A stretch of DNA of 64,000 nucleotides, taken from NCBI RefSeq assembly GCF_000737315.1, contig NZ_JMCB01000002.1, positions 248,001 to 312,000 of the forward strand, read 5' to 3'. Every line of letters begins with the position of its first letter. Positions within the stretch are counted from its first letter, which is position 1. The notes below the pieces were generated by a model. That model ran no database searches. It was not told where the DNA came from and was given only the letters and a program-made list of their open reading frames with translations. The stretch is from Hyalangium minutum (GTDB taxonomy: Bacteria > Myxococcota > Myxococcia > Myxococcales > Myxococcaceae). Below are positions 1 to 64,000 of the stretch, one piece after another. Both the position numbers and the translations under genes were made by a program.

Positions 1-1109
1 GCTGGCGCGAGGCAGGAGGCCACTCCCCAACTCATGGAAAAGACGCCCTGGTAGCTGCCGCGCAGCTGAGGCGAGGCGAGATCCGCCACCACCGAGGAGG
101 AGACGGTCGCGCCGAGGATCTCCCCCACCGTCCACACGGCCACGGCGAGCATGGCCAGCGGAACGGTGGCGGACAGCGCGTGCAGCCCGAAGCCCAGCCC
201 GGTGAACACCGCACCCGCCGCGAGCACGGAGGAGCGGCGCCACCGGGTGACGAGGCGCGCCATAATGGGCTGCAGCAGGACGATCAGCACCCCGTTGACG
301 GCCATGATCGTCCCGTACTCCGTCGTCCGCAGTCCGCGGGCGATCAGGTCCAAGGCGAGCGCCGTGTGGCCCTGGAAGAAGATCAGCGCCACCATGAAGT
401 TGGGCACCCAGAAGGCCAGGAAGGTCTTGTCCTTGAAGGGGACGGCCGAAGGCAGCAGCGAGCGCGAGGGGGTGAACTGGGGACTGGTCTCCGGGACCTT
501 GAACCAGACGACGCAGCCGTAGATGAAGGTGGTGAGCGCATCCCCCACGAAGAGCAGCAGGAAGCCGCCCTGGGCCACGAAGCCTCCTAGCGGCAGGGCG
601 ATGGCGAAGCCCACGTTCACCACCCAGTACAGCAGGCCATAGGCGCGAACCCGATCATTGGGGGCCACCACGTCCGCGACGGCTGCGGATACAGCGGGCC
701 GGTAGAGATCTCCCAGGAGTCCGGCGGTGAAGGCGGCGATGCGCAGCCACAGGAGCTGCTCGGAGAAGCCCAGGAAGAGCATTCCTCCCGAGGCCAGCCA
801 GAGCCCCAGCACCAGCGCGATGCGGCGCCCGAACCGGTCCGCGAGCATCCCGCCCACCAAGGAGGACAGCATCGAGCCCGCGCCGAACAGCGCCACGACA
901 AAGCCAGCCCGCTCCTCCGTGAGGCCCCGCTCGCGCGTCAGGTAGATCGCCAGAAAGGGCACGACGAAGCCGCCCAGCCGGTTCACCAGGGTGCCCACCC
1001 ACAAGACCCAATAGGTGGAGGGCAACCCGCCGACGGTGACACGCAGCTGCTCCACGAGCTTGTGGCGGAGCGTCACGGTGGAAGGGGAGGACATGCTGGC
1101 GCGCAGCAT
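1..1109 (-). CDS. MFS transporter (C-terminus runs off the window edge)
   Basis: Frame not listed in the ORF track; read by hand: M(LRASM)SSPSTVTLRHKL...YWVLWVGTLVNRLGGFVVPFLAIYL...GGMLADRFGRR (MFS motif A), with many TM helices. Alternative start at 1094. Confidence 0.9.
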   Translation of the reverse strand, partial: MLRASMSSPSTVTLRHKLVEQLRVTVGGLPSTYWVLWVGTLVNRLGGFVVPFLAIYLTRERGLTEERAGFVVALFGAGSMLSSLVGGMLADRFGRRIALVLGLWLASGGMLFLGFSEQLLWLRIAAFTAGLLGDLYRPAVSAAVADVVAPNDRVRAYGLLYWVVNVGFAIALPLGGFVAQGGFLLLFVGDALTTFIYGCVVWFKVPETSPQFTPSRSLLPSAVPFKDKTFLAFWVPNFMVALIFFQGHTALALDLIARGLRTTEYGTIMAVNGVLIVLLQPIMARLVTRWRRSSVLAAGAVFTGLGFGLHALSATVPLAMLAVAVWTVGEILGATVSSSVVADLASPQLRGSYQGVFSMSWGVASCLAP

Positions 1110-1213
1110 GCGCCAGAGCCCGGCGCTCTCCAAGAGGGGGGTGGGTTCACCCGTGGAGGGCGCCCGGTGCTGCCGTCGGGTGCTGGCTCGTCCCCTCGCT
1201 TGCTGAGCTGGCG

Positions 1214-1810
1214 TCAGCCTTTCACCACGGGCAGGGCCGCGAGCGCGGCGGGGCGCTTCTCCGGAGCGCACATGTTGTTGTCAGCCGGGCGCTTGCCGAA
1301 GAAGAGCTGGTTGCCCTCCACCCTCACGAGGTCGTGGTCCGTGCCGCACGCGGACGTGGGCTGGAAGAACAGGCAGCCCGTGGCTGTCGTCCGCTGCTCC
1401 TCGCCCACCTTCCACGTGCCCGTGCCGCACTTCGCGTTCTGGAACGCGTCCGCCAGCGGCTGCATGTGCGGCGTCATGTAGAGCTCTCCGAAGCCGAAGT
1501 TGCCCTCGGTGGCCCCCGGTACCGCCGCCGAGTCCTTCACCAGCGTGTACGGCCCCTGGACGCGCGCGGTGAACAGCTTCGCCTGGCACTGTGCGTCCCC
1601 GAACGCCTCCAGCCGCAGCGCCCAGGTGTTCTCCGTCAGCGTGAAGTGGCGCTGGATGTAGTTGTTGTTCCCAGCGGGTTCGCACGTGGGGCTGTCCCAG
1701 GCGCCAGCCAGTTCCTGCGGCGTCACCGCTGTCTTGGGCCCCTGCGGGGTGGTGGCGCAGGCGGCGGACAGCGCGGCGAGGGCAGCGAGGAGGCGGAGCG
1801 AGGTCTTCAT
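1214..1810 (-). CDS. Lipoprotein with APCDD1-like domain
   Basis: Signal peptide and lipobox (LSAAC), AAGGAAG RBS. Motifs WDSPTCE, RHFTL..NTW, D.QC...LF, GATE..F, CG.GTWKVG, LFFGKRP.D, PEKRP match the APCDD1 repeat as I recall it. Confidence 0.75.
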   Translation of the reverse strand: MKTSLRLLAALAALSAACATTPQGPKTAVTPQELAGAWDSPTCEPAGNNNYIQRHFTLTENTWALRLEAFGDAQCQAKLFTARVQGPYTLVKDSAAVPGATEGNFGFGELYMTPHMQPLADAFQNAKCGTGTWKVGEEQRTTATGCLFFQPTSACGTDHDLVRVEGNQLFFGKRPADNNMCAPEKRPAALAALPVVKG

Positions 1811-1932
1811 GGTGTGCTTCCTTTCACGGTGAATCGGGCGCGGCGTGCGTCCCGAACGCTCCAAGAAATGCCTCAGCCTTCGCCCTGCGGAAACGCTGGA
1901 GTTCGCCGGATACCCCTGCGAATCTGCAGGCC

Positions 1933-2907
1933 ATGCCGCATTGGGATGACCTTCGCTACTTCCTGGCCATCGCCCGGGAGGGTTCACTCGCCTCGGCGGG
2001 ACGGGCGCTCCGGGTGGATGCCACCACCGTAGGACGGAGGCTCAGCGTGCTCGAGGAGGGGCTGGGGGCGCGGCTCTTCGACCGGATGCCCGCGGGCTTC
2101 GTGCTCACGGAGGCCGGGCGCAACATCCGCTCCGCCGTAGAGGAGATGGAGGCCGCCGTGCTCGCCGTGGAGCGCAAGGCCAGTGGGGATGACACCCGCT
2201 TGGAGGGCGTGGTGCGCGTCACCATGACCGAGGCCTTCGCCGTGAGCACGTTGCTGCCCCGCTTCGCCCCTTTTCGCGAGCGCCACCCTGGCATCGAGGT
2301 GCAGTTCCTCACCGACTACGGCGCCCTGGACCTCGTCCGGCGCGAGGCGGACATCGCCGTGCGCCTCACCCGTCCCAAGGAAGACACACTGGTGGCTCGC
2401 AAGGTGGGGGAGATCGCCATCGCCCCCTATGCCGCCGAGCGCTACCTGACTCGCAAGGGGCAGCCAGATCCAGCGTCCGGCTTCGCCGGGCACGAGGTCA
2501 TCGGCTACGCGGATGCGGCCTCGAAGTGGCCCGAGGCGCGGTGGGTGGGGGAGGTGGGGGCCTCGGCTCGGGTGGCGGTGCGCTGCAACTCGCTGCTGTC
2601 GGTGGTGGCGGCTGCCGCGGCGGGTGTGGGGATTGGGCTGATGCCGTGTTTCATGGGCGACAGGGATCCGGAGCTGCGCCGGCTGATGCCCCCCGTTTCT
2701 TCCCTGCGGCGCGATATCTGGCTGGTGGTTCACCGCGACTTGCAGCACAACGCGCGTGTGCGTGCCGTGCTTCACTTCCTTGACGAGCTCATCCAGCGTG
2801 AGCGCCCGCTCATCGCGGGAGAGGGGCTTGTCTCGCCCACGTCCGAGCCCGTGGCGCCCTCCCGGCCCCCTGCGGTGGCACGCAAGCCGAGGGCTCGCTC
2901 CGTATGA
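1933..2907 (+). CDS. LysR-family transcriptional regulator
   Basis: N-terminal WDDLRYFLAIAREGSLASAGRAL..DATTVGRRL HTH, followed by a substrate-binding domain (..READIAVR.., AAAAGVGIGLMP). Confidence 0.95.
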   Translation: MPHWDDLRYFLAIAREGSLASAGRALRVDATTVGRRLSVLEEGLGARLFDRMPAGFVLTEAGRNIRSAVEEMEAAVLAVERKASGDDTRLEGVVRVTMTEAFAVSTLLPRFAPFRERHPGIEVQFLTDYGALDLVRREADIAVRLTRPKEDTLVARKVGEIAIAPYAAERYLTRKGQPDPASGFAGHEVIGYADAASKWPEARWVGEVGASARVAVRCNSLLSVVAAAAAGVGIGLMPCFMGDRDPELRRLMPPVSSLRRDIWLVVHRDLQHNARVRAVLHFLDELIQRERPLIAGEGLVSPTSEPVAPSRPPAVARKPRARSV

Positions 2908-3809
2908 TGGCGGTCATCAGCTTGCTGGGCGTGTGCCTGGTGCTCGGAGTGCTCGCGCGTCGCACAGACCGTTTTCCACCGCAGACGGTCCCGGTGCTCA
3001 ACTCGTTCATCATCGCGGTCGCCTTGCCTGCGCTCGTACTGCGCGTGGTGCACAAGTTGGAGTTCCATGCCGCCCTGCTGGCGGCCGCCGCTTCGCCGTG
3101 GGTCGTCTTCGTGGTGGCGGTCGCGCTGTTCCGCGGCGTGGGGGCTCGTGTGGGGCTGAAGCGGGAGTCCATCGCCGCGCTCGTGCTTACGGGGGGCCTG
3201 AGCAACACCGCCTTCGTGGGCTTGCCCATGGCCGAGGCGCTGCTGGGACGCGAGGGGCTCGCGGTGGCGGTGGTGGTGGATCAGCTCGGGACCTTCCTCG
3301 TGCTGGCCACGCTCGCGACGCTCTTCGCCGCGCGGGCCTCCGCGGGAGAGGGCGAGGCCCTTCGCCCCGCCGCGCTCATGCGCAAGGTGGTGACGTTCCC
3401 ACCGTTCATCGCGCTCGTCCTGGCGTTGGTGCTGCGGCCGCTGCACTTCCCGGAGTGGGTGGACACGGTGCTGGAGCGGCTGGGGTCGACGCTCACGCCG
3501 CTCGCGCTCTTCTCCGTGGGGTTTCAGCTCCAGCTCCGAGGCTTGAGGGCCAGGGCCGGTGGGTTGGCCCTGGGATTGGTCTTCAAGCTGGTGCTGGCGC
3601 CGGCGCTGGTGGTGCTCGCGCTATGGGCCCTGCCGGTGGAGCCCATCGTCCGCAAGGCCACCCTCATGCAGAACGCCATGGCCCCCATGGTCAGCGGTGC
3701 CATCCTGGCCTCCGAGCACAAGCTGGATCCAGAACTCGCCGCGCTCATGGTGGGCTTCGGCATCCCCCTGAGCTTCCTCACCGTGCTGATATGGATGCAG
3801 TGGGTGTGA
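2904..3809 (+). CDS. AEC (auxin efflux carrier) family transporter
   Basis: About 10 TM helices, SNTAFVGLP and AMAPMVSG motifs. ATGA overlap with the LysR stop. Confidence 0.9.
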   Translation: MMAVISLLGVCLVLGVLARRTDRFPPQTVPVLNSFIIAVALPALVLRVVHKLEFHAALLAAAASPWVVFVVAVALFRGVGARVGLKRESIAALVLTGGLSNTAFVGLPMAEALLGREGLAVAVVVDQLGTFLVLATLATLFAARASAGEGEALRPAALMRKVVTFPPFIALVLALVLRPLHFPEWVDTVLERLGSTLTPLALFSVGFQLQLRGLRARAGGLALGLVFKLVLAPALVVLALWALPVEPIVRKATLMQNAMAPMVSGAILASEHKLDPELAALMVGFGIPLSFLTVLIWMQWV

Positions 3810-3858
3810 GGACGCGCAATTCGGAAGTCCTATATTGAAAGTGGGGTCTCCCTTGAGA

Positions 3859-4680
3859 GTGAGCGCCTATTGCCTGTGTGGGCTCTTGGCGGTGGCGTGC
3901 GCCGCGCCGAGCTCGGGGACGGCCTTCCGTGAGCCCACGGACTGTGTGCTCGATGCGCAGCCGGAGGTCATCCCGGTTCCCGAGCCCATCGAAGGTGAGC
4001 TCAACGAGGCGTTCGACTTCCCCGATTCGCCCGGGTGGTGGGCTCCCGCGCCCATAGACCCCGAGCGTGAGCAGTACCGCGCGGCGCTGGTGTCCCGATT
4101 GGGCGGTGGGCAGGGTCTCCAGCCCCGGGCCCTCATGGAACGGCAGCGTGCCGTCCACGTGACGCTCCCAGGCGACCGCGCCCGCGAGGCCGAGAACATC
4201 GACGCTATCCTTCAAGGCAGGGCCGGCACTCTGGGCACGGCCTCCTGTCTGGAGTGGCGTCTCTTCCAGCGTCAGGCGCACCGCTTCCCCATGATCGAGC
4301 GTCCCACGGAGTTCGGTGCCTACGTCCTGCGCGGCCACGGGCGCATTCGCGTCTATCTCTCGGGCGCCGATCGCGTCGGCGGGAAGCTGCGCCATGAAGT
4401 GCGAGACCAGGTCGTCGCCGATGTGGCTCAGGGATTCGCGCCCGTGGCCCACCTCCACAACCACCCGTTCATGTTCGACCGCAAGCCGGGAGACCGGACC
4501 TGGGCCACCGAGGACACCCTCCAGGACATCGCCGGAGCGCTCTCTCCCAGCCTCACCGATGTGCAGGCCTATCGCGGGATGCGCGAGCACTTCGGACTGC
4601 AGGGCGCCTGGGTCACCAACGGGCTCGACACCTCGCGCTTCTCCGCCGCGGACTTCGATCGGCTCTCCGCGTGGCCATGA
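3859..4680 (+). CDS. Putative lipoprotein with JAB/MPN-like HNHP...PSxxD motif
   Basis: GTG start, LLAVAC lipobox; EFGAYV ... AHLHNHP ... SPSLTD. Confidence 0.6.
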   Translation: MSAYCLCGLLAVACAAPSSGTAFREPTDCVLDAQPEVIPVPEPIEGELNEAFDFPDSPGWWAPAPIDPEREQYRAALVSRLGGGQGLQPRALMERQRAVHVTLPGDRAREAENIDAILQGRAGTLGTASCLEWRLFQRQAHRFPMIERPTEFGAYVLRGHGRIRVYLSGADRVGGKLRHEVRDQVVADVAQGFAPVAHLHNHPFMFDRKPGDRTWATEDTLQDIAGALSPSLTDVQAYRGMREHFGLQGAWVTNGLDTSRFSAADFDRLSAWP

Positions 4681-4698
4681 ACGCGCCGCCGCGGACGC

Positions 4699-5220
4699 TC
4701 ACGCCAGCTTGCGCGTGAGCTCCACGAACACCGTCTCCCTCGCACCTCGGAGCCTCGGCGGGAAGCGCTTGTCCTCACGGTAGCCCTGGCGCTCCCAGAA
4801 GCGTCGCCCGCCCTCGTTCTGCTCCGCGCAGGCCAGCCGCATCCGCCACGCCCCCTGCGAACGCGCCCAGTCCTCCGCCGCTCGCAGCACGCGCTCGCCC
4901 AGCCCCTTTCCGCGCACGCCCGGCTCGAAGAGCAACAGCCCCAGGTACCACTCGCCCGGCTCTCGGAAGTCCCGCAGCAGATCCAACGCGCCCACCAGCC
5001 TCGGGCGAGGCGTGAAGAGGCCGAAGAAGAACTTGTCCGCGAGCAACTTGCCCGGCGGTAGCTCCTTCAGTTGGTGGCTGGCTTCATCCGGACCGGCTGG
5101 CTGGCCTTCAATGAGCACGTGGTAGTCCGCGCACGCGTCGCACAGCGCCTGGAGGGCCGCCGCGTCCTTCTCATCGAGCCGGCGCACTGTCAGGCCGGTA
5201 TCCGCGGGGATTTGCAGCAC
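4699..5220 (-). CDS. GNAT family N-acetyltransferase
   Basis: LLLFEPGVRGKGLG (motif A) and N..GRRFWERQGY (motif B). Confidence 0.9.
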   Translation of the reverse strand: MLQIPADTGLTVRRLDEKDAAALQALCDACADYHVLIEGQPAGPDEASHQLKELPPGKLLADKFFFGLFTPRPRLVGALDLLRDFREPGEWYLGLLLFEPGVRGKGLGERVLRAAEDWARSQGAWRMRLACAEQNEGGRRFWERQGYREDKRFPPRLRGARETVFVELTRKLA

Positions 5221-5293
5221 TCCGCGACTCTCGCACAGGCAACTCGCAGAGGAACAACTTCATCGGGGCGCGAGGGCGTGGTGCCTCCGCCTC

Positions 5294-5320
5294 GCTCCTC
5301 CCTTCATGTAGGGGAGGAGC
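5294..5320. terminator. GC-rich hairpin just downstream of the small Zn-ribbon gene
   Basis: gctcctccc...gggaggagc 9-bp perfect stem, extendable with one wobble; no clear U-tract. Confidence 0.35.
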
Positions 5321-5327
5321 CGTGGCT

Positions 5328-5534
5328 CTACGCGTTGGCCGTGGCCGCGTACGTCAGCTCCAGGCCGTTGCCCTTCACCTTCATCCGCGGCCGCGACAGC
5401 CAGTGGCACTTCGGGCAGTAGCTGCTCGCCCCCGCTGGCGTCGCGCGGATCGTCACCTCTCCACCGCACAGCAGGCACCCCTCGGGGAGGGTGAACTCCG
5501 CGAACCGATCACCTTTCAGCTCTGGAATCATCAT
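5328..5534 (-). CDS. Small zinc-ribbon protein (CxxC-x16-CxxC)
   Basis: 68 aa with CLLC and CPKC; GC3-rich codon usage. Confidence 0.7.
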   Translation of the reverse strand: MMIPELKGDRFAEFTLPEGCLLCGGEVTIRATPAGASSYCPKCHWLSRPRMKVKGNGLELTYAATANA

Positions 5535-5692
5535 GTCTTTGACGTAACGCAGAATTCGCGCATCACAAGTCGACCGTTCACCTTCGCGGCATTGACAGCA
5601 GCCAGCCAGGCGAGCCCTCCTGAAGTCTTTACAGAGGCACTCTCAAGTGTTGCTCCTGCACGCCGCAACCCCTTGAAACCACTGCCCCCGGT

Positions 5693-5708
5693 TGGCACGC
5701 GTCTTTCA
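5693..5708 (+). promoter_or_regulatory. Putative sigma54 (-24/-12) promoter
   Basis: TGGCACG-CGTC-TTTCA versus consensus TGGCACG-N4-TTGCW; one mismatch at -12; 30 nt upstream of the ORF at 5738. Confidence 0.5.
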
Positions 5709-5737
5709 AGCAAAAGCATCCCGAGGGGGAGGGGTGG

Positions 5738-5971
5738 ATGGCGGATATCGATCAAGTGGTGCTGTTCCAGGATCGGCAGGGGTGGAGTGTGAAGGTGCTC
5801 CTGCGCAAGGGGGGCTCCCGGCGCTACCGCTACGCCAGCGAGGCGCAAGCGCGCTACTTCGCCGCCGTGTTCGAGCTCGGGCCGCGGCAGTTGCCGCCCA
5901 CCGCGCAGGTCAGCCGCCGCATGCGACGGAGTGCCTCCTCGGGCGCACTCCCCGTGGACCGGATCGGGTAG
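5738..5971 (+). CDS. Small hypothetical protein (77 aa, basic)
   Basis: GGAGG RBS, GC3-rich codons, downstream of a sigma54-like box. Confidence 0.65.
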   Translation: MADIDQVVLFQDRQGWSVKVLLRKGGSRRYRYASEAQARYFAAVFELGPRQLPPTAQVSRRMRRSASSGALPVDRIG

Positions 5972-6058
5972 CCCGGCGGCCCGGCCGCCTGGCGGGAGGT
6001 TTCCACTACCCAAGCGGGCACGTTTCGGAGAGGCTGTGTAGGTTCGCAGGAGATCACC

Positions 6059-6340
6059 ATGAGCGACACCTCCAAGCCCTTCGTCCTTCCCTCCCACCGT
6101 GAGCAGGTCACCCTGGAGCCGGATCCGGCTGGCCGCTGGTCCGACAAGTTCCCCGAGATGATTGGCTACAAGAGCCAGGGTGGCGGCAAGGTGCCCGCGG
6201 ACTTCACCTGGCGCACCAATCCCAAGCAGTGGCAGGAGGAGATGACGCCGGAGACGCTGGCCGAGCGCTACGAGAAGCGCCGCGTGCTGCCCGCCGCTCC
6301 CGCCGCTCCCGCGCTGCCTGAGGGCGCCAAGAAGGAGTAG
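6059..6340 (+). CDS. Small hypothetical protein (93 aa)
   Basis: CAGGAG RBS and strong GC3 bias. Confidence 0.75.
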   Translation: MSDTSKPFVLPSHREQVTLEPDPAGRWSDKFPEMIGYKSQGGGKVPADFTWRTNPKQWQEEMTPETLAERYEKRRVLPAAPAAPALPEGAKKE

Positions 6341-6359
6341 GCGCGTCTTTCGAGCCGCT

Positions 6360-7529
6360 TCAGTGGAACGGAAGGGCCGCGAGCCGCTCCCGGAACATCT
6401 CCAGCGCCTCGCGCAGCTCCACGTCCTCCAGCCCCTCGCCAGGGGCGCGGCGGTGCTTGCGCAGGAAGGCATCGAAGGCCGCCGAGCGGCCATAGAGCTG
6501 GCTCGCCCTCTCCAGGGCCTCCAGCAGCACCCGCTCGGCTCCCGGTGAGCCCAGGTAGAGGTGCATCACGGCCTGCTCCAGCTTCGCGCCGCAGGCCGCC
6601 CACACCGCCCGGTCGTGCACCGTGAGCACCTGGGTGGTGAGCTCCTCGGCCACCCGCTCCAGCACCGCCAAGACCGGCTGCACCGCGCGCAGCAGCACCT
6701 CGCCCTCCACCCGGGGCTCGCGCGCCAGCTGCTGCAGCTGCTCGCGCAGCTCGATCAGGGTCCGCTTGTCGCGGGTGCGCATCGTCAGCGAGGCCGGCAT
6801 CGCCGCGAAGGACGAGAGGCTCTCCTCCACCTGCCGCGCGAGCGCCGGGAGCCCCTCGGGCGCTGTGCGCGCCACCCGCTCGAGCTTGCTCTGCAGCGAG
6901 CGGCGCAGGTCCATCACCGCGCTTCGCAGCCCCACCGCCGCCGCCATCTGCAGCCCGAACCCAGGGACCACCTCTTCGCGGCTCACTGCCTCGAAGGCCG
7001 CCGCCGTCAGGTACACCAGGTCTCCGATTCGCGAGCGGAAGTCGAGGCGGAAGGACTGCAGCTCCGTCATCAGCGCCCAGCGGTCCGTCACCACCTCCGG
7101 GCGGCGAACCCGCTCGCCCAGATCCGCCACCCGCCGCGCCAGCCGCTCCGCGCTCTGCTGGCAGACGGCCTCCACCTCCCGCGCCAGCCGCTCGTCCGCG
7201 CTGGCCGGGGGCGGCCTCCAGCCCGTGTCGCCTCCCGCCGAGCGCTCGGGGGCCGGGAACTGCGTGCGGATGACCGTGATGAGGTGGTTCACGTCTCCCA
7301 GCGTCTCTCCCAGCGCAGGGGCCATGGTCTCCCATAGCGAGAGGTCTGCTCCGTCCGGCTCGGCCGTGGTGGGCTCGTACTTGACGATGCTCAGGTACCC
7401 CAGCCGATCAATGGCCACCGCCGCGGCCCGGTACACCTGCTCCAACTGCTCGGCGTGCTCCCGATCCGTCAGTGCTTCGAGCAGCGCTTCGAGGCGCGGC
7501 GGGAGGGCGTCTTGAGGCGGGCGGGACAT
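6360..7529 (-). CDS. Hypothetical all-alpha-helical protein
   Basis: 389-aa ORF with strong GC3 bias; L/A/E/R-rich; no recognisable motif. Confidence 0.8.
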   Translation of the reverse strand: MSRPPQDALPPRLEALLEALTDREHAEQLEQVYRAAAVAIDRLGYLSIVKYEPTTAEPDGADLSLWETMAPALGETLGDVNHLITVIRTQFPAPERSAGGDTGWRPPPASADERLAREVEAVCQQSAERLARRVADLGERVRRPEVVTDRWALMTELQSFRLDFRSRIGDLVYLTAAAFEAVSREEVVPGFGLQMAAAVGLRSAVMDLRRSLQSKLERVARTAPEGLPALARQVEESLSSFAAMPASLTMRTRDKRTLIELREQLQQLAREPRVEGEVLLRAVQPVLAVLERVAEELTTQVLTVHDRAVWAACGAKLEQAVMHLYLGSPGAERVLLEALERASQLYGRSAAFDAFLRKHRRAPGEGLEDVELREALEMFRERLAALPFH

Positions 7530-7662
7530 GGCCGTGAGCATAGGGATGGGAAAGCTCGGGTATCAGGAACGTCTAACCGGGACGCTACCGCAAGTCCGAG
7601 AAAACCCCTCGATCGAGGCCACGAGCAAGGCTAGACACGGGCGCCTGCCCTCTGGAGCCCCC

Positions 7663-9216
7663 ATGCGCCTGAGCCTTGCTTCCCTTTTGGCCATTCTCTG
7701 TGTCAGTTGCAGCACTACCCCTCCGCCGTCTCCCACGCCTCCTCCGCCTCCCACGCCTCCGCTGTCGCCCGAGGCCACCGCCGTCTTCGCCCGCGCCGAG
7801 GCGCCCGGTCCTGGCGCCGCGCTCGTGGTGAACCTGGACGCCTTCGAGGCGCTGGGGCTCGCGGGCAAGGGGCCCACGATGCAGCAGCTGGCCAGCGTGT
7901 CCACCGCCATCATGTCCCAGCTCTCGACGGCGGAGGGCTCGGAGGGCCAGTTCTTCGCCCGGGGCGCCGTGGTGAGCGCCCTGCTGCGAGACTGGGCGAA
8001 GTGGCCCGGCCTGCGCCGTATTGCCTTCCTCGTCCCCTCGGACCGCGTCCTGGCGGACGGGGCTGGGGTTCTCCCCCAGGTGGCCGTGGGTGCATTGGCT
8101 GTGGATGAGGGCTCTCCGGACAACGCCCAGCTGCTCTCCGCCGTCGTCGCGCTTGTGCGTGCCGCGGCCGTGGAGGTGACACGTGAGGGCGCTGACCCCC
8201 GCGTCGTTCTCCAGGGACAGGACGTGTGCGTGGTGGGGAAGGAGCTGGGCTTCCCGGTGTGCGTCCGTCCCCGGCGCGGGCTGATCCTGTTCGGCACGCC
8301 CACGGCCCTGGGGGCGCTCGAGGCGCTGCCGCCCGTCACCGCACCGGCTGCCGCTCCCGGTGAGGCACCGCTGCTGCTGGGCCTGCGCGTGGATTTGGGC
8401 GCCAAGGGCCGCGCGCGCCTGGCCTTCACCGGCCGCGATGCGGTGCGTCTCGCGCTCCACGTGGAGGGCACCACCGCGAAGGACATCGCCATGGCCGAGT
8501 CCTTGGTGAAGAAGGCGCTCACGGATTACGACGCGCACCAGGCCGAGGTGCGTCAGCGCATCGCCACCGGCCTGTCCGAGGTGCAGCGCTCCATTGCCCA
8601 GGATCCCGCCGCGCCGGCCACGCTGAAGCAGGCGGCCACGGGCCTCACCGCGGACCGGGTGGTGGACGAGAAGGGCTACTGGGCCCAGGCGCGCCAGTCC
8701 GTGCAGGTGTCCTCCACGCAGGACAGCCTCTCCCTGTCGCTCACCGTCCCCGCGGGTGCGGTGAAGGACATGTCCGAGCAGATGGCCTCCGGCGGCACCC
8801 CCGTGGCCCTGGTGGGCATCATGGCCGCCATCGCCATCCCCAACTTCATCAAGTTCCAGGCGCGCGCCAAGCAGTCCGAGGCGAAGATGAACCTCAAGGC
8901 GGCCTATGTCGCCCAGCGCGCCTACGTGATGGAGAAGGACCGGTTGGGCCGCACCTTCGAGGAGATCGGCTTCGCGCCGGAGCCGGGCCGCCGTTACACC
9001 TACTGCATGGGCAAGCAGTGCCTGCCCTGTGACAGGAAGGACTGCAAAGTGGCGCCGGAGCCCTCGCCGTGCCAGGGGCTCACCACGCTGGGCAAGAGCG
9101 CGAATGACAACTTCTCCATCTGCGCGTACGGCAACGTGGACTCGGACGCCGCCTGGGATGTGTGGGTCATCGACAAGAGCGGCGAGCCGGAGAACCTGAG
9201 CAACGACATGGAGTAA
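7663..9216 (+). CDS. Lipoprotein with C-terminal PilA-like type IV pilin domain
   Basis: MRLSLASLLAILCVSC lipobox, Pro linker; C-terminal VGIMAAIAIPNFIKFQARAKQSEAKMNLK..Y..Q......DR......IGFAPE.G.RY.Y closely follows myxobacterial PilA. Confidence 0.85.
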   Translation: MRLSLASLLAILCVSCSTTPPPSPTPPPPPTPPLSPEATAVFARAEAPGPGAALVVNLDAFEALGLAGKGPTMQQLASVSTAIMSQLSTAEGSEGQFFARGAVVSALLRDWAKWPGLRRIAFLVPSDRVLADGAGVLPQVAVGALAVDEGSPDNAQLLSAVVALVRAAAVEVTREGADPRVVLQGQDVCVVGKELGFPVCVRPRRGLILFGTPTALGALEALPPVTAPAAAPGEAPLLLGLRVDLGAKGRARLAFTGRDAVRLALHVEGTTAKDIAMAESLVKKALTDYDAHQAEVRQRIATGLSEVQRSIAQDPAAPATLKQAATGLTADRVVDEKGYWAQARQSVQVSSTQDSLSLSLTVPAGAVKDMSEQMASGGTPVALVGIMAAIAIPNFIKFQARAKQSEAKMNLKAAYVAQRAYVMEKDRLGRTFEEIGFAPEPGRRYTYCMGKQCLPCDRKDCKVAPEPSPCQGLTTLGKSANDNFSICAYGNVDSDAAWDVWVIDKSGEPENLSNDME

Positions 9217-9277
9217 CAGACCAGGCAGGCAGGCACTTCCCCCCGGTCCGGCATAGAGTGGGGCCGGGGAGGAAGAC

Positions 9278-12200
9278 ATGAACGTCCGGTCCCGCCGCCG
9301 GCTCATTGCTGGCGGCATCTGTGCGGTGCTCGCGGGAGTCTCGCTCGCTGTTCTCAGCTCGCAGAGGTGTTTGTCCGCCTGGATCTTCCAGGGCGTGAAG
9401 GTGAGGCAGTGCCCGGATGGGCGCTTCCGGCAGACGGTGGGGCTGCAGGTGGATGGGCTGGCCCGTGAGCGCAGCGGCTCCGTGCGCGCCTGGGCCCTGG
9501 CCCATGGCGTGGGCAAGTCCTACAGCCAGGAGCTGCTGGCGCGCATGAAGCCCTCGAAGGCCGAGCTGGTGCTCCTGGATGCCGCGGGCCAGGAGACGCC
9601 GCTGAAGCCCGAGAAGGACTGGAAGCGGGAGGACAACGGAGACCTCTGGGCCGAGCTGAAGCTGCCCGCGCTCCCCGATGGCGACTACCGGCTGCGCGCT
9701 CGCATCACCACGCGCCTGGGCACGGACACCGTGGAGACCGCGCTTCCTTTATATGCACCCGCGCGAGTCCACGTTCTCACGGATCGCCCGCTCTACGAGC
9801 CCGGCCACCGCGTGCAGTTCCGCGCCGTGGCCCTGCGCGCCAAGGGACTGAGCCCCCTGGATGGGCGCCCGGGGACGTGGACGGTGGTGGACCCCAACGG
9901 AGACGTGGTGGTGGAGGAGCGGTCCCCCGCCGGTCCCTGGGGCGTGGTGTCTGGTGCCTTCCCGCTGGACCGCGGCGCGCCCACGGGCACGTGGACCGTG
10001 CGGTGGCTGAGCGGTGGCACCAGCGGAGAGGCTTCCTTCCGGGTGGAGCCCTTCACCCTGCCGCGCTTCCGGGTGGAGGCCTCCAGCCCTCAGGCCTTCT
10101 GGCGCGCGGGTGACGCGCCCGTGGTGGAGGGACAGGTGCTCTACAGCTCTGGAGCGCCCGTCGCGGGCGCGAAGGTGTCGCTGGAGTGGAATCACTTCGG
10201 AGGCTGGCCGCCTCCCACCGAGTGGTTCGATGGAGGCGGGCTGCCCGTCGCGGCGAAGGCGGATGCGGCCGGCCGCTTCCGGGTAACTCTGCCGCGCGTG
10301 CCTCAGGATCTGCGAGGCCAGGTCACGCTCTCCGCCAGCGTGGCGGCCACGGACCCTGCGGGCGATACCGTGCGCGGTGGCGTCTCCCTGCTGCTCTCCG
10401 AGGATGCGCTCGCCGTCTCCGCCGTGACCGAGCTGGAGTCCGGGTTGGTGGAGAACTACAGCAACCGCGTGTTCATCCGGGCCACCACTGCGGATGGGCA
10501 GGCGCTCCCAGGCGCCGAGCTCACCGTGAAGCGCGCGTGGGACCCCAAGGATCCGGGTGTGAAGACAGTGGCGGACGAGGATGGGGTCGCGTCCTTGCAG
10601 CTGGATCCGGGCGTCGCCGTCAACGTCGTTGTCCCCGCCATGCCCGTGCGCCGCAAGCCGCTGCCGAACCCGGTGGAGCTGATGGGCTCGAGTGACCTGC
10701 TCTCTCGCGACGAGGAGGCGGGCCTGGGGGATCAGGTGGCCCTGGAGAAGTGGCTGCCCGCCTTCTTCCCCTGCGCGCGCTTCATCGTCCCCGACTCGGC
10801 GGACACCGACCAGCAGCTGTCCGTCCGGGTGAGCTCCAGCGGAGCGGTGGTGGATGTGGTGGGCGAGCAGGGGCGGCTCTCGGCCTGTCTCGCGGATGCA
10901 GCCCGCACGCGGACGCTGCCTCCGGGGCGCGAGCGCATGCTGAACCTGACCCTGCAGCTCGTGGATCCCCAGCTGCCCACGCTCGGGGTCGAGATGAAGG
11001 CCGCGAACGACGGGCCCGTGGATTCGCGGCTCTATGCGGCGCTGGAAGAGGCGGCCCGTGATGCGCGCCCGTGTCTGCCCGCGAAGCTCTCCGAGGCGTC
11101 CGATGTGCCCGCCACCCTCCGGTGGCGGCTCCGGGCAGGCCAGAAGGATGTGGAGGTGGGGTGGGTGCCCGTCGAGAAGCAGGAAGGCGTCCCGATGCTC
11201 TCCTCCACGGTGCTCTCCTGCCTCCAGGCCCGGTTCTCGCGCCTGTCACTGCGCGATAGCTCGGATGAAGAGGTGGAGGCCTCGGACGAAGAGAGGGCAG
11301 GAGGGACCAAGGCGCAGCAGGACCAGATGGGCGTGGCGCTTCTCACGGCGGAGCCCGCGGAGGGCGATGGAGGCGAGGCTCGGGCGCAGGACACCACGCG
11401 CCTCGGCTTCGAGCTGATGGTGAGCGCCCAGGTGGAGGGCAAGGATGCCGGCTCTACGAAGCTCTTCCTGCCGCCCACGCGGCTGCCCACTCAGCGTCTG
11501 CGCGCCACACCTGCGCTGGCTCGCGCTGGCGAGGAGGTGCGTGTGGAGCTGCTCCGAGGTCCTGGCTTCAGTGGCTCACTGCCAGAGAAGCTCTGGTTGA
11601 GCGCGGGAGGAGAGCGGCTGGAGTCCCAGGTGGATTCGAAGTCCCGCGTGGCGACCTTCCGCCTGCCGGAGCAGTTCGAGGGCTGGGCCCAGGTGGACTG
11701 GGGAACAGCGGTGGCTCGCATCTACGTGGCGCCTCGCGCGCAGCTCTCCGTGGAGGTGGCTCCTGAGAAGCCCTCCTATGCTCCCGGTGAGGTGGCCCGC
11801 CTGCTGCTGCGCACCCGTGTGGATGGGAAGGACGGCCCCGCCGCCGTGGGCCTCTTCGGTGTGGATGAAGGGCTGGCGCAGCTGGCCTCGCTGCCGGGGC
11901 CGGGAGTGCTTGGGAGCCTGAGGCCCGCGCCCACGCTGGTCAGCTCCGCGTTCGGAGTGCTCGATGGACAGGCGCTCGCCATGGGCCGCATCCGAGGCGC
12001 CAACGCCGTGGCGGCCACCCTGCTGCGCGTCAGCTCGGCGCCCACCGTGGAGGAGTCGGACCCATCGCTGTCGCTCACCGCGCAGGCCGCCTTCGAGCCG
12101 GAGGCGGAGCTGACGGAGCCCTTCTACCGGGTGCTCGCTGAGCTGACCTCCCAGGTGCGTGTCTGGGAGGAGAAGGCTCCGGAAGGGGAGACGCTGAGCC

Positions 12201-12415
12201 CCGAGGGCATGGCGAAGCTGTGGGAGCAGGCGCTGGCGGCCTGCGAGAAGCGCGGAGAGCCGGTGACGGATGCCTACGGGCGCCGTCTGAAGCTGTCACG
12301 GCTGCCGCCCGAGCTGCTGGCCCTCACCGATCCCCGCATGGTGGTGGTGGGAGGGACGCGGCTGTCCGAAGACGTCGAGAACTGGGGCCAGTGGGTTGCC
12401 CGGGAGGCGCCATGA
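9278..12415 (+). CDS. Alpha-2-macroglobulin-like protein, N-terminal chain (MG domains)
   Basis: N-terminal TM; MG2 signature VLTDRPLYEPGHRVQFR, FRVEPFTLPRFRVE, and A2M_N_2-like KPSYAPGEVARL...AVGLFGVDEG. Confidence 0.85.
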   Translation: MNVRSRRRLIAGGICAVLAGVSLAVLSSQRCLSAWIFQGVKVRQCPDGRFRQTVGLQVDGLARERSGSVRAWALAHGVGKSYSQELLARMKPSKAELVLLDAAGQETPLKPEKDWKREDNGDLWAELKLPALPDGDYRLRARITTRLGTDTVETALPLYAPARVHVLTDRPLYEPGHRVQFRAVALRAKGLSPLDGRPGTWTVVDPNGDVVVEERSPAGPWGVVSGAFPLDRGAPTGTWTVRWLSGGTSGEASFRVEPFTLPRFRVEASSPQAFWRAGDAPVVEGQVLYSSGAPVAGAKVSLEWNHFGGWPPPTEWFDGGGLPVAAKADAAGRFRVTLPRVPQDLRGQVTLSASVAATDPAGDTVRGGVSLLLSEDALAVSAVTELESGLVENYSNRVFIRATTADGQALPGAELTVKRAWDPKDPGVKTVADEDGVASLQLDPGVAVNVVVPAMPVRRKPLPNPVELMGSSDLLSRDEEAGLGDQVALEKWLPAFFPCARFIVPDSADTDQQLSVRVSSSGAVVDVVGEQGRLSACLADAARTRTLPPGRERMLNLTLQLVDPQLPTLGVEMKAANDGPVDSRLYAALEEAARDARPCLPAKLSEASDVPATLRWRLRAGQKDVEVGWVPVEKQEGVPMLSSTVLSCLQARFSRLSLRDSSDEEVEASDEERAGGTKAQQDQMGVALLTAEPAEGDGGEARAQDTTRLGFELMVSAQVEGKDAGSTKLFLPPTRLPTQRLRATPALARAGEEVRVELLRGPGFSGSLPEKLWLSAGGERLESQVDSKSRVATFRLPEQFEGWAQVDWGTAVARIYVAPRAQLSVEVAPEKPSYAPGEVARLLLRTRVDGKDGPAAVGLFGVDEGLAQLASLPGPGVLGSLRPAPTLVSSAFGVLDGQALAMGRIRGANAVAATLLRVSSAPTVEESDPSLSLTAQAAFEPEAELTEPFYRVLAELTSQVRVWEEKAPEGETLSPEGMAKLWEQALAACEKRGEPVTDAYGRRLKLSRLPPELLALTDPRMVVVGGTRLSEDVENWGQWVAREAP

Positions 12416-14787
12416 AGCGCTCACTGTTGATGTTCATGGCTGGAGTTCTGTTCACCCTGTTCGCCCTGTTCACGCTGGTGTTGTTCGGGGACAGCATCCG
12501 CAGGCTCTTCGGCGCGTCCGCTTCCGCGTTGGCGGGCAACCAAGAGTCCTCCAGCTATTACTCCATGGCTCCGGCAGCTCCCTCGGCCCAGGCCGCGCCC
12601 GAGCCTGCTCCCGTCGAGGCGGAGATGGACGCGTTGGCGGGCGGCGGGGCCAGCAGCGAGCGCATGCGGGGCCTGTCGATGAAGCGCATGGAGACCATCC
12701 AGATCATCAAGGGCACCGGAGGCGCTGCGGCGAAGCCCAAGGTGGCCCTCGCCGAGGGTGGGGCGCAGGCCGAGGCCGCGGCCCCGAGCCGCGCCTGGTT
12801 CCCGGAGACGTTCCTCTTCGAGCCCCTCAAGGTGACGGACGAGTCCGGACAAGCGGTAGTGCCGGTAAAGGTGCCGGACCGGCTGACGCGGTGGCGGGTG
12901 CTGGCGCTGGCGCACTCGCGCTCGGGCGCGCAGGCCGGAGCGGTGACGAGCTTCTCGGGCACACTGCCCACGTATGTGGATCCGGTGGTGCCCGCCTTCC
13001 TGTTCACGGGGGATGCCGTGCGCCTGCCCGTGCAGGTGGTGAACACCACGGAGCAGGCGGTGGAGCAGCCGCTGAAGCTGGTGGCTGATGGCGCGGTGGT
13101 GGAGGGCGCCGCCACCCGCACCGTGCGGGTGCCCGCTCAGGGCAGCGTGGTGGAGTACGTGACGCTGAAGGCCACCCAGCCCGGCCCTGTCTCCTTGCAG
13201 GCCTCGCTGGGCACCACGGACGCCATCGTGCGCAGCTTCGATGTGAAGCCCACCGGCCGCCGGGTGGACCAGTCACGCGCGGGCTCGCTCGCGGCGCCGC
13301 GCACCCTGACGCTGGACGGTGTTGCCGACGCGCAGGCGGGCAGTGAGCGGGTGCGGCTGCAGGTGTTCCCGGGGGCTCTGGGCATGCTGCGCGCGGAGCT
13401 CTCCGCGGCGCCTGGGCGCTGGGGACTGGCGGAGGATGCGTATGCGCTGCTCTTGGCGGGCCGCGCGCCCGAGCTGCTGAAGTCGCTCGGGGAGACGGCG
13501 GATGCCGAGGCCCTCAAGGCCATGGCCTCCTTGTCCGGTCAGCGGGTGCTGCGAGCGGCCCGGGCACCGGATGTGCCCACTGCGGCCCTGCTGGCCCAGG
13601 CTGCACTGCAGCACCCGGACAACCCGGTGCTGTCCCGCCTGGGGGAGCGCCTGTCCGCGCAGGTGGCCAACGCCCAGCGTCCGGATGGCACGTGCCAGGG
13701 CGGGGACGGGTGGACGCTGCAGCGGTTACTCGTGGCCACCGCAGATTGTGCGCAGGCCGTGCGCGCGGGCGCCTCTCTCTCGGTGCCGGGCAAGCAGCGG
13801 GCTGCGGCCTTCTCCGCGCGCGCCATGGGGGCTTTCGAGCGCAACCTCTCGCGCGTGCAGGACGGCTACACCGCGGCGGCCATCCTGGCCAGCGGCGGGG
13901 TGACGGGCTCGCTCCAGGAGGCGTTGCGGGCCAAGGTGCGCGAGTCCTTGAAGAAGCGAGACGACGGCGCCGCATACCTGCCGGTGGAGCAGGGCGTGGT
14001 GCGCGCGGACGGAACGGTGCCGGGGGAGGCTGAAGCGACGGCGCTGGCAGTGCTCGCGCTCACGGGAGACAAGGCGGCGCCAATGGCGGACCTGGGCACC
14101 TCGCTGCTGGCCAGCTACCAGCCGGGGTGGGGCTGGGGGGATGGGCGCACCAACCTCCTGAGCCTCCAGGCCGCGATGGTGCTCTTCTCCGAGCCGCTGC
14201 CCTCACAGGTGCGCGTGGTGCTCGAGCGTGACGGGAAGACGGTGACCGAGGGCACCTTCGACGCCAAGGCCCTGCGGGACGTGCTCTCGATGGAGGCGGC
14301 GGCGATGGGCTCGGCAGGGACGCACACGTGGACGGTGCGCGCGGAGCCGGCGGTGCCTGGCCTGGGCTACTCGCTCACGTTGAGCGCGTACGTGCCGTGG
14401 AAGGCCGAGAAGGGCCAGGGACTGGAGCTGGCGGTGAAGGCGCCCGCCGAGGGCAAGGTGGGGATGCCGGCCGAGGTGACAGTGCAGGCGGCCTCTCCGG
14501 CGGGCATGGCACTCCAACTGCGCTACGCGTTGCCCGCGGGGGTCCAGGTGGACACTCCGAGCCTCGAGCGGCTCGTGGCCGAGCGGAAGGTGACGAAGTA
14601 CGAGGTGGAGGATGGGGCGCTCACGCTCACCCTGCCACCGCGCGGCGCGGGCGAGCCCTTCCAGGCCAGCTTCCGCGTGGTGCCGACGCTGGCGGGGACG
14701 CTTCAGGGAGGGGCCTCCAGCCTCTTCCCCGAGGGGCGGCAGGATCTCGTCTCGTACGTCCCGCCCGCTCAGTGGACGGTGCGCTGA
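12412..14787 (+). CDS. Alpha-2-macroglobulin-like protein, C-terminal chain; no thioester motif
   Basis: Own N-terminal hydrophobic segment; RAWFPETFLFEP..TDESG...VPDRLTRWRV, YVDPVVPAFL..GD.V..PV.V.N. ATGA overlap with the upstream gene; no CxEQ. Confidence 0.85.
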   Translation: MKRSLLMFMAGVLFTLFALFTLVLFGDSIRRLFGASASALAGNQESSSYYSMAPAAPSAQAAPEPAPVEAEMDALAGGGASSERMRGLSMKRMETIQIIKGTGGAAAKPKVALAEGGAQAEAAAPSRAWFPETFLFEPLKVTDESGQAVVPVKVPDRLTRWRVLALAHSRSGAQAGAVTSFSGTLPTYVDPVVPAFLFTGDAVRLPVQVVNTTEQAVEQPLKLVADGAVVEGAATRTVRVPAQGSVVEYVTLKATQPGPVSLQASLGTTDAIVRSFDVKPTGRRVDQSRAGSLAAPRTLTLDGVADAQAGSERVRLQVFPGALGMLRAELSAAPGRWGLAEDAYALLLAGRAPELLKSLGETADAEALKAMASLSGQRVLRAARAPDVPTAALLAQAALQHPDNPVLSRLGERLSAQVANAQRPDGTCQGGDGWTLQRLLVATADCAQAVRAGASLSVPGKQRAAAFSARAMGAFERNLSRVQDGYTAAAILASGGVTGSLQEALRAKVRESLKKRDDGAAYLPVEQGVVRADGTVPGEAEATALAVLALTGDKAAPMADLGTSLLASYQPGWGWGDGRTNLLSLQAAMVLFSEPLPSQVRVVLERDGKTVTEGTFDAKALRDVLSMEAAAMGSAGTHTWTVRAEPAVPGLGYSLTLSAYVPWKAEKGQGLELAVKAPAEGKVGMPAEVTVQAASPAGMALQLRYALPAGVQVDTPSLERLVAERKVTKYEVEDGALTLTLPPRGAGEPFQASFRVVPTLAGTLQGGASSLFPEGRQDLVSYVPPAQWTVR

Positions 14788-14850
14788 GCGCAACTTTCCC
14801 AGGGCAGCCGTGTTTCACCCGGAAGACCCATTTTTCATGGAGCATTCCGG

Positions 14851-15975
14851 ATGGACCGAGCGATGTGGAAGGCCGTGGTGTTCGCGGGAGTCGTGGGGCT
14901 GAGCCTGACGGCGGGGGCGCAGCCTGTGGATGAGCAGGTGAGCGCAGGCTTGGAGTTTCTCGATCCTGAGTTCCGAGGGCTGTCGGCGACGTACCAGGAC
15001 AACAACCGGTGGATATGGCAGGCGCCCGTGGATCCGGTGACGGGAGTCATCCTCTCGTCTCAGCGCCAGCTCATCGACGGCCAGGCCACGTCCCTGCTCG
15101 AGTCCTTCCAGGGGCCCGAGTGGGTCCGAGGCAGCGACCGCATCCTTTATACGAAGACGGTCGACTCCGTTCCCAACCTCTGGATCAAGCGCCCCGGCAT
15201 GTCCCCCGCGCAGATCACCGCGCCGCCTGCGGCTCGCTATCTGCTCACGGGCATCCTCACGTCCCGGGGCACCGTGAAGGTGGTGTACCGCCGCAAGGAG
15301 ACGCTGGCCGGCGGTGGGCTCTCCCAGGGCGTGTACTGGCTGGACACCGCCACGCCTTCGGTCGAGCACCTGCTGCCCGGCGCGGACTTGGGCGTGGCGC
15401 CCGTGAGCTGGATTCCGGGTACTGAGGACCTCGTGTACACCCAGCAGCACGACATGGATCCGGGGCCGAGGGAACAGTGGGTGTCCCAGCTTGTTCGCCT
15501 GTCGACCGCGACGGGGGCCATCACCGTGCTCACGAGTGATTTGGACGCGAAAGAGGACTCCTTCGCGTTCCAGGCGCCGGAGGCGCAGCAGGCGCTGCGC
15601 TATGCGACGGTGGTGAATGGCGGCACCCTGCGAATCTATGGAGAAAGCGCTGCGGCGTGGGTCGACCTGCAGCCCCCATCGCAGCTGGGGTTCATGTACT
15701 CGCCCGAGGTGTTCCAGGCCCGCGACAGCCAGGGCACGGTGCGGACCTATTTCGTGGTGGTGATGCGCGCCAGCACCAACCCAGGGGACGTGGGAGAGGT
15801 GTGGGTGCTTGGCCTGAACGGCAGCGCGCTCCGGGTGGATGGCGGCACCGCGAGCCAGCCGCGCCAGCCGGCGGATCCGGAGGTCATCGCGGGTAGCAGC
15901 GAGATCTTCGTGTACTACAACAACTCGGCGAACCTGGCGCTGTGGCGGAGCCGCACGGGCCTGGCCGTGCCCTGA
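14851..15975 (+). CDS. Secreted beta-rich hypothetical protein (possible TolB-like propeller)
   Basis: Sec signal (LSLTAGA-Q); repeated Trp-containing blade-like segments (PEWVRGSDRILYT, PVSWIPGTEDLVYT). Confidence 0.7.
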   Translation: MDRAMWKAVVFAGVVGLSLTAGAQPVDEQVSAGLEFLDPEFRGLSATYQDNNRWIWQAPVDPVTGVILSSQRQLIDGQATSLLESFQGPEWVRGSDRILYTKTVDSVPNLWIKRPGMSPAQITAPPAARYLLTGILTSRGTVKVVYRRKETLAGGGLSQGVYWLDTATPSVEHLLPGADLGVAPVSWIPGTEDLVYTQQHDMDPGPREQWVSQLVRLSTATGAITVLTSDLDAKEDSFAFQAPEAQQALRYATVVNGGTLRIYGESAAAWVDLQPPSQLGFMYSPEVFQARDSQGTVRTYFVVVMRASTNPGDVGEVWVLGLNGSALRVDGGTASQPRQPADPEVIAGSSEIFVYYNNSANLALWRSRTGLAVP

Positions 15976-15993
15976 GCGGCGCCTCGTCTCTTC

Positions 15994-16779
15994 TCAGCGC
16001 CCCATCAACCACTGGAGCAGCGCTTGAGGGGCATCCACGTGGACGAAGTGGCCGGCCTCCGGAAGCAGGGCCACGGGGCAGCCGGCCGCCTCCATGCGAG
16101 CCGCGTCCGCGTCCGTCACATACCGGGAGCGCCCTCCGCGAATGCAGCGCACCTTCGCGCCTGGGCGCTCCACCGCTGCCCACAGGTTCGTCCCGTTCAC
16201 CCGGCCGTGCAGCTCCGCCAGCGCCTGCCGGTCAAAGCGCCAGCGCACCCCTCCCTCCGGCGTGGAGACGAGGTTCATCACCAGCCAGTCCGCCAGCGGC
16301 TCCGAGAGGCCCTGGCCCGTCAACGCCGCGCGTATCTCCCGGCGGTTGGCGGCGGTCTCGGGCGCCTGGAGCAACACGTTCAGCACCATTCCGCTCTCCG
16401 AGAGGTCCACGGGCACGGGGCTCGGCGAGATGTCGAGCAGCGTCACGCTGGCCACATCCGAGGGTGAGGCGAGGCTGGCCGCGAGCGACACCCGGCCCCC
16501 CAGCGAGTGGCCCACGAGCTCCAGCGGTCCGGTGAGGCCCTTGGCGCGCGCCGTCTCCACCACGTCCCGCGCCATCGTCGTCAGGTCCGTCCCCGGGGGC
16601 ATGGGCAGCGAGCCGCCATGGCCCGTCAGGTCCGGCATCAGGAAGCGCCGGCTCGGATCGGCCGCGCTCCACGCGTTGGCCAGCGAGCGCAGGTTGCGCC
16701 CCGAGCCCAGGAAGCCATGCAGCAGGACGGTGGGCACTTCTCCCTCGCCCAGTTGGAGACTCTCGAGAACCACACGCAC
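15994..16779 (-). CDS. Alpha/beta hydrolase (YbfF-like esterase)
   Basis: LLHGFLGS, GHSLGG nucleophile elbow, LLDISP, AGHFVH; GTG start after GGAAAGGGA. Confidence 0.9.
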   Translation of the reverse strand: MRVVLESLQLGEGEVPTVLLHGFLGSGRNLRSLANAWSAADPSRRFLMPDLTGHGGSLPMPPGTDLTTMARDVVETARAKGLTGPLELVGHSLGGRVSLAASLASPSDVASVTLLDISPSPVPVDLSESGMVLNVLLQAPETAANRREIRAALTGQGLSEPLADWLVMNLVSTPEGGVRWRFDRQALAELHGRVNGTNLWAAVERPGAKVRCIRGGRSRYVTDADAARMEAAGCPVALLPEAGHFVHVDAPQALLQWLMGR

Positions 16780-16862
16780 TCCCTTTCCAGGCCGTGCGCC
16801 TTGACCTGGGCGCGAGCCATCGCGCTTCATACCGCGAACGACCTCGACCTCGGAGCCACTCC

Positions 16863-17378
16863 GTGCCCTTTGCTTCGCTGCTGTGTCTCGTGCTCGCCGC
16901 TTCGCCTGCTGCCTCGGATAAGGCGGACCCTCGCCCCGCCATCGCCGCCGTGCTGGATGACTGGCACAAGGCGGCCGCCGAGGCGGACGAGGCTCGCTAC
17001 TTCGGCCACTTCACCGCCGACGGCGTCTTCCTGGGCACGGATGCCACCGAGCGGTGGACCCGCGATGCGTTCCGCGCCTGGGCCAAGCCCTTCTTCGCCC
17101 GGGGCAAGGCGTGGAGCTTCCGGTCTGTGTCGCGCAACATCGCGTTGTCCAAGGATGGCACTGTGGCGTGGTTCGACGAGGCGCTCGACACCCCGAACAT
17201 GGGACCGTGCCGTGGCTCGGGTGTCCGCGTGAAGGAGGGAGGGGACTGGAAGATCGCCCAGTACAACCTCTCCGTTCCCATCCCCAATGCGCTGCTGCCC
17301 GAGTTCAAGAAGCAGATCGAGGCGCACCTCAAGCAGCCTCCGGCGCCCGCCAAGAGCGAGCCCGCTCCGAAGAAGTAG
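16863..17378 (+). CDS. Secreted NTF2/SnoaL-like domain protein
   Basis: Signal peptide; LDDWHKAAA.AD...YF..F..DGVFLGTDATERW, WKIAQYNLS. Confidence 0.85.
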   Translation: MPFASLLCLVLAASPAASDKADPRPAIAAVLDDWHKAAAEADEARYFGHFTADGVFLGTDATERWTRDAFRAWAKPFFARGKAWSFRSVSRNIALSKDGTVAWFDEALDTPNMGPCRGSGVRVKEGGDWKIAQYNLSVPIPNALLPEFKKQIEAHLKQPPAPAKSEPAPKK

Positions 17379-17399
17379 CCAGTTCCAGCCTGAGCGAGG

Positions 17400-18752
17400 C
17401 TACAGGCCGAACGGATAGGTGTCGGGCGCGTCCTCCTCCTCGTGCCCGGCGTTCGCGTCCAGCGGGTGGACCGCGAACGTCTCGTCATAGTGGACCACCG
17501 CGTCGAACTGCGCGGGGAGGTCCGCCAGGAAGTAATGGCTCCAGCGCTCCGTGCGCGGCGCATACACCACGCCAATGGCCCGCTCCAGCCGACGCTCGCG
17601 CAGGCCCGAAGCCGCCTCGCCCAGGTCCTCCATTCGCAGCAGGAACCGAGGCAGCTCCACCTCATGGAAGAGGTGCTCGTAGCTGCCCGGGATCGCGGCG
17701 CGGATGCGGCGGCGCAGCCCTGGGCCATCCCACTCCTTGGCCGCGATCACCGTGCCCGTGTACGTGGTGAAGCCCACGCTGTAGACGGCCTTCGCGTGCC
17801 GCTCGCGCAGGAGCTGCCCCAGGTTCAGCTCGCCCTGATCCCCGAGCTGCGTGGCCCGCGCATCTCCCAGGTGCGAGTTGTGCGCCCAGATCACCATCCG
17901 CGCGGGCTGGCCCGCCTTGCGCGTCAGGTGCGCCGCCAGCGCGTCCGCTGTGTCCGCCATGTGCGTATCACGCAGGTTCCAGCTGTCGTTCCGGCCCGCG
18001 TACATCGTCCGGTAGTAGGCCTCCGCGTCCTGGGCCAGCCGCGCGTTCTGCTCGGCGAAGAACCGGGCGTCCTCTTCCCGTGCACCCTGGGCCGTGCGGC
18101 GCTGCAGCTCCAGCAGCTGCTCCACCACCGCGTCCTCGCACGTGGCCGAGTAGCCGTACGCCGTGGCGTGTCCGTAGCTCTGCGGATCCGTGCCGAACTG
18201 CTCGAAGCACCCGTACCGCTCACGCGCCCGCTGCGCCGCTTGGGGATCCACCTTCTCCAGGTAGTCCACCACGGCGCGCATCGAGGCGTGCAGGCTGTAG
18301 AGGTCCAACCCGTAGAAGCCGGCTCGCTGCTCCGGAGGCCTCGCCGCGTTGTGCGCACGCATCCAGCGCACCAGCTCCGCCACCTCCTGGTTGCGCCACA
18401 TCCACCGGGGGAAGCGCTCGAAGTTCCCCAGCGCGGACGCTGCCTCCGTGTCGGTTCCCTCGCCCTGGATGAAGGCGTTCACGCGGAGGGCGTCCGGCCA
18501 ATCCGCCTCCACCGCTACCGCCGTGAAGCCCTGCTCGGAGATCAGCCGCCGGGTGAGCGCCGCTCGCAGTGCATAGAACTCATGGGTGCCGTGGGTCGCC
18601 TCGCCCAGCAAGACCAGGCGGGCGTCGCCGATGCCCTCGATCAAGGCATCCAGATCCGAGGCCGTGCCCGTGAGTGGCACGGCGGCTGACTTCACTCCGT
18701 CCAGCAGGGCGGAAGAGATGTCCGGTGTGTCGTCATCGAAAAAGGGGGCCAT
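17400..18752 (-). CDS. Erythromycin esterase family protein
   Basis: LLGEATHGTHEFY, VEADWPD, FPRWMWRN, WNLRDTHM, WAHNSHLGDARAT. Confidence 0.92.
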   Translation of the reverse strand: MAPFFDDDTPDISSALLDGVKSAAVPLTGTASDLDALIEGIGDARLVLLGEATHGTHEFYALRAALTRRLISEQGFTAVAVEADWPDALRVNAFIQGEGTDTEAASALGNFERFPRWMWRNQEVAELVRWMRAHNAARPPEQRAGFYGLDLYSLHASMRAVVDYLEKVDPQAAQRARERYGCFEQFGTDPQSYGHATAYGYSATCEDAVVEQLLELQRRTAQGAREEDARFFAEQNARLAQDAEAYYRTMYAGRNDSWNLRDTHMADTADALAAHLTRKAGQPARMVIWAHNSHLGDARATQLGDQGELNLGQLLRERHAKAVYSVGFTTYTGTVIAAKEWDGPGLRRRIRAAIPGSYEHLFHEVELPRFLLRMEDLGEAASGLRERRLERAIGVVYAPRTERWSHYFLADLPAQFDAVVHYDETFAVHPLDANAGHEEEDAPDTYPFGL

Positions 18753-19087
18753 ACCCTGAAGGTGGGCAGGTGCACGGGGACTGCCCAGCCATGCACCGGC
18801 TGTGGGCGAGCAGGCGAGGGGCGGCTCGCGCCCGTGGGCAGGAGCCATGGATGTCGGACCGAGCCGCTACCCTGCTGTTCATGCGGGAGCACTCCTCGAG
18901 CGTGAACGTGTTGGGTTTCCATCACCCGGCCGATGAACCCGCTGGTCACCTCTGGGGTGGGTGCCCATCGTCGCCATCACTCGGGTCAGCCACGGCAAGG
19001 CAATGGGGAACAGGCCGCCCCTCCTGGACGCTCGCTCGGAGCGAGAGAGGAGGGGGCCGGGCCGTGGGGTGGTGGAGGAGCAGGCAG

Positions 19088-19636
19088 ATGGGGCGAGACT
19101 TCTGGGTGGTAGGGGCGCGGTGGCTGATTCTTGCGGCAATGCTCGCGGCGGGGTTGTCCGAGGCCCGTGAAGTGGCTGGCGTGAGGATGGACGACACGCT
19201 GGAGCTGCAAGGCCGCAGGCTGGCGCTCGCGCACATGGCGCTCAAGGAGAAGCTCTTCTTCAACATCTACGTGTGGGGGCTCTATATGGAGCAGATCCCC
19301 CGCGTGGAGGCCGAGGCCATCGCCACCAACTCGGTGAAGCGGCTGCACTTCCGCTTCCTGCGGAAGATCCGCCGGGAGCAGCTCGTGGGGGCCTTCCGGC
19401 AGGGGATTGCCACCAACGCCAGCATGCTCTCGGAGCCCATGCAGCAGGGGATGGAGACGCTGCTGCAGTCCTTCAAGGACGTGAGCAAGGGGGACAACCT
19501 CATCCTCACGTATGATCCCAACGCTGGGCTGCTGGTGTCCGGCGAGGCCTCGGGGGGCGTGCTCATTCCGGGCAAGGGCTTCGCGGACGCGCTGTTCTCG
19601 GCGTGGCTGCAGAAGCACCCGGTGTTCCCGCGCTGA
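19088..19636 (+). CDS. Chalcone isomerase-like protein (exported)
   Basis: Signal peptide; G..L.L....LKEKLFFNIYVWGLY, GD.L.LTY.P, GKGFADALFSAWL. Confidence 0.8.
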   Translation: MGRDFWVVGARWLILAAMLAAGLSEAREVAGVRMDDTLELQGRRLALAHMALKEKLFFNIYVWGLYMEQIPRVEAEAIATNSVKRLHFRFLRKIRREQLVGAFRQGIATNASMLSEPMQQGMETLLQSFKDVSKGDNLILTYDPNAGLLVSGEASGGVLIPGKGFADALFSAWLQKHPVFPR

Positions 19637-19642
19637 GGTCGG

Positions 19643-20533
19643 CTACTTCTTCCGGAGCACGAAGGTCGTGAGCGGCTTGATGCCGTTCTGCTGCGCGAAG
19701 TGGCCCTGGTTGATGGCGAAGGCCACGCGTCCGCGCGAGTCCACGTACATCAACGGCTTGCCCAGCGGCACGTCGCTGAAGGTGGCGGCGAAGGGCAGGC
19801 GCAGCTCGCGGCCCTTGCCGAAGGTGACGCGCGCCGTGTCGCCGCGCTGGTAGCCCAGCTTCGCCAGCAGGGCGCCGTCCGCGTTGGTGACGAGGTTGCC
19901 GTACGGATGCTCGATGGCGAGCACCGTGCCGTTGAGCGCCGTGTCCGTCAGCTTCGCCTCGGGGATTTCAAGGCGCTTCCACTCGGTGAGCACCGGGCCC
20001 ACCTGCGTCCAGTCATCGCCTCGGGCAATCCGAGCGCCTACGGGAGCGAAGACGTCCCGGCCGTGGAAGGTGGAGGAGAGGCTCGGGGTGAGGTTCCACG
20101 CGGAGTTCGTGAGGTGGCGGACCTCGGTGAGGCCCTCCTGGCGCTCGACGAGGGTGATCAGCCCGTTGTCCGGGAGAACGAAGTACTGGCCGCGCTTCGT
20201 CTTTGCCACGATGGCGCGGCGATCGCTGCCCACGCCGGGGTCGATGACGGTGACGAACACGGTGCCCGCTGGGTAGTAGGGCGCGGTGCCGGCCAGGAAG
20301 CGAGCGCCGTCCAGCACGGAGTAGGGCTCCACATCGTGGGACAGGTCGATGATCCGCAGCCGGGGCTCCAGGCCGAGCATGACGCCTTTGCAGATGGCCA
20401 CCGAGTCGTCCCGCTGGCCAAAGTCCGTCATGAAGACGAGCGTGGGTTGCGCGGGGGCAGCGGGCTCTGCGGCGACGGCCTGAAGTGTGGCGAGGAGCGG
20501 CAGGAGGAGGACGAGGCGGGAGGCCAGGGGCAT
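19643..20533 (-). CDS. SAM hydroxide adenosyltransferase (DUF62; chlorinase/fluorinase superfamily) with signal peptide
   Basis: FMTDFG, DLSH, VIDPGVGSDRR, PDNGL, STFHGRDVFAP, YGNLVTN; N-terminal AVA-AE signal. Confidence 0.88.
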   Translation of the reverse strand: MPLASRLVLLLPLLATLQAVAAEPAAPAQPTLVFMTDFGQRDDSVAICKGVMLGLEPRLRIIDLSHDVEPYSVLDGARFLAGTAPYYPAGTVFVTVIDPGVGSDRRAIVAKTKRGQYFVLPDNGLITLVERQEGLTEVRHLTNSAWNLTPSLSSTFHGRDVFAPVGARIARGDDWTQVGPVLTEWKRLEIPEAKLTDTALNGTVLAIEHPYGNLVTNADGALLAKLGYQRGDTARVTFGKGRELRLPFAATFSDVPLGKPLMYVDSRGRVAFAINQGHFAQQNGIKPLTTFVLRKK

Positions 20534-20660
20534 GGGGGCATTCTGATGGCCAATTCCTGGCATGGGAACACGTACTACTTGAGAGGGTAAACAGGAGACG
20601 GCTTACCCAGGTAAACGAGAGGACGCGCCAGGAGTTCCTGAAATCTCCTCCTGACGCAGG

Positions 20661-20676
20661 CTACCGTGGACGGTAG
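20661..20676. promoter_or_regulatory. Perfect palindrome in divergent intergenic region (candidate operator)
   Basis: CTACCGT-GG-ACGGTAG, between the DUF62 gene and the OmpA/TBDR operon. Confidence 0.35.
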
Positions 20677-20716
20677 TCTCACCCGCCCATCTCACCCTTC
20701 GGGAGGACTCTTACCC

Positions 20717-21532
20717 ATGCGTTCCATGTTGGCCCTGGCCACGGCCGCGGCACTCGCCTCGGGCTGCGTCTCGCAGAGCAAGTACAACGAGCTGTCCGCC
20801 GAGGCCGAGAACCTCGACAACCGCCTCAAGGAGGAGAAGGGCGCTCGCGAGCTGGCCGACGCCAAGCTGAAGGAACTGGAGGAGAAGAACGCCGCCCTCG
20901 AGCGCGACAAGGAGGCCCTCACCTCCCGCCTCACCACCTCCGAGTCCCGCCTCACCGCCGCCGCCGCTGAGCGCCATGCCCTCGAGCAGAAGAACATCGA
21001 GCTCTCCGCCCTCAATGACGAACTGGCCAAGTCCACCCGCAGGCTCGCCGAGGCCAAAGAGGCCCTCGAGCAGAAGAGCGCCGAGTACGAGAACCTCGCC
21101 CAGAGCCTCAAGAAGGAGATCTCCGAGGGGAAGATCCAGCTCTCCGAGCTCCAGGGCCGGATGACCGTCCAGCTCAAGGACAAGATCCTCTTCGCCTCGG
21201 GCTCCACCCGCGTCAACAAAGAGGGTCAGGACGCCCTTGTGAAGATCGCCGACGCCCTGAAGACCGTGCAGGGCCGCATCATCCGCGTGGAGGGCCACAC
21301 CGACGACGTGCCCACCCCCAAGGACGGCCCGTTCCCCTCCAACTGGGAGCTCAGCCTCGCCCGCGCCATGGCCGTGGTGCGCGCCCTCCAGGACTCGGGC
21401 GTGGACCCCACGGTCCTCTCGGCCGCTGGCTACGGGCAGTACCAGCCCATTGTGCCCAACGACAGTGAGAAGAACCGCAGTCTCAACCGGCGCATTGAAA
21501 TCGTGCTCGCACCCAAAGCGGGAGGGCGTTAG
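20717..21532 (+). CDS. OmpA/MotB-family peptidoglycan-binding lipoprotein with coiled coil
   Basis: LASGC lipobox, long heptad region, ILFASGS, VEGHTD, NWELS.ARA, NRRIEI. Confidence 0.92.
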   Translation: MRSMLALATAAALASGCVSQSKYNELSAEAENLDNRLKEEKGARELADAKLKELEEKNAALERDKEALTSRLTTSESRLTAAAAERHALEQKNIELSALNDELAKSTRRLAEAKEALEQKSAEYENLAQSLKKEISEGKIQLSELQGRMTVQLKDKILFASGSTRVNKEGQDALVKIADALKTVQGRIIRVEGHTDDVPTPKDGPFPSNWELSLARAMAVVRALQDSGVDPTVLSAAGYGQYQPIVPNDSEKNRSLNRRIEIVLAPKAGGR

Positions 21533-21541
21533 ACGGGGGGC

Positions 21542-24157
21542 GTGAAAACGCTCGCCTCCGTCCTTTGTGTCCTCGTGGTTACCGGGGCCATGGCTCAGGC
21601 CCCGGACGCCGGAACTCCCTCTCCCGACGCAGGCGCCCCCACGGGGGTGCTCACCAAGGCTCCCGTCCTCAAGCGTCAGGTCGAGGCGCAGTATCCCCCC
21701 GAAGCCCTCGCGCAGCAGCTCGAGGGCACGGTGGTCATGCTCATCGACATCTCCGAGGCTGGCGCCGTCACGGACGTTGAGGTGACGCAGCCCGCGGGCC
21801 ACGGCTTCGATGAGGCCGCCGTCGCCGCCGTGCGCCAGTTCGAGTTCGAACCCGCCGAGGTGGACAACGTCCCCGCCCCGGTGCGCATCGAGTACGCCTA
21901 TCAGTTCGTCTGGCGCGCCCCACCCCCACCTGAGGGCACCGAGCCCGGGAAGCCTCCGGAGGCCCCGGTGAACTTCAGCGGCCGCGCCCTGGAGCGAGGC
22001 ACCCGCCGCCCGCTTGCCGGCGCCGAGGTGGCCCTGCCCGAGCTGCAGCTCACCACCAGCACGAACGAGGAGGGCCGCTTCTCCTTCCGAGGCGTCCCCG
22101 TGGGCAACCACGAGGTGCTCGTCATCCTCAGCGGGTACGACCGGTTCCGCACCCGGGAGACCATCGCCGAGGGCCAGGAGACGCAGGCCACGTACTACGT
22201 CCAGAGGCGCATCTTCAGCCAGTTCGAGACGGTGGTGCGCAGCGAGCGCGAGCGCAAGGAGGTGACGCGCACCACGCTCCAGGTGGCCGAGATTCAGAAG
22301 GTGCCAGGCACCCAGGGCGACACGCTCAAGGTGGTGCAGAACCTGCCCGGCGTGGCGCGGCCCGCGTTCAACGGCGGCCAGCTCGTCATCCGCGGCACCA
22401 GCCCGAATGACTCGGGTGTGTTCCTCGACGGGCAGCGCATTCCGCTGCTGTACCACTTCGGTGGCTTGACCTCCGTGTACAACTCGGAGCTGCTGGACTC
22501 GCTGGACTACCTGCCCGGCAACTTCTCTTCCTACTTCGGCAACGTCACCGGCGGCGTCATCAACGTGCGCAGCCGCGCCCCGAAGATGGACCGCTTCCAT
22601 GGCACCGTGGGCGTCAACCTCGTCGAGTCCAACGCCGTGCTCGAGGGCCCCATCACCGAGAACCTGGGCATCGCCGTGGCCGGCCGGCGCTCCTACGTGG
22701 ACCTGGTGCTCAAGCTGGTCCCCGAGAACGAGGACGGCCCCTCCATCCAGGTGGCCCCGCGCTACTACGACGCCCAGCTGAAGCTGAACTGGACACCCAG
22801 CAAGCGGCACACCTTCACTCTCCAGGGGCTCACCTCCAATGACACGCTGGGGCTGGTGTTCGACCGGCCCGCGGACCAGGACCCGAGCGTCAACGGCGAC
22901 TTCGAAGTGACGACCGGCTTCAACCAGCTGCGGCTCGGCCACCAGTACAAGGGCGGCGCGCTCACCGTGGAGAGCCAGGGCATGGTGGGCAACACGAAGA
23001 TCGAGTTCACCCTGGGCGATCGCTACCTGCGCATCAACGCGCTGGACTTGGATCTGCGCTCCACCGCCGAGTACACCCTCAGCGAGGCGCTCACCCTGGC
23101 TGCTGGGTTGGACATCCAGTACGCCGACGCCAGCGTGAGGGCGCGCGTGCAGGCTCCGCCTCGCGAGGGCGAGCCCGCGGGCCCGTTGGTGAACGAGGAG
23201 ATCATCACCGCGGACGCGGACTCCTATCAATACTACCCGGGCATCTGGGCCGAGGCGCGTTGGCGCCCGTTCAAGGAACTGCTCGTGGTGCCGGGCCTGC
23301 GCAGCGAGAGCTACCTCTTCGGAGAGCAGAAGGTGAACAAGCGCTCGCTCAACCCACGGCTGGCGGTGCGCTACTCGCTCACGGAGCAGGTGACGCTCAA
23401 GGGAGGCGCGGGCCTGTACCACGGGCCTCCGGCCCAGGAAGAGCCCAACAGCACCTTTGGCAACCCGGAGCTGAAGGCCAAGCGCTCCATCCAGTACAGC
23501 GTGGGCTCCGAGTGGCAGCCCACCCCTGAGTACTTCATCAGCGGCGAGCTCTTCTACAATGACTTGAGCCGCCTCATCGTCAGCTCGGACCGGCTGGTGG
23601 AGCGGGACGGGCAGTTGGTGCCCGAGCGGCTGACCAACGCGGGCACCGGCCGCATCTATGGCTTCGAGCTGCTGGCCCGCCGTGCCCTCACCGAGCGGTT
23701 CTTCGGGTGGGTGGCCTATACCTTCAGCAAGAGCCAGCGGCGGGACAAGCCGGACGCGGCGCTGCGCCTGTTCGACAACGACCAGACGCACGTGCTCACG
23801 GTGATTGGCAGCTACAAGCTGCCCGCGGGCTGGGAGGTGGGCGCGCGCTTCCGCTTCTCCTCGGGCAACCCGCTCACGCCCATCGTCGGCGCCCGAAGGG
23901 ATGACAACACGGATGTCTTCATTCCCGTGTTCGGGCCGGTGAACTCGCAGCGGCTGCCCAACTTCAACCAGTTGGACATCCGCGTGGACAAGAACTTCAT
24001 CTTCGACCAGTGGAGCCTGGATCTCTACGTGGACCTGACCAACGTCTATAACAACCCGGCGAAGGAAGGCCTCCTCTACAACTACAACTACTCCGAGTCG
24101 GCCTTCCTGGAGGGCCTGCCCATCCTGCCGATTTTCGGCGCCAAGGGGAGCTTCTGA
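21542..24157 (+). CDS. TonB-dependent receptor with N-terminal TonB C-terminal domain
   Basis: YPPEA...EGTV....I...G.V..V....GHGFDEAA..AVRQF.F.PA (TonB_C), prealbumin-like domain, plug (LPGV..IRG), beta-barrel ending in F. Confidence 0.92.
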   Translation: MKTLASVLCVLVVTGAMAQAPDAGTPSPDAGAPTGVLTKAPVLKRQVEAQYPPEALAQQLEGTVVMLIDISEAGAVTDVEVTQPAGHGFDEAAVAAVRQFEFEPAEVDNVPAPVRIEYAYQFVWRAPPPPEGTEPGKPPEAPVNFSGRALERGTRRPLAGAEVALPELQLTTSTNEEGRFSFRGVPVGNHEVLVILSGYDRFRTRETIAEGQETQATYYVQRRIFSQFETVVRSERERKEVTRTTLQVAEIQKVPGTQGDTLKVVQNLPGVARPAFNGGQLVIRGTSPNDSGVFLDGQRIPLLYHFGGLTSVYNSELLDSLDYLPGNFSSYFGNVTGGVINVRSRAPKMDRFHGTVGVNLVESNAVLEGPITENLGIAVAGRRSYVDLVLKLVPENEDGPSIQVAPRYYDAQLKLNWTPSKRHTFTLQGLTSNDTLGLVFDRPADQDPSVNGDFEVTTGFNQLRLGHQYKGGALTVESQGMVGNTKIEFTLGDRYLRINALDLDLRSTAEYTLSEALTLAAGLDIQYADASVRARVQAPPREGEPAGPLVNEEIITADADSYQYYPGIWAEARWRPFKELLVVPGLRSESYLFGEQKVNKRSLNPRLAVRYSLTEQVTLKGGAGLYHGPPAQEEPNSTFGNPELKAKRSIQYSVGSEWQPTPEYFISGELFYNDLSRLIVSSDRLVERDGQLVPERLTNAGTGRIYGFELLARRALTERFFGWVAYTFSKSQRRDKPDAALRLFDNDQTHVLTVIGSYKLPAGWEVGARFRFSSGNPLTPIVGARRDDNTDVFIPVFGPVNSQRLPNFNQLDIRVDKNFIFDQWSLDLYVDLTNVYNNPAKEGLLYNYNYSESAFLEGLPILPIFGAKGSF

Positions 24158-24158
24158 C

Positions 24159-25034
24159 ATGCGCGCGCCTGTTCTTCTCTGCCTGTCCCTGGCGGTGGCC
24201 GCTTGCGGCCCGGAGTTCGAGCTCCAGCAGGAGATCCGCCGTGTCCGCGTGCTGGCCATCAAGGCCGAGCCCGCCGAGATCACCTTCGATCCGGATGCGC
24301 CCGCGCTGCCGCCGCCCGTGGTGTTCAGCGCGCTCGCGGTGGCTCCGGACGAGCGCGACATCGGCGTGACGCTCGCGCTCTGCCGGCCGGGCAATGCCTA
24401 CAGCAGTGAGCTGGAGTGCCCCGGCAAGGATGGCGCAACGCTGCCTCAGGGCGAGCTGTCGCTGCTCGACCCCAACGTGCAGCAGATCCTCCAGGAAACC
24501 GCCGAGGCGGGCGGGGGCGGGGGAGATGGAGGGAGTCTGGACCTCAATGATCCGCAGACGCGCGCCGTGCTGGAGAAGGGCGTGCCGCTCTTCATCGGCT
24601 ACAAGGCCAGCGATGGCTCGGAGACGCCCGAGGGTACGGAAGAGGGCGTGCGCCGGCTGACGCTGAAGCTCACGGCCACGCCCAACCAGAACCCGCGCAT
24701 GGCGGACATCCTCCTGAACGATGCGCCGCTCGCGGGCCCGCTGCCGCTGAGCACCGAGCTGGTGCTCCGGCCGCAGCTCGCCGAGGGCAGCCTGGAGCAG
24801 TACGAGGCGGAGGACGGGCCTCGGACGGAGCAGGTCTTCTACAGCTGGTTCGCCACCGGAGACGGTGAGGTGAAGCAGCTGCGCTCCCTGGAGCCGGTGG
24901 ATGGCAAGCCCGGCGAGCCCACCATCCAGTACGTCACGCCCAGCACGCCCCAGCGTGTGACGATCTACGTGGTGGCCCGGGATGGCCGGGGCGGTGTGGA
25001 CTGGCTGTCGCGCACGCTCGACGTCGGGCCCTGA
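24159..25034 (+). CDS. Lipoprotein, TBDR partner
   Basis: AVAAC lipobox, RVLAIKAEP, C-terminal VVARDGRGG; begins 1 nt after the TBDR stop. Confidence 0.8.
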   Translation: MRAPVLLCLSLAVAACGPEFELQQEIRRVRVLAIKAEPAEITFDPDAPALPPPVVFSALAVAPDERDIGVTLALCRPGNAYSSELECPGKDGATLPQGELSLLDPNVQQILQETAEAGGGGGDGGSLDLNDPQTRAVLEKGVPLFIGYKASDGSETPEGTEEGVRRLTLKLTATPNQNPRMADILLNDAPLAGPLPLSTELVLRPQLAEGSLEQYEAEDGPRTEQVFYSWFATGDGEVKQLRSLEPVDGKPGEPTIQYVTPSTPQRVTIYVVARDGRGGVDWLSRTLDVGP

Positions 25035-25035
25035 C

Positions 25036-26310
25036 TCAGGCTCCAGCGGGCTCGGGCCTCTGCAGCGCGGCGGAGGCCCGGCCGAGACCCTCGGCCACCG
25101 AGGTGAAGGCGTCCGCTGTCCTCACGCGCTCCTCGCCAAAGCGGTCCACGTAGAGCTTCCGCACGGCGGGGATCTGCGACGAGCCGCCCGTGAGGAACAC
25201 CGCGTCGATCTCTCCCGCGCCCTGGCACCGGTCCAGCAGCCCCTGTGTCACCTGCTCCAGCTCGGTGAGCAGTGGCTGGCAGAAGGTGTCGAACTCGGCG
25301 CGGGTGATGCGCTCGTGCACGTTGATGCGCGCCTCCTCGAAGTCCAGCGTGGCCTCCTCGGCTTGGGAGAGCCGGACCTTCACCGCCTCGATGGCCCGGA
25401 AGAGCCGGTAGCCCAGGTTCTCCATCACCAGGTCGTACAGGGCCTCGGCCGTCTCCGGCTTTTCGCTGGACTCCAGCATCAGCTCCAGCAGTTCCTGCGT
25501 GGACTTCTCCCGGACGAACGACATCTCGTGCCAGGAGAGCAGCTTGGCCATCACGTGCTGTGGCACCGGCAGCCGCTTGTCCGTGAAGCCTCGTACCTTG
25601 TACGTGGTGCCCGCACCGAACCACGGCAGCAGCTTGTGGCGCATGATCTCCGCGTCGAACCGGTCACCGCCGATCCGCACGCCCGTGGAGCCCACCACGT
25701 CCGGCTTGCGGTCCAGCTTCCCTCGCCGCGAGGGCCCCAGCCGCATCAGCGTCAGGTCCGTGGTGCCCGCGCCGAAGTCCGCCACCAGCACCAGCTCGTC
25801 CCGCGACAGCTGGGCCTCGTAGGCGAGCGCCGCGGCGATGGGCTCGATGAGGAACTGGATGTGCGTGAAGCCCGCCAGCTCCGCTGCCTTGCGCAGCCGC
25901 TGCTCGGCCAGCGTGTCCGCCTCGGGATCCGGCGAGAAGAGGGCCGGGCGTCCCAGCATGACCGCGTCGGGAGGGCTGCCCAGCTGCGTGCCGGCGGCCT
26001 CTCGCACCCGGCGCAGCAGCACTGCCACCAGCTCCTCGATGGTCCACGTGCGGCCGTGCACCTGCGTCGCTCGGAACGAGCGGCTGTGCAGGAAGGACTT
26101 CACCGATTGGATGAAGCGCCCCGCGTTGTCCTCCAAATAGCGGGTGATGGCTTGCTCTCCGGCGTGGGTGGTGCGCTCGTCCTCTGGGAAGAAGAGCACC
26201 GAGCGGAAGAGGCGAGGCTCGGAGGTCCCCAGGGCGATGGGCAGCACCCGTCCATCCGGCAGGGCCGCCGCCGTGTTGCTCGTTCCGAAGTCGAGTCCGC
26301 AGACGTGCAT
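25036..26310 (-). CDS. Hsp70-family protein (YegD-like, actin-like ATPase domain only)
   Basis: GLDFGTSNT, EPIAAA, DFGAGTTD, FLTGGSS; no substrate-binding domain. Confidence 0.92.
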   Translation of the reverse strand: MHVCGLDFGTSNTAAALPDGRVLPIALGTSEPRLFRSVLFFPEDERTTHAGEQAITRYLEDNAGRFIQSVKSFLHSRSFRATQVHGRTWTIEELVAVLLRRVREAAGTQLGSPPDAVMLGRPALFSPDPEADTLAEQRLRKAAELAGFTHIQFLIEPIAAALAYEAQLSRDELVLVADFGAGTTDLTLMRLGPSRRGKLDRKPDVVGSTGVRIGGDRFDAEIMRHKLLPWFGAGTTYKVRGFTDKRLPVPQHVMAKLLSWHEMSFVREKSTQELLELMLESSEKPETAEALYDLVMENLGYRLFRAIEAVKVRLSQAEEATLDFEEARINVHERITRAEFDTFCQPLLTELEQVTQGLLDRCQGAGEIDAVFLTGGSSQIPAVRKLYVDRFGEERVRTADAFTSVAEGLGRASAALQRPEPAGA

Positions 26311-26461
26311 GGCTTCGGGAGATACCGCTGAACCGGGCGGGGCGGTAGCGCCTTCTCGGGTGGCGGCCGGAAGAGCGTGCCCTGGCGCTACGAGCGGCTC
26401 GGGTTGGCGCTCGCAAGGGACTCTCCATCTTTTCTCTGTCTCGTTCACGACAGGAGAGAAC

Positions 26462-27268
26462 ATGAGAATCGGCGCAGGAGGGTGGTCCCTCGGGCTGGCT
26501 GCCTTGCTCCTCACGGCAGGGTGCAAGGAAGGCCGTCCAGTGAGCGGACAAAAACAGGGGGAGCAGGTCTCGGCGGCTCAAGCCGTGGAGCAGGCCCAGA
26601 AGCAGTCCGAGCAGGCCTTCAACCAGGCGAAGGACGCTCAGCGAAAGGCCTCGGAGGAGCAGCGCGATACCGCTCAGGCCCAACGGAATCTGCAGGAGGC
26701 CCAGAAGGACCTGACGAAGGCCCAGGCTCAGGTTCAGAAGGAGGGCAAGGAGGCGCAACAGGCCCAGCAGCAGGCCCAGCAGCAGACGGAGCAGGCCGAG
26801 CAGACGGCAGCCCATGCTCAGCAGAACGCGCTCGAGGCGCAGCGTCAGCAGCAGGCGGAGTTGGCACGGCAAGCCCAGCAGCAAGCCCAGCAGCAGACGG
26901 AGCAGGCCCAGCAACAGGCGCAGGCGTCTTCCGCCCCGAGTCCCGCCACCCAGGCGCAGGGTGAGCAGCTCATCGTCGGCGAGGTCCTCACGGTCAATGA
27001 TCGCGAGGTGCTGGTCAGCAGCCGCGGCGAGCCGCAGATCCGGCTCCAGGTGCAGCCCGGGACGGTGATCACCGTGGATGGCCGCACGGCCCGCGCCGCG
27101 GACATCGAGGAGGGCAGCCAGGTGCGTGCCTCCTACAACACCCAGGCCGGTGAGCCGACCGCGACCCGCATCGAGGTGACCACCTCGCGGCAGCCCGCGA
27201 TGCCCGCCGTACCCGAGAGTGGCCAGTCCGCGCCGGGAGCCCAGCCGGAGCGCCTTCCGCAGAACTGA
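26462..27268 (+). CDS. Gln/Ala-rich coiled-coil lipoprotein with C-terminal OB-like domain
   Basis: LTAGC lipobox, QQAQQQTEQA repeats, C-terminal G.V..V......V....ITVDG.......EG..V.ASY. Confidence 0.75.
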   Translation: MRIGAGGWSLGLAALLLTAGCKEGRPVSGQKQGEQVSAAQAVEQAQKQSEQAFNQAKDAQRKASEEQRDTAQAQRNLQEAQKDLTKAQAQVQKEGKEAQQAQQQAQQQTEQAEQTAAHAQQNALEAQRQQQAELARQAQQQAQQQTEQAQQQAQASSAPSPATQAQGEQLIVGEVLTVNDREVLVSSRGEPQIRLQVQPGTVITVDGRTARAADIEEGSQVRASYNTQAGEPTATRIEVTTSRQPAMPAVPESGQSAPGAQPERLPQN

Positions 27269-27350
27269 GCAGGGAAGGTGGGGCAAGACAGCTGGGGCAG
27301 CCGGTGGAGGCTGCTCTGGCTGCCCGTGCCAATGCTCGCGGTGGAGGAGC

Positions 27351-27878
27351 TCAGCCCAGCTGGTGCTCGAGGATCAGCTTCTCTGCTTCCGCGGGACCCT
27401 TCCAGCCCAGGATGCGAGCGTCCTTGTCCGTGAAGGCCACCACGGTGAGGAAGAAGTGCTGCAGCTCGTCCCGCTCCCTGCGGGAGAGATCCTCGTGGTT
27501 GCGCAGGTGCTCGGCCCGAAGCGCGGCCACGGGCACCATGAGGAGCCGGTCATTGCGCTCGCGCCCCTTGCCCCGCTTCTTCTTCTCGTCCACGAGGAGC
27601 ACGCCGAGCGGGCGGCATGGAATCACCACCCCGGGCCATGTGGCCAGGTCCCAGTAAACCAGCGCATCCAACGGGTCGCCGTCCGGTCCCTTCGTGCTGG
27701 GGATGAAGCCCCAGTCAAAGGGGTAGCGAAGCCCCTGCGTCAGCGGGCGGCCCACGGTGAAGATCCCCAGCTCCGGTTCGTACTTCAGCTTTACCGTGGA
27801 GCCTCGGGGGGACTCGACAACGACGTGGAAGGAGTCCTTCTTTCCACGCAGGGGCAGCCGCGTGAGATCCGGGCTCAT
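27351..27878 (-). CDS. ppa: Inorganic pyrophosphatase (family I)
   Basis: VESPRGS..K, YPFDWGFIPST, DGDPLD catalytic motif. Confidence 0.85.
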   Translation of the reverse strand: MSPDLTRLPLRGKKDSFHVVVESPRGSTVKLKYEPELGIFTVGRPLTQGLRYPFDWGFIPSTKGPDGDPLDALVYWDLATWPGVVIPCRPLGVLLVDEKKKRGKGRERNDRLLMVPVAALRAEHLRNHEDLSRRERDELQHFFLTVVAFTDKDARILGWKGPAEAEKLILEHQLG

Positions 27879-28336
27879 ACGGTGCGGGTGGCGCGGGCGG
27901 CGCTCAGGCCTCCGAGGAGATACCAGGCCACGGTGAGCAGCGCGGTGGAGCGCTTCGCCCGCCTCGGGCTCCGGCCCAGGCCGAGAAAGGGTGGGAGCAG
28001 CACCGCGCCCACGCCCGCGAGCGTTCCGAGAAGCACGCCGCGCAGGTAGGGACGGCGCGGGCGGCCCAGAGCCACGAGCGCGTAAAAGAGAGAGTTGCTG
28101 ATGATGTCGCCCACCAGGGCCTGCCGGTGCAGCCGCCGCCCATGGCTGGGGCGGACGCCGAACCAACGGAGCCCCTTCTTCAGCGAGCGCTTGCCGAGCA
28201 CATCCATCCGGGGCGGGTGCGAGAGCACTCGGCGCGCGCCCTCGTGGATCAGCGTGACGGAGAGCGCGCCTGCGAGGCCAGGGCCTAGCGCACTCAGGAA
28301 GCGGCGGGACTCAGGGACAGTTTGGATTTCGCTCAC
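27875..28336 (-). CDS. Small membrane protein, coupled to the pyrophosphatase
   Basis: GTG start after AGGAGG; several hydrophobic helices; stop overlaps the ppa ATG. Confidence 0.7.
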   Translation of the reverse strand: MSEIQTVPESRRFLSALGPGLAGALSVTLIHEGARRVLSHPPRMDVLGKRSLKKGLRWFGVRPSHGRRLHRQALVGDIISNSLFYALVALGRPRRPYLRGVLLGTLAGVGAVLLPPFLGLGRSPRRAKRSTALLTVAWYLLGGLSAARATRTV

Positions 28337-28483
28337 GAGAACCTCCTGGAGAGAGGTGGGCACGGCAGGGCCGTGGAGCCAGGCACCTCTCAGGGAATTC
28401 CCGTCACGCTTGCGCTTGCCCGCTTGGTGGGCACGCATCCCGAGGAGGCTCTCGCTGGAGGCCTCCCCGGAGACATCCGCGCT

Positions 28484-29107
28484 TCAGCGCTGGATGTCCG
28501 GAACCTTCATGCCCTTCTGAACCGCCGGACGAGCGCCCACGCGCTCCAGCCACTGGGCGACGCCCGACAGCGAGGCGAAGGCGTCCGGCAGGACGTTCTT
28601 GAACGCCGCCACCCAGGGATACAGGGCGACGTCCGCGATGGAGTACTCCGCCGCGAAGTAGTCATGGCTGCTCAGGTGGCGATTCATCACGCCCAGCAGC
28701 CGCTTGGACTCATTGCGGTAGCGCTCGAGGGCGAGGGGCACCGGCTGCGGCGCCATGCGCGTGAAGTAGTTGACCTGGCCGAACATCGGGCCCACGCCGC
28801 CCATCTGGAACATCAGCCACTGGAGGACCTCGGCCTTGCGCACCGCATCCGAGGGCATCAGCTTGCCCGTCTTCTCCGCCAGATAGATGAGGATGGCGCC
28901 GGACTCGAACACCTTCAGGCCGCCCGGCACGTCGTGGTCCACGATGGCGGGGATCTTGTTGTTCGGGTTGATGGCGAGGAACTCGGGCTTGAACTGCTCG
29001 CCCTTGGAGATGTCCACCACATGGGTGGTGTAGGGCAGCTTCAGCTCCTCCAGGGCGATGGAGACCTTGCGGCCATTGGGCGTCGCGAACGTGTACAAGT
29101 CGATCAT
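28484..29107 (-). CDS. Glutathione S-transferase / disulfide oxidoreductase (YfcG-like)
   Basis: TPNGRKVSIALEE, NPNNKIPAI, FESGAIL. Confidence 0.93.
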   Translation of the reverse strand: MIDLYTFATPNGRKVSIALEELKLPYTTHVVDISKGEQFKPEFLAINPNNKIPAIVDHDVPGGLKVFESGAILIYLAEKTGKLMPSDAVRKAEVLQWLMFQMGGVGPMFGQVNYFTRMAPQPVPLALERYRNESKRLLGVMNRHLSSHDYFAAEYSIADVALYPWVAAFKNVLPDAFASLSGVAQWLERVGARPAVQKGMKVPDIQR

Positions 29108-29970
29108 GCTTTCACTCCCGTGAGCTCCTCGCTCACCTGCCAGAGCCGCTCCGCGAACTGCTCATTCCGTGCGTCGCTGGAAGGCTTCTTCGGGCGGCAT
29201 TTGATGAAGTACTGACCGGACACTCCCTCGACTTCGGGCGAGGACGCCAAGTACACCGACGTGCGTGCGCCCTGCTCCGCGGTGAGGAAGAAGGCTGCGA
29301 AGGCCTGCACCGCGAAGCGCATCCACCCCTGCGTGTTCTGGCCAAAGCCTGTGCGGACCACGCCCGGGTGAAGGGTGTTCGTCGTCAACTGGGTGCCTTG
29401 GAGCCTGCGGGCCAGCGCCTGGGTGAAGAGGATGTTGGCCAGCTTCGACGTGCCGTACACGCGCATCATCGCGTACGAGCGCTCGCTCTGCAGATCATTG
29501 AAGTCGAGCTTCCCGTAGCGGTGCGCCTCGGAGGAGACGTTCACCACGCGCGCCGGGCCGCTGGCCTTGAGCACATCCATCAGAAGGTGGGTGAGGAGGA
29601 AGGGCGCGAGGTGGTTGATGCCGAACGTGGCCTCGAAGCCATCCTTCGTCACCTGGCGCTCGTGCAGGACGAGTCCCGCGTTGTTGAGCAGCACGTCCAG
29701 CCGCGAGTAGCGGGCCTTGAAGGCCTCGGCGAGCGCGCGCACGTCCTGCAGGGAGGCGAAGTCCGCCTGGAGCGACTCCACCTTCGCGTCCGGGGTGGCG
29801 TGGCGTACCGTGATGAGCGCGGTCTCGAGCCGTCCCTTGTCCCGGCCTGCGAGCACCACGGTGGCGCCCTGGGCCGCCAGGGCTTTGGCCGCCTCCAGTC
29901 CGATGCCATTGGTGGCCCCCGTGACGAGGCACACCTTTCCATCCATTCGTGCGGCGGGTGTCATGGGCAC
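29104..29970 (-). CDS. Short-chain dehydrogenase/reductase (retinol-dehydrogenase-like)
   Basis: TGATNGIG, LNNAG, YGTSK, HPGVVRT. Confidence 0.95.
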   Translation of the reverse strand: MPMTPAARMDGKVCLVTGATNGIGLEAAKALAAQGATVVLAGRDKGRLETALITVRHATPDAKVESLQADFASLQDVRALAEAFKARYSRLDVLLNNAGLVLHERQVTKDGFEATFGINHLAPFLLTHLLMDVLKASGPARVVNVSSEAHRYGKLDFNDLQSERSYAMMRVYGTSKLANILFTQALARRLQGTQLTTNTLHPGVVRTGFGQNTQGWMRFAVQAFAAFFLTAEQGARTSVYLASSPEVEGVSGQYFIKCRPKKPSSDARNEQFAERLWQVSEELTGVKA

Positions 29971-30051
29971 TCCCTCCTGGGTGTCCGATGAGACCGCCTT
30001 GTATATGACGGAGCCCAGCGGCGCGCTTGGAGGAAAGTGCGGGACCGGTGC

Positions 30052-31410
30052 TCAGCGGGTGGCGTGCAGGCGAGTGGAAAGCTCCGTGGCTGCCCGCTGC
30101 CCTGACTCCACGGCGCCGTCGATGTAGCCGCAGCCCTCCAGCGCCGTCTCTGTTCCGGCCCAGTGCACGCGGCCGCAGGGAGCGCGCAGGGCATCCCCAA
30201 TCGCCGTGAGGGCACCGGGCCGCGGCAGCCCCACGTAGCAGCCAGTGCTCCAAGGCTCGGCAATCCAGTCGAGGTCCGCGTAGGCGGCGGGTTCGAGGGC
30301 TTGGGGGCCGAAGAAGCGAGCGAAGCTCTCCAGGGCGGCGCGGCGGCGCTCGTCCGTGGGGCGTCCGGTCCAAGCCCGCGCCGTGTCTCCGAGGAAGAAG
30401 CCCACGAGGGCCGGGTGATGCCCTGTTGCGTCCGTGTCATCGAAGCACAGCCGCACGGGGCCTGTGTCGCTCACGGCCTCGCCGGAGAAGCCGGCCTCGC
30501 GCCAGAAGGGGCGGGCATAGGTGGCCACCACCTTGATGACACTGCCCATGGGAAGGTCCGCGTGGGCGCGGCGGCGTGCGGCGGGCAGCTCCGAGCCGAA
30601 GTCCATACGCTCGGCGAGCGCGGGAGGGACCGCCACCACGGCGTACCGGCCGCGCCAGCTTCGTCCGTCTCCGTGCACCACCACGCCCTGGGCCTCCTGG
30701 AGCACGGCGCGCACGGGCGCGGAGAGCACCACGCGCGAGCCGAGGGCCTCGGCGATGCGCAGGGCGATGCTCTGGGCGCCACCTTGGATGCGCTCGGCTT
30801 GGGCGCCGTTCTCGATCTCGGTGAGCGGCATGAGGCCACCGTTGGAGTGGACGTAGAAGAGGAAGTGGAGGAAGGACAGCTCGCTCGGCTCAGCGCCGAA
30901 GATGGCGCGGGTGGCGATGTCCAGTGCGGCGCGCGCTCCCCAGCTCGGTATGTGGCGCTGCTTCCAGGCCTCGAGGGTGAGGGTGTCCCACTCGGCTGCT
31001 TTGGGTGCGGTGTGAGGGCTTTCGAGTGGCACGCGGCGGGCGAGTCCATCCAGCCGCCAGATGTTGCGCTGGAGGTCGAGGAGGCTCAGGAGAGGGAGGG
31101 CGGGCATCTTGCCCCGGTAGGTGCGGCGCTCGCCGCGCACGTCCAGCACCTTGGTGCCGTGGTGGAACTGGGAGAAGCGTCGGAGGCCCAGCTCCTCGAT
31201 CATCCGCAGGACGTGGCGCTGATGGGGGCCGACCCACTGGCCGCCGAGATCCACCACCTCACCACCGACGGGCTGGCTCAGGGTGCGGCCTCCGACGCGC
31301 TCGCGGGCTTCGAGCACGAGGACCGAGGCTCCGGCCCGGGTGAGGGCTCGGGCGGCGGTGAGCCCCGCGACACCCGCACCGATGATGATGACGTCCGCAT
31401 CCGGCTGCAT
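30052..31410 (-). CDS. Flavin monoamine oxidase family protein
   Basis: IGAGVAGL, EARERVGGR, DLGGQW, HWAGTETA, GYIDGAVESG. Confidence 0.95.
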   Translation of the reverse strand: MQPDADVIIIGAGVAGLTAARALTRAGASVLVLEARERVGGRTLSQPVGGEVVDLGGQWVGPHQRHVLRMIEELGLRRFSQFHHGTKVLDVRGERRTYRGKMPALPLLSLLDLQRNIWRLDGLARRVPLESPHTAPKAAEWDTLTLEAWKQRHIPSWGARAALDIATRAIFGAEPSELSFLHFLFYVHSNGGLMPLTEIENGAQAERIQGGAQSIALRIAEALGSRVVLSAPVRAVLQEAQGVVVHGDGRSWRGRYAVVAVPPALAERMDFGSELPAARRRAHADLPMGSVIKVVATYARPFWREAGFSGEAVSDTGPVRLCFDDTDATGHHPALVGFFLGDTARAWTGRPTDERRRAALESFARFFGPQALEPAAYADLDWIAEPWSTGCYVGLPRPGALTAIGDALRAPCGRVHWAGTETALEGCGYIDGAVESGQRAATELSTRLHATR

Positions 31411-31484
31411 TCTGTGGCCTCCGGGGGCGCACTGTAGACGGTGGGCCGGTTGACGGGGGGAACAGGAACTCCTAGGGAGGGGCC

Positions 31485-31976
31485 GTGCAACCCATGGACC
31501 TCATCGACCGGCTGCGGCAGCTGTCACCTGGCGCGGCAAACCTGCTGCTGAGCGCGGCGATTCCGCGGATCATTCCCTCCATTGGTGGGTGGGGCCTCCG
31601 GGTCGAGGAGGTGACGGAGACGCGCGCGCGGTTGTCGGTGCCGCTCAAGCGGCGCACGCGCAACCATGTGAAGGGGCTCTACTTCGGCGTGCAGATGACG
31701 CTGGCGGAGCTGACGGCGGGACTGCTGCTCCTGCGGCGGTTTCCGCCCTCGGAGTACCGCTCGCTCGTGAAGCGGGTGGAGGCGGACTTCAAGGCCCAGG
31801 GGCGGAGCACGGTGTACGCGGTGTGCGAGCCACCGCCGGAGGTGTTCGGAGGGCTGGCGGAGGCGCTGAAGCAGAAGGGCGACAAGGCCGAGGCATGGGT
31901 GCCCGTGACGCTGCTGGCCGAGGATGGCACGGTTGTTACCGAGGTGCGGTTCCTGGACTCGGTGAAGAGGCTCTGA
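31485..31976 (+). CDS. Hotdog-fold thioesterase-like protein (PaaI/DUF4442)
   Basis: RNHVKGLYFG, ADFKAQGR. Confidence 0.8.
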   Translation: MQPMDLIDRLRQLSPGAANLLLSAAIPRIIPSIGGWGLRVEEVTETRARLSVPLKRRTRNHVKGLYFGVQMTLAELTAGLLLLRRFPPSEYRSLVKRVEADFKAQGRSTVYAVCEPPPEVFGGLAEALKQKGDKAEAWVPVTLLAEDGTVVTEVRFLDSVKRL

Positions 31977-32044
31977 GCCCTGTGCTCTCCACTCCCGAGC
32001 TGGGAGCGTCGCTGTGCCGCAAGGAGCGGTAGGCTCATCACCCT

Positions 32045-32761
32045 ATGATCAGACTCACTGGGCCGTGGCGATGGCTGTGGCTGAGCTGTGCTCTGGTGGC
32101 TTGCGCCACGGTTTCACCGTCTGGAAGCGAGCTTGCGGGCACCGAAGATGAGGGCGTAGCCGTCTCGTTTGGCGAGGCATGCGAGGACGAGAGCAGCCTG
32201 CTGGCGCTATGTGCCGGGAACCAGTGCGGGCTGTATCGGTACCGGGAAGTCATGGAGCACTCAGCAGCGGGGAGGGTGGTGCTCGCCCGGGGCGGAGTGG
32301 CGGTGCTGCTCAACCCGCAGCCAGGAGCCCAGCGCAACTGGGGCAGCGCGCAGGAGTTGCCGCGGGACTCGCGCCCTGTGTTCATCATCCCGTGGAGACA
32401 CAAGCCACCGCTGCTGCCCAGCCAGCAGCAGATGCTGGACGAGGCTGCGAAGGAACGGCGCAAGCCGCACGAGAAGCACCACATCTTTCCGCAGATGTAC
32501 AAGGAGTGGTTTACCGGTAGAGGAATCGACATCGACGAGTACGTCATCCCTCTGGCGGTGGAGAAGCACCGGAGCATCCATCGGGGAGCCAAAGGGGGAC
32601 CCTGGAATGCGGAGTGGGACAAGTTCATCAGAGCTCAACTCATCCCACCACCGAAGGAGGAGATCTACCGGCACGCCGGAAAACTCATCTACGAGTTTGA
32701 GCTGTTCGGTCCGGTGATGCCGTATTGGAAACAACCGCCACCACTACCTCTGGGGTACTGA
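32045..32761 (+). CDS. TIGR02269-type (SitA6-like) polymorphic toxin lipoprotein
   Basis: LVAC lipobox, Cys cluster, RNWG, PVFIIPW, HEKHHIFPQ, HRSIH, WNAEW; visibly lower GC than neighbours. Confidence 0.85.
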   Translation: MIRLTGPWRWLWLSCALVACATVSPSGSELAGTEDEGVAVSFGEACEDESSLLALCAGNQCGLYRYREVMEHSAAGRVVLARGGVAVLLNPQPGAQRNWGSAQELPRDSRPVFIIPWRHKPPLLPSQQQMLDEAAKERRKPHEKHHIFPQMYKEWFTGRGIDIDEYVIPLAVEKHRSIHRGAKGGPWNAEWDKFIRAQLIPPPKEEIYRHAGKLIYEFELFGPVMPYWKQPPPLPLGY

Positions 32762-32767
32762 GAGGTC

Positions 32768-33493
32768 ATGAGATTCTACTTGTTAGAGCCGGTCCCCTCC
32801 CCGCGCTACTCGGGCTACTACTCCTATGGGCACAAGTGGGGTTTGCCCGGCGTGCATTGCCCGGTGTGCCATAGGACCAGTGCATGGACCGGATATGCCT
32901 ATCCCTCGGTGGACCTGTCGCACCTGCCAGCGCATGAGCAGCAGAAGTACTCTGCGCGGGTAGAGGAGGATTATACGGAGTTCGAACGGCTGCTCGAGCA
33001 GGTGCGCCCGTTAGCACCCCCAGGAGTTCCACTCAGACCAGGAACCAAGTTCGGTCCTTTGAATGGCTCTGCCCAGGGGGAGTTTGGCCCGCTTGTCTTG
33101 GCGTTCGCGTGGGAACTGTTGATGAGGCCTGAGCCACTGGCGCGATTGCAGGCGGAGGGTCTGCGGGGGCTGAAGGGATGCCGCGCAGCGCTGCGCTTCC
33201 GCAAGAAGAACCCACCGGAGTTGCTGGAGATGGAACTGCCATCTCTGGGCAAACTTCACCCAGATTGCTTGCCGGAACTATCGCCGCCTTGTCCAAAGTG
33301 TGGATGCTCGCGCGAATCCGTGAAGATGCCGGAGCAGCCCATTCTGGACGCGGCCACGTTGCCGCAAGACTTGGATCTGATCCGGGCCGAGGGGACACTG
33401 ATCATCGGTACCGAGAGCTTCGTGGAGGCAGTCCAGCGCCTAGGCTTCGAGCACGACATCACCTTCCGCGAGCTGCCCGTGCGAGGCGCGTAG
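32768..33493 (+). CDS. Double-CXXCG (SitI6-like) immunity protein
   Basis: KWGLPGVHCPVC, LRPGTKFGPL.G, CPKCG; 6 nt after the toxin. Confidence 0.85.
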   Translation: MRFYLLEPVPSPRYSGYYSYGHKWGLPGVHCPVCHRTSAWTGYAYPSVDLSHLPAHEQQKYSARVEEDYTEFERLLEQVRPLAPPGVPLRPGTKFGPLNGSAQGEFGPLVLAFAWELLMRPEPLARLQAEGLRGLKGCRAALRFRKKNPPELLEMELPSLGKLHPDCLPELSPPCPKCGCSRESVKMPEQPILDAATLPQDLDLIRAEGTLIIGTESFVEAVQRLGFEHDITFRELPVRGA

Positions 33494-33499
33494 AGCCCG

Positions 33500-34258
33500 T
33501 CACCCGGCTCCCAAGGTCAGCACCTCGCAGCCCTCGCGTGTCACGAGGACTGTGTGCTCGAACTGAGCGGAGAGGCTCCCGTCCTCCGTCACCACCGTCC
33601 ACTTGTCCGGCAGGATCCGGATGTCCGGACGCCCCTGGTTCACCATGGGCTCGATGGTGAGCACCATCCCCGAGCGCAGGGTGATACCGGTTCCCCGCTT
33701 GCCCACGTGAGGCACGTGAGGAGGACCGTGCATCTGGCGGCCGATGCCGTGCCCCCCGAACTCGTGCACCACGCTGCAGCCTTCCTTCCGCGCCAGCTCC
33801 TCGATGGCCGCGCCAATGTCCCCCAGCTTCGCGCCATGACGGACCACCGCGATGCCCGCATCCCGGCACCGGCGCGCCACGTCCACCACGTGCCTGGCCT
33901 CCGCAGACACCTCGCCGATGAAGAACGTGGCCGAGGTGTCTCCGTGAAACCCGTTCAGGCACGTCGTCACATCCACGTTGATGATGTCCCCCGGCATGAG
34001 CCGCTCGTCCGCGCGAGGGATTCCGTGGCAGACCACCTGGTTTCGGCTGGTACACACCGTCGCGGGAAACCCGTGGTAGCCCAGCTGGCTGGGCGTTCCC
34101 CCTCGCCGTGCCGTGTCCTCCCGCACCCACGCGTCGATGTCCGCCGTGGAGATGCCGGGCGCCAGACGCGCCGCGACATGTGCCAGTGTCCCGGCTGCTG
34201 CCTGGCCAGCCAGGCGCAAGTGTTCGATCTCGGTCCCTTTGAAGAGCGGAATCCCCAT
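33500..34258 (-). CDS. map: Type I methionine aminopeptidase
   Basis: GFPATVCTSRN.VVCHGIP, NVDVT...GFHGD, GHGIG..MH, TIEPM, SAQFEHT. Confidence 0.95.
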   Translation of the reverse strand: MGIPLFKGTEIEHLRLAGQAAAGTLAHVAARLAPGISTADIDAWVREDTARRGGTPSQLGYHGFPATVCTSRNQVVCHGIPRADERLMPGDIINVDVTTCLNGFHGDTSATFFIGEVSAEARHVVDVARRCRDAGIAVVRHGAKLGDIGAAIEELARKEGCSVVHEFGGHGIGRQMHGPPHVPHVGKRGTGITLRSGMVLTIEPMVNQGRPDIRILPDKWTVVTEDGSLSAQFEHTVLVTREGCEVLTLGAG

Positions 34259-34295
34259 GGCCGGGCAAGGTGCACGTGCCCCGCCGCAGCGTCCA

Positions 34296-34310
34296 ATGCT
34301 GTCTCGGCAT
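34296..34310. promoter_or_regulatory. LTTR recognition box between map and the HTH-only LysR
   Basis: ATGC-N7-GCAT palindrome containing T-N11-A, in the divergent intergenic region. Confidence 0.6.
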
Positions 34311-34346
34311 GGAGTCGCCCTCCGCTCCTGAGGTATCCTCTCCGCC

Positions 34347-34622
34347 GTGAGCCTGACGCAGATCCAGTCCTTCGTAGCGGTGGCCGAGGAGGGCCATGTG
34401 GGGCGAGCCGCGCACCGGCTGCACCTCACCCAGCCCCCGCTCAGCCGTCACATCCTCGCGCTCGAAGATGAGCTCGGCGCCCCGCTCTTCGAGCGCACCC
34501 CCCGAGGCATGCGCCTGCTCCCCGCGGGCGAGGCGTTCCTCCAGCACGCGCGCCGGATCCTCTCGGAGGTCGACGCCGCGGTGCACACGGTGAGAGGTGT
34601 CGTTGGCGGGCCCTCGAAGTAG
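34347..34622 (+). CDS. Short LysR-type regulator (HTH plus linker only, 91 aa)
   Basis: QIQSFVAVAEEGHVGRAAHRLHLTQPPLSRHI..LEDELG..LFERT; stops 21 nt before the convergent lipase gene. Confidence 0.85.
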   Translation: MSLTQIQSFVAVAEEGHVGRAAHRLHLTQPPLSRHILALEDELGAPLFERTPRGMRLLPAGEAFLQHARRILSEVDAAVHTVRGVVGGPSK

Positions 34623-34643
34623 GGCCTGCACGCGTCCCCAGTC

Positions 34644-35780
34644 TCAGCGCGGCTCTTCCAGCATGAAGTCCGTCACGTCCTTCCACAGCTTCTCGAACTG
34701 AGGCCGCCGGAAGCCCGAGCCCGAGATCAGCCAGTCCACGTGCGGCGGCTGGTGCGTGGGCTGATCGAAGTGCCCAATCGCATCCAGGTGGTCCGCCCGG
34801 ACCGCCCCAATCACCTTGCCGAACACCTGCGAGCGCGTCGGCACCACGCCATCGCACGCCTGGGGCGCCGGTAGCGCTCCATAAGCCTCGATGAGCGCCG
34901 CCGTCTGCTCCGCCGTGTGCAGCGGCGTCTTGTTCAGCGGCATCCGGTGCGTCTGCCCGTACAGGAACGCGTACACGGTGTGGGTGATCTGCGCGTACGG
35001 ATCCAGCCCCGCGGACAGGCGCGTTCGCAGTGAGGGCTGCCGGGCCTGCGTCACCACCGAGCCGTAGCGCACCCCCGGCCGGTCCTCGCAGCCCGCGTTG
35101 AACAGGTCGATCCCCTCCGGGGTGAGCTGCGGAATGAGCGAGGTGTCCTTCCCCACGTCGCCCAGGAAGCGAGACACCGCCTCGCGCCGGTCCGCCGAGA
35201 AGTCCCCCAGCAGCTGATCGAACAGCTGGTCCAAAATCGTCTGCTTCCACCCGAGCTGATCATCCGCCCGCGACAGCAGGTGCCCCAGCCGGAACGCCAC
35301 CTTCAGCGGCAGCCGCCCGAAGCGCAGCACGTACACGGTGAACAGCGACAGCAGCTTCAGGATCTGCTGCCCGAACAGCCCCAGGAAGAAGGACGCCAGC
35401 GGCGTGCCCGCATGCGGCGTGGACACCGTCACCACCGAGCGGACCCGGCGCGCATACGGCTCCAGGTCCAGCCCTTCCCGCAGGGACGCCCCCGGGCTCA
35501 CGAACAGCCGCGCGTCCAGCCCCCCCGTGGAGTGCCCCACCAGGTGCACGGGCCCATCGTCCCCGCTGATGGTCTCCTGCACGCCCCGTAGCAGATCCGC
35601 CGCCCGCTGCCGGATGGAGGCCGTGGGGTGGGAGAGGATGGCCACCACCTCGGCCTCGATTCCCCGCCGGGCGAACTCCGCCTTCAGGAAGTCCCGGACG
35701 TGGCCGAAGTAGACCAGCTCGCCCAGGTTGGTGAAGCCGAAGAACCCCGGAACCAGATAGATGTGGTGCTTCACAGGCAT
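34644..35780 (-). CDS. Lipase/esterase (alpha/beta hydrolase)
   Basis: LVPGFFGF, GHSTGG, TPHAGTP, DGVVP, ADHLD. Confidence 0.88.
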   Translation of the reverse strand: MPVKHHIYLVPGFFGFTNLGELVYFGHVRDFLKAEFARRGIEAEVVAILSHPTASIRQRAADLLRGVQETISGDDGPVHLVGHSTGGLDARLFVSPGASLREGLDLEPYARRVRSVVTVSTPHAGTPLASFFLGLFGQQILKLLSLFTVYVLRFGRLPLKVAFRLGHLLSRADDQLGWKQTILDQLFDQLLGDFSADRREAVSRFLGDVGKDTSLIPQLTPEGIDLFNAGCEDRPGVRYGSVVTQARQPSLRTRLSAGLDPYAQITHTVYAFLYGQTHRMPLNKTPLHTAEQTAALIEAYGALPAPQACDGVVPTRSQVFGKVIGAVRADHLDAIGHFDQPTHQPPHVDWLISGSGFRRPQFEKLWKDVTDFMLEEPR

Positions 35781-35904
35781 TCCCTTCCACCTACCGGCCT
35801 CTTGGCTCCTGACTCAAGCCCATTGCTCGGCCGGCTGCTTATTGACGGGGGCTCCTTCTCGGGAAAGAACGGCCCTTCCTTCATTCACGCAAGGACGCCT
35901 ACAC

Positions 35905-37965
35905 GTGCATCGCTTCCTGCTCGCCCTCGGACTGCTCCTGTGCCTCCCCTCCCGCGCGGAGGAGGGGATGTGGACCTATGACGCCTTTCCCTCCGAGGCC
36001 GTCAAGAAAGCCTACGGCTTCGCCCCGACGCAGGCGTGGCTGGACTCGGTGCGCCTGGGCTCGGTCCGGCTCGCGGGTGGGTGCTCGGCCAGCTTCGTCT
36101 CGCCCAACGGCTTGGTGATGACCAACCACCACTGCATCCGCAGCTGCGTCGAGGACCTGTCCTCCCCCCAGAAGGACCTGCTGGCCACCGGCTTCTTCGC
36201 CCCCGAGTCCCAGTCCGAGCTGCGCTGCCCCAAGGTGGAGGCCAACCAGCTCGTGGAGATGACGGACGTCACCGCGCGGATGAACACCGCGACGAAGGGG
36301 CTCTCGGGCGCGCCGTTCAACACCGCCCTGAAGGCGGAGATGACGAAGGTGGAGACCGAGTGCGCCACCGGCCCAGACGTGCGCTGCGACGTGGTGACGC
36401 TCTACAACGGCGGCAAGTACCACCTCTATAAGTACCGCCGCTTCCAGGACGTGCGCCTGGCCTTCGCGCCCGAGTTCCCCATGGCCAGCTTTGGCGGCGA
36501 CCCGGACAACTTCAACTTCCCCCGCTATGGCTTCGATGTGGCCTTCGTGCGTGTCTGGGAGAACGGCCAGCCGGCCAAGACGCCCCACTACCTGCCGTGG
36601 GCGAAGCAGGGCGTGAAGGAAGGAGAGCTTGTCTTCGTCTCCGGCCATCCCGGTGGCACCGAGCGCAAGGGCAGCGTGGCGGAGCTGGAGTTCCAGCGCG
36701 ACGTGGCGCTGCCTTACACCTTGCTGTACCTCTCGGAGCTGCGCGGCATGCTGCGCGAGTTCTCCCAGGGCTCGCCGGAGCGGCTGCGCATCACCCGCTC
36801 GCACCTGCGCTCGGTGGAGAACGGCCTCAAGGCGCTGCGCGGCCGGCACCAGGCGCTGGCGGATTCGTCGCTGCTGGCGCAGAAGCGCAAGGCGGAGGCG
36901 GAGCTGCGGGCGAAGGTGCTGGCCCACCCGAAGCTGAAGGCCTCCACCGCCGGGGCCTGGGACGAGGTGACGCAGGCGCTCGAGCTCTACCGCCCCCTGC
37001 TGCCCGAGTACCGGCTGAAGGAGGCGGGCGATGGCTTCCAGTCCGAGCTCTTCACCCTCGCCCGCCAGCTGGTGCGCGCCGCCGACGAGCTGCCCAAGCC
37101 CAACGCGGAGCGCCTGCGCGAGTACACCGAGGGGCAGCTCCCCGCCCTGCGCCAGCAACTGCTGCGCGAGGCCCCCATCCCCCAGGACCTGGAGGTGGCC
37201 ACGCTGACCTTCGGCCTCAACCGGCTCCGCGAGACGCTGGGCGCGGACGACTCCTTCGTCAAGGCCGTGCTCGGCCGCGAGTCCCCGGCGGATCTGGCGC
37301 GTGCGCTGGTGACGGGCACGAAGCTGCAGGACGTGAAGGTGCGCCAGTCGCTGCTGGAGGGAGGCAAGGCCGCGGTGGAGGCCTCGCAGGATCCGATGAT
37401 CGTCCTGGCGCGCAAGGTGGACACCGAGGCCCGCGCGGTGCGCAAGCGCTACGAGGACACGGTGGAGGCCGTGCTCAAGCGCAACGGCGAGCGGCTCGCC
37501 CAGGCGCGGCTCGCCGTGTACGGCACCAGCGGCTACCCGGATGCCACCTTCACCCTGCGGCTCAATTACGGCGCGGTGAAGGGCTGGCAGGAGAATGGCC
37601 GCGCCGTGGCGCCCTTCACCACCTTCGGCGGCGCGTGGGAGCGCCACACCGGCAAGGATCCCTTCAAGCTGCCCGACACGTGGCTCGCGGCCCGGGGCAA
37701 GGTGCCGCCGGAGACCCCGCTCGACATGGCCACTACCAACGACATCATCGGCGGCAACTCGGGCTCCCCCATGGTGAACAAGGACGGGCACGTGGTGGGA
37801 CTCATCTTCGACGGAAATCTGCACTCACTCGGAGGACGGTATGCCTACGTGCCGGAGACGAACCGCGCCGTGGCCGTGACGGGCGTGGGAATCCTCGCCG
37901 GGCTCGAGCACCTCTATGGTGCCCAGCGGCTCGTGGAGGAGCTGCGCGCCGCCCAGGCCCCGTGA
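35905..37965 (+). CDS. S46 family dipeptidyl peptidase (DPP7/11-like)
   Basis: Signal peptide, EEGMW, GCSASFVSPNGLVMTNHHC, YPDATFTLRL, DIIGGNSGSP, GLIFDGN. Confidence 0.95.
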   Translation: MHRFLLALGLLLCLPSRAEEGMWTYDAFPSEAVKKAYGFAPTQAWLDSVRLGSVRLAGGCSASFVSPNGLVMTNHHCIRSCVEDLSSPQKDLLATGFFAPESQSELRCPKVEANQLVEMTDVTARMNTATKGLSGAPFNTALKAEMTKVETECATGPDVRCDVVTLYNGGKYHLYKYRRFQDVRLAFAPEFPMASFGGDPDNFNFPRYGFDVAFVRVWENGQPAKTPHYLPWAKQGVKEGELVFVSGHPGGTERKGSVAELEFQRDVALPYTLLYLSELRGMLREFSQGSPERLRITRSHLRSVENGLKALRGRHQALADSSLLAQKRKAEAELRAKVLAHPKLKASTAGAWDEVTQALELYRPLLPEYRLKEAGDGFQSELFTLARQLVRAADELPKPNAERLREYTEGQLPALRQQLLREAPIPQDLEVATLTFGLNRLRETLGADDSFVKAVLGRESPADLARALVTGTKLQDVKVRQSLLEGGKAAVEASQDPMIVLARKVDTEARAVRKRYEDTVEAVLKRNGERLAQARLAVYGTSGYPDATFTLRLNYGAVKGWQENGRAVAPFTTFGGAWERHTGKDPFKLPDTWLAARGKVPPETPLDMATTNDIIGGNSGSPMVNKDGHVVGLIFDGNLHSLGGRYAYVPETNRAVAVTGVGILAGLEHLYGAQRLVEELRAAQAP

Positions 37966-38187
37966 GGGGGCAGCTCCCGTATGGGGGCGTGTCACACACT
38001 TGACGGGTGCTCCGCGCTGGGGGGCAGGGCCGGTGTTTTGTGTGTCAAGCGCAAGACGCAGGGGGTTGTGCGCTGCGTCAATCATGATCAACCCTGATGG
38101 AGCTCAACAGCTCCTGGCCCGGTTGGGAACTACATCTGTTCATGCGCTAACATCTCCGCCCGGTCGCGGGGGGAGGAAGGCTTTGTC

Positions 38188-38790
38188 ATGGTGGAGGAAC
38201 CGCAACCCAAGACCCATAAGGTCGTCGCCCTGATGTTCACGGCGGTGGCGGTGGCTGGTCCGAATGCGCCTCAGGATGAGGTGCTGGAGCAGGAACTGCG
38301 CGAGGAGCATGGCCGGCTCGTCCGGGAGCTGCTGCCCCGTCAGGGCGGACGCGAAGTGAAGATGCTGGAGGATGGCTTCCTGCTCGAGTTCGATCGCGGG
38401 CTGTCCGCCGTGCGCTTCGGGCTGGCCTTGCAGCAGGCTGCGGCCGAGCGCAACCGGCTGGCGTCTCCGGAGCGCCAGCTGGAGCTGCGCATGGGCGCTC
38501 ACCTGGGCCCGGTGATGCACCAAGAGGGAGACGTCTTCGGCGAGGGCGTGAACCTGGCCGCCCGCATCGAGTCGCTCGCCCGGCCTGGCGCCCTCTATGT
38601 CAGCGAGCCGGTGGCCCGTGAGGTGGAAGGTCATCCGTCGACGTACGCCGTGCGGCTGGGGCGCGCCGAGCTCAAGAATATTCGCCTCCCCGTGGCCGTG
38701 TTCCGCGTCGAGCCGCGCGCCCAGAATCCGCGCCCGGCCATCTTCGCCCGCGTCCGCTCGCTCTTCGCTCCGCTGCGTCCAGGGGGTTGA
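38188..38790 (+). CDS. Stand-alone class III nucleotide cyclase domain (degenerate)
   Basis: RMGAHLG.V....DVFGEGVNLAARIE..A.PG..YVSE present; first metal Asp absent (LMFTAV). Confidence 0.85.
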   Translation: MVEEPQPKTHKVVALMFTAVAVAGPNAPQDEVLEQELREEHGRLVRELLPRQGGREVKMLEDGFLLEFDRGLSAVRFGLALQQAAAERNRLASPERQLELRMGAHLGPVMHQEGDVFGEGVNLAARIESLARPGALYVSEPVAREVEGHPSTYAVRLGRAELKNIRLPVAVFRVEPRAQNPRPAIFARVRSLFAPLRPGG

Positions 38791-38820
38791 ACGCCCACGC
38801 GCGAGCGGTAGGGTTCGGCC

Positions 38821-39468
38821 ATGTCCGAACTTACGCTCGTCGTTGGCTCGAAGAACTACTCGTCCTGGTCGCTGCGGCCGTACCTCGCGCTGGCCCATAC
38901 TGGCCAGCCCTTCCGCGAGGTGGTGATTGCGCTGGATGAGCCCGATACCGCCGCGAAGATCGCCGAGTACACGCCCAGCGGGCGGGTGCCCGTGCTGCGC
39001 CACGGCGCGCTCTCCATCTGGGACTCACTGGCCATCTGCGAGTACCTGGCGGAGACCTTCCCCCAGGCGAAGCTGTGGCCCGAGGACAAGCAGGCCCGCG
39101 CCATCGCGCGCTCGGTGGTGGCGGAGATGCACTCCAGCTTCTCCAACCTGCGGCAGAACATGACGATGGACATCCGCGCCCGGAAGCCGGGCAAGGGGCG
39201 TGCCCCCGGCGTGGCCGAGGACATCGCTCGCATTCAGGCGCTCTGGAATGACTGCCGCTCGCGCTTTGGCCAGGGCGGGCCGTTCCTCTTCGGGCACTTC
39301 ACCATCGCGGACGCCTTCTATGCTCCCGTCGTCACCCGCTTCGTCACGTATGAGGTGGAGCTGGACGCCGTGGGCCAAGCCTACCGCGACGCCGTGCTGA
39401 ATCTGCCCGCGCTCAAGACGTGGACCGAGGCCGCGCTCAAGGAGCCGCCCGTCAAGCGCTACCTGTAG
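38821..39468 (+). CDS. Glutathione S-transferase family protein
   Basis: KNYSSWSLRP, PSGRVPVL, WDSLAICEYLAE, ADAFYAP. Confidence 0.93.
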   Translation: MSELTLVVGSKNYSSWSLRPYLALAHTGQPFREVVIALDEPDTAAKIAEYTPSGRVPVLRHGALSIWDSLAICEYLAETFPQAKLWPEDKQARAIARSVVAEMHSSFSNLRQNMTMDIRARKPGKGRAPGVAEDIARIQALWNDCRSRFGQGGPFLFGHFTIADAFYAPVVTRFVTYEVELDAVGQAYRDAVLNLPALKTWTEAALKEPPVKRYL

Positions 39469-39475
39469 CCGCGCG

Positions 39476-40075
39476 CTACAGCCCGAGCGCCTTCAGTTGC
39501 GCGTCGAAAGCCGGCGCGTCCGTGAAGACGTGGCCGCGGATGCCGAGCGCGTTCGCGGCCTCGACGAACTCGGGCAGGTCATCGAAGAAGGCGGCTTCGT
39601 GGGGCGCGCAGCCCAGGCGCTCCAGGGCGAGCTGGTAGAAGGTGGGCTCCGGCTTCACGTGCCCCTCCTCACAGCTGAGCAGCACTGCGTCGAAGCGCTC
39701 GAGCAGGGGCAGCTGGGGCCGCAGGTACGCCATGTGGAGCTTGTTGGTGTTGGACAGCAGCGCCAGCTTCACCCGCCCCACCAGCCCCTCCACGCGGGGC
39801 AGCACCGACGCGTGCACGGTGAAGTGGCAGTTCCACAGCGGGAAGAACTCCTCCATGGGCACCTCCACCCCGAGCGAGGTGCACACGTCCCGGCGGATGC
39901 CCTCTGCGTCCAGCAAGCCCCGGTTGGCCGCCGTCCAGCCCGCGCCCGTGAGCCGCTGCGCTACCTCCGGTCCCGAGAGCCCCACGCGCTGCCCCAGCCG
40001 CAGGAACAATCGCGCGTTGTCGTGGAACACGAGGACGTTGCCCAGATCGAGGATGATCGCTCGTGGCGGAGTCAT
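39476..40075 (-). CDS. HAD-family phosphatase (YihX-like)
   Basis: ILDLGNVL, LSNTN, KPEP.FY, FFDD. Confidence 0.92.
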   Translation of the reverse strand: MTPPRAIILDLGNVLVFHDNARLFLRLGQRVGLSGPEVAQRLTGAGWTAANRGLLDAEGIRRDVCTSLGVEVPMEEFFPLWNCHFTVHASVLPRVEGLVGRVKLALLSNTNKLHMAYLRPQLPLLERFDAVLLSCEEGHVKPEPTFYQLALERLGCAPHEAAFFDDLPEFVEAANALGIRGHVFTDAPAFDAQLKALGL

Positions 40076-40084
40076 GGGCCACTT

Positions 40085-41989
40085 CTACGAGATGCGGTAG
40101 CTGCGCGCCACCTGCTGCATCTGCTCGGACACCTCTTGCAGCGCGTGCGTGGCCTTGGTGGTGGCCTGCAGGCTGAGCACCGTCTCGTTCATCATCGCGG
40201 ACAGGTCCGTCACCGCGCCGAAGATCTGCGCGATGCCCGCGTTCTGCTGGCTCACCGAGGCGGCGATCTGCCGCACCGCCGCCGAGTTGTCCTGGGTGAT
40301 GGTGGTCAGCTCCCGGAGGTTGCTGCCGCTGGCGCGCACCTGCTCCAGGCCCTCTTCCATGCGCATGTAGCCCAGCTCTGTCATCTTCGCCGCCGAGAGC
40401 ATGGCCTGGCTGATGTCGCCGAGGATGTCCCGCACGCGCTCGGTGGCCTGGATGGACTGATCCGCCAGCGAGCGGATCTCCCGCGCCACCACCGAGAAGC
40501 CCTTGCCGTGCTCTCCGCTGCGCACCGCCTCGATGGCCGCGTTGAGCGCCAGCATGTTGGACTGATCCGCCAGCTCTTTCACCGTCTGCGTAATCCCGCC
40601 GATCTGCTGGCTGCGCTCGCTGAGCTGGGCGATTCGCAGGGCCATCTGCTCCACCTGGACGCGCAGCTCCTCGAAGCCTCCCAGGCCTCCGGCGAGCGCG
40701 GCCTCGCCCAGGCGGCCCACCTCCTCGGCGCGCTCGGCCACGTTCAGCACCATGTCCGCCTTCTCCGCGGCCACCAGCGAGGACTGCCGGATCTCCTGCG
40801 CCGTCACCTGCGTCTGCTGGAGCGCGGCGGCCTGGCGGGCGATGTTCCGCTCCTGCTGGCGGTTGGCCTGCTGCAACTCGGACACGGTGTCCTTGAGCAC
40901 TCGCATGCCGTGCTGGAGTCCCGCCGTCGTCCCGCGCAGGTGCTCCACCATCTTCGCGAAGGCGTTCGCCAGGTCTCCCACCTCATCCCTCCGGTGGCTC
41001 GACGGCAGCGGCACGGTCAAGTCCCCCTGCTGGACGATGCGGGCCACCATCTCGCTCAAGGCGCGCAGGGGGCGGGTGATGCGCCGGGCCAACAGGAAAG
41101 AGCCCCCCGCCGCCACCGCCGCGAATACCGCCGCCAGCCCAATTCCCAGCACATCCGCCCGGGTCAGCATGCGGTACGCCTCGGAGGGATCCACGCTGGC
41201 CACGAACCGCCAGCCGTCTCCCACGTCCCGGAGCTCGGTGCCGTTGGTCACCTCGACGGTCACCAGCCTCACTCCCTGGCGGGCGGCCCCGGCCTTCGAG
41301 TTGAAGAGCAGCGTGCCGTCTGGCCGCCGCACCTCGAGCGCGAAGCTGCTCTGGGCGCGCCTCCGGGCGCGGGCCAGCGCGGGCTCTACCACCTTGCCGA
41401 GCCGCTCCCAGTCATACGCGGCCAGCAGCACGCCGAGCTTGCGGGGCTCGGTGACACCGTAGACGGGCAGGGCCAGGGGCAGCACCCGCCCATGGAAGGC
41501 CGCATCCTCCGCGGCCGTGAACCCCTCGCTCGTCACCTGCTCCTCCTGGGCGGAGCGGAACCACGGGGTGGCGAGCACCTTCAGCTCGCGGCCCTCGAAG
41601 GCGGCGCGCAGCTCGGGAGGACTGGAGGCGATGGCCTGGCCTTCCACGTTGAAGAGCACCAGCCCTCGGAAGGTGGGCGAGCGGCGCAGGAAGGAAGCGA
41701 GCTCCAGGTCGCTCCGGGCGGAGTCGTTGCGCTCCATCGCCTCGCGCAGGGCGTGATCCTCCGTCCAGGTGCGCACGTCCGCCTCGCGCTCCACCAGCGT
41801 GGCTTCGATGAGATCCTTGAGGCCCGCCGCCTCTCGCTCCAGGGAGTCCTGGACCTGCTGCTTCATCCACCGATGGAACTCGGTGGACTCGATCCAGGCA
41901 AAGGCGAGCAGTGGCACCGCGGCTACCAGGCTGCAGTAGAGCGTCAGGTGCCCGCGTAGCTTGAGGGTGCCAAGGTGAGGGAGTTTCAT
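40085..41989 (-). CDS. Methyl-accepting chemotaxis protein (TM-Cache-TM-HAMP-MA)
   Basis: Two TMs, RDEVGDLA.AF HAMP, QSNMLALNAAIEAVRSGEHGKGFSVVAREIRSLA signalling tip. Confidence 0.95.
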   Translation of the reverse strand: MKLPHLGTLKLRGHLTLYCSLVAAVPLLAFAWIESTEFHRWMKQQVQDSLEREAAGLKDLIEATLVEREADVRTWTEDHALREAMERNDSARSDLELASFLRRSPTFRGLVLFNVEGQAIASSPPELRAAFEGRELKVLATPWFRSAQEEQVTSEGFTAAEDAAFHGRVLPLALPVYGVTEPRKLGVLLAAYDWERLGKVVEPALARARRRAQSSFALEVRRPDGTLLFNSKAGAARQGVRLVTVEVTNGTELRDVGDGWRFVASVDPSEAYRMLTRADVLGIGLAAVFAAVAAGGSFLLARRITRPLRALSEMVARIVQQGDLTVPLPSSHRRDEVGDLANAFAKMVEHLRGTTAGLQHGMRVLKDTVSELQQANRQQERNIARQAAALQQTQVTAQEIRQSSLVAAEKADMVLNVAERAEEVGRLGEAALAGGLGGFEELRVQVEQMALRIAQLSERSQQIGGITQTVKELADQSNMLALNAAIEAVRSGEHGKGFSVVAREIRSLADQSIQATERVRDILGDISQAMLSAAKMTELGYMRMEEGLEQVRASGSNLRELTTITQDNSAAVRQIAASVSQQNAGIAQIFGAVTDLSAMMNETVLSLQATTKATHALQEVSEQMQQVARSYRIS

Positions 41990-42036
41990 GGTGCTCAGGC
42001 GCGGGGGGCGGTGGCAGGTCCGCCCCCGGCATGGGT

Positions 42037-42060
42037 CCGGGACTCCACGTGGAGCCCCGG
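42037..42060. repeat. 24-bp near-perfect palindrome upstream of the MCP
   Basis: ccggg-a-ctccacgtggag-c-cccgg; a second GC hairpin lies at about 42004-42027. Confidence 0.5.
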
Positions 42061-42098
42061 AGCGTAGCAGAGCCCAGGTCTCTCCCTGCTAGCCCTCC

Positions 42099-42533
42099 CT
42101 AGATTACAGGAACGCGGTTGGGCAGCTCGCGGGCCGGCACGTTGGAGTAGTCCGCATCCAGATCCAGCACCAACCTCTGCAGGACGCGCTTGCTCAATGC
42201 CTTGCGCAGCCGGCCGAGGAAGGTGGGAGGAGCCGCGATAATCAGGCGCTCGAAGGTATGACTGTCCACCCCGCGCTCCAGGCGGCCGGCCAACTCCCGG
42301 GCGAACCGTTCGTGCTCCAGCTCTTGCCGCGCATCCGGCTCTGTCTCTTCATTCGGGCCGTGGAGGGTGCCTCCGTTGGGATTGTCCCGCTGCTCCTTCA
42401 AGTCCCCGTTGTGCGCGCGGCTCTCGTCGTGGCGGAACTCCTCCCGGAGCTGCCAGTCATCGCCACGCTCATCCGCCGAGAACAGCCGCATGCGGCTCGC
42501 GTTGCCCACCAGAATCCAGAGCTTGTCTGCCAT
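42099..42533 (-). CDS. Host attachment protein / baeRF12-like protein
   Basis: WILVGNASRMRLF, ERFARELA..L, LIIAAPPTFLG.LR, LDADY. Confidence 0.85.
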   Translation of the reverse strand: MADKLWILVGNASRMRLFSADERGDDWQLREEFRHDESRAHNGDLKEQRDNPNGGTLHGPNEETEPDARQELEHERFARELAGRLERGVDSHTFERLIIAAPPTFLGRLRKALSKRVLQRLVLDLDADYSNVPARELPNRVPVI

Positions 42534-42711
42534 TCGTCTTCCTCCCTTGTAAGGGAGGGATGCGGAGCGTGGGCGCGCCCGGCAAGCTTGCGGGCGATGG
42601 CGGTGCGTGTGTCGGGTGCCGGGGGAGCGACCACACGGGGCCTTTTCCCTGATGGGCTGCCTGGCGTATGCCCAAGGGACCGGGGGCATGGGCCTTGCCG
42701 GGGGAGGGCGC

Positions 42712-43875
42712 ATGAGCGAGCTGAGTGAGGCAGCGGCCGCTTGGTTGTCGGGCCGGCTGGGGGAGATGGAGGAGGCGCTGGCGGCACTGGTCGAGGTGAA
42801 CTCCTTCACGGAGAACCCCGAGGGAGGCCGCAAGGTCGGTGCGCTCCTGCGGGACGTGCTGGCCCTGCCGGGCCTCTTCGCGGAGGTGGTGTTCAGCCGC
42901 CGGTATGCGGATCACCTCGTGTTCCGCTCTCGCGGTAAGGAGGGGGTGGCGCCCATCGCTTTGGTGGGACACCTGGATACCGTCTTCCCGCCGGGCAAGT
43001 TCGAGGGCTACCGGAAGGATGGCGCGCTGCGCCGGGGCCCCGGGGTGCTGGACATGAAGGGCGGGCTCGTCGTCATCGCCTGGGCCCTCAAGGCGCTGGC
43101 CGCCTCGGGAGGTCTGGACGCGATTCCACCGCTGCGGGTGGTGGTGGTGTCCGACGAGGAGGTGGGCTCGCCCGAGGGGGCGAATGTGATCCGCAACGCC
43201 ATTGGCGGCGCCCAGGCCTGCCTCGTCTTCGAGTCCGGCCGGATGGGAGACGCCATCATCACCCGGCGCAAGGGCACCGGTGCGGTGAAGGCCATCGCAC
43301 ATGGCCGGGCCGCCCACGCGGGCAATGCCCACCAGGAGGGGGCCAATGCGCTGTGGGCCCTGGCTCGGTTCATTGATGGGGTGCAGCAGCTGACGGACTA
43401 CCCACGAGGTTTGACCGTCAATGTGGGCCGGGTGGTGGGAGGGCAGGGGAAGAACACGGTGCCGGACCAGGCCGAGGCGGATGTGGACCTGCGCTTCTGT
43501 ACGCGCAAGGAGGGCGAGGAGCTGCTGCAGCGCTTCCACGAGGCCGGGGCCCAGGCCGCCGCAGGTATTCCCGGCACGCGCATCGAGCTGACCGGGGGGG
43601 TATCCCGCGAGCCGCTGGAGCGCTCCGAGGCGTCCGCGGCGCTGATGGGGGCGTATGGGGCCTGCGCCCACGTCTCCGGCCTGGGCACTGCCGAGGCCCC
43701 GCTGATCGGCGGAGGCTCGGATGCCAGCACCTCGTCCGGGATGGGGATCCCCTCCATTGATGGGCTGGGCCCCCGGGGCAAGGGCTTCCACACCGTGGAG
43801 GAGTACATCGAGGTGGATACTTTGATCCCCAAGGCGCAAGCCCTGGCGCGCTTCCTGGCCTCGCGAGGTGCATAA
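42712..43875 (+). CDS. M20 family metallopeptidase (carboxypeptidase G2-like)
   Basis: GHLDTV, GPGVLDMKGG, DEEVGS, AHAG, GGSD, DGLGP.G...HT..EY. Confidence 0.93.
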   Translation: MSELSEAAAAWLSGRLGEMEEALAALVEVNSFTENPEGGRKVGALLRDVLALPGLFAEVVFSRRYADHLVFRSRGKEGVAPIALVGHLDTVFPPGKFEGYRKDGALRRGPGVLDMKGGLVVIAWALKALAASGGLDAIPPLRVVVVSDEEVGSPEGANVIRNAIGGAQACLVFESGRMGDAIITRRKGTGAVKAIAHGRAAHAGNAHQEGANALWALARFIDGVQQLTDYPRGLTVNVGRVVGGQGKNTVPDQAEADVDLRFCTRKEGEELLQRFHEAGAQAAAGIPGTRIELTGGVSREPLERSEASAALMGAYGACAHVSGLGTAEAPLIGGGSDASTSSGMGIPSIDGLGPRGKGFHTVEEYIEVDTLIPKAQALARFLASRGA

Positions 43876-43927
43876 CCTGCCCGTTGGGTAATTCCTTGGA
43901 AGGGCGCGGCGGGGTAGAACAGAGGGC

Positions 43928-45169
43928 ATGCGTACCTCCGGCGTCCCTCTCCTCGCCCTGCTCGTGCTCGCACTGGCCGCCCCCCCCGCCCTCGCTCAGC
44001 AAGACCAGGGTGGGATGGGATTGGATCTCTCGGGAGGTGACACCTCCCAGGAGCAAGACACCTCCACCGGGGAGGAGCAGCCCGGACCCATCGGCCTGGA
44101 CCTGAGCGGAGACACCGCCGGCGCGGAGTTGCTGCCGCGCGTGGTGCTGCTGGGGCTCGACACGCCGGAGCGGGCCGGGGCGGCGCTGGCGCCTCGCTGG
44201 CTGAAGGCGCTCTACGTCGCCGTCCGGACCAACGACAAGTGGGTGCTGACCGCTCCGCTGAAAGAGGTGCGCGAGAAGCTGGGGAACGACTACGCGGCGG
44301 CGCTGCGCTGCGGGGAGGCCTCGTGCATGGCCGGGCCCGCGGAGTCGCTCGAGGCGGACCTGCTCGTCACCACGCGCCTGGCGCTGGAGGATGACGGGTG
44401 GACGCTGCGGCTGTGGGTCTTCGATCGGGACCACAACAAGGTGGAGACGGACTCCGTGTCGGGCCGCTCGCCGAGGGATGCGAAGTTCCAGAAGGCGGGC
44501 GCCGATCTGCTGGCGCGCAAAGTCCGGGAGCTGGCCAAGCCGCGCGCCATCCTCCAGGTGAAGGTGAACGTGCCGCAGGCGGTGGTGCGCCTGGGCGACA
44601 GGACGCTGGGCGTGGGCAACGTCGAGGCGCGCGTGGCGCCGGGCGAGGTCAACCTCATCGTCGAGGCGGATGAAATGGCCCCGTACTCGAAGACCCTCAC
44701 CCTCAAGCCGGGCGAGAAGAACCCGGTGAGCGTCTACCTGGAGGCGTCGGGTCCGGCGCCGGACAGCCCCACGGAGGTGGCTGCGGGAGCGACGAAGAGG
44801 AACGAGGGGTCCTCGAAGTCCACCGTGTTCCGCCGGCCCGCGCTCTACACGATGGTGCTGGGCGTGATTGCGATGGGGGCGGGCGTCATGGTGGGGATGC
44901 AGGCCAAGAAGATCGCCGACCGGGCCCCGGATGCGGATGGCAACGGCATCGCGGACATCACCCGGGCCGAGCGCCTGCAGGGGCGTGACAAGGCCAACCT
45001 CTCCACGGCCCTGGTCAGCGGAGGCGCCGCGGTGGCGGGTGCCAGCGCGCTGTGGCTCTTCATCATGCCCACCCGGAGTGAGCCCGCGAAGGGAACTCCG
45101 AGCGTGGTTTCCGGCACTACCCCTGGCGCCAGCACCTCGATCCATCTCCTCGTTGGCGGAAGCTTCTGA
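43928..45169 (+). CDS. Secreted/membrane PEGA-domain protein
   Basis: Signal peptide; acidic linker; PEGA-like VKVNVPQAVV.LG...G...V..G...L.V..; C-terminal hydrophobic helices. Confidence 0.8.
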   Translation: MRTSGVPLLALLVLALAAPPALAQQDQGGMGLDLSGGDTSQEQDTSTGEEQPGPIGLDLSGDTAGAELLPRVVLLGLDTPERAGAALAPRWLKALYVAVRTNDKWVLTAPLKEVREKLGNDYAAALRCGEASCMAGPAESLEADLLVTTRLALEDDGWTLRLWVFDRDHNKVETDSVSGRSPRDAKFQKAGADLLARKVRELAKPRAILQVKVNVPQAVVRLGDRTLGVGNVEARVAPGEVNLIVEADEMAPYSKTLTLKPGEKNPVSVYLEASGPAPDSPTEVAAGATKRNEGSSKSTVFRRPALYTMVLGVIAMGAGVMVGMQAKKIADRAPDADGNGIADITRAERLQGRDKANLSTALVSGGAAVAGASALWLFIMPTRSEPAKGTPSVVSGTTPGASTSIHLLVGGSF

Positions 45170-45171
45170 TC

Positions 45172-45432
45172 ATGAAGGCTACATATCTCTCCCTGGCCCT
45201 GGTGCTGTGCGGCGTGTTGTTCGGCACCACCTCGGGCTGTGCCGTCGACTTCCCGGATGAGCTGCCCTACGCCTGCGAGGATGCCTCGGACTGCGGTGGG
45301 GCTCCGCACGTGTGCGTGTCGCTGGCGGACGGACGCAAGTACTGCTGCAAGCCCGAGCCGGAGCAGTGCAACAAGCTGGACGACGACTGTAATGGCGTGG
45401 TGGACGATGTGAGCGACGGCCCCTGCCGCTAG
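45172..45432 (+). CDS. Small Cys-rich lipoprotein with E.CN..DDDCNG.VDD motif
   Basis: TSGC lipobox; eight further Cys; myxobacterial putative metal-binding (MopE-like) repeat. Confidence 0.8.
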   Translation: MKATYLSLALVLCGVLFGTTSGCAVDFPDELPYACEDASDCGGAPHVCVSLADGRKYCCKPEPEQCNKLDDDCNGVVDDVSDGPCR

Positions 45433-45631
45433 GGCTCGGAGTCGACGCGCCCGCGTGGGTGGGTGTGTTCCACGGGCGCCGAGCCATCGGCCTGAGCCCC
45501 GGGTGAAATGTCCATGCCGGGCATGTAGGTGTCTGACGGAGGACGCTCGGGGCGCACTATTTCCTCTCCATGAGAAATTGGAGTGCTGATCGGGTTGCCG
45601 GATCGCCCAACCGTGGCGATTTTAGCCTCCC

Positions 45632-47089
45632 ATGGGTGGCGAAGACCCTATTGCGCAGACCGTGTTGTCCAGCGTGGCCTCCCCAGGTGACGCGATGCGG
45701 AGCGTTCAAGAAGCCCAGGCAGGTGAAGTGCTGGGCAATTACCAGCTCGAGCGGCTCCTGGGCGAAGGCTCCATGGGGCAGGTCTTCCAAGCCCGCCATG
45801 TGCGGCTGGGACGGCAGGTGGCGCTCAAGGTGCTCCGCCCTCAGCACGCCCGGGACATCAGCTTCGTCCGGCGCTTCTTCCAGGAGGCCCGCTCCGTCAA
45901 CCAGATCAACCACGAGCACATCGTGGAGATCTTCGACTTCGTCGAGGACCTGGAGCGCGGCCACGTCTACTGCGTGATGGAGCTGCTGCGAGGCCAGAGC
46001 CTCGCGGAGGTCATGAAGGAGCAGCCGCTGACGCTGGAGCGCATCCAGCGCATCGGCGTGCAGGTGTGCGCGGCGCTCGGTGCGGCCCACAGGCTCGGGG
46101 TGGTGCACCGGGATGTGAAGCCGGACAACCTCTTCGTCATGAACCGCGGGGGCCAGAAGGACTTCGTGAAGGTGCTGGACTTCGGCGTGGCGAAGATCCT
46201 CACCTCCGAGGGCACTGGCAACACCCTCGACGGCACCATCATCGGTACGCCCACGTACATGGCGCCCGAGCAGGCCGCAGGCCTGCCGGTGGATCAGCGC
46301 GCCGACATCTACGCGGTGGGCAACCTCCTCTACGAGATGCTGGCAGGGCGGCCGCCGTTCCAGGCCCCTGCGTTCGGCCAGCTCGTGGTGCAGATCATCA
46401 CCCAGGCGCCACCGCCGCTGCCCGAGCGGCTGGCCTCGGGTGAGCTGATGCCCCGGGCGCTGGCGGAGCTGGTGCTGCGCTGCCTGGCCAAGGAGCCCGA
46501 GGCCCGGCCGCAGTCGCTCGAAGAGGTGACGACGGCGCTGCTGACGCTGACGGCGAAGGCGTCCCTTGCTCCCCTCGACGACGAGGAGGAGGACATCCCC
46601 ACCCAGCGCACGCGGATGCCGGAGCTGTGGTGGCTGCGCCCGCGCCTGCCCCTCCTGGTGGGCAGCATGGCTGTGGCGATGCTGGCCGGCGCGCTCACGT
46701 GGAGAGCCCTGGATCGGGTGTTGCACAAGGACGAGGTGCCCGTGGCGGCCCTGGCCTCGGAGGCCCCAGCCCCGGTGGCGCTGGCCCCGGTGACACTCAC
46801 GGTGCGCACGGTGCCTGCGGGTGCGAAGGTGGTCCGCGCGGACACGGGAGAGGCGCTCGGCGTCACGCCACTGGTGAAGGAGCTGCCGCGCTCGCAGGCC
46901 CCGCTGGGGCTGCGCGTGGAGCTGGCGGGCTATGTGTCCCTGGAGCGCGAGGTGCGGTTGGACTCGCCCTCTGTCATCGAAGTTCCCCTGGCCAAGGCGA
47001 AGCCGACTCCCTCGGCTCCCACTTCGGTCAAGGCAGCCCCGCGCAAGGAGGTGAAGCGCGATGAGCTCATCGATCCGTTCGCGCAGTGA
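45632..47089 (+). CDS. Hanks-type Ser/Thr kinase with TM and C-terminal PEGA
   Basis: LGEGSMGQV, VALK, HRDVKPDN, DFG, GTPTYMAPEQ; TM then VRTVPAGAKV...LGVTP. Start could be 45695. Confidence 0.95.
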   Translation: MGGEDPIAQTVLSSVASPGDAMRSVQEAQAGEVLGNYQLERLLGEGSMGQVFQARHVRLGRQVALKVLRPQHARDISFVRRFFQEARSVNQINHEHIVEIFDFVEDLERGHVYCVMELLRGQSLAEVMKEQPLTLERIQRIGVQVCAALGAAHRLGVVHRDVKPDNLFVMNRGGQKDFVKVLDFGVAKILTSEGTGNTLDGTIIGTPTYMAPEQAAGLPVDQRADIYAVGNLLYEMLAGRPPFQAPAFGQLVVQIITQAPPPLPERLASGELMPRALAELVLRCLAKEPEARPQSLEEVTTALLTLTAKASLAPLDDEEEDIPTQRTRMPELWWLRPRLPLLVGSMAVAMLAGALTWRALDRVLHKDEVPVAALASEAPAPVALAPVTLTVRTVPAGAKVVRADTGEALGVTPLVKELPRSQAPLGLRVELAGYVSLEREVRLDSPSVIEVPLAKAKPTPSAPTSVKAAPRKEVKRDELIDPFAQ

Positions 47090-47804
47090 GCGCTGGTGGT
47101 TGGCCACCCTGCTGGCCGCGCTGTGCACGCTGGTGCCGGGGCCCGCGGTGGGTGCCGAGCTCACCAGCGAGGCCAAGGCGCAGGCACGCGTGAAGTTCAG
47201 CGAGGGCAACGCCGCCTATGAGCAGAGCAAGTTCCGCGAGGCGCTGAAGTTCTTCGAGGCTGCCTACGAGTTGGCACCGCTGCCGGGCTTCCTCTTCAAC
47301 GTGGCGCAGTGCCACCGGCAGCTCGGAAATTTCTCCCAGGCGGCCTCCGCCTACCGGCGCTACCTGTCCCTCTCCGAGAAGGAGCCCGCCAACGCGGCGA
47401 TGGTGAAGGATCTGATCGCGGAGATGGACTCCAAGGCCCGGCAGCAGACCGCGAGCCGCGCCGCGGCCGGCAAGTCCGTGGCCAGCGCGAAGGCCACGCC
47501 GAAGGATCGCCCCGAGGCTGCTTCCGCCAAGTCGGCCGAGCTGCGCGATGGAGTGAAGCCCGCCGCGGCAAAGAGGCCGCTGGATATCCGCCCGTCCCGC
47601 TCGATGGTGGTGGAGCAGAACACCCTGCCTCCCGCCGCGATGCCCAGCGCTCCGGCTCCGGAGGTCCAGCAGCCGGTGACTCGCAAGTGGTGGCTGTGGG
47701 CGGGAGTGGGAGCGGCGACGGCGCTCGTGGCGGGAGGCGTCATCTACGCCGTCACCGCGCCCGAGCCGCGGCCGGCCACTCTGGGGACCATTCCCGGGCG
47801 GTAG
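47061..47804 (+). CDS. Tetratricopeptide-repeat protein with C-terminal TM
   Basis: Signal peptide; F.EG...Y....F.EAL..F..AY....LPGFLFNVAQC.R; KWWLWAGVG tail. Confidence 0.88.
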   Translation: MSSSIRSRSERWWLATLLAALCTLVPGPAVGAELTSEAKAQARVKFSEGNAAYEQSKFREALKFFEAAYELAPLPGFLFNVAQCHRQLGNFSQAASAYRRYLSLSEKEPANAAMVKDLIAEMDSKARQQTASRAAAGKSVASAKATPKDRPEAASAKSAELRDGVKPAAAKRPLDIRPSRSMVVEQNTLPPAAMPSAPAPEVQQPVTRKWWLWAGVGAATALVAGGVIYAVTAPEPRPATLGTIPGR

Positions 47805-47817
47805 GCCCGGGCTGCTT

Positions 47818-47845
47818 GCGAGGAGGGCTCCTCGCGAGGCCCTCC
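47818..47845. terminator. Overlapping hairpins between convergent TPR and FHA genes
   Basis: gcgaggag-gg-ctcctcgc and an alternative gagggc...gccctc stem. Confidence 0.4.
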
Positions 47846-47857
47846 CTGGCTTTGCGG

Positions 47858-48403
47858 CTACGTGGCTTGCGCGCTCTCGGCCTTGGCGGTGAGGCTGGCG
47901 CCGAGCCGGTCGATGCGGGAGTAGAAGCCGGCCGCGTCATAGAAGGTCAGCCGCACGTCTCCCAGCTCGAGCCGCGCACCGGGCACGAGCGGCACGGGGT
48001 GGCCGGGCTTCAGCTCCACGCCGTCGAGCTTCACGGGGCTGGACTTGGACACGGCCTCGACCATCCACTGCCCATACGGACCGGTGCGCAGCACCAGGTG
48101 CTCGCGCGAGACGGTGGCGTCATTGATGACGAAAGCGTTGTGCGAGGCCCGCCCCAGCGGCAGCACGTTCTCCGTCTCGTTGAGGGCCACCAGCTCGAAG
48201 CAGAGCGCATCGCCTGCGGGCAGGCAGTCGCGCAGATCCGACACGGGCAGCTGGGTGGCCGCGATGTTCTGGCGGCCCGTCTCGGGCACATTCCACGCGC
48301 CAGCCTCCCAGACGAGCCAGGAGTGAGGATAACGGGCCCGGAACTTCTCTTTCAGCACCAGATGCTGACGGACCAAGAGGGAGAGCAACAGGGATCGCGC
48401 CAT
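47858..48403 (-). CDS. FHA domain protein
   Basis: LGRASHN..V..DATVSREH, with the pThr-binding G-R, S and H residues intact. Confidence 0.88.
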   Translation of the reverse strand: MARSLLLSLLVRQHLVLKEKFRARYPHSWLVWEAGAWNVPETGRQNIAATQLPVSDLRDCLPAGDALCFELVALNETENVLPLGRASHNAFVINDATVSREHLVLRTGPYGQWMVEAVSKSSPVKLDGVELKPGHPVPLVPGARLELGDVRLTFYDAAGFYSRIDRLGASLTAKAESAQAT

Positions 48404-48540
48404 GGAGGAATGGTAAGCACCGGCCCCCACTTTCTCGCAGGTGCCCAGAAGATCAGGTGTCCACGAATGTTCGAAAAGCGGCCAGCGGATGCCTGGCTTG
48501 CTGAACCTTCGGGTAGGTCAGCGTGGGGAACCGCACAAAG

Positions 48541-49461
48541 CTATAGCTTGCGAGCAATGGCATGGGCAAGGCGCTCGGGGGCCGAGGGATCCAAGCTGAG
48601 GAAGAGACTGGGCTCGGTGGCCTCGAGCTCTTGGAGGCGGGTGCAGCCCTCGTTGTCGGTGGCTACATCCACGCGGGCGTAGAGCAGGGGCTGGCCCACG
48701 GCGGCAAGCACGTCCTCGGCCAGCCGCAGCTCTTCGGGGATGGGCTCGAAGAGGTGGGGCTGCGGGAAGCCCCGGGGCGACTCCTTGAGTCCCGGTGGCC
48801 GGCGCACGGCATGGCTGAAGGCGCCGTCGAAGAAGAGGTAGGCGCGCTCGCCCTCGGTCTCGAAGCGGGTGAGGTAGGGCTGCACCATCACCTCGCCTTC
48901 GGCGGCCAGCTGGTCCAGCATGGGCTGGGCGGCCTCGAGCTCGGAGCGGTGGAAGCGGTAGGTCTTCAGCGCCCCAGCGGAGACCGTGGGCTTGAGCACC
49001 ACGGTGTCCCAGCCTCGCTCGCGCATCACGGAGTCGAGTGACACGGTGCCCCGGTGCGGAACCCAGACAGTGGGAGTGAAGGGGATGCCCTTCGCCTCCA
49101 GCTCGCGCAGGTAGGCCTTGTGCGTGTTCCAGCGGAGGATGTCCGGCGGGTTGTGGAGGCGGGTGAGCTTGCCCGCCTTGGAGGCCCAGGCGACGAAAGC
49201 GTCCCGGCGCAGGTGGCTGTCCCAGGTGGTGCGAATCACCGCGACCTGAGGGGTGCGCCAGTCCATGGCGGGGTCGTCCCAGATGCACGGGCGCGCGTCG
49301 AGCCCCAGCGCGGTGAGGGCAGAGAGGAGGGGCGCATCGTAGGCGTCGAGCTGCGGCAGACCGGAGTAGGTGACGATGGCGACGTCCAAGAGATGGGTCT
49401 CCAAGGCTCGGCGAGGGAAGGGCGCCTCTTCATCATCCGGCCGAGGGAGCTGTCCACCCAC
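48541..49461 (-). CDS. ATP-grasp ligase (RimK/glutathione-synthetase-like)
   Basis: IRTTWD, WNTHKAYL, VLKPTVSAGA, MVQPYL, YARVD, ELEATEPSLF; start uncertain. Confidence 0.85.
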   Translation of the reverse strand: MGGQLPRPDDEEAPFPRRALETHLLDVAIVTYSGLPQLDAYDAPLLSALTALGLDARPCIWDDPAMDWRTPQVAVIRTTWDSHLRRDAFVAWASKAGKLTRLHNPPDILRWNTHKAYLRELEAKGIPFTPTVWVPHRGTVSLDSVMRERGWDTVVLKPTVSAGALKTYRFHRSELEAAQPMLDQLAAEGEVMVQPYLTRFETEGERAYLFFDGAFSHAVRRPPGLKESPRGFPQPHLFEPIPEELRLAEDVLAAVGQPLLYARVDVATDNEGCTRLQELEATEPSLFLSLDPSAPERLAHAIARKL

Positions 49462-49482
49462 GGGGGGTGCGAGTGGGAGGGC

Positions 49483-51183
49483 TCAACTCACGGGTTCGCC
49501 AGAGGTGAGCGCGGCGCCTCGGGCCTCGCAGTCCTCCCACATGCGCAGGAAGGCCTCGGCCGAGGAGAAGAGCGGGTCCAGCTGCGCGTCCGTCATGCCC
49601 ACGTGGAGGAGATCCTTGAGGAAGTCCGGCAGCAGGCCGATGTGCGCGAGCCCATCCGTGTTGAAGTCGAAGGTGCGGGTGCCAGCGCGAGACTGTGTGA
49701 AGGGCACCTCCGTGCGGTACATGGTGCCCGAGTAGGGCAGGGGCGGGTGGTTGCGCTGGAGCTGCTGCTGCACGGGCCGCCGCTTGATGCGCTTCTTGTC
49801 GCCCTCGAGCCCGAAGGCGGCATGGGGGCCGTAGCGCGGGCCGGGCTGCTGGTTGAGGCCGTTGAAGTCGGTGCCCACGGCCACGCCGCCGGAGCCCACC
49901 TCGCGCAGCACGGAGAGGGCGTACTGGTAGGACTGGGCCCACGTCTTGGACGAGCGCGCGCAGTCATTGGCCACGGTGCTGCCGGGGAAGTCCTTGAGCT
50001 CGTGCTGGTTGGTGATGGGGGCCAGCAGTCCGCCGAGCGCGAGGATGCGGCGCACCTGCTCGCGCGTCTTCATGTATTCGTTGGCGCGCTTGTGCTTGAG
50101 GCTGGTCTCCTCGGAGTCCAGGGCCTGCTCGCGGAAGGCGCAGTGCGAGGCGACCACGGGGTAGCGGGACTGCTCGGCGAGCGAGAGCGCGTCATTGGTG
50201 CAGCGCTCGGACATGTGCTCCACGTCGAGGATGAAGCCGTGGTTCATGGCCGCGCGCAGGAAGGCCTTGCCGGTGGCGGAGAGTCCGAACTGGTTGACGT
50301 GGCCCTTGCCCGGCGCGTTGAGCGCGTAGCCCTGGGGGTAGTGAGCGCGCTGGGACACCTCATAGAAGATGATGGAGGCCTTGGTCTGCGTGTCCAGGTC
50401 TTGCCCCAGCCGGAAGCTGACGGTGGAGTTGCCCTCCACGCGGTGGAACTCGCCGCGCAGGAAGTGGTTCAGCAGGTTGAACTTGTCGTCGTAGACGGCG
50501 GCGCCGCCGAAGCTGTTGTTGGCCAGGTGCAGCGGGGTGATCATCCGGAAGCCCTGGTCGCGGAGCCACTGGAGGATGCGGGGCAGTTGGGCGGCGTCGA
50601 GGGGCTTCTTGTTGAGCGCTGCGCGGTCGCCGAGGATGCTGTCGAGCGAGTCCACCTCCACGCCCGCGACGACGGCGAGCTTGCCGGCCTGGATGAGCTG
50701 GCGGGCCTGGGAGGCGCTGAGGGCCAGTCCCATCCAGTCGGAGTGGAGTTCGGTGAAGCGGCGCAGCTCGCGCATCTGCTTCTCGATGGAGGTCTCGTCC
50801 TTCTCGGGGTGCTTCGTCTGGTCGGCGAGGAGCTCGTTGTTGACGGCCACGCTGCACAGCAGGCGCAGGCCTCCCTCATGGGCGCGCTTGAGCCAGTCCA
50901 CGAAGATCTGCTGGTGGACCATGGTGGTGAACTTGGGCCAGTCGGCGTACGAGTCATGACCGCAGGGGCCATGGCCGAGGCCGCCTTCGATGAAGGCCGT
51001 GATGAGCGACCCCTTCTTCCCGAACTGGCCGAGCCCTAAGGGCCCATGCAGGTGGATGTCACAGCGGGCGAGTGCCTGTTCAATCTTGCCGTCCGGGAAG
51101 CCGGCGAACAGGTGCCCACCGAAGCCGAGGTGCGCTGTGGTGTGGCAGTGCAGATCGGCGAATCCGAACACGGGAGAGGGCAT
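49483..51183 (-). CDS. Membrane-dipeptidase-like (M19) amidohydrolase
   Basis: ADLHCH, GVE, HLANN.FGG, DVEHMS, VASH, GTDFNG, HIGLLPD. Confidence 0.8.
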   Translation of the reverse strand: MPSPVFGFADLHCHTTAHLGFGGHLFAGFPDGKIEQALARCDIHLHGPLGLGQFGKKGSLITAFIEGGLGHGPCGHDSYADWPKFTTMVHQQIFVDWLKRAHEGGLRLLCSVAVNNELLADQTKHPEKDETSIEKQMRELRRFTELHSDWMGLALSASQARQLIQAGKLAVVAGVEVDSLDSILGDRAALNKKPLDAAQLPRILQWLRDQGFRMITPLHLANNSFGGAAVYDDKFNLLNHFLRGEFHRVEGNSTVSFRLGQDLDTQTKASIIFYEVSQRAHYPQGYALNAPGKGHVNQFGLSATGKAFLRAAMNHGFILDVEHMSERCTNDALSLAEQSRYPVVASHCAFREQALDSEETSLKHKRANEYMKTREQVRRILALGGLLAPITNQHELKDFPGSTVANDCARSSKTWAQSYQYALSVLREVGSGGVAVGTDFNGLNQQPGPRYGPHAAFGLEGDKKRIKRRPVQQQLQRNHPPLPYSGTMYRTEVPFTQSRAGTRTFDFNTDGLAHIGLLPDFLKDLLHVGMTDAQLDPLFSSAEAFLRMWEDCEARGAALTSGEPVS

Positions 51184-51263
51184 GGGAAGCTCCTGGGCCG
51201 GCTGCGAGAGGCTCCAGCATGCCCGGACGGTCCCACCCACGCCAGCCGTACGTAAGGGCGTAG

Positions 51264-51827
51264 TCAGACCTCAACGAAGCGAGTGCCGGTGATGCCCGCA
51301 GCTTCGATGGCCTGCTTGAGATCTTCGGAGAGGATGAGGGCGATGTCCCATCCCCAAGTGCGGAAGATGCGGGCGTGGTCCACCTTGGACGCGTCGATGC
51401 GCAGGCCGTGGATGTAGCGGTACGTGCCGAGTTTTTCCGGCTGACCGTCCTCGGGCTTCCAGTATTGGACCTCTTCACTCCGAGCGTCATCGACGCATCG
51501 GATGATGCGCAGGGTGTTCAGGATGAAGTAGGGCTCTGGATGGTTATCCACCTCCGCACGGATGAACTGCACGTCCCGAACGCTCAGCCGTTGGAAGATC
51601 TGCACGAAGCGTTCATGAACCACAGGAACACTGAAGGCAGCCCAGCAAAACTCCAAGGGGTCTCCCGGTACGTCGAGAGGGAATCGGGGCACACAGCCCA
51701 GTTCCAGGGCGCGGCCATCAAAAAATTGCCACGGGTCGAGTTCTTGTCCCTGCGGATCCAGAGGAGTGCCAAGGTGCCAGCGCGTGTGTGAGCGCCTGTC
51801 GTCCAGAAGTTCGTAGTACCTGGGCAT
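51264..51827 (-). CDS. Imm11/DUF1629-like immunity protein
   Basis: WHL..P, YFILN.L..I.CVDD.RS, GL.ID.SKV....IFR..GW...I.SE; directly behind the AHH toxin. Confidence 0.8.
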   Translation of the reverse strand: MPRYYELLDDRRSHTRWHLGTPLDPQGQELDPWQFFDGRALELGCVPRFPLDVPGDPLEFCWAAFSVPVVHERFVQIFQRLSVRDVQFIRAEVDNHPEPYFILNTLRIIRCVDDARSEEVQYWKPEDGQPEKLGTYRYIHGLRIDASKVDHARIFRTWGWDIALILSEDLKQAIEAAGITGTRFVEV

Positions 51828-51842
51828 GTTTGCGCTCTTTCG

Positions 51843-53144
51843 TCACTCGAAAGGTTTCGTCGCAAGCTGATGAAGCCGTGAGCCTGGGGTACACACATCC
51901 CGAGCGAGACCCTCGAGAGCTGTCACCAGCTTGCTTCTACACTCCGAAACGGAGCTGCAACGTGCGATCGCGTTGAGCAGCGTGCGGTAAACGGCTTCGT
52001 GATACGCGGCGGGATGGGGACCCTGATGGCCTGCGAGGTAAACGAGGTTTGCCGGGTCGTTGAGGTCCATGCCTGCTCTGGCAAAGATCCGCTGAAACAG
52101 TGGCGTCCATGGGCCGCCCCTCGTGGCTGAAGCTTCGTTCTTGTCCGTGGCCAGGTGGTGCCACTGGTGGCCGTCCTTCTTCTGAGAGCCATCGCTGCAG
52201 GCTCTGCCCACGCCGGATGCAGCCGTCCCCAAGGCCGCTCCAGCGATGGCCAGGGTGCCGTCTGCCACCACATGGGCCGTGGATGCAGATTGGACGACGC
52301 CTCCTCCCGCCATGGCAAAGCGAGGAGGATTTAGCAGTGGGCCCAGACCGCCAGGGGGCACATTGGGCAAAGCCTTGGCCACCCCGTAACTGGCGACCAT
52401 CACCAGCACGCGAAGCGCAGTACCTCCGAGGGCACGGCCGAAGCGCTCGGCGATGGCTTCAAGCTCCTTCAGGGTCTTGGCTGCCTGGGCCTCCCGGTAC
52501 AGTTGCAAGCACGCCAATGCGACGTTGCGAAGCTCGAGCAACCCCACCGCAAGCGCCAGCCGAGCCGTCAACGTCGCGGCGAAAGCCTTGGAGAAGAGGG
52601 GCTCGGGCAACATCCAGGCGGAGAAGTAAACGATGATGGAGAGAGTGACGCTCGCGAGGAAGAGGGGAGAGCGGAACATCTCGCGAGCGGCGTCACGGAA
52701 GCCCGGAGCCATGTAGCGAGGAGACAGCCGGAGGGCCATGAAGAGAGGGCTGCGCTCGATAGAGTCCGGTATGGGCAACAGCCCTGGGCCGTAACGGGCG
52801 AGGAATTCCGCACGCAAGCGCAATTCCCAAGGAGCGGTCCTACCTCCCGGTGATGCCAGGACGGGGATGACCTCGAACGGCGGTGCTTCCGGGAAGGACG
52901 CATTGAAGGCAGTGAGAAGAGCGCGTGCATCCTCCCCCTGAAGAATTGCGTGCGCTGGATCGAGCAGCACAGGCTCGAAGTCCAACTGGAACTGATCATC
53001 CGCTAAGCGAATGAGCTGGAGAACAGTGGGCCGTGCCTGACGATCCTCGCCCGGTGACCTGTCAGCCTGGGCTGTTGCACAAGAAGTGGTGGCTGCGAGG
53101 CACAAGACCCACAATGGGCGCAGCAGGCAGGAGAGCTGCTTCAT
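51843..53144 (-). CDS. AHH-nuclease polymorphic toxin lipoprotein (SitA5-like)
   Basis: TTSC lipobox; SPRYM..G..EA, PEP.FSKA.AA; C-terminal HWHHLAT.KN...W.P.F..IF.RAGM.L.DPAN....GHQGPHP..YH. Confidence 0.88.
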   Translation of the reverse strand: MKQLSCLLRPLWVLCLAATTSCATAQADRSPGEDRQARPTVLQLIRLADDQFQLDFEPVLLDPAHAILQGEDARALLTAFNASFPEAPPFEVIPVLASPGGRTAPWELRLRAEFLARYGPGLLPIPDSIERSPLFMALRLSPRYMAPGFRDAAREMFRSPLFLASVTLSIIVYFSAWMLPEPLFSKAFAATLTARLALAVGLLELRNVALACLQLYREAQAAKTLKELEAIAERFGRALGGTALRVLVMVASYGVAKALPNVPPGGLGPLLNPPRFAMAGGGVVQSASTAHVVADGTLAIAGAALGTAASGVGRACSDGSQKKDGHQWHHLATDKNEASATRGGPWTPLFQRIFARAGMDLNDPANLVYLAGHQGPHPAAYHEAVYRTLLNAIARCSSVSECRSKLVTALEGLARDVCTPGSRLHQLATKPFE

Positions 53145-53196
53145 ATCCAGGCATCATGCCCGACTTCTCAGTTATGCCAGATGGGCAGGCCTCTTC

Positions 53197-54810
53197 TCAC
53201 CCCGAGCGCACCAGCACTTGTCCCGACGCGCTGGGTGAGGAGTGCGGACCCGACAGCGAGCCAGAGTGGTGCTGCTGCACGTGGGCCATGGCCACCTGGG
53301 TTGCCCGCGCCAGCGTCAGCTGCCCCTGCGGGTAGGGTGCCGCCTCGCCCGTCAGTGCCAGCAGCTGGTGCCGCACCTCCTCCCCCGTGGGTGTGCGCTT
53401 GTTCATGTCCCGATCCAGCAGCCCCATCACCACCGCGTCCAGCTCCGGCGGCACGTCGGGGCGCACGTGCGAGGGGGGCAGCAGCTCCTGGGACACCGCC
53501 GCCATCATCAGCCCGGCCTCGTCCTGCCCCAGCAGCAGCCGCTGGCCCGTGAGCGCCTCGTGCAGCGTGAGGCCCAGCGCGAACAGGTCCGTCCGTCCGT
53601 CGATCGGCTTGCCGTACGCCTGCTCCGGCGACATGTACCCCAGCTTGCCGCGAATGTTCCCCGCCACCGTCAGCTGCGCCCGCGCCGTATCCCGAGCGAT
53701 GCCGAAGTCCGACAGCTTCACCTCGCCGCCCCGAGAGATCAGCACGTTCGGCGGGTTCACATCCCGGTGGATCAAGTGCAGCGGCTCGCCGTACTTCCCC
53801 GTGCGCCGGTGCAGGTAGTCCAGCGCCGCCGCCAGCTCCGCTCCCAGGAATGTCACCGCGCTCACCGGCAGCCCCTGCCAGTTCAACCCTCGCAGCACCG
53901 TGCTCAGCGGCAGCCCATCCACGAACTCCATCGCCAGGAAGTACGTGTTCCCGTGCCGCCCCAAGTCGAACACCTGCACGATGTTCGGGTGGTGCAGCGT
54001 CGAGCACAGCTCCGCCTCCCGCCGGAACAACGACACGAACTCCGCGTCATCCGCGTACGACGGCAGAATGCGCTTCAGCGCCACCTGCTTCTCGAAGCCA
54101 CCCTCCGGGCTGTACGTCGCCCGGTACACCTCCGCCATACCGCCCGAGCCAATCCGCTCGTGCAGCATGTACTTGCCCATCACCTCTTGCTCCCGCAGCG
54201 CCGCGAGCGCCTGCTCCGTCTTCCGCATGAAGTGCCGCGCCAGGATCGCCGTCGCCACTCCTGAGCTCAGCAGGAACACCGAGCGCATCATGATGAACGG
54301 CGGCTTCAGCGTGAGCAGCGGCTCCTCCGGCAGCAGCGGCATCACGAAGAAGAAATACAGCACCAGGTACTCGACGGCCGCCAGCGCCCCCGCCACCAAC
54401 GCCAGCAACGGCTGGGTTCTCAGCGCTGCCAGCACCACCAGCGTGCCCCAGATGACCAGTGTGGGCGCCGTGAGCGCGTACGCCGCGCCCTGGAACCGCA
54501 AGTCGAACGCCAGCACCACCGACGGGATGCTCACCTCGATGGCCACGTTCAGCCAGTGGATCGCCGGGTGGAACCAGCCGGCCCGAAGCGCCCGCCAGAT
54601 GATGGTGTAGTAGACGCACAGCACGCCCACCAGCGACAGCAGCGCCTTCGTCAGCCCCCAGCCCATGTACGGGCCCAGCGCTCCCACCGCCACCAGGCAC
54701 CCCGCCGCCAACCCCGCCATGTAGCCCGCGACGGACGTCTCTCGCGCCTGGGCATCCCGGCGCATGTGGTTCTCGAGGAAGCGGGAGACTGCGGACGCGG
54801 GCGTGGTCAT
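53197..54810 (-). CDS. Ser/Thr kinase with N-terminal multi-TM sensor region
   Basis: About 5-6 TM helices, then IGSGGMAEVY, VALK, HRDVNPPN, DFG, GKLGYMSPEQ. Confidence 0.93.
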   Translation of the reverse strand: MTTPASAVSRFLENHMRRDAQARETSVAGYMAGLAAGCLVAVGALGPYMGWGLTKALLSLVGVLCVYYTIIWRALRAGWFHPAIHWLNVAIEVSIPSVVLAFDLRFQGAAYALTAPTLVIWGTLVVLAALRTQPLLALVAGALAAVEYLVLYFFFVMPLLPEEPLLTLKPPFIMMRSVFLLSSGVATAILARHFMRKTEQALAALREQEVMGKYMLHERIGSGGMAEVYRATYSPEGGFEKQVALKRILPSYADDAEFVSLFRREAELCSTLHHPNIVQVFDLGRHGNTYFLAMEFVDGLPLSTVLRGLNWQGLPVSAVTFLGAELAAALDYLHRRTGKYGEPLHLIHRDVNPPNVLISRGGEVKLSDFGIARDTARAQLTVAGNIRGKLGYMSPEQAYGKPIDGRTDLFALGLTLHEALTGQRLLLGQDEAGLMMAAVSQELLPPSHVRPDVPPELDAVVMGLLDRDMNKRTPTGEEVRHQLLALTGEAAPYPQGQLTLARATQVAMAHVQQHHSGSLSGPHSSPSASGQVLVRSG

Positions 54811-54859
54811 GATCGGACCAAACCATAGTGCGAACAGGGGTTTGGCGGGAGGGGGGCGC

Positions 54860-55498
54860 CTACTCCTTGGGCGGGTTGAAGCCATTGACCAGGAGCGTGT
54901 CCAGGGCGGCCACGACGGGATCGTACGTCACCGTGGCGCGGAACAGGTTCTGGTAGGTGAGCAGGCCGATGTAGCTGCCCATCATGGCGTGAGCGGTCTG
55001 GATTGGCTCCAGGTCCGTGCGGAACTCCTGCTTCTTCTGCCCGTAGCGGATGATGCCGGCCAGCACGTGGACGTAGATGTTCAGCTTCTCGCGCAGGGCC
55101 TCGGCCACGCGCTCGTTGGACTCGGCGGACTCGGCGGCCACCATGCCAAAGAAGATGCCGTGCTCGCGGTGGTAGCGCAGGAACTGCGAGGTGCGGTTCA
55201 TGAAGCGGATGATCTGCTCGCGCGCGGGCAGGGAGCGCTGCTCGGCGAGCAGGTCCACGAACTCCTTGAGGTAGCGCTCATGCAGCTCGTCGATGGCCGC
55301 CAGGAGCAGATCTTCCTTGGTGGGGAAGTGCCAGTAGAGGGCGCCGGGTGTCATGCGGATGGCCTTGGCCAGCTCCGCCATCGTTGTTGCCAGGAAGCCC
55401 CGCCGCGCGAAGAGGGTGATGGCTGCTTCGAGAATCTCCACCCGGGTGCGTGCTGCGCGCTCTTGCTTGATCTCCCGCTTCGCAGGTTCCTTGCCCAT
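54860..55498 (-). CDS. TetR/AcrR family regulator
   Basis: ILEAAITLFARRGF..TT...LAK...MTPGALYWHFPTKEDL. Confidence 0.95.
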   Translation of the reverse strand: MGKEPAKREIKQERAARTRVEILEAAITLFARRGFLATTMAELAKAIRMTPGALYWHFPTKEDLLLAAIDELHERYLKEFVDLLAEQRSLPAREQIIRFMNRTSQFLRYHREHGIFFGMVAAESAESNERVAEALREKLNIYVHVLAGIIRYGQKKQEFRTDLEPIQTAHAMMGSYIGLLTYQNLFRATVTYDPVVAALDTLLVNGFNPPKE

Positions 55499-55519
55499 GG
55501 TCAGGGCATCCTACATACG

Positions 55520-56761
55520 TCACGAGAGCAGCGTCACGTGGACAATCTCGGGAGGCGCCGCCACGCGCACGGGGGGACCCCAGAAACCGGTTCCCCGGCT
55601 GACATAGAGGTGGCGCCCATTCTCCTGGAAATGGCCCGCGTCGAACTCCCAGATGGCGGAAATGGCCAGGTTGAAGGGGAAGAACTGCCCCCCATGCGTG
55701 TGTCCGGAGAGCTGAAGGCCGATGCCCGCCTTCGCGGCCTCGCGCCAGTTGGCGGGCTGGTGCGCCAGGAGCACCGAGGGACGCTCTGGGTCTCTCCCCG
55801 CCACGGCCTGAGCCAAATCGTAGCGCTTGTCATAGCCCGAGCGGGCCGCGCCCCAGTCATCCACGCCGACCAGATCAAAGGAGGCACTCGGCTCGCCGAT
55901 GCGCACGTAACGGTTGCGCAACACGCCGATGCCCATGCGCTCCAGCGCGTCGGTCCACTCTTCGTCGCCGGAGTAGTACTCGTGGTTGCCGGTGACGAAG
56001 AAGGTGCCGTGGCGGCTGCGCAGGTTGGCGAGGGCCGCCACCGAGTGGCCCAGCTCGGACACGCTGCCGTCCACCAAGTCTCCAGTGATGACCATCAGGT
56101 CCGGCTTGAGCGCGTTGCACTGCGCGACGACAGCGTCCATGAAGCGGCGCTGGATGACGGGGCCCACGTGGACGTCGCTGAGCTGCACCAACGTGAAGCC
56201 ATCGAGCGCCTTGGGCAGCCCCGGCAGCCGGACCGCGATGCGGTTGACGGCCGGCTGGTGGAAGGCACGCCAGGTGCCGTATCCCACGACGCCGGAGGTA
56301 GCGAGCAGGGCGCCTCCCGCAGTGGCCCGGGCGAGGAACTGGCGCCGCTCCGGAGACACGAGGGTGTGCGCGGGGGCCTCGGCGGGAGCAGGGGAGGGAG
56401 TCGTGGCGGTGGCGGCAGGGGCGGCTGTCGACGAGCGCCAGCGCTGGATCCACGCGTGCACCACCCGCACGCCGCCGAGCACCCAGAAGGCCAGCATCAG
56501 GTAGACGGCGGTGCCCATCCAGGCCCAGCCCACGGTGGCCAGGGCGCTCGCGAGGTCCTCGGGGAGCACGAACGTGAGCATCCGCGAGCCCAGCATGAGC
56601 AAGCACATCGCCGCCATGGCCACCACGCCCGCCTTGCGCCAGCCCGGGTGCCCGGACGTGTCTCGGAAGATGCGCCGGTACAGGTAGACGTGGGCCCCCA
56701 CCGAGAGGGTGCCCATGATGCTGAAGAAGAGGAGGTAACGCAGGATGGCGGCGGCGGGCAT
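55520..56761 (-). CDS. Membrane-anchored metallophosphoesterase (YkuE/YaeI-like)
   Basis: 3 TM; SDVH, ITGDLVD, GNHEYY, LAHQP, SGHTHGGQ, YVSRGTG. Confidence 0.92.
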   Translation of the reverse strand: MPAAAILRYLLFFSIMGTLSVGAHVYLYRRIFRDTSGHPGWRKAGVVAMAAMCLLMLGSRMLTFVLPEDLASALATVGWAWMGTAVYLMLAFWVLGGVRVVHAWIQRWRSSTAAPAATATTPSPAPAEAPAHTLVSPERRQFLARATAGGALLATSGVVGYGTWRAFHQPAVNRIAVRLPGLPKALDGFTLVQLSDVHVGPVIQRRFMDAVVAQCNALKPDLMVITGDLVDGSVSELGHSVAALANLRSRHGTFFVTGNHEYYSGDEEWTDALERMGIGVLRNRYVRIGEPSASFDLVGVDDWGAARSGYDKRYDLAQAVAGRDPERPSVLLAHQPANWREAAKAGIGLQLSGHTHGGQFFPFNLAISAIWEFDAGHFQENGRHLYVSRGTGFWGPPVRVAAPPEIVHVTLLS

Positions 56762-56839
56762 GGGCCCAATACTTACCGCGACTTCGCACACCGCAACCGG
56801 AACTGCATGTGAAGAAGCGTAAAGCGGCGGCGAACCCGC

Positions 56840-60439
<3,600 letters not shown>

Positions 60440-60622
60440 GCGCCGGCCAGACGATGGACGGGGGAGCGGCGCTTGGGAAGAGGGATGGCAAGCGGGGGGC
60501 ATGCGGTGACCTTGCGGGGGGCACCGTAGCGGGGGACGCACTTCGGAGAAAGGTGGGGGCCTCGTCTGGGCTCCAAGAACTTGGAGTCCCCAGTGAAGTC
60601 CGGATGACTCGCTGCTCAGTGG

Positions 60623-60916
60623 TCAACGCGGGGGGACGCCATCTCCCAGGCCTTCGCCGGACAGCCCCTCCAGGGGAGGTGCCGAACGTGGGGCAAGCGG
60701 CTCCAAGGGAGCAGCACCCACCGGCGCCGCCACCAACACCCCCCGCATCCCCGCTCTCGGCGCCTCCACTGCCTCCTTGTGCGCCCCGGCTGCACTGTCA
60801 CGGTGCGGAACATAGACACAGCGCTGAGGCTGCTCCGGGGCGTCTCGGACGCTCGGAGCCGTGCCGCTACACCCCACCAGCACCATGCACAGCAGCACCA
60901 CCCACCCACGCGACAC
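60623..60916 (-). CDS. Short putative lipoprotein (97 aa), possibly a truncated remnant
   Basis: GGAGG RBS, GTG start, WVVLLCMVLVGC lipobox; low-complexity remainder. Confidence 0.5.
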   Translation of the reverse strand: MSRGWVVLLCMVLVGCSGTAPSVRDAPEQPQRCVYVPHRDSAAGAHKEAVEAPRAGMRGVLVAAPVGAAPLEPLAPRSAPPLEGLSGEGLGDGVPPR

Positions 60917-61124
60917 GCAGCACCTCCGGGTTGGCTCCTGCCGGAAAGAGCTTGAGGTTACAGCCAGCCCGTCGACGCAAGCGGCCAGCCCAAGGAATGA
61001 GCCGCTGGCTCCGCCCCTCGTACCAGAACCCACCGCTTCGGGCACTCCGAACAGTCGCCCGGCGTATTCCAGGGGACGCTCCACCGCCGCCTGATCAGCT
61101 CGCGCACCCAGGCCCGTCCCCACG

Positions 61125-61553
61125 TCAGACGAGCGGTGCACTGATCCGCTTGCGGTGTTCGTCGACGGTCACCATGTGCGTCTCAGCCCACTCTCGCAGG
61201 GCATCCAGGGGCGCGATGAGCGTGCGGCCCAGCTCGGTGAGCGAGTAGTGCACCGCTGGGGGGATGGTCGGCTCGACACGTCGTGCAACGAGACCGTCGT
61301 ACTCGAGCTCGCGCAGCGTCTGGGCCAGCATCTTGCGAGAGATGCCAGGTGCGCGGCGCTGCAGCTCGGCGAAGCGCACCTCGCCTCCCGCGTTCGCGAG
61401 CGCGCGGACGAGCATCGACGTCCATTTGTCGCCGATGCGGTCTAGCAGGCGCCGTGTCGGGCATGAGGGGCTGAACAGGTTGCCGCGACGGGCGGGGGCG
61501 TTACCTGGAGGTGCCGTCTTGTGGCGGGGGAGGCGGTTTCTTACGGTGACCAT
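61125..61553 (-). CDS. HxlR-family winged-helix regulator
   Basis: CPTRRLLDRIGDKW, RFAEL, GISRKMLAQTLRELE.DGLV.R, PPAVHYSLTELG. Confidence 0.93.
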   Translation of the reverse strand: MVTVRNRLPRHKTAPPGNAPARRGNLFSPSCPTRRLLDRIGDKWTSMLVRALANAGGEVRFAELQRRAPGISRKMLAQTLRELEYDGLVARRVEPTIPPAVHYSLTELGRTLIAPLDALREWAETHMVTVDEHRKRISAPLV

Positions 61554-61568
61554 GCACCCGATGGTAAC
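61546..61568. promoter_or_regulatory. Imperfect palindrome, candidate HxlR operator
   Basis: GTGACCAT-N7-ATGGTAAC (one mismatch) spanning the very short divergent junction. Confidence 0.5.
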
Positions 61569-61570
61569 CC

Positions 61571-62446
61571 ATGGGAGAGTTCATGAGCGTCTCCGAGCCC
61601 CTGCTCGACATCCGCCGCGTCTCCGCCAACGGCATCTCCGTCAATGTCGCCACTGCCGGCGACGGCCCGGCCGTGGTGCTGCTGCATGGGTGGCCCCATA
61701 CGTGGGAGGTGTGGCGTCCGGTACTGCCAACCCTGGCCTCCACACACCGTGTGATTGCTCCGGACCTGCGCGGCCTGGGTGCCAGTGACAAGCCCGACGA
61801 TGGCTATCATCTGCACACCCTGGCTGACGATGCCGTCGCGCTGCTGGATGTACTCGGAATCGAACGCGCGGCAGTCGTCGGCATTGACCTGGGCGCACCG
61901 GTTGCGTTCATGACCGCAGCCCGCCACCGTGACCGCGTGGAGCGCCTGGTGGTGATGGAGTCGCTGCTGGGCCGCCTGCCCGGCGCCGAGCGCTTCCTCG
62001 CCAATGGACCGCCGTGGTGGTTTGGCTTCCACGCCGTCCCCGGCCTGCCCGAGACCGTCCTGGCTGGGAACGTGGGCGCATACATCGACTGGTTCCTGCG
62101 GGTCGGGACCTACGGCCTCTCCGGTGTGCCGAAGCCGCTGCGCGACGCGTTCGTTGCCGCCTACGAGGACCCACGCACGTTGCACTGCGGCTTCCAGCAC
62201 TACCGTGCGATGCCCATCAACGCGGCGCTCATCGCCGAGGCGGTGGCCGAGGGCCCGCTCCGGATGCCCGTCCTCGCGCTGGGCGGCAACGTCGTCGGGG
62301 ACGCTCTGCACCGCCAGCTCGTCCCGGTCGCACCCGACCTGCGCGGCGCCATCCTGGAGCGCTGCGGCCACATCATCCCCGCCGACGCGCCTGACGCGCT
62401 GCTGGCCGAACTCGGGCCATTCCTGGCGGAGAGCCCTGCCGTCTGA
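61571..62446 (+). CDS. Alpha/beta hydrolase (epoxide hydrolase/dehalogenase-like)
   Basis: LLHGWP, APDLRGLG.S, GIDLG (Asp nucleophile), CGH; start may be 61583. Confidence 0.92.
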   Translation: MGEFMSVSEPLLDIRRVSANGISVNVATAGDGPAVVLLHGWPHTWEVWRPVLPTLASTHRVIAPDLRGLGASDKPDDGYHLHTLADDAVALLDVLGIERAAVVGIDLGAPVAFMTAARHRDRVERLVVMESLLGRLPGAERFLANGPPWWFGFHAVPGLPETVLAGNVGAYIDWFLRVGTYGLSGVPKPLRDAFVAAYEDPRTLHCGFQHYRAMPINAALIAEAVAEGPLRMPVLALGGNVVGDALHRQLVPVAPDLRGAILERCGHIIPADAPDALLAELGPFLAESPAV

Positions 62447-62461
62447 GCGCTTCGGGGCGTG

Positions 62462-62575
62462 CAGCCGTACGAAGCTCCCCTCGGCCAGATACGGCGCCGC
62501 GATCCTCTCGCGCGCCAGCGCCGCGCTGATTCCAAAGGAGGTCGCGTTCAAGGCAGACGGGGTGTCGGCAGTGGA
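62462..62575 (-). pseudogene. Possible remnant of a LysR substrate-binding domain C-terminus
   Basis: Translates ...ALNATSFGISAALARERIAAPYLAEGSFVRL, like the GcvA-type 'AA.aG.GvALar......L..G.LVRL' segment; no full ORF. Confidence 0.35.
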
Positions 62576-62670
62576 GGCTGTCCTTTCCTCACCGGGTGCG
62601 GTGGGTGCTGTTGAAGGATGCCGGGCTCCTCTCCGGCGTTCTCACGGTGGTCCTACGCGCGCGGTACATG

Positions 62671-63843
62671 TCACGTGGGGTGCACGCAGGCACGCCTCAA
62701 GGCGCCGATGAGCGGGCGGAAGCGGCGCAGGAAGTCTCCCGGGCCCGCGTTCCCGTTCGTGACGATGCCCACCGCCAGTCCCGTCGAGTGGTCGCCGAAG
62801 CCCAGCGTGCAGAAGGCGCCGGCGTGGCCGAAGCAAGGGCTCGTGCCCCACGCCCCGTAGAAGGTGGGCCAGGGCGCGCCCACCAGGAACCCACGGCCCG
62901 CGGTGATCGGGAGCCGGTTGCTGCGATCCAGGCCGAAGACGGCTCGAGAGGTATAGGCGCGCACGGTGCTCTCGGCCCACAGCCGCTCTCCGCTCCGGGT
63001 GACGCCTCCCCGGACGAGCACCTCATAGAGCCCGGCGAGGTGGGCCGCATTCGTCCAGAGGCTCGCGCCGGGGACGAGCGCCGTCAGGACCTGCGGGGAG
63101 TTATAGGCCTGCTCGAGCTGGACGCTGACGTCCACCTGCCCCACGTGCATGGGGCGGGAGCCCACCCAGTAGCTGTGGGCCACCTGTGACGCCTCCGCGG
63201 CGCTCCCCTGGAAGCTCAGGCCCTTCAGGCCCGCGGGGGCGAGCAGCTCTCGCTCGCAGAAGGCCGGCAGGGGCTGCCCCGTCACGCGCCGGACGACCTC
63301 GGCGAGGATCCACCCGAACTCGTGGGGGTGATAGGCCAGCGTCCCCCGGCGGTAGCGCGGCACGGCCCGCACCAGGGCGTCCACCACCGCCTCCCAGTCT
63401 CCCCACCGCTCCCAGGAGTGGATGAAGTCGGGCAGGAGTACTCCGCCCCGGTGCGTCAGGACATCCAGCAGCGTGATGGCGCCCTTGCCGTGGGCCGCGA
63501 ACTCCGGGAAGTACCGCGCCACCGGTGCCGCGAGCTCCACCTGTCCCGCCTCCTCCAGCCGCGCGATGGCAAGCGCCACCAGCGGCTTGCTCGCCGAGAA
63601 GACATTGAAGCGCGTCTGGAGCGTCACGGAGACTGGGGGCTCCACCTGCCGGAACCCCCGGGCCAGCCCCACCGCGAGCTGGGCGACGCAGTGGCCTCCC
63701 CGGCGCACGACGAGCTGTCCTCCGGGAAAGACGCCCCGGGCCTGTTGCGAGCGGAAGAGCGCCAGCGCCCGCTCCAGCCGCTCTGCCTCCATGCCCACCG
63801 AGGAGGCAGCCACCAGCGGGTCGTGCGGGAAGACGGTGCTCAT
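62671..63843 (-). CDS. Serine hydrolase (beta-lactamase/EstA-like family)
   Basis: FSASK (SxxK), LTHRGG, YHP, FGHAG. Confidence 0.92.
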   Translation of the reverse strand: MSTVFPHDPLVAASSVGMEAERLERALALFRSQQARGVFPGGQLVVRRGGHCVAQLAVGLARGFRQVEPPVSVTLQTRFNVFSASKPLVALAIARLEEAGQVELAAPVARYFPEFAAHGKGAITLLDVLTHRGGVLLPDFIHSWERWGDWEAVVDALVRAVPRYRRGTLAYHPHEFGWILAEVVRRVTGQPLPAFCERELLAPAGLKGLSFQGSAAEASQVAHSYWVGSRPMHVGQVDVSVQLEQAYNSPQVLTALVPGASLWTNAAHLAGLYEVLVRGGVTRSGERLWAESTVRAYTSRAVFGLDRSNRLPITAGRGFLVGAPWPTFYGAWGTSPCFGHAGAFCTLGFGDHSTGLAVGIVTNGNAGPGDFLRRFRPLIGALRRACVHPT

Positions 63844-64000
63844 GGGGGCCTCTCTTAGCGGAATGTACCTGAGAGCTCACCAGGAACGGGCACCTGGGAG
63901 AGACATCGGGTCGAGCGCTGTTTCCGTAAGACTGCTCAGCACGACACTCCCAGAGTGGGCTTGGCGGAGTTCCGTGGGAGCCCGGACACTTTCATTCCGA

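Follow-up and report, generated by a model that had tools for sequence, protein, structure and literature searches.

By its sequence and by its predicted fold, a 198-residue lipoprotein of the myxobacterium Hyalangium minutum is a true single-domain relative of APCDD1, the clinically relevant Wnt and BMP inhibitor of animals, and is most like the APCDD1 domain denoted ABD2. Its gene lies in a 64,000-nucleotide stretch of the H. minutum genome that was analysed as a whole and is referred to here as the window; the features of the locus are listed in Table 1. Related genes are widespread in bacteria, and in three phyla they sit beside genes for transcription regulators.

The gene joins a family that is known and functionally uncharacterised. 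Matches to PF14921 are already precomputed on bacterial proteins in the databases, and UniRef names the orthologue in Hyalangium rubrum 'APCDD1 domain-containing protein'. In the literature, a preprint by Vonica et al. mentions 'about 205-aa bacterial proteins' once (bioRxiv 10.1101/843714), and the paper describing the APCDD1 structure contains no discussion of bacterial relatives (PMC10193966). No paper was found on any bacterial member, on the associated regulators or on a bacterial origin, in a search of the literature outside subscription journals. Four observations appear to be unreported: the size of the family, its linkage to regulators in three phyla, the co-variation of its cysteines, and a bacterial protein with the complete animal architecture.

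The lipoprotein and its match to APCDD1

The reading frame opens with an ATG at position 1810 of the minus strand and runs for 198 codons and a stop. An AAGGAAG ribosome-binding motif (plus-strand positions 1817-1823) lies 6 nt 5' of the start codon. The frame has a GC3 of 0.85, typical of coding DNA at the 69% GC of the window and genome. A longer, GTG-started frame (to position 1987) lacks support, since it would enter the neighbouring gene and since homologues begin at MKTS... or MNAT.... No second copy of an APCDD1-domain gene was found in the window, Rfam and tRNA scans of the window gave no matches, and an NCBIfam scan of the lipoprotein matched no family.

The N-terminus, MKTSLRLLAALAALSAAC, reads as a signal peptide closing in the lipobox L-S-A-A-C18. 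It contains the n-region, the h-region and the lipobox of bacterial lipoproteins, the substrates of Lgt and LspA (consensus [LVI..][AST..][GAS]-C, here MKTSLRLLAALAALSAA-C18), so that lipidation of the cysteine is predicted; in a 46-sequence alignment of homologues, C18 was at least 90% conserved. The mature N-terminus would be C-A-T-T-P-Q-G, with Ala at +2 and Gly at +7. In Myxococcus xanthus, Lys at +2 sorts lipoproteins to the inner membrane and Ala at +7 sorts them to the matrix (PMC3222651). As neither signal is present, anchoring in the outer membrane would be the default expectation.

Table 1. Features of the lipoprotein locus, with positions numbered from the first nucleotide of the window
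Feature	Positions	Strand	Evidence
MFS efflux-type transporter, running off the window	3..1109	-	Translation; Pfam MFS_1, 142.4 bits
CDS of the APCDD1-domain (PF14921) lipoprotein	1214..1810, stop included	-	Open reading frame; translation; GC3; Pfam, PDB and fold matches
Beta-barrel domain of the lipoprotein, residues 31-198, with six cysteines (C43, C75, C128, C146, C155, C181)	1217..1720	-	pLDDT; ABD2 alignment; cysteine co-loss
Predicted signal peptide (residues 1-17) and lipobox C18 (L-S-A-A-C)	1757..1810	-	Read from sequence; alignment conservation
Divergent intergenic region between lipoprotein and LysR genes, 122 bp	1811..1932	.	Conserved blocks in 11-locus alignment
Third short conserved block	about 1867-1872	.	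11-locus intergenic alignment
Second conserved block, CCTGCGGAAACGCTGGAG, separated from the dyad by 32 bp; candidate promoter element or further regulator site	1883..1900	.	Mostly invariant alignment columns
Conserved dyad CCTGCGAATCTGCAGG, arms CCTGC/GCAGG, 6-nt spacer; candidate LysR site abutting the LysR start codon	1915..1930	.	11-locus alignment
Divergent LysR-type transcription regulator, 324 aa	1933..2907	+	Pfam HTH_1, 61.5 bits; LysR_substrate, 122.1 bits
AEC-family (Mem_trans) transporter; 4-nt overlap of its start with the LysR stop	2904..3809	+	Pfam PF03547, 101.9 bits

The first-pass annotation, made from the letters of the sequence, had described a 198-residue lipoprotein with nine ordered motifs and had likened it to one domain of APCDD1. 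All nine motifs are present, and each aligns to a counterpart in mouse ABD2: WDSPTCE (mouse WVSQRCE), RHFTLTENTW (RHFIFHDNNNTW), DAQCQAKLF (DPVCKHPTF), GPY (GRY), VPGATEGNF (VMGGTEFVF), TP (TP), CGTGTWKVG (CGAEGSWQVG), LFFGKRPAD (LFNGQRPSD) and PEKR (PEKR). Against the APCDD1 Pfam family, which had been named as a check, the lipoprotein scored 46.4 bits (PF14921, APCDDC; gathering score 27; E = 4.1e-12). This match spans only residues 27-126, the N-terminal half of the domain, and the remainder is covered by a direct alignment to ABD2 (query residues 32-194). When the protein was compared with all PDB sequences by phmmer, APCDD1 was the sole significant match (8e0r_A, E = 9.5e-18); by domain, ABD2 scored 50 bits (query residues 32-194) and ABD1 15.8 bits (over the first half of ABD1). 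A profile built from 46 bacterial homologues gave APCDD1 in the PDB at E = 5.8e-33, with 80.4 bits for ABD2 and 34.9 bits for ABD1. Identity to ABD2 is 28-31% over about 165 residues, and identity to ABD1 is 24%. Near-invariant positions in the family are W38, S40, R54, W63, D72, G86, Y88, F105, T113, D160, G172, R174, R186 and P187; many such positions are common to the animal domains. A search seeded with mouse ABD2 yielded hardly anything but exon fragments from vertebrates, and little was gained from it.

The AlphaFold2 model, built on the 46-homologue alignment, had a pLDDT of 91.5 and a pTM of 0.82, with pLDDT of at least 95 from residue 31 on. Its strands (residues 36-114), helix (117-125) and further strands (157-172) follow the pattern expected of the ABD fold, and the barrel domain aligns to residues 266-439 of mouse ABD2. 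When the model was searched against the PDB with Foldseek, eight APCDD1 chains were the only significant matches (E = 6.5e-12 to 7.8e-11; query-normalised TM 0.70-0.74; probability 1.00; 28-29% identity). Pfam, sequence-to-PDB, profile-to-PDB and fold searches all returned APCDD1 alone at significance, and each of these comparisons bore out the proposed likeness; the protein has a single domain.

Four of the six barrel cysteines (C43, C75, C128 and C146) align with cysteines of ABD2; C155 and C181 are extra. Among 203 aligned family domains, 155 retain all six cysteines; C43 and C75 are jointly missing from 22, and C155 and C181 from 14. This pattern of joint loss pairs 43 with 75 and 155 with 181, leaving 128-146 by elimination, and three disulfides are thereby implied in the barrel. 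Together with the signal peptide, the three disulfides would mark the protein as extracytoplasmic.

Compared with ABD2 in the crystal structures (PDB 8E0P, 8E0R and 8E0W), the lipoprotein has in common the nine motifs and the predicted fold, in which two curved antiparallel sheets form a barrel accompanied by a helix-loop element, and its four aligned cysteines correspond to the two intradomain disulfides of ABD2. Both proteins are extracytoplasmic and tethered to a membrane, as predicted in the case of the lipoprotein. The differences lie in the architecture. APCDD1 proper has two tandem ABDs joined by an interdomain disulfide, followed by a transmembrane helix at the C-terminus and a short tail in the cytoplasm; the lipoprotein has one domain, neither interdomain disulfide nor interface, and an N-terminal lipid anchor in place of a C-terminal helix. 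Its loops are shorter than those of ABD2, and the predicted C155-C181 disulfide is additional.

Genomic context and the bacterial family

The closest named orthologues are found in Hyalangium (81-87% identity), and the flanking genes are syntenic with those of H. rubrum and H. versicolor. The H. rubrum protein (P0005, 81% identical) and other uncharacterised bacterial members have the same length, lipobox, cysteines and neighbourhood, with no difference of substance. The arrangement of LysR, AEC and MFS genes is kept in Hyalangium, Pyxidicoccus, Myxococcus and Vitiosangium. The MFS gene lies on the same strand as the lipoprotein gene and begins 105 nt past its stop; a scan of this gap revealed no terminator-like site, and the two genes may be co-transcribed. 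A promoter scan matched no sigma-70-type promoter. For the neighbours, NCBIfam returned nothing but generic LysR, AEC and MFS matches that fell below the cut-offs. Both transporters were considered as core partners of the lipoprotein and rejected, given that the AEC gene (8 loci) and the MFS gene (7 loci) are kept only in close relatives.

The lipoprotein and LysR genes stand head-to-head, 122 bp apart, with a conserved dyad at the regulator's start. In 11 myxobacterial loci, the arms CCTGC-N6-GCAGG are invariant or nearly so, and the second conserved block likewise opens with CCTGCG. The dyad, with its 5-bp arms, emerged from the comparative alignment; it was missed by an inverted-repeat finder run with a seed of 6. 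From its arrangement, the intergenic region has the layout expected of a self-repressing LysR regulator that also controls a divergent gene.

To describe the neighbourhood across the family, 80 loci from species-representative genomes and several metagenome loci were collected, their genes were called, and the neighbours were clustered, named by Pfam and counted. In Myxococcota, together with 'delta' metagenome-assembled genomes, a divergent LysR gene lay at most 700 bp upstream in 33 of the 40 loci with enough upstream sequence. These regulators belong to two subfamilies and were found in Myxococcaceae, Polyangiaceae, Nannocystis, Kofleriaceae and Bradymonadia. In Bacteroidota, an ECF sigma factor (Sigma70_r2 and r4_2, with a Cys-rich C-terminal extension) was encoded directly downstream on the same strand in 12 of 14 loci; in flavobacteria, a gene for a Zn-dependent dehydrogenase of the quinone-oxidoreductase type lay directly upstream, at gaps of 6-12 nt, in apparent operons. 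Half of the 12 alphaproteobacterial loci carried a YCII-domain gene and then a gene for an ECF sigma factor with DUF6596 directly downstream. As the AEC and MFS genes are limited to close relatives, the conserved partner of the family is a transcription regulator rather than an enzyme or a transporter.

The family itself is large. When 1.84 billion representative proteins were searched with a profile, 2,287 clusters (50% identity) were obtained at E <= 1e-3, of which 905 were retained at E <= 1e-10 and 246 at E <= 1e-30. The clusters consist mostly of proteins of about 200 residues and come from Myxococcota, Bacteroidota, Alphaproteobacteria and others. A lipobox was present in at least 126 of 209 inspected members, and most of the others had an ordinary signal peptide. 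Other architectures also occur. Several bacterial proteins have two domains in tandem (P0061-P0064, P0073 and P0142). An extra region resembling a beta-propeller is found at the N- or C-terminus of P0101, P0120 and P0198, in which SSL_N, SBBP and NHL hits were sub-threshold, and P0075 combines a weak LysM match, then a propeller-like region, with two APCDDC domains. P0196 is fused to a hydrolase domain of the Cyclase family (PF04199), a strong match at 133.5 bits.

Proposed function and alternatives

The reading that we prefer, and to which we give about an even chance, is that the lipoprotein is an APCDD1-type barrel, anchored to the outer membrane on its periplasmic side, with a hydrophobic small molecule as its ligand and with its gene under the control of the LysR regulator. 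Under this reading, Cys18 would be lipidated and the protein sorted to the outer membrane, facing the periplasm, where the barrel would hold its small molecule, for example a fatty-acyl or similar lipid-like compound. The neighbouring LysR would switch on expression of the lipoprotein in response to a small-molecule cue, and the AEC and MFS transporters that flank the gene in this lineage might take that compound, or one related to it, through the inner membrane. Within this explanation, the lipoprotein is the ancestral stand-alone form of a domain that animals use in tandem, and it is unrelated to Wnt. Binding or inhibition of Wnt is biologically implausible in a myxobacterium; since neither a Wnt nor a BMP pathway exists there, the ligand must differ from that of APCDD1.

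Binding of a lipid or acyl compound, which the first-pass annotation had suggested, may be argued for by homology. In the crystal structures, ABD2 has a C16-C18 lipid bound, and its hydrophobic pocket of 350 cubic angstroms shows density for stearate or palmitoleate (PMC10193966). The authors of those structures reported a resemblance of APCDD1 to lipocalins and to P2 (PMC10193966), a resemblance echoed here in the non-significant tail of the Foldseek matches, which was made up of ligand-binding barrels: VtrC with bile salts, ToxS, nitrophorins, C8-gamma with laurate, and fatty-acid-binding proteins. The fusions to the Cyclase domain and to the propeller-like regions, and the dehydrogenase operons in the family, hint, independently, that the domain may serve small-molecule chemistry.

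Two groups of known proteins invite comparison. The bacterial lipocalin Blc and other calycin-type lipid binders of the envelope offer a functional analogy, being small beta-barrel lipoproteins of Gram-negative bacteria, with a hydrophobic ligand also expected for the H. minutum protein. The analogy does not extend to family membership: no lipocalin family appeared in a Pfam scan at E values up to 1, and the Foldseek matches to nitrophorins (E >= 0.2) and C8-gamma (E = 0.8) were non-significant, with TM below 0.25. Hsieh et al. likewise describe the shape of the APCDD1 barrel as different from that of lipocalins (PMC10193966). The best structural matches other than APCDD1 were the periplasmic bile-salt barrels of the VtrC/ToxS type (5KEW, 8DML and 8ALO), which bind ligands and are encoded beside a transcription regulator. 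The matches are weak (E = 0.018-0.42, TM 0.33-0.55, 6-9% identity), and the membrane-spanning ToxR-type regulators that partner these proteins are absent at the lipoprotein locus.

Some small beta-barrel lipoproteins act as structural, protein-binding or inhibitor modules. The H. minutum protein could be such a module if its barrel were closed, as in ABD1, and its surface did the work, either structurally, as a lipoprotein of the envelope, or by binding or inhibiting other proteins, with no small molecule involved. ABD1 has the same fold as ABD2 and almost no cavity (35 cubic angstroms; PMC10193966), so that membership in the fold alone does not guarantee a pocket. The bacterial domain also resembles ABD1 in its three implied disulfides, compared with two in ABD2. 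The most conserved residues of the family include a C-terminal motif of surface type, G-x-R-P-x-D-x-x-M-C-x-P-x-K-R-P, as well as the charged residues D72, D160, R174 and R186, and no lipid-metabolism genes were conserved beside family members in the neighbour clusters of the inspected loci. We nevertheless consider a closed barrel unlikely: the sequence is clearly nearer to ABD2 than to ABD1, the only other folds returned by Foldseek are ligand-binding barrels, and the fusions within the family involve enzyme-like domains.

A barrel that binds a hydrophobic compound might instead serve as the extracytoplasmic partner of a sensor, capturing a periplasmic cue and informing the adjacent regulator, as VtrC and ToxS do for VtrA and ToxR. 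The presence of regulator genes beside family members in three phyla, at the frequencies given above, is in keeping with such a role, as is the weak resemblance that Foldseek reported to VtrC (E = 0.018, probability 0.97) and ToxS. These matches are non-significant and of low TM (0.33-0.48), however, and LysR regulators and these ECF sigma factors reside in the cytoplasm; the operons inspected showed no conserved anti-sigma factor or membrane-spanning partner that could relay a signal to them. It is simpler to regard the gene as the target of the regulator, and we hold a sensory role to be improbable. As for the gene itself, the description of APCDD1 as taxon-restricted to metazoans (bioRxiv 10.1101/843714) raises the question of whether it might be foreign to H. 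minutum, either acquired recently from an animal or introduced as a contaminant of the assembly. The prospect is negligible. GC3 and codon pattern fit the host genome, a bacterial lipobox and ribosome-binding site are present, identity to the animal domains is only about 30%, and the LysR/AEC/MFS synteny across four myxobacterial genera and the spread of the family through several bacterial phyla are those of a resident gene; synteny, composition and family breadth together exclude contamination or a recent animal-to-bacterium transfer in the case of the lipoprotein gene.

Relation to the animal proteins

APCDD1 has been reported from a subset of animals, about 10 phyla, with none in fungi or plants, and has been portrayed as a metazoan gene that is taxon-restricted and may have arisen de novo (bioRxiv 10.1101/843714); it is cited in the literature on de novo genes (PMC12605812). 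The breadth of the bacterial family argues against that view. The first-pass annotation had offered that a single-domain bacterial form may reflect the origin of the family or a transfer between kingdoms. In outline this stands, in that a huge and broad bacterial family is set against a few animal phyla. What did not hold is the place of the myxobacterial proteins, which are not the closest to the animal ones: a rarer bacterial subgroup is about 40% identical to ABD2, compared with about 30% for the myxobacterial clade.

To this subgroup belongs P0330, a bacterial protein of 449 residues. P0084, the representative of its cluster, is encoded on an NCBI contig of 93.6 kb, where the neighbouring genes are those for PadR, AtuA, PNPOx and MFS proteins. 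In P0330 the architecture of the animal protein is complete, comprising a signal peptide and two APCDDC domains together with a Gly/Ser linker, a transmembrane helix at the C-terminus and a basic tail, RRRV. Outside its own cluster, its best matches were with full-length APCDD1-like proteins of fish (E = 4.5e-45; 30-34% identity, covering 81-90% of P0330), and with one of these it is collinear across both domains (blastp, E = 1e-56). A model of medium confidence (pLDDT 74), whose input alignment consisted mostly of animal sequences, can be overlaid on the entire mouse ectodomain, aligned over about 400 columns, with a target-normalised TM of 0.63-0.65.

The phylogeny that had been called for was built as neighbour-joining trees of individual domains, in which the animal domains fall beside P0330 and P0084. 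Bootstrap support for this placement is weak (54% without ABD1 and 33% with it), and the order of branching and the direction of transfer are unsettled. In the bacterial tandem proteins, the two domains of one protein are 50-61% identical and resemble each other more than either resembles any animal domain, from which we infer repeated, independent duplications, the tandem state having arisen several times. Given that within-protein identity, orthology between the bacterial and animal tandems was dismissed as unproven. Considering the size and diversity of the bacterial family and the restricted presence of APCDD1 in animals, a bacterial origin of the domain would be the more economical reading.

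A bolder proposal, which we put forward tentatively and regard as possible but doubtful, is that the APCDD1 barrel is an ancient module of the bacterial envelope for hydrophobic small molecules, wired to LysR regulators in Myxococcota and to ECF sigma factors in Bacteroidota and Alphaproteobacteria, and that animals took this module over from bacteria instead of inventing it. P0330, with its complete animal architecture and its collinearity with a fish protein, is part of the case for this proposal. If that is true, the lipoprotein of the window would be a tractable model for the native class of ligand of the domain. The authors of the APCDD1 structure could not express individual animal domains alone; the bacterial single domains are small and predicted to be stabilised by disulfides, and they could be expressed alone to learn what the barrel binds. 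For the bacteria themselves, the family represents a widespread set of uncharacterised envelope lipoproteins, and the close association of its genes with regulators of their own points to an inducible response to some hydrophobic compound.

A bacterial protein with the animal domain layout

The complete architecture of animal APCDD1 is present in one bacterial protein, represented by P0330 and its cluster representative P0084: it combines a signal peptide with a pair of APCDDC domains, a Gly/Ser linker, a transmembrane helix at the C-terminal end, and a basic tail. Fish APCDD1-like proteins were the top non-self matches of this type (E 4.5e-45), with both domains collinear. In the gene copy at locus L086 (GCA_038322625.1), an in-frame stop near 4962 truncates the N-terminus; P0330, which derives from a different sample, has an intact N-terminus.

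Features located in the window and at the fetched loci (L)
Feature	Location	Strand	Source or remark
Tandem APCDDC lipoprotein paralogues	L005:5363-5956 and L005:6001-6594		Hyalangium versicolor
281-aa ORF	window 3835-4680	+	lipoprotein-like N-terminus (…GLLAVAC…)
P0084/P0330-type APCDDC gene	L086:5001-6191		NCBI GCA_038322625.1, contig JBBQGA010000023.1
Zn-dependent dehydrogenase, APCDDC, ECF sigma factor, in that order	L073:4991-7440; L079:4987-7428		flavobacteria
APCDDC, YCII, ECF sigma factor with DUF6596, in that order	L059:5917-8122; L070:5992-7991		Alphaproteobacteria
Isoprenoid- and carotenoid-type genes flanking a LysR-APCDDC pair	L003:1-2220 and L003:8992-12756		Nannocystis-like metagenome contig

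The locus in Hyalangium

Where the window carries one APCDDC gene, H. versicolor has two, whose products share 87% and 61% identity with the window protein. The 281-aa ORF, for which no Pfam or NCBIfam match was found, has a counterpart adjoining the AEC-family transporter gene in H. versicolor (76% identity); in H. rubrum it is not conserved beside that gene. Neither tRNA genes nor Rfam families at gathering score were detected in the whole 64 kb (window 1-64000).

Gene neighbours and fused domains

Gene spacing was tight and operon-like at the four tabulated loci with ECF sigma factor genes (L073, L079, L059, and L070). The Bacteroidota sigma factor bears a Cys-rich C-terminal extension, and no anti-sigma factor gene was seen within these Bacteroidota and alphaproteobacterial operons.

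At the Nannocystis-like locus, the flanking genes encode a polyprenyl synthase, several amine-oxidase/phytoene-desaturase-like proteins, a methyltransferase, a fatty-acid hydroxylase, and PAP2; the stop of the APCDDC gene overlaps with a gene for a peptidase M24. These isoprenoid- and carotenoid-type flanks may hint at a lipid-like ligand, or may simply be coincidence.

Fusion proteins were drawn from a library of representative proteins. In P0196, APCDDC is joined to a Cyclase domain (PF04199, a strong match); in P0101, P0120, and P0198, it is joined to regions with only sub-threshold Pfam matches to beta-propeller repeat families; and P0075 combines two APCDDC domains with a weak LysM match. 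These fusions hint that the APCDDC barrel works in partnership with enzymes acting on small molecules.

Follow-up and report, generated by a model that had tools for sequence, protein, structure and literature searches.

Four co-oriented genes of Hyalangium minutum, each with an export or anchor signal, raise the question of whether they form a single envelope system or whether only some of them belong together. The window in which they lie, the whole 64,000-nucleotide stretch of DNA that was analysed, matches H. minutum contig JMCB01000002.1, and an independent, publicly available annotation of this same contig lists the same four proteins, with lengths of 517, 1045, 791 and 374 amino acids. 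All four genes are on the forward strand: g1 (7663-9216) encodes a lipoprotein with a PilA-derived tail, g2 (9278-12415) and g3 (12412-14787) encode the predicted N-terminal and C-terminal halves of a split alpha-2-macroglobulin (A2M), and g4 (14851-15975) encodes a secreted orphan protein. The intervals are 61 nt between g1 and g2 (9217-9277), a 4-nt overlap between g2 and g3, and 63 nt between g3 and g4 (14788-14850), and the order and spacing given in the original prediction were thereby confirmed. The GC content at third codon positions, 0.86-0.90 for g1-g4, is that expected of real genes in a 70% GC genome. The export or anchor signals claimed for all four were also recovered, as a lipobox in g1, hydrophobic anchors in g2 and g3, and a Sec-type signal in g4.

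Little else in the surrounding DNA was recognised. Scans for promoter and terminator consensus sequences across 7300-16300 returned nothing above shuffled expectation, and over the whole window Rfam gave no match and no tRNA was found. A divergent gene upstream of g1 (6360-7541, reverse strand) encodes a 393-aa protein that is all-helical, lacks a signal sequence and matches no family. PADLOC assigned none of the five proteins (g1-g4 and the 393-aa protein) to a defence system, and NCBIfam gave no match for g2, g3, g4, the 393-aa protein or their sub-regions. Permissive Pfam searches found nothing credible in the g1 N-domain, an insert and the tail of g2, the C-terminal 571 residues of g3, g4 or the 393-aa protein.

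The two macroglobulin halves

The g2 protein begins with a predicted signal anchor (hydrophobic residues 7-29), which 25 of 28 g2 relatives share, and carries an invariant pair of cysteines, Cys31 and Cys45. Pfam recognised an MG2 domain at residues 163-256 above its cut-off (E=1.8e-18), an MG3-like segment lies at 283-341, and the g2 family profile aligns to the MG2-MG3 region of A2ML1, A2M, CD109 and C5. The occurrence of MG domains in this N-terminal part, as judged from sequence, points to membership of g2 in the A2M superfamily. A weak match to A2M_BRD, the bait-region domain that represents the first half of MG6, covers residues 814-869. About 345 residues of g2, comprising an insert with four invariant cysteines (499, 537, 599 and 648) and the tail at 870-1045, have no fold match; a PDB sequence search with the tail returned only noise, and a different activity could reside in these two parts.

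The g3 protein starts with a predicted signal anchor of its own (residues 1-30), the hydrophobic segment of which is kept in 64 of 65 g3 relatives. The anchor is followed by a disordered, low-complexity linker at residues 41-135 (12532-12816, forward strand), a conserved RAWFPETFLFEP...LTRWRVLALAHS stretch equivalent to the second half of MG6, MG7, a CUB domain, an alpha/alpha toroid of the thioester type (residues 321-591) that lies between beta regions in the AF2 model, and an MG8-like beta domain at the C-terminal end. Pfam placed an A2M domain (PF00207) at residues 133-218 and, with permissive searches included, detected neither an anaphylatoxin nor a C345C domain in g3. The AF2 model has a mean pLDDT of 83, and its best Foldseek matches were the alpha chains of C3 and C5, A2ML1, CD109 and the Salmonella A2M (E from 1e-28 to 1e-23), over about 750 columns. 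The alignment of g3 to A2M and A2ML1 begins at about residue 700 of these two proteins, right after the bait region. The predicted order of MG7, CUB, thioester-type toroid and MG8, drawn from sequence and model together, argues for placing g3 in the A2M superfamily as well.

The linker of g3 was modelled with pLDDT below 50 and is variable in family alignments; a segment of 50-170 aa precedes the conserved motif in 103 of 111 representatives of the g3 family, and the linker occupies the position of the C-terminal part of the A2M bait region. Residues 127-190 form the most conserved stretch of g3, yet have pLDDT values of 35-72 compared with values above 90 elsewhere, a low confidence that fits a half-domain in need of its partner.

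The original prediction described the A2M as divided into two chains and devoid of a thioester, and both parts of that description were upheld. No CxEQ motif occurs in g3. The loop at residues 334-342 (PGRWGLAED; 13411-13437, forward strand), where the thioester-type domain begins, lies at the expected CxEQ site, an equivalence based on fold and local sequence pattern rather than on residue-level structural alignment; it contains no cysteine and is variable and gapped throughout the family. Among 150 representative g3 relatives, none has CxEQ at the thioester site, and the only CxEQ found in them is at residue 24 of P0239, inside the N-terminal anchor. C5 has no thioester, though it is an accepted member of the A2M/thioester-protein superfamily. 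Another accepted member without a thioester is MagD (PMC5764988).

Conservation of the split and of its neighbours

The stop codon of g2 and the start codon of g3 overlap in the sequence ATGA (12412-12415, forward strand), just downstream of a GGGAGG ribosome-binding site, indicating translational coupling of the two genes. Among 80 related loci, g2 adjoins g3 wherever upstream DNA was available. The halves are separated by a change of reading frame and a stop codon in 68 of 68 loci, and the 4-nt overlap of a g3-type start with a g2-type stop recurs in 69 of 70, a synteny record that comes mostly from related Myxococcota. Abutting or overlapping halves were also found in two distant relatives (L090 and L091), and a gene of about 1000 aa with an MG2 domain abuts the C-terminal half in relatives at 31-37% identity, including one genome of 44% GC. 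The C-terminal half matched 213 clusters (50% identity) at E<=1e-30, and nearly all of the best-scoring 150 of these 213 representatives are 720-830 aa long. The split pair is broad across Myxococcota-type genomes and reaches at least one low-GC lineage, and the split falls at the position of the bait region and MG6.

This record bears on a rival explanation, under which the split is either artefactual or the result of recent pseudogenisation, as when a single A2M gene suffers a frameshift. A frameshift could produce a 4-nt overlap with a change of frame, and one database protein is an apparent fusion of 1801 aa. This protein contains an internal lipoprotein signal and an out-of-frame-looking junction sequence and is therefore most likely a miscall. 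The near-universal occurrence of the split and overlap, their persistence down to about 31% identity, and the invariable start of g3 with its own anchor and linker are the opposite of what an artefact would leave, and the conservation of the split refutes this explanation with near certainty.

The company of the pair is far less constant than the pair itself, which is also found alone and with varying neighbours. The peptidase genes near some loci are anecdotal cases, and consistent linkage of a protease gene to the pair was not seen. The N-terminal anchors of the C-terminal half vary among relatives and include polytopic membrane domains and, in one rare g3 relative, an RcpC/CpaB (Tad pilus) domain. 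The gene for the 393-aa protein is syntenic with the pair in Hyalangium, Myxococcus and Corallococcus, although not in more distant loci.

The g4 protein has a Sec-type signal (hydrophobic residues 8-26, followed by AGA/QP) and no match in Pfam, NCBIfam or the PDB, where a sequence search gave noise only. Only three homologues were found among 5.8 billion proteins. In the 80 related loci the gene never adjoins the pair; a single sister contig, 87% identical, has the two side by side, and in H. versicolor g4 is unlinked to the pair. The g4 gene encodes a secreted orphan restricted to Hyalangium, lies merely downstream of the pair in the window and is no part of the conserved unit.

The g1 protein was correctly described in the original prediction as a lipoprotein with a pilin tail. 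Behind its lipobox cysteine, Cys16, which is nearly invariant, come a Pro-rich tether, a novel N-domain (approximately residues 30-375) and a PilA-derived module (381-517), within which Pilin_PilA matches residues 398-460. The protein also carries a CX4CX2CX4C cluster. An ARPC2-like fold for the N-domain was considered and rejected, as the matches were weak (E about 0.15) and no fold match to this domain was significant. In the AF2 model, a helix at 381-425 and strands at 446-503 form the long alpha1 helix and beta-sheet head of a pilin, and the sole significant PDB fold match of g1 was Myxococcus xanthus PilA (8TJ2), to which the module is 36% identical over 187 columns in the Foldseek alignment, with a nearly identical alpha1 helix. 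Unlike PilA, g1 has a 380-aa lipoprotein domain ahead of the module, which starts at mature PilA residue 10, so that the leader peptide, Phe1 and Glu5 are all missing; in place of the class III signal peptide (Gly-1, Phe+1, Glu+5), the module is preceded by ...SGGTP. A protein with such a predicted organisation cannot be a conventional pilin and would be neither processed nor polymerised as one. Instead, g1 appears to be a separate lipoprotein that combines a novel domain with a PilA-derived head. The g1 family would therefore represent the reuse of a major-pilin head on a lipoprotein, for which the database label 'type IV pilin protein' is misleading.

An association of g1 with the pair is confined to the Hyalangium group, where the g1-g2-g3 order recurs in about nine loci, four of the 80 and five further ones found separately, and g1 identity falls to 46%. 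A decayed remnant of g1 persists in a fifth locus of the 80 (L006), and the gene was lost in two close relatives (L003 and L004). Myxococcus, Corallococcus and Cystobacter lack g1, as do most genomes in which the pair is retained. In Archangium gephyra g1 stands alone, unlinked to the pair, and the position upstream of the Archangium pair holds only unrelated cytoplasmic genes and no replacement. The A. gephyra gene transcribed divergently from g1 was considered as a paralogue of the 393-aa gene of the window, which would have meant that g1 and this gene moved as a unit; it is not a paralogue. This distribution suggests that within the Hyalangium group g1 has long stood ahead of the pair, yet is dispensable and can reside elsewhere. 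A single four-gene system would entail that g1 and g4 regularly accompany the A2M pair; no such conserved association was found in the neighbourhood comparison, and the conserved unit is the g2-g3 pair alone.

Proposed function and alternative explanations

On balance, the pair probably constitutes a two-chain, inner-membrane-anchored, non-covalent periplasmic protease trap or shield, with g1 and g4 outside its core, and protease trapping or shielding is the most likely function of the pair. In the mechanism envisaged, g2 would provide MG1-MG6 as a 'beta-chain-like' half, and g3 would provide an 'alpha-chain-like' half that runs from the second part of MG6 through MG7, CUB and a thioester-type domain devoid of the thioester to MG8. 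Neither g2 nor g3 of the window has a lipobox; since each half begins with its own membrane anchor, both are predicted to be held in the inner membrane and to face the periplasm, where they would most likely join as one macroglobulin through the shared MG6. Lacking a thioester, the complex would act in the manner of Type II A2Ms such as MagD, which traps protease non-covalently without one (PMC5764988). The gene is split at the bait position and a disordered segment of about 100 residues follows the g3 anchor; this tether is a likely protease-sensitive element, and a bait-like role for it would be speculative. The Salmonella A2M, when cleaved, yields fragments of 102 and 77 kDa, near the sizes of g2 and g3 (PMC5764988).

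The original prediction proposed a different reading, in which the four genes build one envelope scaffold linked to the type IV pilus or motility machinery, and g1 and g4 serve the split A2M as dedicated partners. Co-orientation and short gaps within the window are compatible with it, as are the recurrent g1-g2-g3 order, kept while g1 diverged to 46% identity, and the RcpC/CpaB domain of the one g3 relative, which is the only connection to pilus or motility genes that emerged. For g4, with its three homologues, unlinked state in H. versicolor and absence from all 80 loci, this reading is already largely refuted. For g1, it must contend with the many pair-bearing genomes that lack the gene, its decay or loss in close relatives and its solitary occurrence in A. 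gephyra, as well as with the missing residues required for pilin processing and assembly. No pil or motility genes lie near the pair in the window, and a scaffold of this kind now seems highly improbable.

A weightier alternative accepts a two-chain complex of macroglobulin fold and gives it another task, either as a structural or adhesive element of the envelope or as a sensor that releases the C-terminal half upon cleavage of the tether. Not all members of the fold inhibit proteases, C5 being among those that do not. The pair has no thioester, its bait region is broken by the gene split such that the classical bait-triggered 'spring' may fail, g2 carries large inserts with no assigned fold, and the anchors of the C-terminal half vary. 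Against this, the full MG7-CUB-TED-MG8 architecture is kept and modelled with high confidence, and the closest bacterial precedents, ECAM/Sa-A2M and the thioester-less MagD, are protease traps (PMC5764988). We regard a non-trapping role as a real but minority possibility. A more specific proposal, and a doubtful one, is that gene fission has produced a genetically 'pre-cleaved' macroglobulin in which a membrane tether takes the place of the bait and proteolysis of the tether triggers or releases the complex, with g1, in the Hyalangium group, as a dedicated accessory that would connect the complex to another envelope structure; if true, the pair would be a bacterial counterpart of the two-chain design of C3. 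The protease trap or shield remains the preferred reading, and it is the one set against known macroglobulins below.

Comparison with known macroglobulins

Bacterial A2Ms have been sorted into two single-chain types, Type I being thioester-containing lipoproteins linked to pbpC and Type II being thioester-less proteins encoded in a mag operon. In the literature searched on macroglobulins in Myxococcus and on bacterial A2M types, no split or myxobacterial A2M was found, and the g2-g3 pair appears to represent a third A2M arrangement, of which these sources gave no description.

With Type II proteins (MagD of Pseudomonas aeruginosa and YfaS of Escherichia coli), the pair shares the macroglobulin fold and the lack of a CxEQ thioester, together with a periplasmic, inner-membrane-associated location and presumed non-covalent trapping, properties that are predicted here. 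However, MagD forms one chain, is a product of the six-gene magABCDEF operon and is attached to the membrane through MagB, whereas g2 and g3 are two overlapping genes whose products have their own anchors; no mag-type partner (MagA, MagB or MagF) was found among the neighbours of the pair or their Pfam families. The resemblance to Type I proteins (ECAM/YfhM and the Salmonella Sa-A2M) involves the MG domains, CUB, the thioester-type domain and MG8, and extends to a Foldseek match of g3 to Sa-A2M (4u48, E=1e-23), to anchoring at the inner membrane, which is predicted for g2 and g3, and to the approximate agreement in size between the two cleavage fragments and the two halves. Type I proteins are single-chain lipoproteins of about 1650 aa with a CxEQ motif and are usually adjacent to pbpC, and none of these features applies to g2 and g3; in the window, the 10 kb to each side of the pair contain no PBP gene. 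Orthologues of the pair in M. xanthus would provide a tractable system in which to study the roles of macroglobulins in predatory, protease-secreting bacteria.

The closest parallel in chain organisation is with complement C3/C4/C5. The C3 and C5 alpha chains are the best structural matches of g3 (E about 1e-28), and in these proteins the chain break likewise falls between the two halves of MG6, beside the bait or anaphylatoxin position. Complement proteins are made as one precursor that is cut post-translationally into beta and alpha chains, whereas g2 and g3 are separate genes; in addition, g3 has no C345C domain and no detected anaphylatoxin domain, and both chains of the pair are predicted to be membrane-anchored. 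The likeness to complement is one of architecture and is not evidence of direct descent. The coincidence of the fission site with the point of the complement chain cut and the A2M bait makes the pair a natural experiment on the need for chain continuity in macroglobulins.

Conservation of the split A2M gene pair

The locus contains four co-oriented open reading frames: g1 (7663-9216; 517 aa), encoding a pilin-tailed lipoprotein; g2 (9278-12415; 1045 aa) and g3 (12412-14787; 791 aa), encoding the N- and C-terminal halves of a split alpha-2-macroglobulin (A2M); and g4 (14851-15975; 374 aa), encoding a secreted orphan. The spacings are 61, -4 (ATGA) and 63 nt, in line with the original description. 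Public gene calls on JMCB01000002.1 (GCA_000737315.1; identical over the region) yield the same four products; PMC6060248 lists this accession series under Hyalangium minutum DSM 14724. Third-position GC is 0.86-0.90 across all four genes, in a window of ~70% GC. Export or anchor signals were found on all four proteins, as claimed: a lipobox in which Cys16 is nearly invariant, followed by a proline-rich tether, in g1; a single strongly hydrophobic segment at the start of g2 and of g3, kept in 25/28 and 64/65 of their relatives, respectively; and a Sec-type signal in g4. Pfam placed Pilin_PilA in the g1 tail and the A2M domain in g3, and in g2 it gave MG2 (MG, macroglobulin domain) along with a weak match to the bait-region domain.

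The two-gene organization of the A2M is conserved. A g3 profile was used to gather 80 related genome loci, onto which the window proteins were mapped by tblastn, and g2 and g3 occurred together in all of the 80 with upstream sequence available. In every locus where both halves were examinable (68/68), a stop codon closes g2 and g3 is read in a different frame; an overlap of exactly 4 nt between the g2 stop and a start codon occurs in 69 of 70 loci. The sole exception, L078 (Cystobacter fuscus strain NCWS), has a disrupted junction; there, a 650-nt gap follows the g2 stop (about 9680-10330) and similarity to g3 begins only at residue 227. With g3 as query, 1.84 billion cluster representatives yielded 213 clusters at E<=1e-30, and nearly all of the best 150 representatives are 720-830 aa long. 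The only apparent single-chain member among these 150, P0181 (1801 aa), contains an internal MKRTGIASLLLIAALSPSFGC lipoprotein signal that follows Arg/Gly-rich, out-of-frame-looking sequence, and is therefore most likely not a true fusion but two genes joined through an error of sequencing or gene calling.

Three distant relatives of g3 were also placed on their contigs, namely P0266 (31% identical, from a genome of 44% GC), P0248 (37% identical, with a polytopic membrane domain) and P0335, and in each case a ~1000-aa MG2-containing gene, or its tail, abuts or overlaps the C-terminal half. A split pair at 31-33% identity, in a genome of 44% GC, lies on a 1.19 Mb contig (L090; ENA ERZ24794637), and its C-terminal half opens with a lipoprotein signal (MLYILFAC...). 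The range of the family thus extends far past the high-GC Myxococcaceae. A frameshift artefact as the source of the split is ruled out by the 68 split loci, the 69 overlaps and the distant relatives, and the persistence of the split across this range argues that the two-gene design is old and under selection.

Architecture of the two halves

The g2 sequence aligns with MG2-MG3 of A2ML1, A2M, CD109 and C5, while g3 aligns with A2M and A2ML1 from ~residue 700, straight behind the bait region; MG8 of C5 aligns with the last domain of g3. The AlphaFold2 model of g3 (mean pLDDT 83; 505 residues above 90) consists of an N-terminal helix (residues 3-40), a low-confidence linker (41-135), beta domains (160-320), an alpha/alpha toroid (321-591) and a second set of beta domains (599-790). 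Foldseek matched this model to the C3 and C5 alpha chains (E about 1e-28), and also to A2ML1, CD109, A2M, TEP1 and Salmonella A2M (E about 1e-23), over ~700-790 alignment columns.

In the A2M and A2ML1 alignments, the invariant g3 sequence RAWFPETFLFEP...PDRLTRWRVLALAHS corresponds to the post-bait FPE(S/T)W(L/I)W...(I/L)T.W motifs, which in C3 open the alpha chain. This stretch is the best conserved in the g3 family, yet among the folded parts of the monomer model it has the lowest confidence (pLDDT 35-72). In C3, MG6 is formed by both chains, and we infer that the stretch would likewise be half of an MG6 domain, completed by g2. The split falls at the bait/MG6 position. No fold was assigned to ~345 residues of g2, namely an insert in which four Cys are invariant, together with the tail (870-1045); these regions could have further functions.

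The thioester-less character proposed for this A2M was borne out. CxEQ, the thioester motif, is absent from g3, and its one occurrence among 150 representative relatives is at residue 24, inside that protein's anchor. The toroid-start loop where it would be expected (g3 residues 334-342, PGRWGLAED) varies across 104 representatives, contains gaps and has no Cys, and the g3 family as a whole, judging from these sequences, is without a thioester.

In 103 of 111 g3 relatives the N-terminus consists of nothing more than an anchor and a 50-170-aa linker; judged with a rough regular expression, many of them have a lipoprotein-like signal rather than a transmembrane anchor. Large additions replace the simple anchor in P0182, P0248, P0263, P0309, P0313 and P0241 (L091, L092): a polytopic membrane domain of ~400 aa in P0248 and P0263, a domain of 300-400 aa without assignment in P0309, P0313 and P0241, and an RcpC/CpaB (Tad pilus assembly) domain in P0182 (30.4 bits versus a cut-off of 28.8).

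Genes flanking the pair

The four genes and their signals were confirmed as first described, but the original reading of them as one envelope system is supported only in part, and its scope contracts to a split A2M of two conserved genes. By tblastn, g4 was found beside the pair in 0/80 related loci. Only three homologues of g4 were present among 5.8 billion proteins; one lies on a sister contig (87% identical) with the arrangement unchanged, and the H. versicolor copy occupies a separate contig, amid unrelated genes. By the refutation test set out with the original prediction, the four-gene system fails for g4. Codon statistics and homologues 67-87% identical show that g4 is a real gene, for which no family, PDB or defence-system match was found.

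Association of g1 with the pair is clade-restricted at best. Its 53 homologues are confined to Hyalangium-like organisms, Archangium gephyra and a few related Myxococcaceae. It immediately precedes the pair in L002, L005, L007, L009, L083, L084, L088 and L089 (identity down to 46%) and is cut to a ~300-nt remnant in L006. In tblastn searches it was gone from the pair locus in H. versicolor and L004, and among the 80 loci it was absent from all those of Myxococcus, Corallococcus and Cystobacter and from most of Archangium. Unrelated cytoplasmic genes fill the space upstream of g2 in Archangium violaceum, and in A. gephyra an intact copy (71% identical) is surrounded by menaquinone and kinase genes, ~4 Mb away from the pair. 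The locus is best described as a conserved pair of genes for a split A2M, beside which lie a clade-specific lipoprotein with a pilin head and an orphan.

The g1 family is well conserved. The AlphaFold2 model (pLDDT 72) has a mixed alpha/beta N-terminal domain, with no significant PDB match, followed by a long helix that leads into a small beta head, and the only significant fold match is Myxococcus xanthus PilA (8TJ2). The description of g1 as a pilin-fused lipoprotein holds. The alignment with PilA begins at mature residue 10, and the leader peptide, Phe1 and Glu5 are absent. Since type IV pilins need these features for prepilin peptidase processing and usual polymerization, g1 cannot be processed or polymerized as a usual pilin; its homologues are nonetheless labeled 'type IV pilin protein' in databases. 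The head (window 8803-9213; residues 381-517) contains six nearly invariant Cys, four of them in a CX4CX2CX4C cluster (C448, C453, C456, C461) absent from M. xanthus PilA. The lipoprotein N-terminus predicts an extracytoplasmic location for the first 380 residues; were the 15-19 hydrophobic residues left of alpha1 to span the membrane, the Cys-rich head would be cytoplasmic, a puzzling topology.

Divergent from the locus is a 393-aa gene (6360-7541, minus strand), whose all-helical product has no signal sequence and no family match; it adjoins the pair in Hyalangium, Myxococcus and Corallococcus (59-82% identity), and not in more distant loci. A Myxococcus-like locus titled 'Comamonas sp. KCTC 72670' (L024; BNCN01000015.1), with g3, g2 and this upstream gene 62, 57 and 63% identical, respectively, is probably a mislabelled or contaminated record. 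Peptidase genes occur near some pairs: an EAD1+Trypsin_2 protein directly downstream in M. faecalis (L086 11626-12660), S41/Tricorn, M28 and C14 peptidases in L091 (11264-13839), and an M10/astacin-like peptidase in L089 (1-1204). These cases are anecdotal, with no consistent linkage.

Proposed function and relation to known A2Ms

The coupled gene pair, its conserved anchors, the A2M C-half fold, the missing thioester and the position of the split are the established features on which a mechanism can be proposed. Both g2 and g3 would face the periplasm from the inner membrane and would form an obligate heterodimer through the composite MG6. The probable role of this complex is that of a non-covalent protease trap or shield, in which the disordered g3 tether would be the protease-sensitive element. 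A non-inhibitor role for the pair, structural or signalling, is a serious rival.

Type I bacterial A2Ms contain CxEQ, usually with pbpC adjacent, whereas Type II A2Ms (MagD) are single chains without CxEQ; they belong to the six-gene mag operon, and MagB retains them at the inner membrane (PMC5764988). MagD traps a protease non-covalently after bait cleavage, despite having no thioester, and cleavage of Sa-A2M, a Type I protein, yields fragments of 102 and 77 kDa (PMC5764988). No pbpC or mag partners were found within 10 kb of the window pair or in the other loci examined, no NCBIfam model covers g2 or g3, and the literature searched contained nothing on myxobacterial or split A2Ms. The pair is outside both described bacterial types, from which it differs in being encoded by two genes and in having its own anchor on each half. 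It is like Type II in having no thioester and in its likely periplasmic location at the inner membrane. A Type II mode of action is most likely for the pair, which in its two-chain build resembles C3.

Follow-up and report, generated by a model that had tools for sequence, protein, structure and literature searches.

Gene structure

The window analysed here, a stretch of 64,000 nucleotides of Hyalangium minutum DNA, carries a gene in which a lipoprotein-type N-terminus and a large alpha/beta domain are followed by a segment resembling the myxobacterial pilin PilA (Table 1). The longest open reading frame spanning the pilin-like segment covers positions 7528-9216 of the forward strand. A start at 7528 was rejected, because more than 50 homologues align with ATG 7663 (MRLSLASLLAILCVSC...) and begin at its MRL, and because the long form would overlap a divergent gene that starts at 7541. 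A GGAG sequence lies 5 nt 5' of ATG 7663. The gene is the same as P0001, the one called on GCA_000737315.1.

An internal start at Met374, which would give a mini-leader (MASGG/TPVAL), was also considered and rejected: this residue is Leu or Ile in the homologues, Glu5 is lacking and the reading frame is continuous and conserved. As Met374 is not conserved, it is no conserved internal start.

A few database relatives (P0049, P0053) are visibly frameshifted, which could suggest that the fusion arose by misassembly, is a frameshifted pseudogene or joins two genes by chance. Against this, the same architecture recurs in unbroken open reading frames of 494-554 aa that represent over 60 sequence clusters; these come from genomes and metagenomes independent of one another and reach down to about 30% identity, and the architecture is kept in Hyalangium, Archangium and uncultured Myxococcales. 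GC3 is 0.88 over the whole fusion reading frame, and the lack of conservation of Met374 as an internal start points in the same direction. Because the architecture is conserved over such distances, the fusion is neither an artefact nor a pseudogene, and on this sequence conservation we regard that explanation as effectively refuted.

Table 1. Features of the fusion gene in the window (aa, residues of the encoded protein)
Feature	Position	Strand	Description and basis
Lipoprotein-pilin fusion CDS	7663..9216	+	517 aa + stop; ORF list and sequence
Lipoprotein-type signal peptide, aa 1-16 (MRLSLASLLAILCVSC)	7663..7710	+	Cys16 is the predicted lipidated residue
Pro-rich tether, aa 17-34 (STTPPPSPTPPPPPTPPL)	7711..7764	+	Direct reading of the sequence
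N-terminal alpha/beta domain, aa 35-371	7765..8775	+	No Pfam, NCBIfam or PDB match
Junction EQMASGGTP, aa 372-380	8776..8802	+	Replaces pilin positions 1-9; Gly/Ser/Thr-rich; per-position table of 62 sequences
Pilin alpha1 from position 10, aa 381-428	8803..8946	+	alpha1N remnant (positions 10-24) and alpha1C; HMMER alignment to 8tj2
Pilin head, aa 429-517, with six conserved cysteines	8947..9213	+	AF2, Foldseek and Cys counts

The N-terminal region

The signal peptide ends at a conserved cysteine in a lipobox (MRLSLASLLAILCVS-C16), and at least 90% of the homologues keep both M1 and C16, in the set of 40 as well as in that of 62. The lipobox of the window protein, C-V-S-C, is atypical at position -3; those of the wider fusion family include AAGC, WAGC and VAGC. 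The preliminary description of this locus had assumed a lipidated N-terminal part, and the protein is indeed a predicted lipoprotein, with Cys16 as the putative site of lipidation. The proline-rich tether that follows has low pLDDT in both AF2 models.

The domain of about 340 residues behind the tether was modelled with confidence (pLDDT 73-95 in the run with 62 sequences), and its cysteines Cys189 and Cys200 are present in 62/62 members. Searches of Pfam and NCBIfam at E-values up to 1 gave no match to it, and a profile search of the PDB, like two Foldseek runs against it, returned nothing better than E ~0.1. ARPC2 came up repeatedly as a possible fold, but with a TM of ~0.2 these matches were dismissed as noise. 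The HMM search of each domain that had been proposed as a check thus assigned a family to the pilin part, as given below, and none to the N-domain, which represents a conserved fold without a solved relative. When 1.84 billion representatives were searched with an HMM of the N-domain, only 48 proteins were found. A scan of species-representative genomes by a strict pattern method recovered only Archangium, Hyalangium and 'Myxococcaceae', so by this strict method the domain is likely to be absent from Myxococcus xanthus. Three distant relatives of the N-domain have no pilin head, and alpha1N is degenerate in some lineages (P0062, P0074, P0077); the N-domain can thus do without the pilin module.

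The pilin module

Residues 381-517 (approximately 8803-9213 in the window) match Pfam PF14245 (Pilin_PilA) with an E-value of 3.8e-16 and 60 bits, well over the cut-off of 28.5, and NCBIfam NF041775 (typeIV_PilA_Myxo) with an E-value of 3.9e-31. The latter is an equivalog family, and the score of 108.7 bits lies far under its cut-off of 400, the alignment covering only profile positions 22-114 of 214. In a HMMER comparison with M. xanthus PilA (8tj2; E 4.3e-29), residues 8-120 of the query correspond to mature PilA 10-117; 32 of 44 residues are identical over positions 10-53 (~73%) and 46 of 67 over positions 10-76. At the sequence level this likeness is far beyond chance. The original suggestions that the segment follows myxobacterial PilA and that it forms the C-terminus of a lipoprotein therefore both hold, the former with the qualification that the domain falls so far short of the PilA equivalog, the latter in that a PilA-derived domain ends a predicted lipoprotein in a conserved architecture.

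Conservation is unevenly distributed along the protein, with a mean pairwise identity of 45-47% in the alpha1 region vs 33% in the N-domain and 34% in the head. The helix keeps the equivalents of G14, A18, A20, P22, F24, R30, Q33, E35 and L40, and retention across the family is high (G14, 60/62; A18, 58/62; A20, P22 and E35, 61/62 each; L40, 62/62). In the head (CMGKQCLPCDRKDC), C448, C453, C470 and C487 are present in all 62 members and C456 and C461 in 60, which bears out the cysteine-rich head described earlier. It is not specific to the fusion, however, as its cysteine pattern recurs in canonical prepilins from metagenomes of Myxococcota.

From 40 close sequences AF2 modelled the head poorly (pLDDT 47-69), and this model was superseded by a run with 62 sequences, in which the mean pLDDT was 84 and both the N-domain and the head were confident (head mostly 85-97, 79 at the last residues). 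The head model matched 8tj2_A in Foldseek (E 3.8e-7, probability 1.0), and also 6xxd and 2hi2. Together with the PF14245 match, the model predicts a pilin fold, with alpha1C packed on an antiparallel beta-sheet head. The helix extends over residues 382-425, but the pLDDT is below 50 for residues 379-393, so no confident burial of the stalk within the molecule is predicted; a packing of the alpha1 stalk against the N-domain of the fusion is possible.

Loss of prepilin features

At pilin positions -1 to 9 the fusion reads S-E-Q-M-A-S-G-G-T-P, with no Gly-1, Phe1 or Glu5; position 5 is Ser in the window protein and Glu in only one of 62 members. PF07963 (N_methyl) gave no match in the fusion protein, which has no class III signal peptide, and a motif search for a prepilin motif or a cryptic PilD site found none in 62 members of the family. 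The reported absence of a G/FTLIE cleavage site is thus a property of the whole family, and the view that this is no normal pilus subunit is strengthened by the truncated and less hydrophobic alpha1N. Pilins must be N-terminally processed by PilD to polymerise, and type IV pilins are defined by this processing. With the signal peptide, Phe1 and Glu5 gone and alpha1N shortened, the fusion can be neither a PilD substrate nor an ordinary filament subunit. The fusion proteins are not type IV pilins, yet databases name them 'type IV pilin protein' or 'PilA', so their annotation is affected.

A pilin alpha1N is hydrophobic and spans the membrane with about 20-25 residues; here only positions 10-24 are left, with an unbroken hydrophobic core of 12 residues (VALVGIMAAIAI). 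The Hessa sum over 19 residues was +3.2 for the window protein and +1.0 to +8.4 (median +3.3) for all scored fusion members, compared with -1.8 to -2.9 for full-length canonical prepilins and -2.0 to +1.2, mostly negative, for membrane-anchored leaderless pilin fusions. Since the sum is positive in every scored member, the segment has been selected away from spanning a membrane, and this family-wide comparison disfavours the reading of the alpha1N remnant as a membrane span.

We nevertheless weighed a bitopic inner-membrane protein, in which alpha1N would act as a stop-transfer segment that leaves the N-domain periplasmic and the head cytoplasmic, the latter binding metal through CX4CX2CX4C. 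The 19-aa KD hydropathy of the segment, 1.8, is the highest in the protein, although borderline for a membrane span, positive charges follow it (KFQARAKQSEAK), and the cysteine spacing resembles a zinc-binding motif. We consider this arrangement very unlikely, in view of the short hydrophobic core and of Hessa values that exceed, in the window protein, the approximately +1.2 reached by relatives that do span the membrane. Moreover, the same cysteine-rich head occurs in canonical prepilins that are exported, and the head cysteines of M. xanthus PilA form disulfides (bioRxiv 10.1101/2023.07.22.550172). From the less hydrophobic alpha1N and the eight invariant or nearly invariant cysteines we infer that the whole fusion protein lies outside the cytoplasm; the six cysteines of the head and two of the N-domain would fit an oxidising compartment and may form disulfides.

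Genomic neighbourhood

We looked for pil and gsp genes near the fusion gene in eight contexts, several of them from syntenic close relatives, and found none. When the neighbouring genes of the window and of three distant loci were compared all against all by BLAST, no gene was shared, and no conserved protease gene was found near the fusion gene. In the window, L002 and L004, MG2 and A2M genes lie directly downstream on the same strand; the gap in the window is 62 bp, and no terminator-like site was detected between the fusion gene and this pair. The linkage is not family-wide: by locus, it is absent in L003, L005, L007, L023 and L024; by protein, the A2M neighbourhood is missing with P0052, P0057, P0058, P0063 and P0065. 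The split A2M-like pair is a clade-specific neighbour in close relatives within Hyalangium and Archangium, whose wider region is syntenic too. Two upstream genes were compared and proved unrelated: the one in L003, as a counterpart of the 393-aa gene of the window, and a 563-aa gene upstream of P0112, as a counterpart of the N-domain.

Relation to known pilins and pilin fusions

The fusion shares with M. xanthus PilA (8tj2; NF041775) the IGFAPE..RY.Y segment, the C-terminal N.D...DVWVI strand and the predicted fold. It differs in that residues 1-9 are replaced and the leader, Gly-1, Phe1 and Glu5 are lacking, in a head that is about 70 residues shorter, with an internal deletion and another cysteine pattern, and in the lipoprotein domain of about 370 aa upstream.

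Other leaderless fusions of the PilA domain exist in Myxococcota, namely DUF4190-pilin (P0105, P0109), zinc ribbon-membrane span-pilin (P0107) and short lipoprotein-pilin (P0112). Like the present family, they carry a PilA module from position ~8-10, no PilD site and a permanent N-terminal part; in P0112 the likeness extends to a lipobox and to a remnant of weak hydrophobicity (Hessa +1.7). The DUF4190 and zinc-ribbon forms, in contrast, keep a full hydrophobic span (Hessa -2.0 to ~0), and because of this they are probably anchored in the inner membrane with the N-terminus inside. These two forms lack the 340-aa N-domain.

To our knowledge, every characterised extra module of a pilin sits C-terminal to the pilin part. 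The modular pilins PilB and PilC of S. sanguinis and CpaL of Caulobacter (10.1101/2021.01.27.428410; PMC13170226) also combine a pilin module with a large extra domain, but these proteins carry the addition behind the pilin part and keep an intact class III signal peptide, and are therefore processed and incorporated. In our fusion the order is reversed, the added domain standing in front and obstructing the pilin N-terminus, and the protein does not belong to the modular pilins. A family of more than 60 clusters thus inverts the known layout, with a large lipoprotein domain blocking the pilin N-terminus and a helix that has evolved away from membrane insertion.

A survey of myxobacterial type IV pili based on PF14245 counted seven further pilA homologues for Hyalangium minutum and set aside PilA homologues with extended N-termini (Sharma et al. 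2018, PMC6060248). The fusion gene was probably among the sequences set aside; no architecture, lipobox, missing PilD site or function was described in that survey. Nor did we find a description of the fusion architecture elsewhere in the literature.

Possible functions of the fusion protein

The reading that we prefer, tentatively and with a probability of roughly 45%, is that of a lipid-tethered, non-polymerising pilin mimic. The protein would be exported by Sec, lipidated at Cys16 and tethered to a membrane by its proline-rich linker, with the alpha/beta domain of about 340 aa followed by a PilA-derived module from pilin position 10. This module has neither a class III signal peptide nor Phe1 and Glu5, its membrane helix is short of the initial third, and what is left of alpha1N is less hydrophobic; it therefore cannot occupy the inner membrane in the manner of a prepilin, cannot undergo PilD cleavage or methylation and cannot join a pilus as an ordinary subunit. 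It would still present a disulfide-stabilised head and a protruding alpha1 stalk with the small helix-packing and kink residues G14, A18, A20 and P22. Stalk and head could then bind a partner that recognises pilins, either the alpha1 helices of pilins or a periplasmic pilin-binding component, while the N-domain would supply an effector or scaffold function. A connection with type IV pili is plausible, and the binding of a pilin partner is suggested by the stalk residues, G14, A18, A20, P22, E35 and L40, which are kept though they are needed neither for membrane insertion nor for PilD recognition. Against the mimic stand the eight contexts free of pil and gsp genes, the distant ones sharing no neighbour with the window, together with the lineages whose alpha1N is degenerate, the N-domain relatives that have no pilin head, the borderline hydropathy of the segment and the possible packing of the stalk against the N-domain.

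The earlier proposals that the protein might prime, cap or decoy pilus assembly, or bait phage, are hypothetical. Should the mimic act on the filament itself, the geometry of the filament suggests that a priming or tip position is sterically unlikely for a protein with a domain of about 370 aa at the N-terminus of alpha1. Only the basal position, the last to be added, would accept such a bulky domain, and for this reason a basal terminator or anchor is conceivable: the stalk (positions 10-53) would dock under the last PilA, stop polymerisation and block re-entry of subunits into the inner membrane, leaving the pilus locked, anchored or released. We judge this particular role distinctly unlikely, and we know of no base-capping subunit of this kind for type IV filaments.

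The lack of pil genes near the eight loci would also fit if the pilin fold had been exapted with no connection to type IV pili, the disulfide-rich head on its helical stalk serving as a ligand-binding or adhesive module that, in the Hyalangium/Archangium clade, may work with the downstream A2M-like pair. We take this to be a serious, though doubtful, possibility. That leaderless pilin modules are also joined to N-terminal parts of quite different kinds (DUF4190, a zinc ribbon with a membrane span, a short lipoprotein) suggests a portable, general-purpose module, the degenerate alpha1N of some members points the same way, and the MG2 and A2M genes directly follow the fusion gene on the same strand with no terminator-like site between. 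This neighbourhood is nonetheless confined to close relatives in which the wider region is syntenic as well, and G14, A18, A20 and P22 are kept in about 95% of members, which a simple spacer role would hardly account for. It is still harder to credit that the protein is a pro-protein from which a protease other than PilD removes the N-domain, as a pro-region or chaperone, and whose pilin-like fragment assembles or is secreted, following the logic of type V pilins with their lipoprotein precursors. The junction is predicted to be flexible, and two glycines, G377 and G378, each at least 90% conserved in the close clade, stand before the pilin part, but the wider family has SGL, SSL, GGL, SNA and others in its place and no conserved protease gene lies nearby. 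A fragment deprived of residues 1-9 and Glu5 is, moreover, unfit for polymerisation of the type IV pilus kind, and the N-domain, with an invariant cysteine pair of its own, is as conserved as the head.

If the module does bind pilins, the family would provide a natural, encoded pilin mimic able to regulate, terminate or anchor pili, and a tool for studying alpha1-alpha1 recognition outside the membrane. If it does not, the pilin fold would be reusable as a free-standing periplasmic or surface module.

Probable origin of the pilin module

Head size and cysteine pattern (YTYC..C..C...C...C...CA...) are shared with short canonical prepilins of uncultured Myxococcota (P0104, P0115, P0120), at 45-53% identity. 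Prepilins of this type are the likely source of the pilin module of the fusion; unlike it, they have a normal class III signal peptide (K/R-G-FTLIELMIV) and a strongly hydrophobic alpha1N, with Hessa sums of -2.7 to -2.9. The gene for P0120 adjoins a Wzy_C gene, a pairing known from other bacteria, where pilA stands beside a gene for a pilin O-glycosylase.

The fusion gene and its product

The open reading frame at 7528-9216 on the forward strand contains a gene that starts at ATG 7663 and encodes 517 amino acids, since more than 50 aligned homologues share a signal peptide beginning MR(L). A GGAG sequence lies 5 nt upstream of this ATG. The start at 7528 was rejected, as the longer frame overlaps the divergent 393-aa gene starting at 7541. 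The product is identical to P0001, a database protein called on contig JMCB01000002.1 of assembly GCA_000737315.1; JMCB is the accession used for Hyalangium minutum DSM 14724 by Sharma et al. 2018 (PMC6060248).

Segments of the fusion protein and genes of the window
Feature	Position	Strand	Description
Signal peptide	ends at Cys16		lipoprotein type
Tether	aa 17-34		Pro-rich
N-domain	aa 35-371		alpha/beta
Junction	aa 372-380		Gly/Ser/Thr-rich
Pilin module	aa 381-517		PilA family
Divergent gene	6360-7541	-	393 aa; no Pfam or NCBIfam match
Fusion gene	7663-9216	+	517 aa
MG2 gene	9278-12415	+	1045 aa; MG2 domain, weak A2M_BRD, own hydrophobic N-terminal segment
A2M gene	12412-14787	+	791 aa; A2M domain, own hydrophobic N-terminal segment
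Gene just downstream of A2M gene	14851-15975	+	374 aa; N-terminal signal-like sequence, no family match
TonB_C/Plug gene	21542-24157	+	871 aa; TonB_C, CarboxypepD_reg, Plug and TonB-dependent receptor barrel in one chain
Other genes	35761-37965, 40085-41989, 45632-47089, 53197-54885, 56840-60541		include S46 peptidase, dCache-HAMP chemoreceptor, two Ser/Thr kinases, 1233-aa hybrid histidine kinase with Reg_prop/Y_Y_Y

The pilin module

The preliminary description placed a PilA-like, Cys-rich segment without a prepilin cleavage site at the C-terminus of a lipoprotein, and all three features were confirmed. The protein matched both Pfam PF14245 Pilin_PilA (E 3.8e-16, with a score of 60 bits where the cut-off is 28.5) and the NCBIfam model of myxobacterial PilA, NF041775 (E 3.9e-31), although its 108 bits fall far under the equivalog cut-off of 400 bits. 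Among solved structures the best relative was 8tj2, the filament subunit PilA of M. xanthus (E 4.3e-29), aligned from mature PilA residue 10 onward, and 32 of the 44 residues across pilin positions 10-53 were identical.

A per-position conservation table of 62 family members showed that the family follows PilA nearly residue by residue from position 10 onward, with G14 (60/62), A18 (58/62), A20 (61/62), P22 (61/62), F24 (56/62), R30 (57/62), Q33 (57/62), E35 (61/62) and L40 (62/62) retained. In place of positions 1-9 there is a linker that is acidic or rich in Gly; no prepilin motif was found in any of the 62 sequences and Glu5 occurred in only one. Conservation within the protein peaks in the alpha1 region, whose mean pairwise identity is 45-47% against 33-34% elsewhere. 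Head cysteines C448, C453, C470 and C487 were invariant, as was the N-domain pair C189 and C200, and C456 and C461 were present in 60 of 62. In alignments A4 and A6 the wider family shows a fourth cysteine pair (FQC...NDC), comprising pilin position 29 and the last residue but one; distant members share it with canonical Cys-rich prepilins. The window's clade, Hyalangium/Archangium, has lost this pair: position 29 is Ala and the C-terminal Cys is missing.

Topology and predicted structure

The lipoprotein signal places the N-domain outside the cytoplasm, and the central mechanistic question is whether the alpha1N remnant is translocated as well or stops transfer and leaves the head in the cytoplasm. 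Hydrophobicity was estimated, in a simple additive way, by summing the Hessa biological scale over 19-aa windows. Sums for the 59 scored members of the lipoprotein-fusion family ranged from +1.0 to +8.4 (median +3.3; window +3.2), whereas full-length canonical prepilins of the same family gave -1.8 to -2.9, and membrane-anchored leaderless fusions (DUF4190, zinc ribbon) -2.0 to +1.2. The alpha1N remnant shows a consistent depletion of bulky hydrophobic residues across positions 8-13 and 15-17. In addition, the head shares 45-53% identity and the same Cys pattern with canonical exported prepilins (P0104, P0115, P0120), and head cysteines of PilA form disulfides (bioRxiv 10.1101/2023.07.22.550172). 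The entire protein is therefore probably on the periplasmic side or even farther outside, with the alpha1N remnant a stalk and not a membrane span; these data also make it improbable that the protein is bitopic, with the remnant as a stop-transfer anchor and a cytoplasmic, metal-binding head.

An AF2 model built from 62 sequences (mean pLDDT 84, pTM 0.66) had block means of 73-95 for the N-domain and mostly 85-97 for the head, and its helix 382-425 corresponds to pilin alpha1. Residues 379-393 had pLDDT below 50, so the stalk is not confidently packed on anything in the monomer, and the model gives it no intramolecular partner. Foldseek against the PDB matched the C-terminal part to 8tj2_A (E 3.8e-7, probability 1.0) and other pilins. 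Neither Foldseek with either AF2 model nor a profile search of PDB sequences matched the N-domain, which is thus an uncharacterised fold.

Family and related proteins

A word-indexed search returned 53 relatives from Hyalangium, Archangium and metagenomes, nearly all of about 515 aa with the same architecture and named 'type IV pilin protein' or 'PilA' in their sources. When an N-domain-only profile was scored against 1.84 billion cluster representatives, only 48 proteins matched; almost all have 494-554 aa and the pilin module (alignment A4), at identities down to about 30%, and the distant members come from uncultured Myxococcales or 'Deltaproteobacteria' assemblies. The pilin head was absent only from the three most remote full-length matches (P0081, P0088, P0092); the C-terminal parts of P0058 and P0061 are aberrant, a few shorter matches are fragments, and P0049 and P0053 are frameshifted entries. 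N-domain and leaderless module are thus an old, stable pair. The family is genuine and conserved, and an artefact is practically negligible as an explanation; the architecture itself is clear-cut, conserved and unannotated.

With the C-terminal 144 aa as query, the four closest groups were fragments of the same family, canonical short Cys-rich prepilins, leaderless fusions (DUF4190-pilin, zinc-ribbon-membrane span-pilin and the 214-aa lipoprotein-pilin P0112) and, at only 35-40% identity, the large PilA of Myxococcus and Corallococcus. The gene of prepilin P0120 is followed by a Wzy_C gene, which is how pilA and a pilin O-glycosylase gene are arranged in other bacteria. The leaderless PilA-domain fusions (P0105, P0107, P0109, P0112 and others) were seen in Myxococcota and 'Deltaproteobacteria' assemblies, and no pil genes adjoined them in the loci examined (L016-L018). 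Grafting of a PilA-family module cut at about position 8-10 onto other N-termini is thus a recurrent Myxococcota theme, and its largest and best-conserved example is the protein of the window.

Modular pilins carry their extra module downstream of the pilin part (10.1101/2021.01.27.428410, PMC13170226), whereas the fusion protein is the inverse. A 2018 survey of myxobacterial type IV pili gave H. minutum seven extra 'pilA' genes and, with no further remark, left sequences having 'extended N-terminal' parts out of its tree (PMC6060248). Our literature search found no paper describing or testing a lipoprotein-leaderless pilin fusion.

Function and genomic context

The product resembles a type IV pilin in fold only, having no leader, no Gly-1/Phe1, no Glu5 and no hydrophobic, membrane-competent alpha1N, and it falls outside the PilA equivalog. 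The interpretation in the preliminary description is partly supported: its structural inference of a tethered, PilA-like module lacking a prepilin cleavage site is right, and the proposed link to type IV pili is plausible. The module cannot be a PilD substrate, and its N-terminus is permanently linked to a domain of about 370 aa; that it belongs to a pro-protein cleaved by another protease is very improbable. In a type IV filament (e.g. 8tj2) alpha1 has its N-terminus directed towards the base and enclosed in the core, so that with this domain attached normal incorporation, tip included, is ruled out. Priming and tip roles are therefore unlikely, and it is improbable that the protein caps or anchors type IV filaments at their base. 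It keeps the protruding stalk, with the small and kink residues of alpha1-alpha1 packing, and the head. We favour, at a probability of roughly 0.45, a lipid-tethered, non-polymerising pilin mimic: stalk and head would bind a pilin-recognising partner, and the N-domain would supply a scaffold or effector function.

The main rival, itself quite possible, is reuse of the pilin fold for display or binding, in a module without a link to pili that perhaps cooperates with the A2M-like pair in the window's clade. The MG2 gene starts 62 bp downstream of the fusion gene, with no terminator-like site detected between them, and overlaps the A2M gene by 4 bp; an alpha-2-macroglobulin-like protein appears to be split here into two genes. 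The same arrangement was found at L002 and L004, loci of relatives whose whole region is syntenic with the window, so the shared linkage says little. Distant members have unrelated neighbours: NHL and DUF7379 proteins, DUF6909 and FHA proteins, an ankyrin protein, an acetyltransferase and TacA, and NHL plus unknown proteins in one context each. Across the eight contexts no pil or gsp gene was found, and BLAST of the neighbours from the window and three distant loci revealed no gene in common; the neighbourhood therefore points to no functional partner.

Two of the five distant contexts (L003, 3861-6452; L024, 139-4194) include a large NHL-repeat protein close to the fusion gene, which may be coincidence. 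A 392-aa protein without a Pfam match occupies the position of the divergent gene in L002 and L004; no counterpart was seen beside distant family members. In L002 the A2M gene is followed by a short 100-aa gene and then, as in the window, by a gene of 374 aa. No pil genes were present among the ten largest ORFs scanned in the window, the rest of which is typical myxobacterial content. A gene similar to the TonB_C/Plug gene was also seen in the syntenic region of L002.

Follow-up and report, generated by a model that had tools for sequence, protein, structure and literature searches.

This locus raises the question whether two adjacent genes code for one A2M-family protein and, if so, where its chain is broken and what such a break would do. 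Within the window, that is, the whole stretch of 64,000 nucleotides of Hyalangium minutum DNA analysed here, ORF A (9278..12415, 1045 aa) codes for chain A, the static N-terminal macroglobulin half, and ORF B (12412..14787, 791 aa) for chain B, a bait-like linker with the mobile 'swing-arm' half; these ORFs and all features below lie on the forward strand. The first-pass annotation had proposed an A2M made from two genes, and the domain matches bear this out, with Pfam MG2 on chain A (residues 163-256, E 1.8e-18) and Pfam PF00207 (A2M) on chain B (residues 133-218, E 5.8e-15), the latter starting just past RAWFPE. As had been noted earlier, chain A stops at 12415 and chain B starts by overlap: the TGA (12413..12415) and the ATG (12412..12414) share the ATGA at 12412..12415, a stop/start overlap for translational coupling read directly from the window sequence. 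A Shine-Dalgarno-like GGGAGG for chain B (12402..12407) lies inside the 3' end of the chain A gene, 4 nt upstream of the ATG. On the whole, the locus codes for a thioester-less A2M-family protein by two translationally coupled genes.

Many lineages share this two-gene arrangement. All 20 related genome loci with a readable junction have ATGA or GTGA there, within the conserved sequence GGGAGGCGCC[A/G]TGA, so that the orthologues keep the same split point, and the GGAG core of the chain B ribosome-binding site is present in 20 of the 20 informative related loci, the site being nearly unchanged. At the distant loci L023-L027 and L029-L031 the junction is ATGA, TAATG or TGATG, and six distant metagenome loci, with about 30-50% identity in chain B, keep a stop/start overlap of 4 nt or 1 nt. 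The homologue totals of the two chains match (758 for chain B and 776 for chain A) and the lengths are nearly uniform: among the matches listed, 120 of 120 chain A homologues have about 1010-1045 aa, and nearly all full-length entries among the 120 chain B homologues listed have 766-819 aa, the few shorter chain B entries being mostly marked partial or coming from short contigs. Among the top 150 chain B representatives of 50%-identity clusters, which reach down to 30% identity, the full-length entries are mostly about 710-825 aa and stand alone, except for seven with extra N-terminal domains and for the database protein P0244. Where the A2M family is expected to be coded as one polypeptide precursor, all related loci examined have two overlapping ORFs, and no genuine fused A-B gene is found among the related loci and homologues examined.

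The pair might be taken for an ordinary single-chain A2M broken by an assembly or sequencing frameshift, or for its recent pseudogene, and P0244 (1801 aa) indeed appears fused. In this protein, however, the place of the chain A C-terminal domain is taken by an out-of-frame Arg-rich stretch that continues into an intact MKRTG... signal sequence, and this marks the protein as a frameshift artefact and not a real fusion. Conservation also speaks against a frameshift: the split is kept at every informative locus, and it recurs across genera and in over 200 homologues of either chain, as do the ribosome-binding site, the start codon and the export signal at the N-terminus. The frameshift or pseudogene reading is refuted by the conserved junction, the chain B N-termini and the P0244 analysis, and we give it practically no weight, in agreement with the earlier argument against a sequencing error. 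Hardly more credible is a programmed -1 ribosomal frameshift near the junction, which would give a fused A-B polypeptide besides or instead of the separate chains. The chain B frame is indeed -1 relative to chain A in the ATGA and the TGATG/TAATG junctions and is open some way upstream, but in high-GC DNA an alternative frame may well stay open over a long distance by chance, and no X XXY YYZ slippery heptamer is seen by eye in the final 60 nt of chain A. In addition, chain B has a conserved ribosome-binding site and start codon of its own, and its signal-anchor or lipobox sequences work only at an N-terminus.

Chain A consists of a membrane helix, MG1-MG5, a Cys-containing insertion, the first MG6-like strands and a helical domain in the LNK position. 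The N-terminal signal-anchor helix (residues 4-29, 9287..9364; sequence and AF2) is preceded by RSRRR, and the four Arg suggest an N-in topology by the positive-inside rule; no lipobox is found on this N-terminus, where sequence and AF2 give a TM-like helix instead. The AF2 model (pLDDT 85) contains MG beta-sandwiches in series, as the N-terminal part of an A2M-family protein does, and residues 163-300 correspond to MG2-MG3 in PDB sequence/profile matches. Foldseek matches the model to C3, A2M and CD109 (E 1e-23), and also to C5, ECAM and the isolated C3/C5 beta chains. The alpha/beta insertion (residues ~466-660, 10673..11257; AF2 secondary structure) holds four invariant Cys, namely C499, C537, C599 and C648, and we know of no counterpart to it in canonical A2Ms. 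The first half of an MG6-like domain (residues 820-861, 11735..11860) is recognised by a C5 profile match and by a weak A2M_BRD Pfam match ending at residue 869. The rest of the chain is a linker-plus-helical domain (residues 862-1045, 11861..12412) with AF2 helices at 941-966 and 975-991, which shows high conservation through its final residue, also at loci with 34-37% overall identity.

Chain B is composed of a hydrophobic anchor, a disordered linker of about 95 aa, RAWFPETF, the second MG6 half and MG7-CUB-TED-MG8; sequence and AF2 agree with the order of hydrophobic segment, disordered stretch and RAWFPETF that had been described before. It starts with MKRSLLMFMAGVLFTLFALFTLVLFG, followed by an Ala/Pro/Gly/Glu/Met-rich stretch. 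The hydrophobic anchor or signal (residues 1-26, 12412..12489) has a Kyte-Doolittle 19-residue maximum of 2.5, AF2 gives a helix over residues 2-34, and the chain B N-terminus at related loci is always basic and then hydrophobic. Of 225 scored homologues, 125 begin with a TM-like segment, a lipoprotein signal is present in many of the rest, and 7 are extended by a long N-terminal stretch; distant relatives likewise carry lipoprotein signals or polytopic membrane domains at this N-terminus, and the claim that chain B has its own export or anchor segment is thus upheld. The anchor is followed by the juxtamembrane motif DSIRRLFGASASALAG (residues 27-42, 12490..12537; linker comparison), whose form SA.AL.G occurs in 58 of 213 linkers, and which is possibly a signal-peptidase AXA site or a docking motif.

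The linker proper (residues 43-122, 12538..12777) is disordered, hypervariable and rich in Ala, Gly, Pro, Glu and Met, and it is equivalent to a bait by AF2 and identity comparison. The pLDDT of AF2 is below 50 across residues 34-135 and 31-40 per 10-residue block in the linker, and the mean pairwise identity is 11% in the linker versus 62% in the chain B body, with Met at 4.9% versus 0.7%. Its length is about 95 aa here, 85-125 aa at related loci and 95-154 aa in the linker comparison. No Cys occurs in chain B residues 34-135, and this disordered segment does not qualify as an anaphylatoxin domain. Alignments place the linker where the baits of human A2M, ECAM and MagD lie (PMC5764988, PMC4498604), those of MagD and ECAM being residues 847-853 (PMC5764988) and 923-942 (PMC4498604), respectively.

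Directly after the linker, the motif APSRAWFPETFLFEPL (residues 123-138, 12778..12825; conservation and human A2M alignment) opens the second MG6 half, with RAWFPETF at residues 127-134 (12790..12813). AP[ST]RAWFPETFLFE is invariant after the linker at related loci, and the motif has 85% mean pairwise identity, with R127, W129, F130, P131 and E132 invariant in 66 sequences; the A2M domain of chain B is opened by R-x-x-F-P-E-T/S-W/F, as is characteristic of the family. The rest of MG6, MG7 and the first CUB half extend over residues 139-319 (12826..13368; AF2 strands at 160-319, human A2M 705-811 alignment), followed by a TED-like all-helical domain without thioester (residues 322-591, 13375..14184; AF2 helices, pLDDT >90) and by the second CUB half with a C-terminal MG8/receptor-binding-like domain (residues 599-791, 14206..14784; AF2 strands), in which residues 698-778 match C5 MG8 by profile (E 2.5e-5). 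The CxEQ thioester motif is absent from the chain B sequence, and only 1 of 270 homologues has one anywhere. The AF2 model of chain B has a pLDDT of 82, and its best Foldseek matches are the alpha chains of C5 and C3 (E 1e-31 to 4e-32), with a better fit to native C3/C5 (TMq 0.36-0.39) than to C3b (0.27). AF2, Foldseek and the C5 MG8 profile thus agree on the CUB-TED-CUB-MG8 module of the A2M family.

Where the chain is broken can be read from both sides of the junction, and the split falls, as proposed, in the bait-region insertion of an MG6-like domain. On the chain A side, residues 820-861 match the MG6-beta segment of the C5 beta chain (551-594), weakly (E 0.004). On the chain B side, residues 126-228 align with human A2M 705-807 by sequence (119-232 with 698-811 in PDB sequence/profile matches), position 705 being presumably the one directly after the bait. 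We also aligned the chains to YfaS and YfhM by hhalign, and the RAWFPETF region of chain B falls after the bait position; among bacterial proteins, YfaS matches best (chain A E 2e-10; chain B E 1e-4, residues 121-347 to 872-1083), with weak probabilities of 6-55% for the MG6-region matches to YfhM and YfaS. The post-bait motif on chain B is accompanied by a lowered pLDDT on both half-domains, which for chain A 820-861 would be expected of an incomplete sandwich. These weak profile matches together with the lowered pLDDT suggest that the two chains complement each other in a shared MG6. The description of the protein as genetically pre-cleaved is only partly right: the chain is broken in the bait-region insertion, but at the N-terminal edge of the flexible segment. 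All of the bait-like part lies downstream of the break and is carried uncut by chain B, and the last part of chain A is a folded helical domain that is conserved. A break at such a topological position would also allow a latent native state, as it does in C3/C4/C5.

Among known systems, the pair resembles the type II proteins MagD of Pseudomonas aeruginosa and YfaS of E. coli in having the A2M architecture without CXEQ. Like these, the protein would be periplasmic and inner-membrane-associated, lacks a thioester, and carries a segment of bait type shortly before the A2M-domain motif. MagD and YfaS are, however, single chains of about 1500 aa, whereas the present pair consists of two genes with an anchor in each product, and its chain A is enlarged by the alpha/beta insertion and by a longer domain in the LNK position. 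MagD and YfaS also belong to a six-gene mag/yfa operon (DUF2138, DUF1175, DUF2300, DUF2135), which we saw in E. coli; none of these four is found among the window neighbours by Pfam or among the called genes of distant loci. The missing of MagD partner genes nearby counts against a MagD-like trap. With the type I proteins ECAM (YfhM) of E. coli and SaA2M of Salmonella, the pair shares the architecture of MG-ring, BRD, CUB, TED and C-terminal MG and the anchoring to the inner membrane facing the periplasm, and the bait domain of ECAM is inserted within one MG domain (PMC4498604). The CLEQ thioester of ECAM, its single lipoprotein chain of 1653 aa and the yfhM-pbpC pairing of E. coli are all lacking here: chain A is TM-like without lipobox, a second anchor is on chain B, and a pbpC-like gene (transglycosylase/transpeptidase) has no match in the window ORFs flanking the pair and none is conserved at related loci. 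The sequence similarity to ECAM is also weaker than that to YfaS or to eukaryotic A2Ms.

Human A2M and A2ML1 are the best PDB sequence matches for both chains, in MG2-MG3 and in the post-bait RxxFPETW segment. In human A2M the BRD lies between MG6 strands 4 and 5, its LNK being static and its bait mobile (PMC13069473), and the gene break here falls at the LNK/bait boundary. Unlike the pair here, the human proteins consist of a single chain, are secreted, form tetramers or monomers and have a thioester, and their bait is covalently continuous with LNK. As in C3/C4/C5, the break comes after the first MG6 strands and LNK and before the second MG6 half, so that one MG domain appears to be contributed by both chains. 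The beta and alpha chains of C3/C4/C5 arise by proteolysis of one precursor and are disulfide-linked, and C5 also has no thioester. The chains here come from separate genes and not from a processed precursor, are bacterial and membrane-anchored, and have neither an anaphylatoxin domain nor C345C, the disordered linker taking the position of the former. We read the pair as a novel two-chain variant of the thioester-less bacterial A2M, and found no description of a two-gene A2M of this kind in the searchable literature.

As for function, which we deduce from family membership, it is rather probable that the chains form an A/B heterodimer sharing MG6 and acting as a periplasmic, non-covalent, MagD-like protease trap with the linker as bait. 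The two chains would be exported separately by Sec in N-in topology and come together at the periplasmic side of the inner membrane, each supplying its part of the shared MG6 sandwich, in the chain topology of the C3/C4/C5 beta and alpha chains. In terms of human A2M, chain A would be the static MG1-6/LNK framework and chain B the bait with the mobile swing arm. The N-terminal end of the bait would be held by the membrane anchor, not by LNK; a protease cutting the linker would free the N-terminal stub of chain B and let MG7-CUB-TED-MG8 rearrange, while the complex would remain on the membrane via the chain A anchor. MagD, which has no thioester, traps the protease non-covalently on bait cleavage, its two fragments remaining associated (PMC5764988). 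The bait of a canonical A2M connects two parts of a single chain, and it is not obvious how cutting a membrane-anchored linker would act as a trigger. We therefore suggest only tentatively that the bait has been uncoupled from LNK and the static framework and tied to the membrane, that latency is kept by the membrane tether or by docking of the stub onto the chain A helical domain, and that a protease breaching the periplasm fires the trap by cutting the tether.

The linker could also be just a tether. It is rather unlikely, in our opinion, that it is a mere flexible spacer from the anchor to the globular body, with no bait-triggered trap and possibly a constitutive periplasmic shield, scaffold or binding protein instead. 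Such a spacer would suit a linker attached to the membrane anchor and not to LNK, since cutting it removes no intramolecular restraint, and would also suit the lack of a thioester, the lack of mag-type partner genes near the pair, and the scattered short conserved motifs and Gly runs, which suggest binding sites or spacers over promiscuous cleavage sites. However, hypervariability and disorder exactly at the bait position are the hallmark of an A2M bait, the complete MG7-CUB-TED-MG8 swing arm is retained and highly conserved, and MagD traps proteases on bait cleavage in spite of having no thioester (PMC5764988). The anchor itself might be doubted, as the two AXA signatures of the conserved SA.ALAG, 8-15 residues past the hydrophobic core, might allow chain B to be released from its hydrophobic segment. 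The N-terminus would then be a cleavable Sec signal peptide, with the mature chain B soluble in the periplasm from near ALAG and held at the membrane via chain A only. We regard this as unlikely: the core of 18-23 residues is TM-like and exceeds those of typical signal peptides, Arg-Arg separates it from the SA.ALAG motif, AF2 models residues 2-34 as a single unbroken helix, and P0120, a lipobox variant, still has SANALGG after the lipid-modified Cys. The lipoprotein signals and polytopic domains of distant relatives also indicate that membrane attachment itself is conserved.

The proposed heterodimeric trap bears on the debated question of how bait cutting drives the rearrangement of A2M, for which the untethering of a disordered bait (PMC4498604) and an unconfirmed 'plug-in-channel' idea (PMC13069473) have been put forward. 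A large natural family whose polypeptide is interrupted at the LNK/bait boundary shows that folding does not require an unbroken backbone at this place, and chain A, as the static framework, becomes expressible, mutable and mixable separately from chain B with its bait and swing arm. At the level of genes, the pair parallels the beta/alpha processing that complement C3/C4/C5 undergoes after translation. It is also a third genomic type of bacterial A2M, without thioester, mag operon or pbpC, found here mainly in predatory, protease-secreting myxobacteria. If the membrane-tethered bait is true, it would be a complement-like surveillance device of two components that arose independently in bacteria, and would offer a ready 'nicked' A2M in which to study how the cutting of the bait reaches the swing arm (the 'plug-in-channel' question).

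The window carries, in high-GC DNA whose nearest relatives are Hyalangium and other Myxococcaceae, two overlapping genes that encode the two halves of an alpha-2-macroglobulin (A2M)-family protein. ORF A (9278..12415, +) encodes chain A of 1045 aa, the N-terminal half, and ORF B (12412..14787, +) encodes chain B of 791 aa, the C-terminal half. The chain A TGA (12413-12415) and the chain B ATG (12412-12414) form an ATGA overlap, with GGGAGG before the chain B start at 12402-12407. Chain B begins with MKRSLLMFMAGVLFTLFALFTLVLFG, followed by a low-complexity stretch rich in Ala, Pro, Gly, Glu and Met, and RAWFPETF occupies its residues 127-134; the chain A stop, the overlap, the hydrophobic start and the motif are thus all present as the first-pass annotation had described them, and at the positions it gave. 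Pfam detects MG2 (E 1.8e-18), CarboxypepD_reg and a weak A2M_BRD match (814-869) on chain A, and the A2M domain PF00207 from residue 133 of chain B (E 5.8e-15). Public annotation gives each half its own name, 'MG2 domain-containing protein' for one and 'alpha-2-macroglobulin family protein' for the other. Overall, our analysis shows that the locus encodes a conserved two-gene A2M-family protein, broken at the boundary between LNK (the static part of the bait-region domain in human A2M) and bait, with an export or anchor signal on each chain.

A genome scan yielded 22 related loci in Hyalangium, Archangium-like MAGs, Corallococcus, Myxococcus and Pyxidicoccus. At all 20 loci with a readable junction, the chain A stop and chain B start overlap as ATGA or GTGA, preceded by a nearly unchanged ...CCCGGGAGGCGCC... 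The split point is also kept in six distant metagenome loci, where chain B is directly preceded by a chain A gene encoding about 1000-1044 aa (by its 3' end where the contig is cut), with 34-37% chain A identity where measured and an overlap of ATGA, TAATG or TGATG. Database searches found 758 homologues of chain B at E 1e-3 or better; of the 120 matches listed, almost every full-length entry measures 766-819 aa, and the few shorter ones are mostly flagged partial or on short contigs. Chain A has 776 homologues, with lengths of 1010-1046 aa in nearly all matches listed and few partials. When 1.84 billion cluster representatives were searched exhaustively by HMMER with chain B, 213 matches fell below 1e-30; the full-length entries among the best 150 of these are stand-alone chain B proteins, mostly of about 710-825 aa, down to 30% identity. 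The sole apparent fusion, the database protein P0244 (1801 aa), is a frameshift artefact, since an out-of-frame Arg-rich stretch replaces the chain A C-terminal domain and reads into an intact 'MKRTGIASLLLIAALSPSFGC...' start.

No genuine fused close relative was found, and the earlier view that the split is not a sequencing frameshift is upheld by every readable locus. A frameshift or pseudogene of a single-chain A2M is rejected as very unlikely, given the conserved junction, the chain B N-termini and the P0244 analysis. Programmed frameshifting at the junction would be another way to join the halves, and the 1-nt and 4-nt overlaps both put chain B at a -1 offset relative to chain A; it is very unlikely, because no slippery site was seen in the last 60 nt of chain A and chain B carries N-terminal signals. 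The two-chain architecture is well supported as a real and conserved feature. In one metagenomic contig (locus L030), a canonical single-chain A2M of 1615 aa (11340-16187, -), with MG2, A2M_BRD, A2M, TED_complement and A2M_recep domains, is located about 1 kb from a split pair, showing that both forms coexist. The E. coli K-12 yfaS pseudogene (L032, 3799-8403) was considered as a split analogue and rejected, since its single 1372-aa ORF is interrupted near the C-terminus, not in the bait region.

The position of the break was examined by aligning both chains to known structures and sequences. In a PDB search, chain A 163-300 matches MG2-MG3 of A2ML1, A2M, CD109, C5, C4 and YfhM. When the C-terminal third of chain A is used as a profile, residues 820-861 (QLSVEVAPEKPSYAPGEVARLLL...AAVGLFGV) align to the C5 beta chain 551-594 (E 0.004), that is, to MG6-beta strands about 60 residues before the beta chain end; the weak A2M_BRD match ends nearby, at 869. 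For chain B, residues 119-232 match human A2M 698-811 (E 3e-9), starting with the RxxFPETW segment, which in the human protein follows the bait directly. By sequence, chain B has no match at E below 1 among bacterial A2M structures; hhalign against single E. coli sequences gave matches, weak but positionally consistent, of chain B 121-347 to YfaS 872-1083 and of 142-254 to YfhM (ECAM) 977-1089. The experimentally defined baits of MagD (847-853; PMC5764988) and ECAM (923-942; PMC4498604) are 20-40 residues upstream of the aligned motif. In chain B this position falls in the C-terminal part of the linker, the variable segment between anchor and RAWFPETF. The bait-region domain interrupts MG6 between strands 4 and 5 in human A2M, where it consists of a static LNK followed by a mobile bait (PMC13069473), and MG8 in ECAM (PMC4498604). 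Judged from the alignments to C5, human A2M, YfaS and YfhM, the gene break lies inside the bait-region insertion, at the LNK/bait boundary. The first-pass annotation was thus right to map the split to the bait region, at its upstream edge and not its middle, while its term "genetically pre-cleaved" is misleading: the bait-like segment is intact, and only the attachment of its N-terminal end is changed.

The AlphaFold2 model of chain B (66-sequence alignment, pLDDT 82) has a helix at residues 2-34, disorder at 34-135 (pLDDT below 50), beta domains at 160-319, an all-helical TED-like domain at 322-591 (pLDDT above 90) and C-terminal beta domains at 599-790. In Foldseek it is matched best by isolated C5 and C3 alpha chains (E 4e-32 to 1e-31), and native C3/C5 fit it better (TMq 0.36-0.39) than C3b (0.27). 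Chain A (pLDDT 85) is modelled as a helix at 4-29 and a series of MG sandwiches, between which lies an alpha/beta insertion at about 466-660 (window 10673-11257); two more beta domains, a confidence dip at 820-873 and a conserved helical C-terminal domain at the LNK position (862-1045, window 11861-12412) follow. Foldseek matches it to C3, A2M, CD109, C5, ECAM and isolated C3/C5 beta chains, with TMt up to 0.48. The insertion comprises two beta-alpha-beta-like repeats with four invariant cysteines (C499, C537, C599, C648), and is not known from canonical A2M, C3 or ECAM architectures. The LNK of C3 has about 68 aa, and the corresponding region of chain A is helical and about 115 aa longer. The chain A end (…RLxEDVENWxxWVxxExP*) is conserved to the last residue, even in loci of 34-37% overall identity, and a profile of the C-terminal domain against PDB gave no match outside the MG6-beta segment, nor any family match; the domain is therefore a candidate for the docking of chain B. 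The low confidence at chain A 820-873 and chain B 126-160 would be expected if each is a half-sandwich needing the other chain. In the terms of PMC13069473, chain A corresponds to the static framework of MG1-6 and LNK, and chain B to the bait with the MG7-CUB-TED-MG8 swing arm.

Both chains carry their own N-terminal signals. Chain A starts with MNVRSRRRLIAGGICAVLAGVSLAVL, with four Arg on the N-side, and has the invariant cysteines C31/C45, C499/C537 and C599/C648, which would fit a signal anchor in N-in orientation and an oxidised body in the periplasm. The membrane anchor proposed earlier for the second chain is probable, every Myxococcaceae locus showing a basic chain B N-terminus and a hydrophobic core of 18-23 residues. 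N-termini were scored in 225 of 270 chain-B-like proteins: 125 have a TM-like start, most others, chiefly distant ones, have short lipoprotein-type signals (MIWLLLGC, MRWTLLLLAGC, MISILLLAAC), and seven have long N-terminal extensions. In P0311 (L023-L025) and P0326 a polytopic membrane domain of about 400 aa replaces the simple anchor, and in P0304, P0372 and P0376 (L027) different N-terminal domains, 300-400 aa long, take its place, some of them carrying a TAGQAQFGSFY motif that resembles ExbD/TolR; wherever context was fetched for these extended forms (L023-L025, L027), chain A is directly upstream with a 4-nt overlap. From the TM-like, lipoprotein and polytopic starts, membrane attachment of chain B appears conserved and the device variable, as would be needed for a second chain that is exported on its own.

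The linker was studied in chain B residues 27-122 (window 12490-12777) and homologues P0001-P0120 and P0241-P0390, 213 linkers being counted. Its length from anchor to motif is 95-154 residues, and mean pairwise identity is 11%, compared with 62% for the body and 85% for the AP[ST]RAWFPETFLFE motif. Ala, Gly, Pro, Glu and Lys are over-represented in it, Met seven-fold, and Cys and Trp are absent. Its disorder, hypervariability and position are properties of A2M baits. Short motifs recur: SA.ALAG (58/213), [KR]x[ILM][KRQ]xFG (28), [KR][KR]xxx[IV]Q[IV]I[KR]G (15; in the window MKRMETIQIIKG) and EG[KR]MGKK (14), besides Gly runs in 84.

A CxEQ thioester is absent from chain B and occurs anywhere in only 1 of 270 homologues. 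MagD, likewise without thioester, traps protease after bait cleavage, and its two fragments stay together (PMC5764988). Chains A and B would assemble in the periplasm, completing a shared MG6-like sandwich like the beta and alpha chains of C3/C4/C5, and the complex would probably act, like MagD, as a non-covalent protease trap, with the membrane-tethered linker as bait; after linker cleavage it would stay on the membrane via chain A. Such a bait-and-trap mechanism is what we infer by reasoning from these features. Alternatively, the linker may be merely a tether in a protein that is not bait-triggered, which the bait-like properties of the segment make less likely. The hydrophobic segment of chain B may also be a cleaved signal peptide, since the semi-conserved juxtamembrane motif (D)xxR(R/K)LFG(A/M)SA(S/D)ALAG has AXA signatures at which signal peptidase I may act; with membrane-attached starts recurring among homologues, we consider this less likely.

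Only chains A and B are strictly syntenic across the related loci, and conserved operon partners beyond them are rejected. A divergent 393-aa ORF (6360..7541, -), helical and cytoplasmic-looking, without signal sequence or Pfam match, adjoins chain A in 16 of 22 loci. Just upstream of chain A, a 562-aa ORF (7528-9216, +) combines a lipoprotein-like N-terminus and a Pro-rich stretch with some 400 aa that match no family and, at the C-terminus, a PilA-like domain (NCBIfam typeIV_PilA_Myxo, E 4e-31). The pilin helix lies inside the protein, without the GFTLIE site for prepilin peptidase; among the related loci the ORF occurs only in the Hyalangium clade. The downstream 374-aa ORF is found in the window only. 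The downstream erythromycin-esterase-family (17400-18848, -; E 1e-131), SAM hydroxide adenosyltransferase-family (19643-20563, -) and TonB-dependent receptor genes (21542-24157, +; with N-terminal TonB_C domain) are not syntenic with the pair beyond close relatives.

In the literature searched, no account of a split bacterial or a myxobacterial A2M was found; outside that scope is Budd et al. 2004, reportedly the founding survey of bacterial A2Ms. The A/B pair has the structure that defines the A2M superfamily, although it is not made as a single precursor. Unlike type I A2Ms (ECAM/SaA2M), it has no thioester, no chain A lipoprotein start and no pbpC. It shares the absence of thioester with type II (MagD/YfaS), of which YfaS is the closest bacterial protein, but has neither the mag/yfa operon partners nor the single chain. 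The chain topology appears to be that of C3/C4/C5, whose chains however come from processing, while those of the pair come from two genes and have no anaphylatoxin domain. On the whole, the two-gene A2M is a new form of the known A2M family.
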